Counted from the stretch's first letter, positions 1 through 24,000 are shown. The stretch: DNA of 24,000 nucleotides from Actimicrobium sp. CCI2.3 (GCF_034313845.1 NZ_JAVIWN010000003.1); one strand, 5' to 3'. Made by a program: numbers and translations. Notes: generated by a model not told the origin, from the letters alone.

Positions 1-237
1 CTCGAAGCTGCAAATGTCACAGCGAAGGCACGAAAACGAAATCTGATTACCGAGGCCGATACCCGTGAGTTTCTGGCACTGCGATCCGAGCTCGACATTG
101 AGACGGACCCCACAACAGATGAGAGAGCATTGCATGACACGTTAAGTATCGCCATTCAGCGCGACCTGTCTGCGTACGATGCGGCGTATTTTGAACTCGC
201 CCTACGAGTAGGACTGCCACTTGCGACGCTTGACTAG
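1..237 (+). CDS. vapC: PIN-domain toxin VapC, C-terminal part (5' end outside window)
   Basis: Frame +1 is open from the window edge to TAG 235-237. The translation ends ...DERALHDTLSIAIQRDLSAYDAAYFELALRVGLPLATLD*, the acidic-residue/helix pattern typical of VapC PIN toxin C-termini. The N-terminus and antitoxin lie outside the window. Confidence 0.65.
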   Translation, partial: LEAANVTAKARKRNLITEADTREFLALRSELDIETDPTTDERALHDTLSIAIQRDLSAYDAAYFELALRVGLPLATLD

Positions 238-287
238 GAGCTTTGGACTGCGTTTTTCCAAGCTGGCGGCAAGCACCTACTGATTAA

Positions 288-570
288 TTAACGATGCCTA
301 TCACTTGGCAGGGTCTCATTGTCTCTGGCATGAAACCGGGCCTGCATGCGGATCCACATGGCGATAACCTCAGGCGTCTGTCAGCAGCTTCCCGCTCACG
401 TTCGCTTACAGCGGATCCTTCAATTGCCGGATTGCATGCTTCGAAAAGACTTCGTGGAGTACCGGCCCAAACAAGAATAAGAGCAGCACGTCGTCGATGT
501 CGTTGGCTTCCCAGGCGATCTTGCACGCCACCGGCAGGAGCCGGTCCGGGTCGCGCTCCTTCTGGAATAC
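288..570 (-). pseudogene. Decayed second copy of the parM-like 3' end plus parR-like 5' start
   Basis: nt 330-360 match the start of the intact small gene at 4310-4340 with one mismatch (ATGTGGATCCGCATGCAGGYCCGGTTTCATG). The frame then diverges and stops after 23 codons (TAA 288-290). nt 406-570 translate to ...EANDIDDVLLLFLFGPVLHEVFSKHAIRQLKDPL*, versus the intact ...QDGNDIDNVLLGGGGAFFFGPVIREAFPRHTIRPLKDTLY.... The GGGG loop is lost, there is a TAC->TAA nonsense change, and an internal deletion is present. The 5' side is interrupted by IS copy A. Confidence 0.7.
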
Positions 571-583
571 TGTAGTGGTCAAG

Positions 584-1462
584 TTATTTCGGACACCCCA
601 ATGGAAGTATTTCTGCCATTTTCCGTTCAAAGACGGAGGGCGACAGGTTGCCCAATACGGAGTGCAAACGCGTGCAATTATAAAAGTCGACGATGTAGGA
701 AGTGACGTCCTTGCGGGCCTCTTCCTGGTTGGCATATCGCGTGCGCCAGACGCATTCCATCTTCAGATTCAGGAAGAAGCGTTCGGCAACTGCGTTGTCC
801 CAACAGTTACCTTTACGGCTCATGCTGGACACCAGACCGTACCGTTTCAGCAAGGCCTGATATTCGATGCTGGCGTACTGACTTCCACGGTCCGTATGTA
901 CGATCAATCCCGGTGGCGGATTGCGACTGGAAATGGCCATGCGTAGCGCTTCGCAGACCAGCGCAGCAGGCATAGCAGGCGCGGTGGCCCAGCCGATCAG
1001 CTTACGCGAGAACAGATCCAGTACCGTGGCCAGATATAGCCAACCGGTGTCGGTACGGATGTAGGTGATGTCGCTCACCCACGCGATGTTCGGCCCCGAC
1101 GGATTGAACTTCCGGTTGAGCACGTTGGGAGCAATCGCCAGGTCATGCTTGCTGTCGGTGGTGTGAATGAACTTGCGCTTCCACACCGGCTTCAAGCCCG
1201 CCTGGCGCATCAGGCTACGCGCTTTGTAGCGACCTATGCGAATGCCTTGCAGCGCCACCGCGCTGACTAGGCGCCGACTACCGTAGCTTTGACGGCTGGC
1301 GGCAAAGGCTGCCTTCAGGTGGACCGCTTCCTTCGTAAAAAGCGGTTTGGCAGGACGGGACTGTGCGTTGTAATACCCGGAACGGCTGACTGCCAGCAAC
1401 TGGCAACTACGGGCAGTCGATACGGCCTCCTTGTGTAACTGTGTCACGAGCTGGTAGCTCAT
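584..1462 (-). CDS. IS3-family transposase OrfB (DDE catalytic domain), copy A
   Basis: 292-aa ORF with the IS3/retroviral-integrase-type DDE context: WVSDITYIRT, HTDRGSQYAS, GNCWDNAVAERFF. It lies in the -1 frame relative to orfA. Confidence 0.9.
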   Translation of the reverse strand: MSYQLVTQLHKEAVSTARSCQLLAVSRSGYYNAQSRPAKPLFTKEAVHLKAAFAASRQSYGSRRLVSAVALQGIRIGRYKARSLMRQAGLKPVWKRKFIHTTDSKHDLAIAPNVLNRKFNPSGPNIAWVSDITYIRTDTGWLYLATVLDLFSRKLIGWATAPAMPAALVCEALRMAISSRNPPPGLIVHTDRGSQYASIEYQALLKRYGLVSSMSRKGNCWDNAVAERFFLNLKMECVWRTRYANQEEARKDVTSYIVDFYNCTRLHSVLGNLSPSVFERKMAEILPLGCPK

Positions 1463-1749
1463 TTCAGTTCCCGGGCAAAGAAGGCCGATGCTTTTTTTAG
1501 GATAGACACGTCCAGTCGTAATTCCCGGTTCTCGCGTTCCAGTGAACGAATGCGCTGCTGGTCTGACGTCAGCGGCTTGCCGATGCCCGGCTCGCCACGC
1601 AGTTCCGCATCGTGTTGCGTGACCCAGCGACGAATCGCGGTCGGTCCGACATCCATGGTTTTACTGACATTGGAAATGCTCAGTCCTTGATCTTTGATCA
1701 TGCGCACGACTTCCAGCTTAAGCTCGATGTCGAAGTGTTTTTTAGTCAT
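1459..1749 (-). CDS. IS3-family transposase OrfA (HTH), copy A
   Basis: 96-aa ORF MTKKHFDIELKLEVVRMIKDQGLSISNVSKTMDVGPTAIRRWV... with an HTH followed by a leucine-zipper-like LERENRELRLDVSILKK. It ends in CTA AAA AAA GCA; a -1 shift at this run leads into the orfB frame. Its TGA stop overlaps the orfB ATG (ATGA). Confidence 0.9.
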   Translation of the reverse strand: MTKKHFDIELKLEVVRMIKDQGLSISNVSKTMDVGPTAIRRWVTQHDAELRGEPGIGKPLTSDQQRIRSLERENRELRLDVSILKKASAFFARELK

Positions 1750-1859
1750 GTAATTTCCTCAGTTAGCGGGAGTGTGCTCCCATTGAGGTGTCCGATTTCA
1801 TTAGACCACTACATACGATCGATCGCTTCGTTCCAGTTTTCTCCTGGTAGAACGATGTC

Positions 1860-2549
1860 TCAGGACAACTCTTGATTTACGGGAGCGTCATCTTGTTCGT
1901 AGAGCTCATGCATTTTATCTTGCAGAATTTTTTTGCTAATGAGTTTGGTCTGATATTCAGCGACCAAAGCGGGCGACAGGGAGCGTGACAGTGCGTATTC
2001 GACCACTTCACGATCACGCGTTTTGCATAAAAGTAGTCCGACAGTGGGATTTTCATGCGCTTTTTTATGGTCCCGGTCCAGCGCTTCCAGATAGAACTCC
2101 AGTTAGCCTAAATAAGCGGGTTTGAAATCATCGATTTTCAGTTCGACTGCAACTAGGCAAGTCAGTCCGCGGTGGTAGAACAGCAGGTCGACATAAAAAA
2201 GCCTTCAAGCCAACCGACAGGCGATATTCGTTGCCGATAAAACAAAAATCGCTACCAAGTTCCAGCAGGAAATTTTTCAGATGACGCACCAGCCCACATT
2301 GCAGGTCTTGTTCGGAATGAGAAAGGGGTAAGTCCAGGAAGTCGACCAGATAGCGGTCTTTAAACAGAGATGCAGCGTCCGTATGCCTTTCTTTCAATGC
2401 CGTTGATAACAATGGCCCGCCATTGACGAGCACGCGCTCGAACAAGCGGCTGTCAATCTCCCGTGCGATCTCGCGTACCGACCAGTGTTCCTGTGTTGCG
2501 CGTTGCAGATAAAACAGCCGTTCTTCGTCGCTCTTGCATTTGCTAACGA
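1860..2549 (-). pseudogene. yhcG: yhcG/DUF1016 PD-(D/E)XK nuclease, C-terminal two-thirds (frameshift plus nonsense)
   Basis: Minus-strand translation reads ...VSKCKSDEERLFYLQRATQEHWSVREIAREIDSRLFERV...DRYLVDFLDLPLSHSEQDLQCGLVRHLKNFLLELGSDFCFIGNEYRLSVG. A frame change follows at the T-run near 2195-2200, giving FYVDLLFYHRGLTCLVAVELKIDDFKPAYLG*LEFYLEALDRD...TRDREVVEYAL.... An in-frame TAA sits where Lys is expected. The stop is at 1860-1862. Confidence 0.8.
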
Positions 2550-2613
2550 TGTAGTGGTCTAATAAAATCGGACACCTCAATGGGAGCACACTCCCGCTAA
2601 CTGAGGAAATTAC

Positions 2614-2898
2614 ATGACTAAAAAACACTTCGACATCGAGCTTAAGCTGGAAGTCGTGCGCATGATCAAAGATCAAGGACTGAGCATTTCCAATGTCAGT
2701 AAAACCATGGATGTCGGACCGACCGCGATTCGTCGCTGGGTCACGCAACACGATGCGGAACTGCGTGGCGAGCCGGGCATCGGCAAGCCGCTGACGTCAG
2801 ACCAGCAGCGCATTCGTTCACTGGAACGCGAGAACCGGGAATTACGACTGGACGTGTCTATCCTAAAAAAGCATCGGCCTTCTTTGCCCGGGAACTGA
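2614..2898 (+). CDS. IS3-family OrfA, copy B (altered C-terminus from 1-nt deletion in the A-run)
   Basis: The 94-aa ORF is identical to copy A through ...DVSILKK. It then reads HRPSLPGN* instead of ASAFFARELK*, because block 2871-2880 reads tcctaaaaaa (6 A) whereas the copy A complement has 7. Confidence 0.85.
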   Translation: MTKKHFDIELKLEVVRMIKDQGLSISNVSKTMDVGPTAIRRWVTQHDAELRGEPGIGKPLTSDQQRIRSLERENRELRLDVSILKKHRPSLPGN

Positions 2899-2899
2899 A

Positions 2900-3778
2900 A
2901 TGAGCTACCAGCTCGTGACACAGTTACACAAGGAGGCCGTATCGACTGCCCGTAGTTGCCAGTTGCTGGCAGTCAGCCGTTCCGGGTATTACAACGCACA
3001 GTCCCGTCCTGCCAAACCGCTTTTTACGAAGGAAGCGGTCCACCTGAAGGCAGCCTTTGCCGCCAGCCGTCAAAGCTACGGTAGTCGGCGCCTAGTCAGC
3101 GCGGTGGCGCTGCAAGGCATTCGCATAGGTCGCTACAAAGCGCGTAGCCTGATGCGCCAGGCGGGCTTGAAGCCGGTGTGGAAGCGCAAGTTCATTCACA
3201 CCACCGACAGCAAGCATGACCTGGCGATTGCTCCCAACGTGCTCAACCGGAAGTTCAATCCGTCGGGGCCGAATATCGCGTGGGTGAGCGATATCACCTA
3301 CATCCGTACCGACACCGGTTGGCTATATCTGGCCACGGTACTGGATCTGTTCTCGCGTAAGCTGATCGGCTGGGCCACCGCGCCTGCTATGCCTGCTGCG
3401 CTGGTCTGCGAAGCGCTACGCATGGCCATTTCCAGTCGCAATCCGCCACCGGGATTGATCGTACATACGGACCGTGGAAGTCAGTACGCCAGCATCGAAT
3501 ATCAGGCCTTGCTGAAACGGTACGGTCTGGTGTCCAGCATGAGCCGTAAAGGTAACTGTTGGGACAACGCAGTTGCCGAACGCTTCTTCCTGAATCTGAA
3601 GATGGAATGCGTCTGGCGCACGCGATATGCCAACCAGGAAGAGGCCCGCAAGGACGTCACTTCCTACATCGTCGACTTTTATAATTGCACGCGTTTGCAC
3701 TCCGTATTGGGCAACCTGTCGCCCTCCGTCTTTGAACGGAAAATGGCAGAAATACTTCCATTGGGGTGTCCGAAATAA
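2900..3778 (+). CDS. IS3-family OrfB (DDE), copy B
   Basis: The 292-aa protein is identical to copy A OrfB. In this copy orfB lies in the +1 frame, not the -1 frame, relative to orfA. Confidence 0.85.
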   Translation: MSYQLVTQLHKEAVSTARSCQLLAVSRSGYYNAQSRPAKPLFTKEAVHLKAAFAASRQSYGSRRLVSAVALQGIRIGRYKARSLMRQAGLKPVWKRKFIHTTDSKHDLAIAPNVLNRKFNPSGPNIAWVSDITYIRTDTGWLYLATVLDLFSRKLIGWATAPAMPAALVCEALRMAISSRNPPPGLIVHTDRGSQYASIEYQALLKRYGLVSSMSRKGNCWDNAVAERFFLNLKMECVWRTRYANQEEARKDVTSYIVDFYNCTRLHSVLGNLSPSVFERKMAEILPLGCPK

Positions 3779-3791
3779 CTTGACCACTACA

Positions 3792-4068
3792 CGATGTGCA
3801 GGTTTGCCGACCACGGCAGTTCTCTCAACAGTGTTGAGAGTTTTGGCTTGCCGACGTATATCTCGAAAAATTGCTTCATGCGCCACAAGTTTTGCACGGA
3901 AAAGCCGCGCCAATCAGGTCTGCGATCTTGAATCAGCCTTGCCAGCGCCGCTACCGTTCCTTTACCCCAGCCCTCGCTCGTGCAGCGGTTCGACAAATGT
4001 TGTCCAATATCCCAATGCAAGCTGTTTATTTGTGATTGCTTGCATGGTGCATCAATTCCCGAACACAT
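3792..4068 (-). pseudogene. yhcG: yhcG/DUF1016 nuclease, N-terminal part (split from 1860-2549 by IS copy B)
   Basis: Translation reads ...INSLHWDIGQHLSNRCTSEGWGKGTVAALARLIQDRRPDWRGFSVQNLWRMKQFFEIYVGKPKLSTLLRELPWSANLHI. Removing the IS and one CGA copy joins it in frame to VSKCKSDEERLFY.... Only about 17 codons precede the conserved L(Y/H)WDIG block, so the 5' end is probably also truncated. Confidence 0.75.
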
Positions 4069-4339
4069 CCCCGATGTCGTCCGCCGTCAACTTGTAATCG
4101 TAGCTCCCGGACGGTGGTGTCGGGTTCGTACCGTCGTCGTCAGCGCGGACGACCGTCCCCTGACCTGATGCAACGTTGGCGTTCCCGTCTCGCGCGGCCT
4201 GCAGCAAATACACCAACCCGTACGTCGCCAATGTCATCAGCCGCGCAATCCTGCGCTGCCCTTTGTCATAGCGCGCCAGGTCCCGGGCCAGCGGCTCGTT
4301 GTCGTCGGCATGAAACCGGACCTGCATGCGGATCCACAT
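4052..4339 (-). CDS. Small ParR-like adaptor candidate, possibly ribbon-helix-helix, downstream of parM-like gene
   Basis: 95-aa ORF with SD GAGGA 7 nt upstream of ATG 4339. The N-terminus MWIRMQVRFHADDNEPLARDLARYDKGQRRIARLMTLATYG fits a beta-strand/helix/helix pattern. It sits 64 nt after the parM-like stop, the position of parR in parMRC loci. The C-terminal half is low-complexity and runs into the yhcG remnant. Confidence 0.5.
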   Translation of the reverse strand: MWIRMQVRFHADDNEPLARDLARYDKGQRRIARLMTLATYGLVYLLQAARDGNANVASGQGTVVRADDDGTNPTPPSGSYDYKLTADDIGDVFGN

Positions 4340-4403
4340 GACCTAGTCCTCAGGCATCGGTCAGCAGCTTTCCGTTCTTGCCGGACTGCCACGCCAGTCG
4401 CAT

Positions 4404-5384
4404 CTACTCGATCCCCGCTAGCTGAAACCCGATCACGTTCGCGTACAGCGTGTCTTTCAATGGTCGGATCGTGTGCCGAGGAAATGCTTCACGAATTACC
4501 GGTCCGAAGAAGAACGCTCCGCCACCACCAAGCAGGACGTTGTCGATGTCGTTGCCGTCCTGAACGACACGCTTGAGTTCGGTGACCGCGTCCCGGACGA
4601 TCTTGCGTGCTGCCGGCAGGTGCCGTTCCAGATCGTATTCCTTCTGGAACACGATTGGCGGCACGCCACCGCGCAGGGCCCGGTCGATGCGGTCGTAGTC
4701 GTTGAACAAGGTGTTTTCCGATTTGCTGATCGCGTCGGCGAAGGCGCGCAGCACGTCGTGCATGCCACGGTTGACGGCACCGCTGCGCTTGTCGACCGTT
4801 TTCAAACCCTGACCGACCAGCCAGTCGAAGGTGCGCGCGCCGACGTCGATGATCAGATGACGTTGCGCCTTGATGGCCGCAAAGTCGTCGGTGCCGCTCA
4901 GCGCGAAGTGCATCAGGGCACCATGCGGCTGGGCCAGCACGCGCACCTTTCGCACGGTGACCGTCCGACCGCCGCCGACGTCGTGCAGGCCGGACATTCG
5001 CTTTTCGAGGGATGTCTTGTGCAGCGCGAAGGTCGACACCGGTAAGCCCACGACCAGCAGGTCGATGGCCGGCTCGCGCATGAGGTGCAGGGCCCCGCGC
5101 GCTAGCGCCAGATACTCGGGAGACTGGATGTAATCGTCATCCATGTGGCGCGTGCCGGCAAGGTCGTCGGCCAGTGCGGCATCGGGGCCGACCTCGTAGG
5201 TCAGGTCGCCGATCGTGATTGCGACTGTCCTGCGCTGGCGGCCGAGTGCCGCCGCCAGGTCGCGGCCGCTCGTGACCGGTGCGATCGACGGGAAATGGGC
5301 GCAGCGCACGGGACCGCGCCCGGCGCTGACGACATATTTGGTGTTGCCATATCCGACATCGATTGCGCGTACGACTGGTTCCAT
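4404..5384 (-). CDS. parM: ParM/StbA-family actin-like segregation ATPase (326 aa)
   Basis: I place the start at ATG 5384 (SD GAGG 6 nt upstream), giving MEPVVRAIDVGYGNTKYVV... (actin-fold phosphate-1 motif). Further motifs are DVGARTFDW and LLGGGGAFFF. The 88 in-frame codons upstream (to 5648) look non-coding. Confidence 0.85.
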   Translation of the reverse strand: MEPVVRAIDVGYGNTKYVVSAGRGPVRCAHFPSIAPVTSGRDLAAALGRQRRTVAITIGDLTYEVGPDAALADDLAGTRHMDDDYIQSPEYLALARGALHLMREPAIDLLVVGLPVSTFALHKTSLEKRMSGLHDVGGGRTVTVRKVRVLAQPHGALMHFALSGTDDFAAIKAQRHLIIDVGARTFDWLVGQGLKTVDKRSGAVNRGMHDVLRAFADAISKSENTLFNDYDRIDRALRGGVPPIVFQKEYDLERHLPAARKIVRDAVTELKRVVQDGNDIDNVLLGGGGAFFFGPVIREAFPRHTIRPLKDTLYANVIGFQLAGIE

Positions 5385-5486
5385 AGTGACCTCAGACAGG
5401 ATTCGGGAACCAGCGTAGCGCTGCCCTTCATGAACGACCACGCGCAAAGCCCCTGTTGGCGCACCGCTTTCGGCAGCACGTCGTGT

Positions 5487-5586
5487 GAAAGTCGTCACCA
5501 CGATGGAGCCACGCACGACTTTCTGACGTCGGCCCCCTGATTGGCCGGTGCCATCTCCGCAAAAGTCGTGCGTGGTAACGACTTTC
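5487..5586. promoter_or_regulatory. parC-like centromere/operator: four copies of AAAGTCGT as two nested inverted pairs
   Basis: The outer pair is GAAAGTCGTCACC (5487-5499) and GGTAACGACTTTC (5574-5586), 12/13 complementary. The inner pair is CCACGCACGACTTT (5509-5522) and AAAGTCGTGCGTGG (5562-5575), 14/14 complementary. The block lies 100-200 bp upstream of the parM-like start, with a TTGACA -35-like hexamer on the minus strand at 5660-5665. Confidence 0.5.
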
Positions 5587-5718
5587 ATGCAAGCTGGTGG
5601 CGGGGCGTGTCGGGCCGACGGACACGGTTCGGAACTAGAGGTACCCACCGCCCCAACGCTGTCAAGGGCGCGCGAGCCGGTCTGAAATTATTGGACAATT
5701 ATTTGGTGCGATTTGTCC

Positions 5719-5747
5719 TTGATTTTCAAGTCCGGTTTGCCTATGCT
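5719..5747 (+). promoter_or_regulatory. Candidate sigma70 promoter firing rightwards into the long non-coding region upstream of the recombinase
   Basis: TTGATT (5719-5724), 17-nt spacer, TATGCT (5742-5747), in the only AT-rich patch of this intergenic region. Confidence 0.3.
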
Positions 5748-5801
5748 TTTTTCTGATGTGAGGAAGCCTGTTCCTCGGGGATCGTCCCCATTCAGGCCGT
5801 T

Positions 5802-5824
5802 GCAGTCGTTACCTGTCCCTTGTT
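5802..5824 (+). repeat. Conserved non-coding motif, copy 1 (GCAGTCGTTACCTGTCCCTTGTT)
   Basis: 21 of 23 aligned positions are identical to 8039-8060, in the same orientation. It is preceded by a short hairpin GGGGA-tcg-TCCCC (5777-5789) and followed by GCCGG-cttga-CCGGC. Confidence 0.6.
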
Positions 5825-6468
5825 CATGCCGGCTTGACCGGCCGCCGTTGTGTTATCCCTGATCGTTTCCCTGCTTGTCGATGGTCTGCCTGACCGCCGT
5901 CGATACCGTGTTCCGCCCGACGGACACTGAGGATGTGCGCCGGTCTGCTCGATGGACTCGCGTGCTGCGGCACTGGATGCCGCTTTGGTTCGACCATGTT
6001 TATTCCACTTGCAATGCATGACGCCGCTACTTGATGGCGACCGTACGATTGTCCCCTTGAGGGAGGCCGTGCCGGTGAGTCATGCCCCGTTCGTATCCGC
6101 CTCGCTACGGTGAGGGGCGGCGCCAGACGGCCGGGGCAAGTGTGAGGAGAAGCCGAATTTCGGACTCGGGAACAATCCCGGGTGCTGCACCTTTCTCCGA
6201 GGAAGGTGCGTCGCGTTCATCGCGACAGGTCAGATTGTCTCCAAGCGAGCGTCTGGTTTGGCAGCGCATTTTAACGATCCACACCGGCCGTGCAGGACCT
6301 GGCGGCGACAAATGACTGGCTCTGTTTTTACCGCGCGGGAAGTCGCGCGGGCTGCTTGCATGACTGATTTGTTTGGCGCACGAGTCCGGAATCCCTCGTC
6401 GTGCCTGGTCTGTCGGGATTCCATATATCCGCTCGCGCGCATCTCGCGGGCCCGAACTGGAGCGCATC

Positions 6469-7554
6469 ATGCGAGCCAAAAAATATTTGCCACGCGAACG
6501 TCAGGGCAGGGCCGCTGCACCTGCCTATCATCCTGCACTACCAGACCAGACGCCATGGGCTGCCGTGCTGATGACGATCATCCGTCGGCACAACTGGTCT
6601 CACGCCGTGCGCGATAAGGGGGTGTCGCACAAGACCATGGCGGTGCGGCAGACATTCTTGTTCGCGTTCTTCCGGGAGCTGCGATTGAATGGCGAGGTGC
6701 CGTATCGCGTCGATCCGCGCCGGCTTGGCAACCGGCATATCCGGTTCATGGTGCAGCGCTGGCTAGATCGAGAGTTGTCGCCGGCGACGCTGCAGCAATA
6801 CCTCAGTTTCCTGCGTACTTATGCAGGCTGGATTGGCAAGCCGCAACTGGTCATGCCGGTCGAGCGGTACATCAATGATCCGAAACGCACGCGTCGTCGC
6901 TATTGCGCCGAGGTCGATAAAAGCTGGTCTGCGCGCGGGATCGATGCTGAGCAGATATTTACTGCGATGGCGGCGATCGACCGGTACGCCGCCGCACAAC
7001 TGGCGGTGAAATCGGCGTTCGGATTGCGCCGCAAGGAAGCGGTCATGCTGCAACCGCAACGGCGAGTTGTCACGGCGCGGCAGGCGGGTATCGCGGAGGA
7101 CGATGACGCGCTGTATCTCGATCTGCTCAAGGGGACGAAAGGTGGCCGTCAGCGTTATCTGCCGATCGACAGTGACGACAAGCGGCGCGCGCTACAACGT
7201 GCCTGCGAATTGGTGCGCAGTCTCGAAGACCATCTGGGCAATCCGGCACGTACGCTGAAACAGAACTTGCGGCGGATCGATTACGTGATGGCAAAGCTGG
7301 GACTCACGCAGAGCGAGCTGGGCGTCACTGGGCACGGCTTGCGGCACGATTTCGCCAATGATTTATATGAGAAAGAATCCGGTGCGACTGCACCCCTGCG
7401 TGGCGGAGCTGTGGTTGATTCGGCTACCGATCAGGCTGCGCGACTAGCGGTCGCAAGACAGCTCGGTCATGGTCGAATCCAGATCGCCGGAGCCTATCTT
7501 GGTGGACGAAAACGGATTGGTGCCAAAGGTTCGCCGTCCGGGTCGAACGAGTGA
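6469..7554 (+). CDS. Tyrosine recombinase / integrase-family protein (361 aa)
   Basis: The start is placed at ATG 6469 (GGAG 6 nt upstream). The N-terminal SAM-like region is ...KTMAVRQTFLFAFFRELRL...SPATLQQYLSFLRTYAGW. Catalytic-domain motifs are FGLRRKEAV (Arg), GHGLRHDFAN (H-x-x-R) and LGHGRIQIAGAYLG (His plus nucleophile Tyr). Confidence 0.85.
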   Translation: MRAKKYLPRERQGRAAAPAYHPALPDQTPWAAVLMTIIRRHNWSHAVRDKGVSHKTMAVRQTFLFAFFRELRLNGEVPYRVDPRRLGNRHIRFMVQRWLDRELSPATLQQYLSFLRTYAGWIGKPQLVMPVERYINDPKRTRRRYCAEVDKSWSARGIDAEQIFTAMAAIDRYAAAQLAVKSAFGLRRKEAVMLQPQRRVVTARQAGIAEDDDALYLDLLKGTKGGRQRYLPIDSDDKRRALQRACELVRSLEDHLGNPARTLKQNLRRIDYVMAKLGLTQSELGVTGHGLRHDFANDLYEKESGATAPLRGGAVVDSATDQAARLAVARQLGHGRIQIAGAYLGGRKRIGAKGSPSGSNE

Positions 7555-7578
7555 GAGCGCACGCAACGATGTCCTGAC

Positions 7579-7866
7579 TCAGTAGCCGGGACGGTAGTCC
7601 TGTCCTTGGTCGTAGCGGCTTTGCCAGTGATGCAGATAGGTCGCTGCGAGGGTAGGATTATTCCAGAGGGCGAGGACTTTTTTGGAATTACGGTTCGCTG
7701 CGGCGCTGTAGTTGAACGAGCCGGTTTGCACGTACCGGCCAGCGACGATGATCACCTTGTCGTGGTGGATCGCATAGGTAGCGATGGTATGCGTCGGGAT
7801 GCCGGCGGATTTATCAAGTCTACGAAAGGCTAGTCGCTCATGCTTTCCGGTCCTGTCTGCCTTCCT
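7579..7866 (-). pseudogene. nuc: PLD-family endonuclease Nuc, 5'-truncated fragment (C-terminal 95 codons)
   Basis: It is absent from the ORF track because it has no start codon. Minus-strand translation is RKADRTGKHERLAFRRLDKSAGIPTHTIATYAIHHDKVIIVAGRYVQTGSFNYSAAANRNSKKVLALWNNPTLAATYLHHWQSRYDQGQDYRPGY*. It has the HxK...GSxN signature and the ...HWQxRxxQGxDYRxxY tail recalled from plasmid Nuc proteins. TAA lies in frame just upstream (7867-7869), and the signal peptide and N-terminal half are missing. Confidence 0.75.
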
Positions 7867-7920
7867 TTAACTGGGAACAAACTCCCTGCGAAATCATGGT
7901 CGTACGTGTCGTTTTTCTCC

Positions 7921-7949
7921 TTGAATTCGGCCGTGTCACCTGCAATACT
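7921..7949 (+). promoter_or_regulatory. Candidate sigma70 promoter for the non-coding region upstream of ORF 8344
   Basis: TTGAAT (7921-7926), 17-nt spacer, AATACT (7944-7949). Confidence 0.3.
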
Positions 7950-8038
7950 GAAATTGCTTTCGTGGGTATCGCACTCACACAGCCTTCATTACGGCGCAAC
8001 ATTCGGCCGTGCTTGAAGTCCGGTCCTGCACCGGCGTC

Positions 8039-8060
8039 GCAGACGTTACCTGCCCTTGTT
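8039..8060 (+). repeat. Conserved non-coding motif, copy 2 (GCAGACGTTACCTGCCCTTGTT)
   Basis: It matches 5802-5824 with one substitution and one 1-nt indel. It is preceded by hairpin CCGGT-cctgc-ACCGG (8020-8034) and followed by ACCGG-ttgcggagtaat-CCGGT. Confidence 0.6.
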
Positions 8061-8230
8061 GTGACCGGTTGCGGAGTAATCCGGTTTCCGGTTTGTCGCC
8101 GCAGTTGTTGGTGGTGACTTGATCAGCGTTCCTCCCGGGCGCGGTCGAGATGTAAGCGCTATCTCGGCTGACATCTCATGTGGTCGTGCGGTGATGGTGC
8201 TTTGCGCACCGACCGTATGTCTACCGAGCA

Positions 8231-8270
8231 GGCTCTCCGTTCTCCGGAACCGAGAGCCTTTTTGTTGTTC
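8231..8270 (+). terminator. Rho-independent terminator-like hairpin
   Basis: GGCTCTC-c-GTTC / tccg / GAAC-c-GAGAGCC gives 11 paired positions with one C/C mismatch and a tetraloop (8231-8258). It is followed directly by TTTTTGTTGTTCTTT. Confidence 0.6.
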
Positions 8271-8343
8271 TTTCCATCCTGCGGGGACCATCCGTTTCCC
8301 TGTGGGGGAAGTGGCGTCCCCATTTTTATGTATTGGAGCTGCC

Positions 8344-8814
8344 ATGTCGAATCACTATTCACCATCCCGTCCAACTGCATCGGTGACGGACGCCGAAGAA
8401 CGTGCCTGGATCAGCTTTTATGATCACATTGATGACGCGTCTGTTGCGGCGGAATTGCTCAGCTATATCGAAGCGGATCCGGAACTCAAGCGCACCCGGT
8501 CGGGTTTGTATCTGTGTGCGAGGCAGTCCGTCAGACGTGCCAATGCCCGGTATGCGCGGGCATTGCGTGTCGGTCAGTCTGTACGGGCCGTGATCGATGT
8601 GACGGTGTTTGCGCCGGTCATTCTGACCCGAAGGCTGTTGCGAGTGTTGGTGTTTTATGCAGTGGAGATGCTTCCCCAACTGCGTTGGCATCAAGCGGCG
8701 GAAAGTCAGCTGCCAAAGGCAGTGGAAAAGAAGACGGATTTCCCGGCGGTACTGCCGCGGTCCGTCTTTGAACGGAAAATGGCAGAAATACTTCCATTGG
8801 GGTGTCCGAAATAA
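8344..8814 (+). CDS. Hypothetical protein, 3' end replaced by IS-derived sequence (chimeric ORF)
   Basis: ATG 8344 has GGAG 7 nt upstream. Translation is MSNHYSPSRPTASVTDAEERAWISFYDHIDDASVAAELLSYIEADPELKRTRSGLYLCARQ.... The last 18 codons (RSVFERKMAEILPLGCPK*) are the tail of IS OrfB read from the solo IS end. I recognise no family. Confidence 0.45.
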   Translation: MSNHYSPSRPTASVTDAEERAWISFYDHIDDASVAAELLSYIEADPELKRTRSGLYLCARQSVRRANARYARALRVGQSVRAVIDVTVFAPVILTRRLLRVLVFYAVEMLPQLRWHQAAESQLPKAVEKKTDFPAVLPRSVFERKMAEILPLGCPK

Positions 8815-8827
8815 CTTGACCACTACA
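8761..8827 (+). mobile_element. Solo right-end remnant (67 bp) of the same IS3-family element
   Basis: 8761-8827 is identical to the last 67 nt of copy B (3725-3791), including the terminal repeat ...GGGGTGTCCGAAATAACTTGACCACTACA. The rest of the IS is absent. Confidence 0.9.
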
Positions 8828-8927
8828 GTTGCTCGGGCGAGTTCACGGGTTTCGGTGCAATGCCGGAATGGCCGTGGATCGCCCGGTTTTTTTGATTCGC
8901 CCGGTTTGTCTATCCTGGTCTTGCAGC

Positions 8928-11360
8928 TCAGCCAGCCACCATCCGATCCAGATCAATCACCGCATCAGCCATCGCCGTCAGTTCCGGCGTCTGCGATACA
9001 AAAAATTCCTGCGCATACCCGCCCAAGCGCAGCACCTCGCGCTTCATCGCCATGAACATCCGCTTGCGCTCGGGGTCGAGTGGTCCGTCGGCTTCGTCGG
9101 AGAACAGCGTGCTGTACTGCCGTCCGGCATCCTGCGCCAGATACAGTGCTATGGCGCGTATCAGGCACTCGTTGATGAAAACCCGTTCGCCACCGCTCAT
9201 CTGGGTCAGGCTCTTGCTGTCATCCGACTCACCGTCATGGACGACGATATCGAAACCTTCGCGCAGGTCTCCTTTGCCGGTTTCAACGAGGGTTCTGATC
9301 GAGACCGTGAAGCGCGGTCCGTAGCAGGCAAGCAGGAGATCGTTGGCCAGTCCGGATAGCTGCGGTCCTGCGTCATCGATGGCCAGGGCGATCACGCCGT
9401 CATGGGACAAACATTTGGTGAGCAGGAGCCAGGTGCCTAGCGCCTGTTCGATTGCCGCGATGGCTGTGCTTGCAGCAGTAATGCGCGTAGCCAGTTCGTC
9501 GAGTCGGTTGTCACAGGCGGTGGCTGCCTGCTGGTCGCGAATGGCATTCAGGTAGACGGCGTCGGTGGCGGCAAGGGTTCGTTGTGCTGCCTCGATCGTG
9601 TGCTGCCCAGCGACCAAACTGGATGTGTCGAACGGCGGTGGAAGGGCGCTCAATAAGGTATCGATTCGCCGCATTGAAGTTTGCTGGCGCTGCTGCTCCT
9701 GTTCGCGTCTGCTGGAGATTTCGGTACGTGCGGCGGCAATCGCAAGTCGTTCTGCGCGGTCTTCTTCGGTGTCGCCAACTCCCGCTTGCGGCAGCGCATC
9801 CCGTTCCGCTTCGATGCGTTGCAGTTCTTGCCGGGCGTGTGCGACCTCACCATGACGGGCAGCGAAGACAACGAGTGCGGCGCTGCGCTGGCGGGACCGG
9901 GACAGCTGCTGTTCCGCCCGCTCAAGCATTGGTCGTGGATCAGGTGAACGGGCTAGTGCCGCATTCGTGACGGCGATCTTTTCCAGAACCGCCGTGCGTT
10001 CTTGATGCAGGCGCGCGAGCTGCATTTCCGCAGACGGCTTCATCGTCTGCGCAGTGCGGGCATCACCAAGCAATTCGCAGCGACCCTGCAGTTCGTTCCC
10101 CGCACACGGAACCTGCGACGTTAGCCCGAAACGCCTGGTCAGTTCCTGCATCCGCAGTGCCGCCTGTCCGGCTTCGCGTTCGATGGTGTGCAGTTGCAGT
10201 TGATGCTCTTTGGCGCTCGTGCAAAGCGTCTCGTACTGCATCATGTCGTCGCGCAGTCGGGTGAGCCGTTGCTCTCTGATGGACGTGATGTTGTTGGCGA
10301 GCGGAAGGTGGGGCACGGCACGCGAAATGGTCGACGCTTGCCGCAGTAGCTGCCGGTATTGCGTACATCGCCGGTCGAGTTGCGTTCGTGCCGACTGCAG
10401 CGACGCCGTCTGCCGGGCGACCCGGCGTTCGACGGTTGAAAGCCGCTCGGCTTCGCGCCTGTCCTGCGCATCAAGTGCTGACAGTGCGCACTGTGCGTCG
10501 GCGGTCAGGACGGCGCGCTCGTCATCCAATTGCTTGCGGAGCGATGCTGTCTGATGGGCGAGTTGCTGTTCCGTGACCAGTGTTGCCAGTGCTGACTTGG
10601 CGGCCTCCAGAGTGGTGTGCGCCAACTGCCGTTCCTGTTCTGCAGCGGTCGTTTGCGTCTGCACGTCGCCCAGTCGTAGGCGTGCATCGCGGTGACCGGA
10701 CTCCTCGCGCTGCAGATCCGCAAGTGCTTGCCGCCGTGTCTCCAGTCCCGTACGCAGCAGTTTCGCGGTGGTGGCAGCGTGCCCGCCGAGTGTGCTGATG
10801 GCGTCAAGCCCGAGCAAGTCTGCCAGCAGGGCTTTGATGTCGGCATTCCGGTAAGCCGACAATGGCCGTCGGCCCTGCGCCGAAAAGACCGACGTAAAAA
10901 ACGTTTCCGGACTGCCGAGCAAGACATCCACGCAGCGCGCATAGGTCTCCACCTTCCCATCCGAGACAGTGCCATCGTCCAGCGCGACCGGCTCCCACCG
11001 TCCCGCATGATCGACATGCAGATAGGCCTCGGTTCTCTTGCGGCCATTCACCCGAAAAATCAGTTGCGAACGATAGCGCCGGCCGGCATGTTCCCAAGTC
11101 AGTGTCTTGGCGCTTTCGGGAAGATAAATGTGGTCGTAATACGAGAAGCTTCCGAGACCATCGGCACCGGCCCGCGAAGGCATCACTGGATACGGCGTTG
11201 CGTTGTCGATGATGGTTGTCTTGCCGCGACCGTTCATGCCTGTGATGGCGACGAGGCGGGCATCGCCGGCCAGTTGTTCGAAGTCGAGCGTGATGCTGTC
11301 GCGCCCGAGCCCGTCGCGAATGCCTTTAAATCCCTTCAGGTGCAATGACAGTGGTTTCAT
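8928..11360 (-). CDS. SbcC/Rad50-like SMC-type coiled-coil ATPase (810 aa), third gene of operon
   Basis: SD AAGGAGA lies 7 nt upstream of ATG 11360. Walker A is GMNGRGKTT (aa 41-49, nt 11214-11240) and the Q-loop is FSAQG (aa ~159-163). A central region of about 450 aa is rich in Q/R/E/A/L, consistent with a coiled coil. The ABC signature is MSGGE (aa 721-725) and Walker B/D-loop is TLFSDEADGPLD (aa 751-762). Confidence 0.9.
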   Translation of the reverse strand: MKPLSLHLKGFKGIRDGLGRDSITLDFEQLAGDARLVAITGMNGRGKTTIIDNATPYPVMPSRAGADGLGSFSYYDHIYLPESAKTLTWEHAGRRYRSQLIFRVNGRKRTEAYLHVDHAGRWEPVALDDGTVSDGKVETYARCVDVLLGSPETFFTSVFSAQGRRPLSAYRNADIKALLADLLGLDAISTLGGHAATTAKLLRTGLETRRQALADLQREESGHRDARLRLGDVQTQTTAAEQERQLAHTTLEAAKSALATLVTEQQLAHQTASLRKQLDDERAVLTADAQCALSALDAQDRREAERLSTVERRVARQTASLQSARTQLDRRCTQYRQLLRQASTISRAVPHLPLANNITSIREQRLTRLRDDMMQYETLCTSAKEHQLQLHTIEREAGQAALRMQELTRRFGLTSQVPCAGNELQGRCELLGDARTAQTMKPSAEMQLARLHQERTAVLEKIAVTNAALARSPDPRPMLERAEQQLSRSRQRSAALVVFAARHGEVAHARQELQRIEAERDALPQAGVGDTEEDRAERLAIAAARTEISSRREQEQQRQQTSMRRIDTLLSALPPPFDTSSLVAGQHTIEAAQRTLAATDAVYLNAIRDQQAATACDNRLDELATRITAASTAIAAIEQALGTWLLLTKCLSHDGVIALAIDDAGPQLSGLANDLLLACYGPRFTVSIRTLVETGKGDLREGFDIVVHDGESDDSKSLTQMSGGERVFINECLIRAIALYLAQDAGRQYSTLFSDEADGPLDPERKRMFMAMKREVLRLGGYAQEFFVSQTPELTAMADAVIDLDRMVAG

Positions 11361-11384
11361 TTTGGTTCTCCTTAATCCTATGCC

Positions 11385-12629
11385 TCAGCATCTGCTGATC
11401 GCTGGATTCGTCAACGGGTTGTCCTGCCCGAGAATGTGCATGGCGATCTCTTCGGGCGTCCCGCATTGCAGCGCCTGCAGGCATGCTTGCAGCGGTTCGG
11501 CGTGGACTTGCGTCACTTCAGCCCAAGCATTGACTTTGGCTACGAGACCAGCGGCTCGCGCGATACCGGCCGCGCGGGTGCGGACCACCGGGAGCAGACG
11601 TCCTTCGAACTTGACCTCGGCGGCGTCACGCAACAATCGCCGGATAGCCGTGCGATCGACCTGATGCCGGTCTTCCTCCGGGACCTGCCAGCGCAAGCGA
11701 ATGAAGGTATCGGCAACATCATCCCTCTTGGCGATGAGCGCCAGTTCGGCCATGTCCGGAAGTCCATCGAAGGTGATGTCGATGGTGCGGCGGGCCGGTG
11801 TGGCGTTCAATGTACAGTCGCTGCTGGCGGCATCGATGTGCCAGAGCAGAAATCCCTTGATACCGTGTTCGCCGTAATGGAAGCGGCCGATTGATCCGGC
11901 GTAGGCGATGCACCGTCCGTCCTGTTTCCACTGCTGATGCTGGTGGATGTGCCCGAGCAAAAAGGCGCTGGCACCGGCTGCGAACAGCGAGCCGGTAGTG
12001 AATTCGTGATCCGGTCCCGCCATTGGCACACCGTGTTCGGTCACACAACCGTTGACGGTGCCGTGCGACACGCCGATGGTTGGGATACCCCGGCGGCGTG
12101 CGTCGTCATTTAATGAGGCAAATCCGCGCAGCACTCGAGCGAGGTGTTCGCCGGTTGCATTCGCTGCCTCGCAGGCACCGACTGTCGCTGCGACCTGCGC
12201 CTTGTTGACGGTCGGTACGCACGAGAACAGCGCCTCGGTACCGTCGGGCAGCGCATCGAAGCGCCAGGAGGGTGCGGCCTGCCAGCGTCCGCCAATCAGC
12301 GCCACCTGACCGATGCGGTCGGCGACGAAGACCGGATACCGTCCACCGAGCAGCCGGAAAATATCCAGCGTTCCGGGCGGCTCATGACTGAAGGTGCCTT
12401 GCAGCATGAGTACCGGACAGTGGTCGGCCAGTCGCCGGAGTTGGGTCGCCAGCGCGACGAAAGCGGGCGCGTGGACATCGAGTGCGTGATCGGTGGCATC
12501 GCCGGACACGACGGCACAATCGACCCCGTACTGGATCGCTGCATCAATGGCAAAGCCGAAACAGCGATCGGCTTCGATCAAGTTTTTGCTGGCGTAATGG
12601 AGGTCGGAGAAGTGGGCAAGCCGGATCAT
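11385..12629 (-). CDS. SbcD/Mre11-like calcineurin-type metallophosphoesterase (414 aa), second gene of operon
   Basis: The ATG overlaps the upstream stop (ATGA at 12626-12629), with GGAGGA just upstream. Motifs are I FSDLH (aa 7-11), II GDATDH (43-48), III-like GTFSHE (78-83), IV GVSHG and V LGHIHQH. Confidence 0.9.
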   Translation of the reverse strand: MIRLAHFSDLHYASKNLIEADRCFGFAIDAAIQYGVDCAVVSGDATDHALDVHAPAFVALATQLRRLADHCPVLMLQGTFSHEPPGTLDIFRLLGGRYPVFVADRIGQVALIGGRWQAAPSWRFDALPDGTEALFSCVPTVNKAQVAATVGACEAANATGEHLARVLRGFASLNDDARRRGIPTIGVSHGTVNGCVTEHGVPMAGPDHEFTTGSLFAAGASAFLLGHIHQHQQWKQDGRCIAYAGSIGRFHYGEHGIKGFLLWHIDAASSDCTLNATPARRTIDITFDGLPDMAELALIAKRDDVADTFIRLRWQVPEEDRHQVDRTAIRRLLRDAAEVKFEGRLLPVVRTRAAGIARAAGLVAKVNAWAEVTQVHAEPLQACLQALQCGTPEEIAMHILGQDNPLTNPAISRC

Positions 12630-13918
12630 GATTCCTCCGCCAGGCGGGCATCCGCAGTCGGCGCGATGGTGTGGGCAATCTGGTCGATCAGCGAGCCGGG
12701 TTCGAGTTCAAAGTTGCGCAATTCGTTGAGCGCACGACGGCGACCCTGCGGATTACGCTTCCAGCCAGCACCCCAGCGTTTGTTGGCATACTGCTCGTAG
12801 CGTTCGGCATCGATACCGATCTGTTCGGCGAAGGCGATGATGTCGTCGGTGGTGATCGTGTCCTGTGCAGGACGCGCTGCCGGCGTTTCCTGTTCTGGTT
12901 CCGGCGGTGCTTCAGCGACCAACTGGGCATCGCCTTTGCCTTCAAGGATCTCGGCCGAACGGGCTGCATCCGCGATAGCCAAGGTGTCGTCGTCGTTATG
13001 CAGCAGCGCAGTCACATCACACGGCGCCTCGATCGCAATGAGCCATTGGGCAACGCGCACGGGTCGGCCATCGTCGTCGATGCGAGTGATGTCGGTGAGT
13101 TTCTTGGTGAAATAGAACGGCGTGCGCTTGTCGTCGAGGAAGCCGGAAATACGCCCACCACGCAGGAATGCCATGGTCTGAAAGGTCTGCATCGCGGCGT
13201 TCATTGCATAAAAACTGTTCGTCGGCAGCTCGAACGCATCGGTCGACGGGATGCCCGGCACGAAGAAGACGAAGCGGCCGGACAGGTTGCATTGCCGGTG
13301 CTGGTATTCCGGGCAGTGTTCTGGATCGCAAATACCGCCGTTGTCGGCGCGCGGGATCGCCTTGCGTCCGCCGAAAATGCGGATGACGCGCTTGCTGTCG
13401 GGATCTCTGGGCACTGGTGCATACGTCATGCAGTGCCGAACCTGCCCATCGGGCGAGTACTGCGACCAGTAGCGCCGATCGTTCGCGCCCCACGCAACAA
13501 GTCCGTGCGGCATCACGGTGTGCCAGTCATCAGACGGAAAAATGGCAGGAAAGCGATACAAACGCCGGATGCCGTCGCCCCGGTCTTCGCCGAATGCGTA
13601 GAGCAGTTGTGCGGCCGTGGCAGGATTGGGAAAGTCCCCTGGTCGCACCGTGAAATAAGGCACGTTCCTCGGTACCAGAGGGATCGTCAGATTGGGAACT
13701 GCCTGAGTGATGTCGCGCGCGATATCGTCGAACGAGCGGTTGGTTTGCACACCATGTTCATACAACGATTTGGCGCGCGGATTGGCGGCAGCATTCTTGG
13801 TGAGGACCTTGATGCCGGCGCGGATTTTGCCGGCGGTGCGCAGGGCGGCGGTGCGTTGCCCGAGCAGGGATGGAGGCTGATTATTCGCGCCGCTGACCGT
13901 AATGTTGGGGGTTGCCAT
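12626..13918 (-). CDS. Uncharacterised 430-aa protein with Cys/His cluster, acidic/Pro linker and small basic C-terminal domain; first gene of operon
   Basis: SD AGGAG lies 6 nt upstream of ATG 13918 and the stop is coupled to the next gene. Amino-acid composition is protein-like, unlike the antisense 445-aa ORF. The cluster is C163...C197-DPEH-C202-PEYQHRQ-C210. I recognise no catalytic motif. Confidence 0.8.
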   Translation of the reverse strand: MATPNITVSGANNQPPSLLGQRTAALRTAGKIRAGIKVLTKNAAANPRAKSLYEHGVQTNRSFDDIARDITQAVPNLTIPLVPRNVPYFTVRPGDFPNPATAAQLLYAFGEDRGDGIRRLYRFPAIFPSDDWHTVMPHGLVAWGANDRRYWSQYSPDGQVRHCMTYAPVPRDPDSKRVIRIFGGRKAIPRADNGGICDPEHCPEYQHRQCNLSGRFVFFVPGIPSTDAFELPTNSFYAMNAAMQTFQTMAFLRGGRISGFLDDKRTPFYFTKKLTDITRIDDDGRPVRVAQWLIAIEAPCDVTALLHNDDDTLAIADAARSAEILEGKGDAQLVAEAPPEPEQETPAARPAQDTITTDDIIAFAEQIGIDAERYEQYANKRWGAGWKRNPQGRRRALNELRNFELEPGSLIDQIAHTIAPTADARLAEES

Positions 13919-14115
13919 GGTTGGCTCCTGTGGGGTGGGTGTGGTTACAGGATGCCTGGGGAGGCGAGTTGTTCAAGTGGGCCGGTAGGTTCCATAGCGG
14001 TGATGTAATCGGGACGTACTGCTGACTTCAGATTTGACCCACCACAAAACACACTCCACCCAGCGAAAAGGTGTAATACACTTGTGCTACATTCACCGTT
14101 CATCAGGAGTGAAGC

Positions 14116-14400
14116 ATGTCCACGACGACGATACGATTAACTGAAGAACTGAAATTGCGGGTTGCCAGCGCAGCTGATCGCTCCGGTTCGACGGCGCACA
14201 GTTTTATTCTGCAAGCGATTGCCGAGAAGATTGAGAAGGAGGAATTGCGCAGTACCTTTGATGAAGCCGCTGAGGAACGCTACGCCAACGTGATCGCGTC
14301 AGGTAACACCATATCGTGGACTGACATGCGCTGCTACCTGGAAGAGCGTGTTGCAGGCAGGAAGCCTTCGCGCCCGGTGGCCGGGAAACTGGTCCGATAG
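14116..14400 (+). CDS. Ribbon-helix-helix (CopG/ParD-like) antitoxin
   Basis: SD AGGAG is present upstream. The N-terminus TTIRLTEELKLRVASAADRSGSTAHSFILQAIAEKIE is a classic RHH strand-helix-helix. Its stop lies 2 nt before the toxin start. Confidence 0.8.
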   Translation: MSTTTIRLTEELKLRVASAADRSGSTAHSFILQAIAEKIEKEELRSTFDEAAEERYANVIASGNTISWTDMRCYLEERVAGRKPSRPVAGKLVR

Positions 14401-14402
14401 TC

Positions 14403-14696
14403 ATGTCGCGTATAGAACTGGCACCAGAGGTGGCCGATGACCTAGATCGGATCTTCGATCATCTTTGCGCCCATGAAGTCGAACACGTATCTGAGCGCAT
14501 CGGCGAGATCATCCAGGCCATTGCCGTGCTGGAGTCCAATCCGTTTATCGGACGACCGGCCGAAAACGGAAAACGGGAACTCGTGATCGGACGGTGCACA
14601 CGCGGATACTTGGCTTTGTATCGGTATGTCGTCGAGATCGATACGGTGTTTGTGCTAGCCATCAGAGGGCAGCGAGAGGCCGGTTATAGCGGGTAG
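14403..14696 (+). CDS. RelE/ParE-superfamily type II toxin
   Basis: 97 aa: MSRIELAPEVADDLDRIFDHL...NPFIGRPAENGKRELVIGRCTRGYLALYRYVVEIDTVFVLAIRGQREAGY. This is the ParE/RelE-family fold pattern, tightly coupled to the RHH gene. Confidence 0.8.
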   Translation: MSRIELAPEVADDLDRIFDHLCAHEVEHVSERIGEIIQAIAVLESNPFIGRPAENGKRELVIGRCTRGYLALYRYVVEIDTVFVLAIRGQREAGYSG

Positions 14697-15146
14697 TCCA
14701 TTTCAATGAACGAGATTCCGTACGTGGCAGATATCTCTTCTCGATCAACGAGATGACGTACTTTTGCGCTTTTCACGACGCATTCCCTGATGGCTGGGGA
14801 TTCTGCGTCATTGAATCCAGATTAATAGCACCACTGAACAGCGGAACGCGCACCGAAACAACGTTGCAGGCGGATTAACAAAATCTGTGAGGTTGTGGCG
14901 ATCAATCGTGAGGCGAGAGCCTCAACTGACGTTGCTTAATTAAAAGGCAGTGCCGCGATGCCTTGTCAGAACTGGCCTGCGGAAGTGTTCAGCAGGGTTA
15001 TGCACAATGTTGTTCACAAATTACGGGCATAAGTTTAGGCGTGAGGTGCCATGTCTTATCTTTGACGTGTAGGGAGTGGTTAATCGGCTAAAAAGAGTCA
15101 GTCAGGGGCAAGAGCACACAACATTGTTCGTATCGATGATGGAAGG

Positions 15147-15174
15147 TTGACAGTACGCCGATTCGAGGTATTCT
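15147..15174 (+). promoter_or_regulatory. Candidate sigma70 promoter
   Basis: TTGACA (15147-15152), 16-nt spacer, TATTCT (15169-15174), about 30 nt upstream of ORF 15206. Confidence 0.35.
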
Positions 15175-15205
15175 AAAAACCTATTTAAAGCACCCGTGGA
15201 TTGCC

Positions 15206-15412
15206 ATGAAAGCTCTCAAAAGCGCGCTTGCAAAAGCCATTTTGTCCAGTCCGACCGACAAGGTCAAACTTCGAAGCTACATGGCGGCCATGGGCCGTGC
15301 CAAAAAATCGCCGGATACCTTGTTCGACAACACGAGTCAGGTACTGATCGTGACAAATCAGGACGGCCAATCCATTTCAGTGCGGCCTGTCGTTGTTCCG
15401 AAAGCCGTCTGA
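15206..15412 (+). CDS. Small hypothetical protein (68 aa)
   Basis: Of the overlapping ORFs here, only this one has a protein-like composition (MKALKSALAKAILSSPTDKVKLRSYMAAMGRAKKSPDTLFDN...) and a consensus-like promoter upstream. It has no clear SD and I recognise no family. Confidence 0.3.
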   Translation: MKALKSALAKAILSSPTDKVKLRSYMAAMGRAKKSPDTLFDNTSQVLIVTNQDGQSISVRPVVVPKAV

Positions 15413-15666
15413 TCGAGTCCTTGGTCGATCAAACTGAAGATGGCACATCCGGGGTTGGCCCATCTACCTCTGAGTAACGTTGAGACCTGACGGAGATCGT
15501 TTGAATTTCCTCTCGCCTGATGCCAGCAAACTAGTCAAACAATCACAAACTTCCAGTCATCCAGTTCCGGTTCGCCATCTCATCGATACGCGACCAGCGG
15601 GTTAGCGCCCGATTTTTTCCGAATCCTGTGTGCTCCCCAATCAGCGGCACATCGTTGCCGCAAGCA

Positions 15667-17058
15667 TCAGCGGTAGCTTTGCTGAGAGTGAGCCTCCGCA
15701 GTAGCGTCATTCTTATTCGATTTGGTTGCGTCGCCAGGCTTTGCACCATGGATCGGTTGGCGTTCGGCGCTACGCCTCGAAGTGGGCGACATCTTCTCCT
15801 TGTTGTTCACCGCGACAGGATTCGAAGGATGTGGTGGCGGTGGATTTTTTGCGGCGGGTGGCTTTGGTCGATCGGGTGCAGGCTGTGCGGCGAAAAGTTG
15901 TGGCGACGTGACTGGCTTGCCTGATCCAGGCACTGGGAGAGGATTTGACGACGATTGAGGTTGTGCCATCGAGACAGGTCTCGTATCACCGTATTCGTGT
16001 GAGGCTTTATTATCTGGTGTCAGCGGATGGGGTAGGGCAGCAACTGGTGCGGCTGCTTTGTTGGGCACGACAGGCTGAACGGATGCTGCTGCATGCTCTT
16101 GAGTTGGTGGGTGTTGGTGGACCTGTGCCATTTCCGCATGAACTATTTGTGGTGGTGGCAACGCAGCCGGCGGGTGCCCTGCGACATACGACGGAATTGC
16201 CTTTGCAGAGATTGGTTCGGGGGCCGCAACCCTGACCACCGGCGGCAGCGATGCGGCTAGATGTGCCTGTGCTGGAACGGAAGAATTCACCGCTTGTCCG
16301 CTTGCGGTGGCACTTGCCGGCGCGACGATGGTGACGTTTGTCACGTTTCTGATGTTCGTCACATTGTTCGTGACATTGTTATTGCTGATGGCATTGTTGG
16401 TGACCGAATTATTGTTGTAAGTATTGTTGCTATTGCTGTTGACGTGAATCCGCATCCCTTCATTCACCACTGGCGGCGCGCTGACGACGACCGCAGGTGC
16501 GGTGCCGATCGGCGCCGGAATAATCAATCCCAAACGTGACCCCGGTGGTGCCGGTACAAACACACCCTCTGGTCCGACAGGTCGAAGACCGACCGCCACA
16601 CCCACGGTTACTTGAGCAATAGCGATATTGATATTGGGTGCCGGTGGGACGAATGACACGCCTGGTGCGGCCCAAAATCCATTCACGAACACCACCGAAC
16701 CGTCACGGTTTTCATAATAGGGATTCACCCATCCGTAACCCGGTTGTGGCGGCGCGGCCCAGCGACCGTGTGCCCATACCCAGTTACCCTGCCAGACCCA
16801 GTAGCCGCCCGTCCAGATCGCATCTGGATAGGGCCGATAGGGCACTGTTTCCACCAGCATTGGCGGTGGTGCCCACTGCACGCGAACCGGGGGCGGCTGA
16901 TAAATCGGCGGTTCGACATAGACGCTCACGACCGGTTGTGGTGCCGGTGCCAGATAGACTACCTCTGCGGGTGGACGTACATAAACCCGGGGTGGATAAA
17001 CTGGCGTCGCTGCGCAGCCAGTCAGCAACACAGCGATGGCGAATGAAAGTTTTTTCAC
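15667..17058 (-). CDS. Lipoprotein with WxxGxW-type repeats, Asn-rich insert and Pro-rich tail (463 aa)
   Basis: GTG start with AGGA upstream. The signal peptide plus lipobox is MKKLSFAIAVLLTG|C. Aromatic repeats are GGYWVWQGNWVWAHGRWAAPP...GYGWVNPYY. An N-rich block spans aa 207-242 and the C-terminal half is Pro/Ala/Gln-rich. Confidence 0.8.
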   Translation of the reverse strand: MKKLSFAIAVLLTGCAATPVYPPRVYVRPPAEVVYLAPAPQPVVSVYVEPPIYQPPPVRVQWAPPPMLVETVPYRPYPDAIWTGGYWVWQGNWVWAHGRWAAPPQPGYGWVNPYYENRDGSVVFVNGFWAAPGVSFVPPAPNINIAIAQVTVGVAVGLRPVGPEGVFVPAPPGSRLGLIIPAPIGTAPAVVVSAPPVVNEGMRIHVNSNSNNTYNNNSVTNNAISNNNVTNNVTNIRNVTNVTIVAPASATASGQAVNSSVPAQAHLAASLPPVVRVAAPEPISAKAIPSYVAGHPPAALPPPQIVHAEMAQVHQHPPTQEHAAASVQPVVPNKAAAPVAALPHPLTPDNKASHEYGDTRPVSMAQPQSSSNPLPVPGSGKPVTSPQLFAAQPAPDRPKPPAAKNPPPPHPSNPVAVNNKEKMSPTSRRSAERQPIHGAKPGDATKSNKNDATAEAHSQQSYR

Positions 17059-17240
17059 GGATTGTCCTGAGTGGAAATGTAAAAGCTGTGATCGTTGGAT
17101 TCCTTTCGTTCAACGTGGGACAGAACGCACTTACCTACCAACAATCTGTCAAGTCTGTAAGAAAACGTAAGCAATCATCCGCGGTCGCGGTAGGGACAGT
17201 GAGTGTGGTCAGCTAATTTGATGGTCCAATATTCATGATT

Positions 17241-17386
17241 GTTGGCACCGACGAGTTTTTGAATCAGGGGCCGACATCGACTGACCCACTTGGGACTTTG
17301 GCAAGCCTTGCTGCGTCTACCTCTGCGCCAGTTCGGGTGGGTCAGTGAAAATCGGTCGGGTGGTTCAAAAACTCATCGGCGCCAAC
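17241..17386. repeat. 146-bp long-hairpin (MITE/REP-like) element in a divergent intergenic region
   Basis: The outer arms are GTTGGCACCGACGAGTTTTTGAATCA (17241-17266) and TGGTTCAAAAACTCATCGGCGCCAAC (17361-17386), 23/26 complementary. Inner complementary segments include CTGACCCAC (17281-17289) and GTGGGTCAG (17337-17345). Confidence 0.7.
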
Positions 17387-17568
17387 AGCTGTGTTAAACG
17401 GCATGCTGGCCGCCGCACGCCCAAACTCCGTTCGCAGTCAAAAAATGGCCGCATAATCGGGCAGGGGTTGGGGGACTGTCGCCGTCGACTTTAAAGTGCA
17501 CCAACCGCCAATAGACGTCGGTATGATGCGGATGCCAGCTTTTCAAGCTACTCAATTCAGGAACCGTC

Positions 17569-18240
17569 ATGTCGTTGTATCGCAATCCTGTTGCGCGCCA
17601 GATTCGGGCACGCCCACGTATCTTTATTGCAGCCATGATTGCGCTGATCGTTGGGGCTGCATTGCCCGTGTCGGTTGCTTCCCACCTTGCTACGCGGTTG
17701 TTGATCACTTGGAATACAGGAACTTGTCTGTACGTCGTCCTAGCCGCAGTAATGATGGTCCGATCTTCGCAACGAACCATGTACCGGCGCGCCCTGTTGC
17801 AGGATGACGGCCAGCGCATATTGCTTTTTCTGGTGGTCGTCACGAGCGTGGCCAGTTTGGTGGCCATTGCAATGGAGCTGGCAGTGGTCAAGGACATGCA
17901 TGGGCTCATCAAGAGTGCGCACATTGCGCTCGCCGGCATGACGGTACTGTCGTCGTGGGCGTTCATCCAGGTGATGTTTTCGTTGCATTACGCGCACGAT
18001 TACTATTTAGCACGCCATCGTAATGAGCCGTGTGGTCTACAGTTTCCGGAAGAAGAGCAACCAGGGTATGGCGATTTCTTTTATTTCGCCGCAGTCATCG
18101 GGACTTCCGGTCAAACTGCTGATGTCTCATTCACATCCAAATCGATGCGCCGTATTGGCGCAGTGCACTGCATTCTGGCTTATCTCTTTAACACGGTGGT
18201 GCTGGCGCTATTAATCAATATCGGGGCAAGTCTGTTTTGA
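17569..18240 (+). CDS. DUF1345-family integral membrane protein
   Basis: SD AGGAA is present upstream. It has multiple hydrophobic segments and the conserved C-terminal block GLQFPEEEQPGYGDFFYFAAVIGTSGQTADVSFTSKSMRRIGAVHCILAYLFNTVVLALLINI. Confidence 0.8.
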   Translation: MSLYRNPVARQIRARPRIFIAAMIALIVGAALPVSVASHLATRLLITWNTGTCLYVVLAAVMMVRSSQRTMYRRALLQDDGQRILLFLVVVTSVASLVAIAMELAVVKDMHGLIKSAHIALAGMTVLSSWAFIQVMFSLHYAHDYYLARHRNEPCGLQFPEEEQPGYGDFFYFAAVIGTSGQTADVSFTSKSMRRIGAVHCILAYLFNTVVLALLINIGASLF

Positions 18241-18683
18241 ACGATCTCGAACGTCTCCAATGCTGTTCAACCTCGACAGAACGTTGACCGATTTGATCAG
18301 GGCCTGACGCGGAAGGGTTCTGTCGCGATCCTTTTAAGTTGCCGGTATGATACCTTTGTCGATAAGAACCAACCTTATTGGATTCTGTACAAACTTGTTC
18401 AAGCGAATGGATGCGTCGGCATTGCAGAAATCCATGGCCGTGCTATGGACAGAGAAATCGCTCAAGTCAGAGGACCAAGGCCAGACCAGCGGAAATTTCG
18501 GAAAGTGCCACTCCAAGTGAACCGTAGCGCTATTTAAATCACGTGACCGGCAATGTGACACCATTTCCACTGATTTCAAACGGTCGTTGGCTTGTCACTT
18601 CAACAGTCGATCGAATAACTCTCGGCGCAAACAGTTGATTTTCAAGGCTCTAAAATTTTCTCGGTTTGGGCGCAGAGCCCCTA

Positions 18684-19415
18684 TTAGGTAGTCTTATTGG
18701 TGGAATCGGCGATCACCAGAACGTGGGCTGAAATGATGAACTGAGCAGCACTGTCGATATCGCCCTGCAGCGCAATGCGCGCGGCGTCGCTATCGCGTCG
18801 TCTCAGGGCATCGACCAACTGTGAATGATGACTTACCGCGACCCGTTCGTTAATGCGGGCCGAGCCGGCCCGCAAGTCGTGATTTAAAATCGGACCGATG
18901 CGTACCCAAAGAGCCTTGATCAACTGCAATAACATCGGCATCCGAGATCCTTCATACACCGCGAAGTGAAATTCCTTGTTCAGCGTAATCAGGCGTGCAC
19001 CATTTGGGCTGGCGCTTGCCATTTCCTCGGAAAAATCTTCATTTAATTGCACGATGCGGCGCAGTTCGGCTTCGCTTAGCGATTTAGCTGCGCGTTCGGT
19101 CGCCACCCCTTCGAGATTGATACGAATGCTGGTGATTTCACGAAATTGACTAACTGTCATCGTTGGCACGCGCATCGACCTGTTAGGTGACAGTTCCAGC
19201 GCTTGCTCTGCTACCAGTCGTTGCATTGCTTCCCGTACCGGCATCACGCTGACCCCAAGCGCTGCAGCGACCGTGCGCAACGACAATTGCTCGCCCGGCA
19301 TCATGCGTCCGGTCATCAACAATTCCTTGAACTGTTCATAGACATCAGCACTGATCGTCAGGCGTTTTTTCGGTGGAACTAGTTCAGATAGGGACATGGG
19401 CGGAGTGTATAACAA
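18684..19415 (-). CDS. GntR-family transcriptional regulator (FadR/FCD subfamily)
   Basis: The winged-HTH is ...PGEQLSLRTVAAALGVSVMPVREAMQRLVAEQALE..., followed by an all-helical FCD-like C-terminal domain. The start is either TTG 19415 or ATG 19397 (MSLSELV...); neither has a strong SD. Confidence 0.85.
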   Translation of the reverse strand: MLYTPPMSLSELVPPKKRLTISADVYEQFKELLMTGRMMPGEQLSLRTVAAALGVSVMPVREAMQRLVAEQALELSPNRSMRVPTMTVSQFREITSIRINLEGVATERAAKSLSEAELRRIVQLNEDFSEEMASASPNGARLITLNKEFHFAVYEGSRMPMLLQLIKALWVRIGPILNHDLRAGSARINERVAVSHHSQLVDALRRRDSDAARIALQGDIDSAAQFIISAHVLVIADSTNKTT

Positions 19416-19654
19416 GTGATATTTGTGATTTCAATATTGTGCCGAATTGTGGGCACTAAATACTTGGAATTTACACGCGTCTACGAGAACTATTTCTCAG
19501 GAATAAGAAAAGCTGCCGCCTGGGTGCGTCTTGACATACGAAAAACTGTGGGATATTTTTCATTGACTGTGATCACACATCACACATAACACATCACGAA
19601 TCACACAAGTTACAGTGCTGATTGATATCGATGAACTCATAAAGGAACAAAACG

Positions 19655-20437
19655 ATGAATGTACTGACATCAATGGTACCGCGCTCAGGTTTGCGGGTTT
19701 TGGTAACCGGCGGCGCGTCGGGCATTGGCCTTACGATCTCGCGGGCATTTGTCGAGGCGGGGGCCCGTGTGCACGTGTGTGACGTTGATGCAGGCGCAAT
19801 TGCTGCGCTAGATAGCGTCATCAAAGGGACTCATGCCGATGTGTCTGACCTCGCTGGTGTGAAGCGTGTATTTGAAGACGTGCAAGCCAACTTGGGCGGG
19901 CTTGATGTGCTGATCAACAATGCAGGAATTTCCGGCCCAACTGGTGCCGTCGAAGACATCGACGTCGCGCACTGGGAACAAACCGTCTCGATCAACCTTA
20001 ATAGCCACTTTTATTTCGTGCAACAAGCGGTGCCGTTGCTCCGCGAAGGTATGGACGGTGGCTCCATCGTGTTTATATCGTCGGTTGCCGGGCGACTTGG
20101 GTATGCGTTTCGTACACCGTATTCATCCACCAAATGGGCTTTGGTCGGTTTGGCCAAGAGCCTTGCGATCGAACTCGGTCCAGACAATATTCGTGTCAAC
20201 GCAGTGCAGCCGGGCATCGTCGAGGGGCCGCGCATGGAGCGTGTTATTGCTGCCAGCGCAGCGCAAGCAGGCATCAGCCACGACGAGATGCGGCAGCGTT
20301 ATCTTGAAAAAATCTCACTGCGACGGATGGTGACGCAAGAGGAAGTAGCCGCCAGCGTGTTGTTCCTGTGTTCGCCTGCCGGCAGCGCGATTTCTGGTCA
20401 GGCGATTTCGGTGTGTGGCAACGTCGAAACTTTATGA
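19655..20437 (+). CDS. Short-chain dehydrogenase/reductase (SDR) family oxidoreductase
   Basis: SD AAGGA is present upstream. The cofactor motif is VTGGASGIG, followed by NNAGI and the catalytic S...YSSTKWA (Y-x3-K). Confidence 0.9.
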   Translation: MNVLTSMVPRSGLRVLVTGGASGIGLTISRAFVEAGARVHVCDVDAGAIAALDSVIKGTHADVSDLAGVKRVFEDVQANLGGLDVLINNAGISGPTGAVEDIDVAHWEQTVSINLNSHFYFVQQAVPLLREGMDGGSIVFISSVAGRLGYAFRTPYSSTKWALVGLAKSLAIELGPDNIRVNAVQPGIVEGPRMERVIAASAAQAGISHDEMRQRYLEKISLRRMVTQEEVAASVLFLCSPAGSAISGQAISVCGNVETL

Positions 20438-20522
20438 CTTAAGTTTGTAGCACTATCAAGACCCAATAAGAACGAGCATAGAACTCGTGGTCGGCCTACA
20501 CACCATTGGAGGAGAAACCAAC

Positions 20523-21857
20523 ATGTCAGTTGTAAATGCAGAGCCTTACCGCAGTACGGCACCGGCCACGGCAATCGCCACAGACCAGATGACCCGGCAA
20601 ATCTTTCGCAAGCTGATGCCGCTGTTAGTGATGGCATATGTCATCAGTTTTCTCGATCGTACCAACATTGCATTGGCGAAAACACATATTGAGATCGATC
20701 TAGGCATCTCTGCGGCCGCCTACGGCTTGGGCGCCGGCTTATTTTTTCTGACCTATGCGTTGATGGAAATTCCGAGCAACCTGATCATGCGTAAGGTCGG
20801 CGCCCGATTCTGGATAACGCGCATCATGATTACTTGGGGACTGTTATCGACCGGCATGGCATTCGTGCAGGGCGAGACTTCGTTCTACGTAATGCGCATG
20901 CTGCTCGGTGTCGCCGAGGCTGGGCTGTTTCCTGGCGTGATGCTTTACCTGACTTACTGGTTCGGCCGCGAAGAGCGGGCCCGTGCTACCGGTTATTTTC
21001 TTCTCGGCGTTTGCATCGCCAACGTAATCAGCGGGCCGCTTGGCGGAGCGCTGCTGGAAATGAACGGTCTTTTTGGCTTACACGGCTGGCAATGGCTATT
21101 CATTATTGAAGGTTTGCCGACTTTGGCGCTGGCCTGGGTCGTTTGGAAGAAATTGCCGGATGGCCCGTTATCGGCTCCCTGGCTGTCGACAGCTGACGCG
21201 CAGACGCTCGAAAAGCGATTGGCTCTGGAACGTGCAGAGGAAAACCAGAGTGGTCAGGTCGGGCATTCGTTACGAGAGTGTGTCAAAGATCGCCAGATAT
21301 GGCTTGCCATTTTTGTCTATTTTTGTCATCAGATTGCGATCTATACGGTAATTTTTTTCTTGCCAGGCATCATTGGCACCTACGGCAAACTGACGCCGAT
21401 GGAGATCGGGTTGCTCACTTCAGTGCCATGGATCGCCGCAGCCATCGGCACCGCCACGTTGCCCCGTTTTGCCAGCAATCCGCAGCGCTGTCGTCGCATG
21501 TTGGGTGTCGGTCTAGTCATCATGGCCGGAGGTCTGCTTATCGCCGCATCGTCCGGACCGGTACTGGCGCTGGTCGGATTTTCGCTCACCGCATCGATGT
21601 TCTTCGTGGTCCAGGCCATCATTTTTCTGTACCCATCGTCACGGCTGGCCGGAGCTGGCTTGGCTAGCGGACTGGCTCTGGTCAATACCTGCGGCTTGCT
21701 GGGCGGTTTCCTTGGACCCTCGGCGATGGGTTCGATCGAGCAAGCGACTGGCAGCACGACAAATGGCTTGCTGATCATTGCCACCATGCTAGTACTTGCA
21801 GCGCTGGTAAGCACGCGGCTACGCCAGGGCCAGGAAAAAATCACCAAAGAAATCTGA
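20523..21857 (+). CDS. MFS transporter, anion:cation symporter (ACS)-like
   Basis: The start is moved to ATG 20523 (GGAGGAG upstream). About 12 hydrophobic segments are present, with ACS-type motifs FLDRTNIALA and LGVAEAGLFPG. Confidence 0.85.
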   Translation: MSVVNAEPYRSTAPATAIATDQMTRQIFRKLMPLLVMAYVISFLDRTNIALAKTHIEIDLGISAAAYGLGAGLFFLTYALMEIPSNLIMRKVGARFWITRIMITWGLLSTGMAFVQGETSFYVMRMLLGVAEAGLFPGVMLYLTYWFGREERARATGYFLLGVCIANVISGPLGGALLEMNGLFGLHGWQWLFIIEGLPTLALAWVVWKKLPDGPLSAPWLSTADAQTLEKRLALERAEENQSGQVGHSLRECVKDRQIWLAIFVYFCHQIAIYTVIFFLPGIIGTYGKLTPMEIGLLTSVPWIAAAIGTATLPRFASNPQRCRRMLGVGLVIMAGGLLIAASSGPVLALVGFSLTASMFFVVQAIIFLYPSSRLAGAGLASGLALVNTCGLLGGFLGPSAMGSIEQATGSTTNGLLIIATMLVLAALVSTRLRQGQEKITKEI

Positions 21858-21882
21858 ATTCATCCATATAAAAGGAGACACC

Positions 21883-22812
21883 ATGTCGACCAAAAAAGTC
21901 ATCATCACTTGTGCCGTTACCGGCGCGATCCATACCCCATCGATGTCACCACATTTGCCGGTGACCCCGGATCAGATCGCTGAAGCGGCAATTGGCGCAG
22001 CACGAGCCGGTGCCGCGATCGTCCATCTGCATGCGCGCGATCCCGATACCGGACGTCCGACTCAGGACCCGGAAGTTTTTTCCCGCTTCCTGCCACGCAT
22101 TAAAAGCGAGACCGATGCCATCATCAACATCACGACCGGCGGCAGTCCGCACATGACCGTACAGGAACGTTTGCAACCAGCCTTGAGCTTTCAACCGGAG
22201 CTGGCGTCACTCAACATGGGCTCGATGAATTTCGGGCTGTATCCGATGCTCGATCGCTTCCATGAATTTACTCATCCATGGGAACGCGAACATTTGGAGA
22301 AAAGCCGCGATCTAGTTTTCAAGAACACCTTCAGCGACATCGAATACGTGCTGCGTAATTGTGGGGAAAACGGCACCCGTTTCGAGTTCGAGTGCTATGA
22401 CATTTCACATCTGTACAACTTGGCGCACTTTCTTGACCGGGGACTGGTGCAAACGCCGTTTTTGGTACAAAGCGTGTTCGGATTACTAGGCGGAATAGGC
22501 GCGCACCCTGAGGATTTGATGCACATGAGGCGCACCGCAGACCGGCTGTTCGGTAATGCTTATCACTGGTCAATCTTGGGCGCTGGCCGCAATCAAATAC
22601 CACTTGCAACTATTGGCGCAGCCATGGGAGCAAACGTACGTGTCGGGCTTGAGGATTCACTATGGGACGGTCCGGGCCGCTTGGCCGATAGCAATGCAGC
22701 CCAGGTAGCACGCATTCGCGCAATCCTTGAATCGCTGTCACTGGAGGTGGCAACTCCGGCGGAGGCACGCACGATACTGGCGCTCAAGGGCGGCGATAAA
22801 GTGGCGTTCTAA
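21883..22812 (+). CDS. Beta-keto acid cleavage enzyme (BKACE/DUF849; 3-keto-5-aminohexanoate cleavage enzyme family)
   Basis: SD AAGGAGA is present upstream. The N-terminus KKVIITCAVTGAIHTPSMSPHLPVTPDQIAEAAIGAARAGAAIVHLHARDP is the family hallmark. Confidence 0.85.
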   Translation: MSTKKVIITCAVTGAIHTPSMSPHLPVTPDQIAEAAIGAARAGAAIVHLHARDPDTGRPTQDPEVFSRFLPRIKSETDAIINITTGGSPHMTVQERLQPALSFQPELASLNMGSMNFGLYPMLDRFHEFTHPWEREHLEKSRDLVFKNTFSDIEYVLRNCGENGTRFEFECYDISHLYNLAHFLDRGLVQTPFLVQSVFGLLGGIGAHPEDLMHMRRTADRLFGNAYHWSILGAGRNQIPLATIGAAMGANVRVGLEDSLWDGPGRLADSNAAQVARIRAILESLSLEVATPAEARTILALKGGDKVAF

Positions 22813-22933
22813 GGGTAACGATTTTAAGCGACAACCCCTGGTACGTAAGGATTCGAACGCTTGCGCAGCAAGGTCAAATTTGTGTCATCGTTCCTGATGC
22901 AATTGATGCGGCATCCTTGACTGATCGGCGTAT

Positions 22934-22964
22934 GCTGATTACGTTACTGCGTAACGTAATCAGC
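22934..22964. repeat. Perfect 14-bp inverted repeat with 3-nt spacer
   Basis: GCTGATTACGTTAC-tgc-GTAACGTAATCAGC. No T-run follows on either strand. Confidence 0.9.
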
Positions 22965-23010
22965 ACGCACGAAATAATGTCATCAAGGAGAGCCCACCTA
23001 TAGTCACCAG

Positions 23011-23643
23011 CAATGCAAATTTCGGATCGTGGCCGAGCGCACTGTCAACGAACTCAACGGTACCTCCTGCCTGGCGCTCGAAGATGTGGCCCCCGCGAAA
23101 AAACAGATCATCGCCTCGCGCTCGTTTGGCCAGCCGGTGCTGACCATCGACGAACTCGGTGAGTCGGTTGCCAGTTACATGACCCGCGCCGCCGAAAAAT
23201 TACGCTTGCAGGGTTCGGTGTGCGAAGCGATCCAGGTCTTCGTGCAGACCAATCCGTTCAAGGCGTCAGACCGGCAATACAGCAACGCGGTCGTGGTGCC
23301 GCTGCCGAATGTGTCGGGCGATACCCGCTTGCTGATCCGCGCGGCCCTGTTCGGCCTGGAACAGATTTACCGGCCTGGCTACTACTACAAGAAAGCCGGT
23401 GTGATCCTGCAGGGTATTTCCAGCGCCTCAGTTCAGCAGCAATCGCTGTTTTCCACCTTCGGCGATGGCGACAAATCGGAAGCGATGATGATTACGCTCG
23501 ACGGATTGAACCAGCGTTTCGGCAAGGGCGCGGTGAGCGTGGCCGCCGCCGGTATCCGCAACGACTGGGCCATGAAGCGCGAACGGAAGACGCCGAACTA
23601 CACGACGTGCTGGAGCGAAATTCCGGTGGCCAGGGCGAATTAG
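23011..23643 (+). pseudogene. umuC: umuC (Y-family DNA polymerase V catalytic subunit), 5'-truncated: C-terminal ~210 codons only
   Basis: Translation is ...KFRIVAERTVNELNGTSCLALEDVAPAKKQIIASRSFGQPV...YYYKKAGVILQG...NDWAMKRERKTPNYTTCWSEIPVARAN*. From memory it aligns with E. coli UmuC from ...LERTVRELRGEPCLQLEE... to the C-terminus. The polymerase palm/finger half and any umuD are absent, and an in-frame stop lies at 22975-22977. Confidence 0.8.
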
Positions 23644-23651
23644 CGGTGCAG

Positions 23652-23670
23652 GCCGGCTACCGGCGTTTTT
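23652..23670 (+). terminator. Weak terminator-like hairpin after umuC remnant
   Basis: GCCGG-cta-CCGGC followed by GTTTTT. The stem is only 5 bp. Confidence 0.35.
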
Positions 23671-23765
23671 CCCGGCAAGCAGCATGCCGTTGAGCGGGGT
23701 GCTCGGATCCTGGCCGCTGTCACGGGTGTCGGCAACGCCCTCCGAAAACAGGTACGCTTGTTTCC

Positions 23766-24000
23766 ATGTGCGCCAACTACCAACCTCCCACCCGTGCCGA
23801 TCTCGAGGATTATTTCGGCGTTACGCTGTCCCTCAGCACCGATCCGGCGGAAGCCTATCCGGGGTCGCTGTCACCGATCGTTCGGCGCGCCGGTGACGCA
23901 ACGGACATCTCCGCCCGCCGGCGAGCGGACCTGGCAACATTCGGTCTAGTGCCGCATTGGGCTGACAGCACACTGGCGCGGCGGACCTATAACGCGCGCA
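23766..24000 (+). CDS. SOS-response-associated peptidase (SRAP/YedK-like), N-terminal part (runs off window)
   Basis: The frame is open from ATG 23766 to the window edge. Translation is MCANYQPPTRADLEDYFGV...GLVPHWA, with the invariant Met-Cys N-terminus and the LxPxW block of SRAP proteins. Confidence 0.7.
   Translation, partial: MCANYQPPTRADLEDYFGVTLSLSTDPAEAYPGSLSPIVRRAGDATDISARRRADLATFGLVPHWADSTLARRTYNAR

Follow-up and report, generated by a model that had tools for sequence, protein, structure and literature searches.

The window analysed here is a 24,000-nucleotide stretch of Actimicrobium sp. CCI2.3 (GCF_034313845.1 NZ_JAVIWN010000003.1). It contains three consecutive minus-strand genes, referred to below as the trio and numbered in their order of translation, together with the following neighboring features:

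4404-5648, minus strand: PRTRC system protein D, actin-like (TIGR03739, E = 8.3e-108, 360 bits, cut-off 214.8)
6373-7554, plus strand: tyrosine-recombinase-like gene (Pfam Integrase_1 / Phage_int_SAM_2)
8119-8814, plus strand: conserved hypothetical gene, convergent with gene 3, its 3' end entering an IS3 remnant
8752-8829, unstranded: IS3-family terminal remnant of 78 nt, matching the ends of the full copies at 96% identity (repeat search)
8928-11360, minus strand: gene 3, Rad50/SbcC-like ABC ATPase of 810 aa with a head-coil-head layout
11361-11384, minus strand: gene 2-gene 3 spacer of 24 nt containing AAGGAG, read from the sequence
11385-12629, minus strand: gene 2, Mre11/SbcD-like metallophosphoesterase of 414 aa
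12626-12629, minus strand: stop/start overlap ATGA between genes 1 and 2, with GGAGGA before it, read from the sequence
12626-13918, minus strand: gene 1, Gp3-like protein of 430 aa
13919-14115, unstranded: intergenic region separating gene 1 from the divergent RHH/ParE pair, presumed to be the promoter region of the operon
14116-14696, plus strand: DUF6290 (RHH-type antitoxin) and ParE toxin (PF19807, 3e-6; PF05016, 4.8e-10)

All three ORFs are intact and, as in the original prediction, each has its own Shine-Dalgarno sequence, that of gene 1 being AGGAG upstream of the ATG at 13918. The ATGA overlap (in the context GGAGGAATCATGA) and the 24-nt gap between genes 2 and 3 were likewise both seen. 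The tight spacing suggests that the trio is a single transcription unit, as had been proposed, but a search for operon signals found neither a sigma-70-like promoter nor a terminator above chance, and the sequence of 13919-14115 has no match to the sigma-70 consensus. As judged from sequence conservation, these are not chance ORFs, since their order and adjacency are kept in 80 genome loci at 45-70% identity and the catalytic residues are invariant across the aligned homologs.

The 430-aa product of gene 1 had been considered unassignable, which proved incorrect. It matches Pfam PF18897 (Gp3-like) at E = 6.9e-31 (108 bits, cut-off 23.6), and its confident AlphaFold2 model, computed from a 135-sequence alignment (pLDDT 86.5, pTM 0.68), matches phiC31 gp3; by profile and predicted fold, gene 1 is therefore assignable as a member of the Gp3-like family. 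The best Foldseek match of the model in the PDB is 9teh_I (E = 4e-6, probability 1.0), a phiC31 integrase-RDF(gp3) fusion in the phiC31 excisive synapse, followed by weak OB/SSB matches, and the matches in BFVD include a phage RDF and weak SSBs. The relationship to gp3 is remote, as a profile-to-sequence comparison with gp3 was not significant. The first ~330 residues are predicted to fold into a zinc/OB-type ssDNA-binding core, in which four cysteines (C163, C197, C202, and C210) are invariant in the 135 aligned homologs. It is followed by a variable acidic/Pro-rich linker (~329-352) and a conserved helical C-terminal domain (~355-430) without known homolog, for which the structure search gave no PDB match. 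This linker and C-terminal domain are additions relative to phiC31 gp3 and TG1 gp25 (430 aa vs. 244 aa), and a serine integrase is absent nearby. TG1 gp25, a Gp3-like phage protein with an OB fold and a predicted zinc site like that of T4 gp32, binds ssDNA but not dsDNA in vitro, and an SSB and replication role has been demonstrated for the family (PMC11795197). By analogy, the gene 1 product may bind ssDNA.

The calcineurin-type phosphoesterase motifs predicted in gene 2 were all located (FSDLH at residue 7, GDATDH at 43, VSHG at 187, and GHIH at 226), together with a fifth, TFSHE at residue 79, that was absent from the earlier list. The motif residues are D9-x-H11, G43-D44, S81-H82, H189, and H227-x-H229, of which S81-H82 stands where Mre11 has N-H (motif III), and the metal ligands are invariant in an alignment of 22 sequences. 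As a single sequence, gene 2 gives weak matches to Metallophos_2 (0.015), P. furiosus Mre11 (1.4e-3), and the sbcD family TIGR00619 (18.9 bits, cut-off 77.65). A family profile matches structures of T. maritima Mre11/SbcD (2e-12), P. furiosus Mre11 (1e-9), and E. coli SbcD (5e-6), by which gene 2 is a remote but genuine relative of Mre11/SbcD.

Gene 3 also carries the motifs that had been read in it, namely Walker A GMNGRGKTT at residue 41 (K47), Q-loop FSAQG at 159 (Q162), signature MSGGE at 721 (S722-G-G), and Walker B LFSDEAD at 752 (D755-E756, with the D-loop D758), all invariant across the aligned homologs. Its composition supports the predicted coiled-coil-like center, residues 186-640 consisting of 60% A/L/E/Q/R/K compared with 39-42% in the two head regions. 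At its midpoint, the coil bears an invariant P418-C419-x8-C428-L-L, and S-Q-T replaces S-H at the H-loop position. Gene 3 matches phrog_77 (SbcC-like) at 2.9e-29 and scores below cut-off for Pfam SMC_N, AAA_23, and SbcC_Walker_B; its family profile matches structures of archaeal Rad50 (5e-15) and E. coli SbcC (9e-6), which makes it a remote but genuine Rad50/SbcC relative.

As remote homologs of SbcCD/Mre11-Rad50, genes 2 and 3 keep the di-metal site, Walker A/B, Q-loop, signature, D-loop, long central coil, and, as in SbcCD, the order of nuclease gene first and ATPase gene second. They differ in scoring below every curated family threshold, in lacking the CxxC hook, and, as originally noted, in the shorter ATPase (810 aa vs. 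1048 aa in E. coli SbcC), as well as in having an SSB-like gene coupled upstream and being carried by mobile elements. Given the S-H of motif III, the Q at the H-loop position, and an apex C-x8-C rather than CxxC, their biochemistry may differ from that of canonical Mre11-Rad50.

The trio recurs in order at ~80 betaproteobacterial genome loci, on ~75 plasmids, and on 8 IMG/VR contigs, and is thus not rare. Among the 80 genome loci, genes 1 and 2 are adjacent in all 78 where both were found, gene 3 following them in 64; the two are adjacent in every homologous locus that reaches far enough, and the full trio is present in 8/8 IMG/VR relatives. The plasmid matches of genes 1 and 2 (77 and 73 records, respectively) are adjacent and have a nearly identical host breakdown. 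Carriers include pMOL28 and pHG1, which together with pRALTA share one common backbone (PMC2864759), and the nearest relatives of the trio are found on plasmids and on islands bounded by integrases. On pMOL28, pPNAP01, and a Piscinibacter plasmid, the neighbors of the trio are PRTRC genes (as full clusters on pMOL28 and the Piscinibacter plasmid), RadC/JAB, DUF932, ssb, primase, helicases, an orphan N6-methylase, and an antirestriction gene; both pMOL28 and pPNAP01 are typed MOBH. The IMG/VR copies adjoin primase, helicase, and methylases. A gene 2/gene 3 subfamily (HMM E = 1.7e-14 and 5e-63) also occurs in the Leptospira phage-plasmid LE1 next to ParB, helicase, and methylase, where an unrelated gene precedes the pair. 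In pPNAP01, gene 1 is displaced by ~10 kb from genes 2 and 3, and Janthinobacterium plasmids contain gene 1 without the other two, indicating that the partnership is not obligatory. On this distribution, plasmids and integrative elements of the Burkholderiales carry the trio as a conserved module of their backbone, not as variable cargo.

In these relatives, the gene 2-gene 3 junction is an insertion hotspot, newly found here. Inserts of 0.5-8.5 kb occur at this junction in 19 of 64 homologous loci, and eight contain known defense genes (seven identified directly and one, L017, by gap size), including Gabija, GmrSD, McrBC-like, AbiH, and PDC-S06/nSTAND3.

We propose, at about even confidence, that conjugative plasmids and integrative elements of betaproteobacteria encode the trio as a module for end resection and repair, which most likely serves to process broken ends in the carrying element's DNA and not as a new immune system. 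This is close to the fallback reading of the original prediction, which took the trio for the recombination/replication module of a defunct phage or plasmid, and which the evidence favors. Against it can be set the separable gene 1 of the Janthinobacterium plasmids and pPNAP01, the different first gene of LE1, and the defense systems between genes 2 and 3, which by defense-island logic would point to an immune role.

Such a role, as an undescribed DNA-end-sensing system, had been the lead of the original prediction and is not supported here. The trio would then act in immunity or competition against incoming phage or plasmid DNA, the Rad50-like ATPase sensing ends or hairpins, the Mre11-like nuclease destroying the DNA, and the SSB-like protein being a sensor or licensing factor. 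In joining a coiled-coil ABC ATPase to a nuclease and one further protein, all carried on mobile DNA, the trio does resemble Lamassu, Wadjet, and MADS, and the trio travels on mobile elements alongside toxin-antitoxin modules. In PADLOC, gene 3 has weak matches to mad3 (3e-10) and LmuB (1e-5), but these are confined to generic ABC/SMC head regions, and genes 1 and 2 have no match even with the candidate PDC/HEC families included. The nuclease is moreover of Mre11 type and the third protein has an SSB-type fold, in contrast to those systems. The bona fide defense systems in the junction lend an immune role some guilt by association. The trio itself, however, is an unvarying part of the backbone and the systems inserted into it change, a pattern typical of core genes around a cargo hotspot. 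It is fixed across divergent elements, co-diverging with their lineages at 35-65% identity, and the gene 1 family has the SSB/replication role cited above. We consider an immune function unlikely, though it is the strongest of the alternatives.

The block around the trio, with a GC content of 0.58-0.645 across ~4000-14000 against 0.50-0.58 to the right, is more GC-rich, as predicted. This, its mobile-element remnants, the relatives of the trio on plasmids and integrated elements, and the low SbcD and Rad50 scores bear out a horizontally acquired accessory module, not housekeeping sbcCD. The predicted parMRC cassette is not a classical one, its "ParM" being PRTRC system protein D; as the sole PRTRC gene left, this marks the block as the remnant of a PRTRC-type plasmid/ICE backbone. 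The predicted tyrosine recombinase was confirmed by Pfam as a tyrosine-recombinase-like gene, and its position parallels that of an "integrase domain" gene in the Janthinobacterium plasmid p356839. The conserved hypothetical gene, whose true start is likely at 8344, matches no Pfam, NCBIfam, or PADLOC family; in 15 loci a homolog of it is found downstream of gene 3, on the opposite strand.

A second alternative, also improbable and ranked behind immunity, is that the trio in Actimicrobium sp. CCI2.3 is a functionless relic that has just not yet degraded. Decay is evident in two full IS3 copies and the IS3 end just downstream of gene 3 (the predicted IS scar), in the lone PRTRC D gene and a further PRTRC-D-like fragment, in a fragment resembling PLD/Nuc, in the truncation of a downstream gene, and in the absence of the RadC, DUF5983, and antirestriction genes that usually follow gene 3 in relatives. 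Nevertheless, none of the three ORFs is shortened relative to its homologs, the start signals and the ATGA coupling are preserved, as are all of the invariant catalytic residues, and the adjacent divergent RHH/ParE addiction module, found as predicted, is also intact. We therefore propose an intact trio inside a degraded copy of a PRTRC-type element.

It is very improbable that gene 1 is instead an RDF for a large serine integrase like phiC31 gp3, with genes 2 and 3 as unrelated passengers. Its Gp3-like membership and fold match to gp3 in the excisive synapse would suit this, and NCBI and UniRef label the homologs "recombination directionality factor". However, a Pfam scan of 23 window ORFs turned up no serine recombinase, and the recombinases found here and in related islands belong to the tyrosine type. 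Many of the carriers are non-integrating plasmids, and the coupling to the nuclease gene in 78/78 loci would be left unexplained; RDF activity in the phage family is itself viewed as moonlighting by an SSB (PMC11795197). A host housekeeping SbcCD nuclease for double-strand breaks and hairpins, suggested by the nuclease-then-ATPase order of E. coli sbcDC and by the family profiles reaching E. coli SbcD and SbcC, is effectively refuted by scores far under the curated SbcD and Rad50 cut-offs, relatives on plasmids and integrase-bounded islands, a GC-atypical block among IS and plasmid genes, and the ATPase length.

In phage T4, gp32 works with gp46/gp47. These proteins comprise the same three activities as those predicted for the trio (zinc/OB ssDNA binder, Mre11-type phosphoesterase, and Rad50-type ATPase) and are encoded by a mobile genome for resection and recombination of its own DNA ends, as proposed for the trio. 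The link runs through gene 1, as the Gp3 family has been likened to gp32 (PMC11795197) and the gene 1 fold was matched to gp3 here. The T4 proteins have no detectable sequence similarity to those of the trio, which differs in being one coupled three-gene unit on plasmids/ICEs rather than in a lytic phage, in the extra C-terminal helical domain of gene 1, and in the C-x8-C apex and S-Q-T of the ATPase. Another comparable system is the ssb-bet-exo operon for host defense evasion of IncC/SXT elements, which like the trio is a backbone operon of MOBH-type conjugative elements combining an SSB and an exonuclease. Its proteins are unrelated (PF00436 SSB, RecT, and YqaJ vs. Gp3-like, Mre11-like, and Rad50-like), and an annealing protein is absent from the trio. 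In the IncC/R391 MOBH elements, ssb-bet-exo repairs CRISPR-made breaks in the recipient cell; repairing double-strand breaks of the element after entry evades CRISPR and restriction, and the authors connect this repair with hotspots for variable DNA (PMC7498323).

Family assignment, conservation of catalytic, zinc, and ATPase residues, gene order, and backbone location are the observations on which our model of end resection and repair builds. In pMOL28/pHG1-type, MOBH, PRTRC-carrying elements, the products of genes 2 and 3 would form an Mre11/Rad50-type complex, perhaps joined by the gene 1 product. The ATPase heads and coiled coils of gene 3 would recognize and tether DNA ends or hairpins, and the di-metal phosphoesterase would then cut and resect. 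Gene 1, as a gp32-like zinc/OB single-strand binder, would coat the exposed ssDNA, and its C-terminal domain may recruit or stimulate the nuclease. The substrate would presumably be the element's own DNA, repaired or recombined after breakage by replication, conjugative entry, or host restriction or CRISPR cleavage, so that, by analogy with ssb-bet-exo, the trio may bring its carriers a counter-defense benefit.

Three ORFs on the minus strand, referred to here as the trio, carry the analysis:

12626-13918, minus strand: gene 1, an ORF of 430 aa
11385-12629, minus strand: gene 2, an ORF of 414 aa
8928-11360, minus strand: gene 3, an ORF of 810 aa

The original prediction described three same-strand ORFs across 8928-13918, each with its own SD, and direct reading of the sequence agrees: AGGAG precedes the ATG of gene 1, GGAGGA precedes gene 2, and AAGGAG precedes gene 3. 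The gene 1 stop and gene 2 start overlap by ATGA (12626-12629), genes 2 and 3 are separated by a 24-nt gap that contains the AAGGAG, and every motif listed for genes 2 and 3 sits at the expected residues. A promoter and terminator scan returned nothing above chance; because no consensus of either kind stands out, we infer a single putative transcript from the spacing alone.

The 430-aa protein, which had been regarded as unassignable, can be placed in a family. It passes the Pfam model PF18897 (Gp3-like, recombination directionality factor (RDF)-like) with 108.1 bits against a gathering cut-off of 23.6 (E = 6.9e-31, residues 30-260), and phiC31 gp3 scores 64.4 bits on the same model. An alignment of 18 close homologues gave an AlphaFold model of low quality (pLDDT 52), which was set aside; with the alignment widened by two subfamilies (pMOL28-type and pPNAP01-type) to 135 sequences in three subfamilies, AlphaFold2 gave a model with a pLDDT of 86.5 and a pTM of 0.68. 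Its top Foldseek match in the PDB is 9teh_I (E = 4.1e-6, probability 1.00, TM 0.56 on target), chain I of a phiC31 excisive synapse in which integrase and gp3 (the RDF) are fused, followed by weak matches to the OB folds of SSB, Cdc13, and MCM, while a viral structure library returned a phage RDF and weak SSBs. Four cysteines (C163, C197, C202, and C210) are invariant across the 135 homologues. The link to phiC31 gp3 rests on the Pfam model and the fold, since direct profile and HMM comparisons of the two proteins were not significant.

TG1 gp25, of the phiC31 gp3 family, binds ssDNA and leaves dsDNA unbound, has an OB fold and a predicted zinc site similar to those of T4 gp32, and its RDF role is seen as moonlighting (PMC11795197). 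Gene 1 is predicted to encode a zinc/OB-type, gp32-like ssDNA binder. Unlike phage gp3, it has a variable linker followed by a confidently helical C-terminal domain (~residues 355-430), for which a PDB search found no relative. In plasmid matches from Paraburkholderia, Caballeronia, and Burkholderia (H28-H41), gene 1 similarity covers only residues ~5-334 and spans two annotated ORFs, which suggests that in this lineage the helical domain may have been split off, replaced, or diverged.

As a single sequence, gene 2 is weakly Mre11/SbcD-like and scores below the curated cut-offs of TIGR00619 (sbcD; 18.9 vs. 77.65 bits), Metallophos (13.8 vs. 21.5), and Metallophos_2 (15.8 vs. 27). A family profile of 22 sequences matches Thermotoga Mre11/SbcD (2e-12), Pyrococcus Mre11 (1e-9), and E. 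coli SbcD (5e-6). In all 22 homologues the residues that serve as metal ligands (D9, H11, D44, H82, H189, H227, and H229) are unchanged, and phosphoesterase motifs I-V are all present, motif III being S81-H82 where N-H is expected. Judged by sequence, gene 2 is a divergent member of the Mre11 superfamily that falls below the curated family thresholds. A specific relationship to the Bxb1 RDF gp47 was also considered, but BLASTP was empty and what remains is the shared calcineurin-like superfamily; with this link unsupported, the idea that both big RDF types meet in the trio operon was dropped.

Gene 3 matches phrog_77 (SbcC-like, E = 2.9e-29), scores below cut-off on each of the Pfam models SMC_N, AAA_23, and SbcC_Walker_B, and as a family profile matches archaeal Rad50 (5e-15) and E. 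coli SbcC (9e-6). Invariant residues include K47 of Walker A, Q162, S722-G-G, D755-E756 of Walker B, and D758 of the D-loop, and the head motifs are split by a middle region of 455 aa with 60% A/L/E/Q/R/K, a coiled-coil layout. The apex of the coiled coil has no CxxC zinc hook; at its midpoint (residues 418-431) lies an invariant P418-C419-x8-C428-L-L. The H-loop histidine is missing after the D-loop: the position (around residues 788-791) reads V-S-Q-T (Q789), with conservation of alignment columns S789 and P792. Both deviations, the P-C-x8-C-L-L apex and the S-Q-T, are kept as far as Leptospira phage LE1. Gene 3 is a divergent member of the Rad50 superfamily that scores below the curated thresholds and lacks the CxxC hook.

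An exact-sequence look-up of gene 1 came back empty, and a protein cluster with 100% identity belongs to Actimicrobium sp. CCI2.3. A word-indexed search found >1,300 homologues of gene 1, and a full HMM search placed the family in 941 clusters at 50% identity. We collected 80 homologous loci from representative genomes, mostly of Burkholderiales and Rhodocyclales. Gene 2 directly follows gene 1 in every locus long enough to tell, and gene 3 follows in 64 loci. Among plasmid records, gene 1 occurs in 77 and gene 2 in 73, with a near-equal genus breakdown and adjacent coordinates; the carriers include pMOL28, pHG1, and symbiotic plasmids of C. taiwanensis, for all of which a common backbone is known (PMC2864759). 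At the DNA level, E. coli genomes and phages gave no match, and the only plasmid match was 146 nt long. No published description of the trio was found in the literature on PF18897/Gp3-like proteins, PRTRC, or the pMOL28 backbone exonuclease.

A phage origin was rejected, as tblastn against 50,697 phage records left genes 1 and 2 unmatched; gene 3 matched only LE1 and a Moorella phage. In LE1, a Leptospira phage-plasmid (locus L098, 2079-6528), gp76-gp75-gp74 are translationally coupled with 4-nt overlaps. The LE1 nuclease and ATPase share a subfamily with genes 2 and 3 (HMM 1.7e-14 and 5e-63) and adjoin ParB, helicase, and methylase genes, while the first gene (317 aa) has no similarity to the Gp3-like family. 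Relatives of gene 1 occur on only 8 of 2.9 million IMG/VR contigs; all eight carry the full trio, with neighbors that include a CI-like repressor, DNA methylases, primase, helicase, and integrase.

In pMOL28, a complete PRTRC cluster, an orphan N6-methylase, and DUF932 lie upstream of the trio. A Piscinibacter plasmid has a DUF1173/integrase-like pair and DinG on one side and JAB/RadC, an antirestriction gene, an N6-methylase, and PRTRC genes on the other. In both plasmids the trio thus sits on a PRTRC-type plasmid/ICE backbone (pMOL28/pHG1-like, MOBH), and a Janthinobacterium plasmid with gene 1 only shows the same co-location of gene 1 with PRTRC/backbone genes. In Polaromonas pPNAP01 the trio genes are dispersed among ssb, primase, helicase, DnaN, a ParE module, and a MOBH relaxase. 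There, the ORF that immediately precedes gene 2 is not a gene 1 homologue, and the true remote homologue lies ~10 kb upstream. At chromosomal loci, the trio, with a P4-type integrase and AlpA a few kb away, is followed by cargo and RadC.

The Janthinobacterium lividum plasmid p356839 (locus L089, 10738-22098) has a full-length gene 1 homologue with 44% identity that retains the C-terminal domain, and genes 2 and 3 are missing beside it. An AcaB-family regulator is divergent from this homologue; next come RadC, a restriction endonuclease, a gene with an integrase domain, and PRTRC protein D. The order gene 1, integrase-like gene, PRTRC D is that of the window.

The window itself is the debris of a plasmid/ICE-type element carrying the trio. 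The following features lie outside the trio:

571-1814 and 2549-3791: two IS3-family copies, 100% identical, in inverted orientation
8752-8829: IS3 end remnant of 78 nt, 96% identical, directly downstream of gene 3
15667-17058, minus strand: ORF of 463 aa, between the ParE module and chromosomal-looking genes
17394-17966, minus strand: ORF of 190 aa, between the ParE module and chromosomal-looking genes

The IS3 pair encloses a 734-bp fragment of a YhcG (PDDEXK) gene. The 78-nt IS3 end, which corresponds to the IS scar noted earlier, interrupts the 3' end of a conserved hypothetical gene (8344-8814). A tyrosine-recombinase-like ORF and a divergent DUF6290/ParE pair are present as described, and so is the GC-rich block (0.58-0.645 across ~4-14 kb vs. 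0.50-0.58 to the right). The supposed parMRC cassette is not a classical ParM cassette; its actin-like gene encodes PRTRC system protein D (TIGR03739, E = 8e-108), a lone PRTRC gene kept in the window. The usual RadC/DUF5983 genes are absent from the window, the element's own relaxase and T4SS are absent from the 24 kb, and a tRNA scan for an island boundary found no tRNA.

Other remnants were observed in the window. A pair of short repeats, one of 89 nt (81%) and one of 30 nt (87%), connects 284-575 with 4289-4560; at the left window edge, the PRTRC protein D gene thus has its 3' end and downstream flank present a second time in diverged form, truncated by the IS3 copy at 571. A 58-aa ORF at 7579-7755 (minus strand) ends in ...GSFNYSAAANRNSKKVLALW..., which we take to resemble the C-terminal HKD-motif region of a phospholipase-D-family (Nuc-like) endonuclease, and is presumably a gene fragment. 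At 23029-23643 (plus strand), an ORF has the C-terminal domains IMS_C and DUF4113 of a UmuC/Y-family polymerase but lacks the catalytic N-terminal part, being either truncated or frameshifted. The 463-aa and 190-aa ORFs are unmatched in Pfam, NCBIfam, and PADLOC and have no homologue among 81 related loci; the 190-aa ORF, which overlaps a DUF1345 gene on the opposite strand, may not be real.

The junction between genes 2 and 3 (11361-11384 in the window) is a hotspot for insertion. In 19 of the 64 loci with gene 3, 0.5-8.5 kb is inserted exactly at this junction, and in five further loci >8.7 kb follows gene 2, with gene 3 out of reach; the hotspot loci include L006, L010, L017, L019, L027, L032, L034, L035, L047, L048, L060, and L071. 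Known defence genes were identified in eight junction inserts: Gabija in L035 and L071 (GajA 1e-282, GajB 2e-235), GmrSD in L010, a McrBC-like pair in L034 and L060, AbiH in L019 and L006 (and, from the identical gap size, probably in L017), and PDC-S06 with nSTAND3 and RES in L032. In Sphaerotilus (L083), a mer operon and RND efflux genes come after gene 2. PADLOC found no match in several inserts, which could hold unknown systems. This defence-cargo hotspot is newly noticed.

An ssDNA binder, a Mre11-type nuclease, and a Rad50-type ATPase make up the parts list of an end-resection machine, and the trio is set in a plasmid/ICE backbone, among genes for establishment and maintenance, and not in variable cargo. 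The nearest functional parallel comes from related MOBH elements: the ssb-bet-exo part of the host defence evasion (hde) operon of IncC/SXT-R391 works in the recipient cell, repairing CRISPR-made breaks and so evading host defence (PMC7498323). The likeness is one of function and context, not homology (PMC7498323): none of the hde Pfam families (PF00436 SSB, RecT-type annealase, YqaJ-type exonuclease) matches the trio, which we liken in working both to ssb-bet-exo and to T4 gp32/gp46/gp47 and which is a member of neither. From the parts list, the backbone context, and the hde precedent, we therefore favor, with moderate confidence, an element-encoded end-processing module for the element's own DNA. 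The Mre11/Rad50-type pair would recognize and resect broken ends or hairpins of the element, gene 1 would protect the ssDNA exposed by resection, and the outcome would be repair or recombination of the element. What the sequences show is the family of each protein, conservation of the active sites and of the gene order, and a place in the backbone. That the three proteins interact physically, that gene 1 binds ssDNA, that the element's own DNA is the substrate, and that there is a counter-defence benefit are inferred.

The original prediction proposed a candidate undescribed DNA-end-sensing system that could provide immunity. Known defence genes inserted between genes 2 and 3 in relatives would speak for this by association, but a hotspot for cargo between core genes, of the kind found in SXT/R391 elements, would leave just the same signature. 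Further, PADLOC (PADLOC-DB v2) recognizes neither gene 1 nor gene 2 (no match at E<=0.01), gene 3 has only weak matches to mad3 (3e-10) and LmuB (1e-5), and no all-component match to Lamassu, Wadjet, MADS, Gabija, or other systems was found. We consider an immune function of the trio unlikely; it is a widespread backbone module and not a categorically new immune system. An equally unlikely proposal, in our estimate, is a previously unrecognised three-component nucleic-acid surveillance machine of mobile elements, with the gene 2-gene 3 junction as a landing pad for defence cargo. Here the gp32-like SSB would report ssDNA or ends and license the Mre11/Rad50-type nuclease with its unusual C-x8-C apex, which would either act against rival DNA entering the cell (as immunity or plasmid exclusion) or save the element's own DNA from host nucleases. 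That the copy in Actimicrobium sp. CCI2.3 is an idle relic also seems rather doubtful, as all three ORFs are intact. An RDF role of gene 1 is very improbable, since a cognate large serine integrase is missing: the scan of 23 window ORFs turned up no serine recombinase, and neither did the neighbors examined in related loci. A housekeeping SbcCD is, in effect, ruled out.

The proposed end-processing module would give a concrete, testable job to uncharacterised backbone genes conserved on environmentally important megaplasmids and ICEs, such as pMOL28, pHG1, pRALTA-type, and Burkholderia/Paraburkholderia plasmids. If the trio does repair the element's DNA, the evasion of host defence by break repair shown for IncC/SXT elements would have a second route, based on Mre11-Rad50 chemistry and unrelated to ssb-bet-exo. 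The gene 2-gene 3 junction, as a recurrent site for defence and resistance genes, is a usable marker for mining new Burkholderiales cargo. Finally, the trio bears on where serine-integrase RDFs come from: within the phiC31-type RDF family there is a large branch outside phages, with 941 clusters, in which the protein is hard-wired to a nuclease operon, and the lack of a nearby serine integrase in this branch fits the published idea of RDFs as scavenged replication/repair proteins.

Follow-up and report, generated by a model that had tools for sequence, protein, structure and literature searches.

What does a relative of the phiC31 recombination directionality factor (RDF) do at the head of an operon whose other two genes resemble sbcD and sbcC? 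The question is raised by the 24,000-nt stretch of DNA analysed here (the window), in which a Gp3-like (PF18897) gene encoding a protein of 430 aa (12626..13918, minus strand) is the first of a three-gene operon. Genome engineering makes wide use of the phiC31 integrase and of gp3, its RDF; besides RDF activity, the gp3 family has no known function. On balance, we favour the view that the Gp3-like protein, a clamp probably stabilised by zinc, is the third and accessory part of an SbcD/SbcC-like nuclease-ATPase that Betaproteobacteria carry on conjugative elements, and that it probably does not control the direction of a serine integrase.

The Gp3-like ORF starts with ATG and has an AGGAG ribosome-binding site upstream. 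This site falls in the intergenic region at 13919..14115 (no strand assigned), which separates the operon from the divergent ParD/ParE genes and is the presumed promoter region; a simple scan for sigma-70 sites gave no consensus promoter within it. A preliminary description of the locus had portrayed the protein as one with three parts, no transmembrane segment and no P-loop, and in these respects it was accurate. The maximum Kyte-Doolittle hydropathy over 19 residues is 1.14, and the protein is therefore taken to have no transmembrane segment; no P-loop was found; and the three-part layout is backed by AlphaFold2 and by conservation. The stop codon does overlap the next start, as had been described, in an ATGA (GAGGAATCATGATCC; 12626..12629, minus strand) that is preceded by GGAGGAA, an arrangement that points to translational coupling of the Gp3-like and SbcD-like genes.

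The protein had been called unassignable, a view that can no longer be held. Pfam PF18897 (Gp3-like, 'recombination directionality factor-like') matched aa 30-260 with 108.1 bits against a cutoff of 23.6 (E=6.9e-31), and in UniRef an identical protein already bears the name 'recombination directionality factor'. More than 1,300 homologues were retrieved, the full-length ones at about 55% identity, with PF18897 precomputed on homologues. The likeness to phiC31 gp3 that had been pointed out was confirmed, PF18897 being matched by both proteins. When the AlphaFold model was compared with the PDB using Foldseek, the best match was the phiC31 RDF chain 9teh_I (E=3.9e-4, prob 1.00, TM (target) 0.47), which was also the sole match with E<=0.001; confidence in the core of the model is itself no more than moderate (aa 150-300 have pLDDT 55-83). 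The top viral matches of the model were uncharacterised phage proteins and one annotated RDF. Weak, non-significant matches to SSB/OB-fold, ERF and Ku proteins were also returned. A resemblance to Ku was considered, as many Ku70/80 chains stood below the gp3 match, and was rejected (TM ~0.08, rmsd ~25 A, prob <0.1).

Among the sequence-based comparisons, pairwise BLASTP of the Gp3-like protein against phiC31 gp3 detected no similarity, searches of PDB sequences with the protein and with its profile gave no match, and PHROGs, NCBIfam and PADLOC gave no match to the protein either. With hhalign, an alignment of close homologues (Neff 2.3) did not match gp3; a more diverse Gp3-like profile gave a weak local match to a three-phage profile (E=8e-4, prob 24%). 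Our literature searches on PF18897 or the Gp3-like family, and on RDFs together with SbcC/SbcD, found nothing relevant. Overall, the lead protein is a member of the known Gp3-like family, with a fold like that of the solved phiC31 RDF.

The core of the protein is a clamp-like alpha/beta domain (aa 28-300; 13019..13837, minus strand), as delimited by the AlphaFold2 model, its pLDDT, conservation and the Pfam match. It is basic (pI 9.35) and opens with a conserved G30-K-I-R33-x-G35 motif. AlphaFold2 predicts a beta-hairpin (aa 214-233) and a helix (aa 236-251) where a 'beta-like stretch' had been placed earlier. Cysteines 163, 197, 202 and 210 map exactly to the positions first given for them (nt 13289-13432) and make up a putative structural zinc site, C163 ... 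C197-x4-C202-x7-C210 (13289..13432, minus strand). All four were 100% conserved in 94 full-length homologues, representatives of 50%-identity clusters, which is far beyond chance; C300, the sole further cysteine of the protein, and the histidines near the cluster showed no conservation in the same 94 representatives.

The solved structure of phiC31 gp3 shows a clamp with a bound zinc ion and a basic channel of about 20 A in width (preprint 10.1101/2025.05.02.651858). Our cysteine segment aligns with the C135-G-C137-P segment of gp3 (local hhalign, E=8e-4). Gp3 has only three cysteines, and the sole cysteine-cysteine pairing by hhalign is that of its C137 with C202 here; the ligand positions do not correspond one-to-one, and some phage members of the family lack these cysteines. 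In view of the invariant cysteines and the zinc in solved gp3, a structural zinc site, as suggested earlier, is plausible.

The core is followed by an acidic, proline-containing and poorly conserved linker (aa 301-356; 12851..13018, minus strand), recognised by occupancy, pLDDT and charge. Its pI is 4.05, its conservation and occupancy are low, and pLDDT drops at aa 302-309 and 331-352, with one predicted helix at aa 311-325. The C-terminal domain (aa 357-430; 12629..12850, minus strand), defined by pLDDT and invariant columns, is helical and specific to the subfamily. It comprises 4-5 helices over aa 357-429 with pLDDT >90, and Y377, W382-G-x-G-W386 and G392-R393 are invariant. It had been described as both helical and basic; the first attribute holds and the second does not (pI 5.0; 10 K+R vs 13 D+E), a basic patch (KRWGAGWKRNPQGRRR) lying within an acidic whole. 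Pfam gave no match to the domain, and Foldseek with a confident model (pLDDT 84) returned no match at E<7, i.e., no PDB relative. The domain is conserved in the SbcCD-linked bacterial subfamily and absent from the 244-aa phiC31 gp3, and we regard it as a candidate docking domain.

The second gene encodes an SbcD/Mre11-like metallophosphoesterase of 414 aa (11385..12629, minus strand) and the third an SbcC/Rad50-like SMC-type ATPase of 810 aa (8928..11360, minus strand). The former was recognised from weak Metallophos, sbcd and Mre11 matches, all under curated cutoffs; the TIGR00619 sbcd model, for example, gave 18.9 bits and did not reach its cutoff of 77.65. Its metal-binding motifs are kept: across 72 homologues, the conservation of D9/H11, D44, H82, H189 and H227/H229 is 95% or higher. 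The sole strong match for the downstream pair was that of PHROG 77 'SbcC-like' to the ATPase (E=2.9e-29). The curated models for SbcD, SbcC and Rad50 all fell far short of their cutoffs, those for Rad50 with 10.6-19 bits where 700-1000 are required, and the Pfam matches of both proteins were all under gathering scores; those of the ATPase to SMC_N, AAA_23 and SbcC_Walker_B were likewise sub-threshold. The ATPase translation carries a conserved Walker A motif (G41-x-G-x-G-K47-T), an MSGGE signature and a DE Walker B, together with a mid-protein pair, C419-x8-C428, of which each cysteine is 88-89% conserved. Two ORFs of 154 and 99 aa past the SbcC-like gene were considered as members of the module and rejected; they look non-coding, and none of the related loci contains a homologue of either.

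The three genes are closely linked. In all 78 genome loci for which downstream sequence was available, the SbcD-like gene lies directly downstream of the Gp3-like gene, and an SbcC-like gene follows in most (clustered in 56). A -4 overlap (ATGA) is the modal Gp3-like/SbcD-like spacing among homologous loci. The Gp3-like gene was present in 77 plasmid records and the SbcD-like gene in 73, with nearly identical genus counts, and in every plasmid record checked the two shared a strand, at a distance of 1-2.5 kb. Their distance matrices co-vary (Gp3 vs SbcD r=0.80, SbcD vs SbcC 0.78; Mantel p=0.001); linkage and co-divergence of the three genes are also what one would expect if they were simply inherited together as an operon. 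The functional tie to the nuclease-ATPase that the preliminary description had proposed is strongly supported by gene order, by translational coupling and by co-divergence. Some relatives have no adjoining SbcCD-like pair: a Janthinobacterium plasmid copy of the Gp3-like gene stands alone, distant copies (26-29% identity) are paired with toprim and helicase genes, and another distant copy lies ~10 kb from the nuclease gene. The partnership may therefore be lineage-specific.

A phage replication or recombination origin had been suspected for the locus, but the neighbourhoods proved to be genomic islands and conjugative megaplasmids. Neither a tblastn search of 50,697 phage records nor a pattern scan of IMG/VR, which covered 2.9 M viral contigs, turned up relatives of the bacterial Gp3-like subfamily. 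The module occurs in genomic islands, some of them clearly integrative, where its neighbours include integrase, AlpA, DUF1173, RadC and DUF5983; the present copy is in a chromosomal island. It is also found in the MOBH/MPF_T megaplasmid backbones of pHG1 and pMOL28, with PRTRC and DUF932 nearby, and altogether on 73-77 plasmids spanning eight genera. In the accessible sections of the CH34 genome paper (PMC2864759), backbones of the pHG1/pMOL28 type are common to megaplasmids; those sections treat the shared backbone and do not mention the module genes. Literature searches on DUF1173 with integrative elements, and on Tn4371 with RadC and an exonuclease, found nothing relevant. The other genes of the window include ALP, Integrase_1 (6373-7554) and ParDE (toxin-antitoxin), none of which is conserved near the module in other loci.

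[quoted passage not shown] A partner of this kind was sought with phmmer in the locus sequence only, translated in six frames, with the integrases of phiC31 and Bxb1 as queries. No large serine integrase was found in 1.5 Mb of homologue flanks (92 loci), where the sole recombinase match was weak (28 bits, one locus), and no Resolvase/Recombinase-type ORF was found among the genes of the window. With no serine integrase in view and the SbcD/SbcC-like pair always next to it, the Gp3-like protein most likely serves the nuclease.

We propose that the Gp3-like, SbcD-like and SbcC-like proteins would be made together and act as one machine, in which the flexible linker and C-terminal domain would tether the Gp3-like core to the other two proteins. 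Through its basic channel, the core could bind either DNA (ends, branched or hairpin substrates) or a part of the ATPase that is acidic or coiled-coil. Such a complex might process the DNA of the element itself during maintenance or establishment, be it at ends or transfer intermediates, in recombination or in repair. Phages of the phiC31 type may later have turned a relative of this protein of DNA metabolism into their RDF; it has been suggested that some RDFs of serine integrases have further functions and were recruited to this one (PMC3132441). The DNA-metabolism genes around phage gp3-like genes, listed below, are a further precedent.

A bolder extension, which we put forward tentatively and consider rather unlikely, is that the ancestral Gp3-like protein was a third subunit, binding DNA ends or gripping a coiled coil, of a bacterial Mre11/Rad50-like machine on conjugative elements, and that the phiC31 RDF is a co-opted offshoot. 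In that event the ~20 A channel would clamp DNA or the coiled coil/hook of the SbcC-like protein, the acidic linker might act as a competitor in cis for the channel, and docking on the nuclease would fall to the C-terminal domain. If this were true, the more than 1,000 proteobacterial members of the family, some of them named 'recombination directionality factor' in UniRef, would be nuclease cofactors.

Three other explanations were weighed. The three genes might constitute an anti-phage or anti-plasmid defence system, in the manner of Lamassu or Wadjet; the ATPase and nuclease would be the effector, and the Gp3-like protein would be the subunit that senses or confers specificity. An architecture of SMC-like ATPase, nuclease and accessory protein would suit such a system, as would the location of the module on mobile elements and the toxin-antitoxin genes near it in the window. 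In PADLOC-DB v2 the ATPase gave weak matches to mad3 (E=3e-10) and LmuB (1e-5), and also to PtuA and DndD, which are consistent with generic ABC/SMC head similarity; the Gp3-like and SbcD-like proteins had no match in this database. Moreover, the conserved position of the module in the megaplasmid backbone, across so many plasmids and genera, is unlike that of patchy defence cargo, and DUF1173, RadC, AlpA, DUF932 and PRTRC are neighbours of the kind associated with element housekeeping and establishment, not with defence islands. We therefore judge a defence function to be unlikely.

An independent role of the Gp3-like protein in DNA binding, annealing or as a replication accessory, in which it would work with any DNA enzymes that the element encodes but form no complex with the SbcCD-like proteins, seems quite improbable. 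The distant relatives that adjoin toprim and helicase genes or stand alone are in keeping with it, as are the phage gp3-like genes, which lie among genes for Cas4 exonuclease, Holliday-junction resolvase, primase and polymerase. The Foldseek matches to SSB/OB-fold, ERF and Ku proteins point the same way but are not significant, and within the subfamily the Gp3-like gene is invariably next to the SbcD-like gene, often with translational coupling. The C-terminal domain peculiar to the subfamily also has the look of a tether.

That the protein is a genuine RDF, which would bind a site-specific recombinase encoded elsewhere in the element and switch it to excision, its nuclease neighbour being incidental, we hold to be highly improbable: the family name, the homology to phiC31 gp3 and the recurrence of recombinase-like genes nearby (Integrase_1 in the window, a tyrosine recombinase in pHG1, and a 330-aa protein with a weak Phage_integrase match in 26 loci) speak for it, but a large serine integrase of the kind that gp3 targets was found neither in the window nor in the 1.5 Mb of flanks, the recombinases nearby are tyrosine-type and offer no consistent partner, homologues reside on non-integrating megaplasmids, the phage records and viral contigs searched yielded no relative of the subfamily, and the sole invariant neighbour is the nuclease gene. 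The label 'recombination directionality factor' on some bacterial Gp3-like proteins is probably misleading.

The Gp3-like family was already known; the Gp3-like/SbcD/SbcC module itself is uncharacterised. A large bacterial branch of the family that is linked to an Mre11/Rad50-like nuclease, and near which no serine integrase was found, provides a testable hypothesis for the native function of the gp3 family. If the accessory-subunit reading is true, the three proteins would form a three-component SbcCD-like complex of a kind not described in bacteria so far. Such a complex may matter for DNA maintenance or establishment of large conjugative elements, because the module is in the conserved backbone of pHG1 and pMOL28.

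Compared with phiC31 gp3, the Gp3-like protein belongs to the same Pfam family and shares the G-[KR]-x-[RH]-x-G N-terminal motif, a C-P knuckle, an F-x-x-x-T-x-S motif, a zinc-binding segment (putative here) and a basic core. It differs in length (430 aa vs 244 aa), having an added acidic linker and C-terminal domain, and in its putative site of four cysteines, whereas gp3 has three in all. The gene for gp3 is in the early region of a phage; here the gene is followed by the SbcD/SbcC-like pair on conjugative elements, and no serine integrase partner was found. The suggestion that both families of RDF are adjacent in this locus, the second represented by Bxb1 gp47, was not upheld, as the phosphoesterase is SbcD/Mre11-like and has no pairwise similarity to gp47 (BLASTP best segment of 16 aa, E=0.067; not meaningful). 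Both proteins fall in the calcineurin-like phosphoesterase superfamily, each by a sub-threshold Pfam Metallophos match, but gp47 has 255 aa and the SbcD-like protein 414 aa, and the latter is paired with an SbcC-like ATPase.

The downstream pair resembles SbcCD and Mre11-Rad50 in its metallophosphoesterase motifs, SMC-type ATPase head, long central region and mid-protein cysteine pair, although the putative hook is C-x8-C and not CxxC. The canonical SbcCD of bacteria is not known to include a third subunit. In eukaryotic MRN/MRX there is a parallel to the proposed third, non-catalytic subunit with a flexible tether; the resemblance to Nbs1/Xrs2 would be in function only, Nbs1 having no homology to the Gp3-like protein. 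Counterparts occur on megaplasmids of the pHG1/pMOL28/pRALTA type, which carry the same module in the same order and in a MOBH conjugative context. Their copies are 37-39% (Gp3-like) and 53-56% (SbcD-like) identical to ours, keep the C-terminal motif, and are annotated 'hypothetical protein - DNA repair exonuclease - hypothetical - SbcC/AAA ATPase'. In these megaplasmids an extra gene of 171-177 aa, absent here, lies between the SbcD-like and SbcC-like genes, and the module is plasmid-borne, whereas ours is in a chromosomal island.

The Gp3-like gene, located at 12626-13918 on the minus strand, leads a three-gene operon and encodes a protein of 430 aa from an ATG start eight bases past an AGGAG motif. 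A preliminary description, made from the sequence alone, had judged this protein unassignable. By Pfam analysis, however, it matched PF18897 (Gp3-like, recombination directionality factor-like) at aa 30-260 with 108 bits (cutoff, 23.6), and a 100% identical hypothetical protein of Actimicrobium sp. CCI2.3 is already called "recombination directionality factor" in UniRef; it is thus an ordinary member of a known and already named family. Scoring covered over 1,300 homologues, the majority being full-length and about 55% identical, and when 1.84 billion cluster representatives were searched exhaustively with HMMER, 506 clusters were returned at E<=0.001, chiefly proteins of 400-500 aa. Gp3 of phage phiC31, the recombination directionality factor (RDF) of that phage, also matches PF18897, at the lower score of 64 bits, while pairwise BLAST found no similarity between it and the window protein. 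An AlphaFold2 model generated from 77 homologues had a mean pLDDT of 71, with values >90 at aa 30-120 and 355-420, and of 55-83 at aa 150-300. When this model was compared with the PDB using Foldseek, the phiC31 RDF in an excisive synapse (9teh chain I) was the only match at E<=0.001 (E=3.9e-4, prob 1.00, target TM 0.47). [quoted passage not shown] The Pfam model common to both proteins, the fold match to 9teh_I and this preprint on the RDF show that the likeness to phiC31 gp3, as initially proposed, was correct. Below the phiC31 RDF in the Foldseek list of model m7367dfdcea3c stood ~20 Ku70/80 chains (E 0.016-0.8, TM about 0.08; not significant), and weak SSB/OB-fold and ERF matches to the Gp3-like model were recurrent, with none reaching significance.

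The sequence features described for the lead ORF are real. Cysteines 163, 197, 202 and 210 lie exactly at nt 13289-13432, C300 being the sole further cysteine, and the protein contains neither a P-loop nor a hydrophobic segment of membrane-helix length (maximum 19-residue hydropathy, 1.14). An ATGA overlap joins the stop codon of this ORF to the SbcD-like phosphoesterase start, ahead of which lies GGAGGAA, an arrangement suggestive of co-translation. The basic part of the protein is its core (aa 28-300), with a pI of 9.35; the strongly acidic linker (aa ~301-356) has a pI of 4.05, low conservation and variable length. The C-terminal domain had been described as helical and basic; it was indeed a confident 4-5-helix bundle when modelled alone (pLDDT 84), but has a pI of 5.0 and a single basic patch. 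Within this domain (aa 357-429), Y377, W382-G-x-G-W386 and G392-R393 are invariant, and the domain is kept in the 37% identical homologue of plasmid pHG1. No fold match was found for it in the PDB (best E=7.4), nor any match in Pfam.

The proposed cysteine cluster proved invariant, with C163, C197, C202 and C210 each present in 94/94 full-length sequences representing 50%-identity clusters, a set in which neither C300 nor the histidines near the cysteines were conserved. Profile-profile comparison of a diverse bacterial profile with three phage gp3-likes gave a weak local match (E=8e-4, prob 24%), pairing C202-P203 with gp3 C137-P138, and F229-x3-T233-x-S235 with gp3 F173-x3-T177-x-S179. There are only three cysteines in phiC31 gp3 (117, 135, 137), of which C117, together with G119, is essential for integrase binding (PMC5814800). 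Given this weak C202/C137 alignment and the three cysteines of gp3, the putative Zn site of the window protein is predicted to lie in the same part of the fold as that of gp3, with ligands that do not correspond one-to-one. The phiC31-gp3 Zn-site cysteines are absent from the gp3-likes of Microbacterium phage Abigail (L094 4953-5702) and Arthrobacter phage VResidence (L095 4992-5708). Both of these are annotated as RDFs, and each has a Cas4 exonuclease on one side and a Holliday-junction resolvase on the other.

The SbcD-like gene (11385-12629, same strand) encodes 414 aa with weak Metallophos, sbcd and Mre11 matches, all under curated cutoffs. It is followed by the SbcC-like gene (8928-11360, minus strand; 810 aa), which matches PHROG 77 "SbcC-like" at E=2.9e-29 and, below threshold, SMC_N, AAA_23 and SbcC_Walker_B. 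The phosphoesterase metal ligands and Walker A are at least 95% conserved across homologues, as expected of an apparently active nuclease-ATPase pair. A mid-protein C419-x8-C428 pair (VPCAGNELQGRCE) in the SbcC-like protein, 88-89% conserved in 56 homologues, may represent a variant form of the CxxC zinc hook known from Rad50/SbcC. Two ORFs of 154 and 99 aa lying 3' of the SbcC-like gene (8046-8823, minus strand) are probably not genes, as their composition appears non-coding and no related locus has a homologue of either.

Using one genome per species, we found 264 loci encoding a relative, chiefly in Burkholderiales and Rhodocyclales, and examined 80 of these. The SbcD-like gene was directly 3' of the Gp3-like gene in all 78 loci having downstream sequence, most commonly with a 4-nt ATGA overlap, and the SbcC-like gene came next in most, now and then past inserted cargo such as mer genes. 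In PLSDB, the Gp3-like gene was present on 77 plasmids and the SbcD-like gene on 73, with nearly equal genus counts (e.g., Burkholderia 29/29, Cupriavidus 22/22, Ralstonia 3/3); in the plasmid records compared, the two lay 1-2.5 kb apart on one strand. Pairwise distances across 52 loci were correlated as closely between Gp3-like and SbcD-like (r=0.80) as between SbcD-like and SbcC-like (r=0.78; Mantel p=0.001). The three genes behave as a single inherited module, near which no further window gene was conserved in related loci.

On chromosomes, the recurrent neighbours were DUF1173, a 330-aa protein with a weak Phage_integrase match (26 loci), AlpA, RadC and DUF5983. DUF1173 (about 410-430 aa, Cys/His-rich), which is absent from the window, was the gene immediately upstream of Gp3-like, on the same strand, in 35/80 loci (e.g., L003 8531-9814; L042 1012-2247) and may be an optional fourth partner. 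In Noviherbaspirillum, the module is just inside a P4-type integrase and AlpA, followed by copper-resistance cargo. The module also resides on conjugative elements: in pHG1 and pMOL28 (typed MOBH, MPF_T), between which its region is syntenic, it lies beside PRTRC, DUF932 and bactofilin genes. A backbone common to pMOL28, pHG1 and pRALTA has been described (PMC2864759). The pHG1/pMOL28/Paraburkholderia plasmid lineage has a conserved extra gene of 171-177 aa between the SbcD-like and SbcC-like genes (L089 14983-15498; L090 14999-15514; L092 11810-12343), without a Pfam match and overlapping the SbcC-like start, so that the module here seems to occur in a four-gene form. A PAPS-reductase-family gene is recurrent downstream in this lineage.

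The window region itself has the appearance of a mobile element, integrated and in part decayed, with a GC content of 0.60-0.63 over 4-14 kb vs 0.50-0.55 outside, and no phage structural genes or serine recombinase among its genes. Divergent from the operon, across a 197-bp intergenic region in common, is a ParD-like (DUF6290)/ParE toxin-antitoxin pair (14116-14696, plus strand). Just past the operon lie an Integrase_1/Phage_int_SAM_2 tyrosine-recombinase-like gene (6373-7554, plus) and an actin-like segregation gene (ALP_N and MreB-like_C; 4404-5648, minus), neither of which is conserved beside the module in the 80 related loci. Two identical IS3-family orfB transposase copies, equal in Pfam score and inverted relative to each other (584-1462, minus; 2900-3778, plus), lie with an orfA (1459-1749) on either side of a truncated YhcG/DUF1016 PDDEXK nuclease gene (2128-2751), which seems to have been disrupted by a composite or inverted IS pair. 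Also present are a umuC fragment (23029-23643, plus) with UmuC/DinB-type C-terminal domains only (IMS_C and DUF4113) and an apparently truncated N-terminus, and a 463-aa Pro/Asn-rich protein (15667-17058, minus) that matches nothing in Pfam and whose N-terminus (LLTGC) resembles that of a lipoprotein.

In general terms, we consider it reasonably probable that the Gp3-like protein is a nuclease cofactor rather than an integrase RDF; our confidence in any specific ligand of its channel is much lower. The main rival concerns biological role, i.e., that the module is a defence system. Its SMC-nuclease-accessory layout and weak mad3 and LmuB matches would fit this, but conservation is backbone-like and two of the three proteins have no defence-model match, and we regard defence as unlikely. 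Less likely still is a DNA-binding role independent of the partners. That the protein is a true RDF is very improbable: a phmmer search of 92 loci (1.5 Mb), translated in six frames, with the integrases of phiC31 and Bxb1 yielded a single weak match, and relatives were found neither by tblastn in 50,697 phage records nor by pattern scan of 2.9 M viral contigs, leaving the suggested phage replication/recombination origin likewise unsupported for this subfamily. The idea that members of both RDF families are adjacent here also fell, since the window phosphoesterase shares a superfamily with Bxb1 gp47 and nothing more.

In relatives further removed, the SbcD-like partner is not always retained. 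A Janthinobacterium plasmid copy (45% identity) is alone, beside an AcaB-family regulator and RadC; Candidatus Manganitrophus plasmid copies (26-29% identity) are followed by toprim and helicase genes; and pPNAP01 has a distant copy about 10 kb from an SbcD/SbcC-like pair. Gp3-likes in 229 actinophage genomes belong to an early block of DNA-metabolism genes that runs Cas4-family exonuclease, gp3-like, Holliday-junction resolvase, primase, DNA polymerase I. Microbacterium phages, many of which are lytic and lack an integrase, provide 100 of these 229 records. From these toprim/helicase, nuclease and phage DNA-metabolism neighbours, the theme common to the family is DNA processing, not site-specific recombination, which agrees with a proposal in the literature that proteins having other functions were co-opted as serine-integrase RDFs (PMC3132441).

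As a nuclease cofactor, the Gp3-like protein would be a third subunit of an SbcCD-like machine, docked on the nuclease-ATPase by its C-terminal domain, and the complex would process the element's own DNA in maintenance, transfer or establishment. The three-gene module, the subfamily-specific C-terminal domain and what they imply about the gp3 family's native function appear undescribed in the literature searched, the family itself having been known and named beforehand. A tentative extension, which we think doubtful, is that the protein was ancestrally the third subunit of an MR-like complex in bacteria and was afterwards co-opted as an RDF. PhiC31 gp3, at 244 aa, is without the bacterial C-terminal domain; by analogy with the way it holds the zinc domain of the integrase at the coiled-coil base, the clamp channel of the bacterial protein might bind either DNA, at ends, hairpins or branches, or a part of the ATPase that is acidic or coiled-coil.
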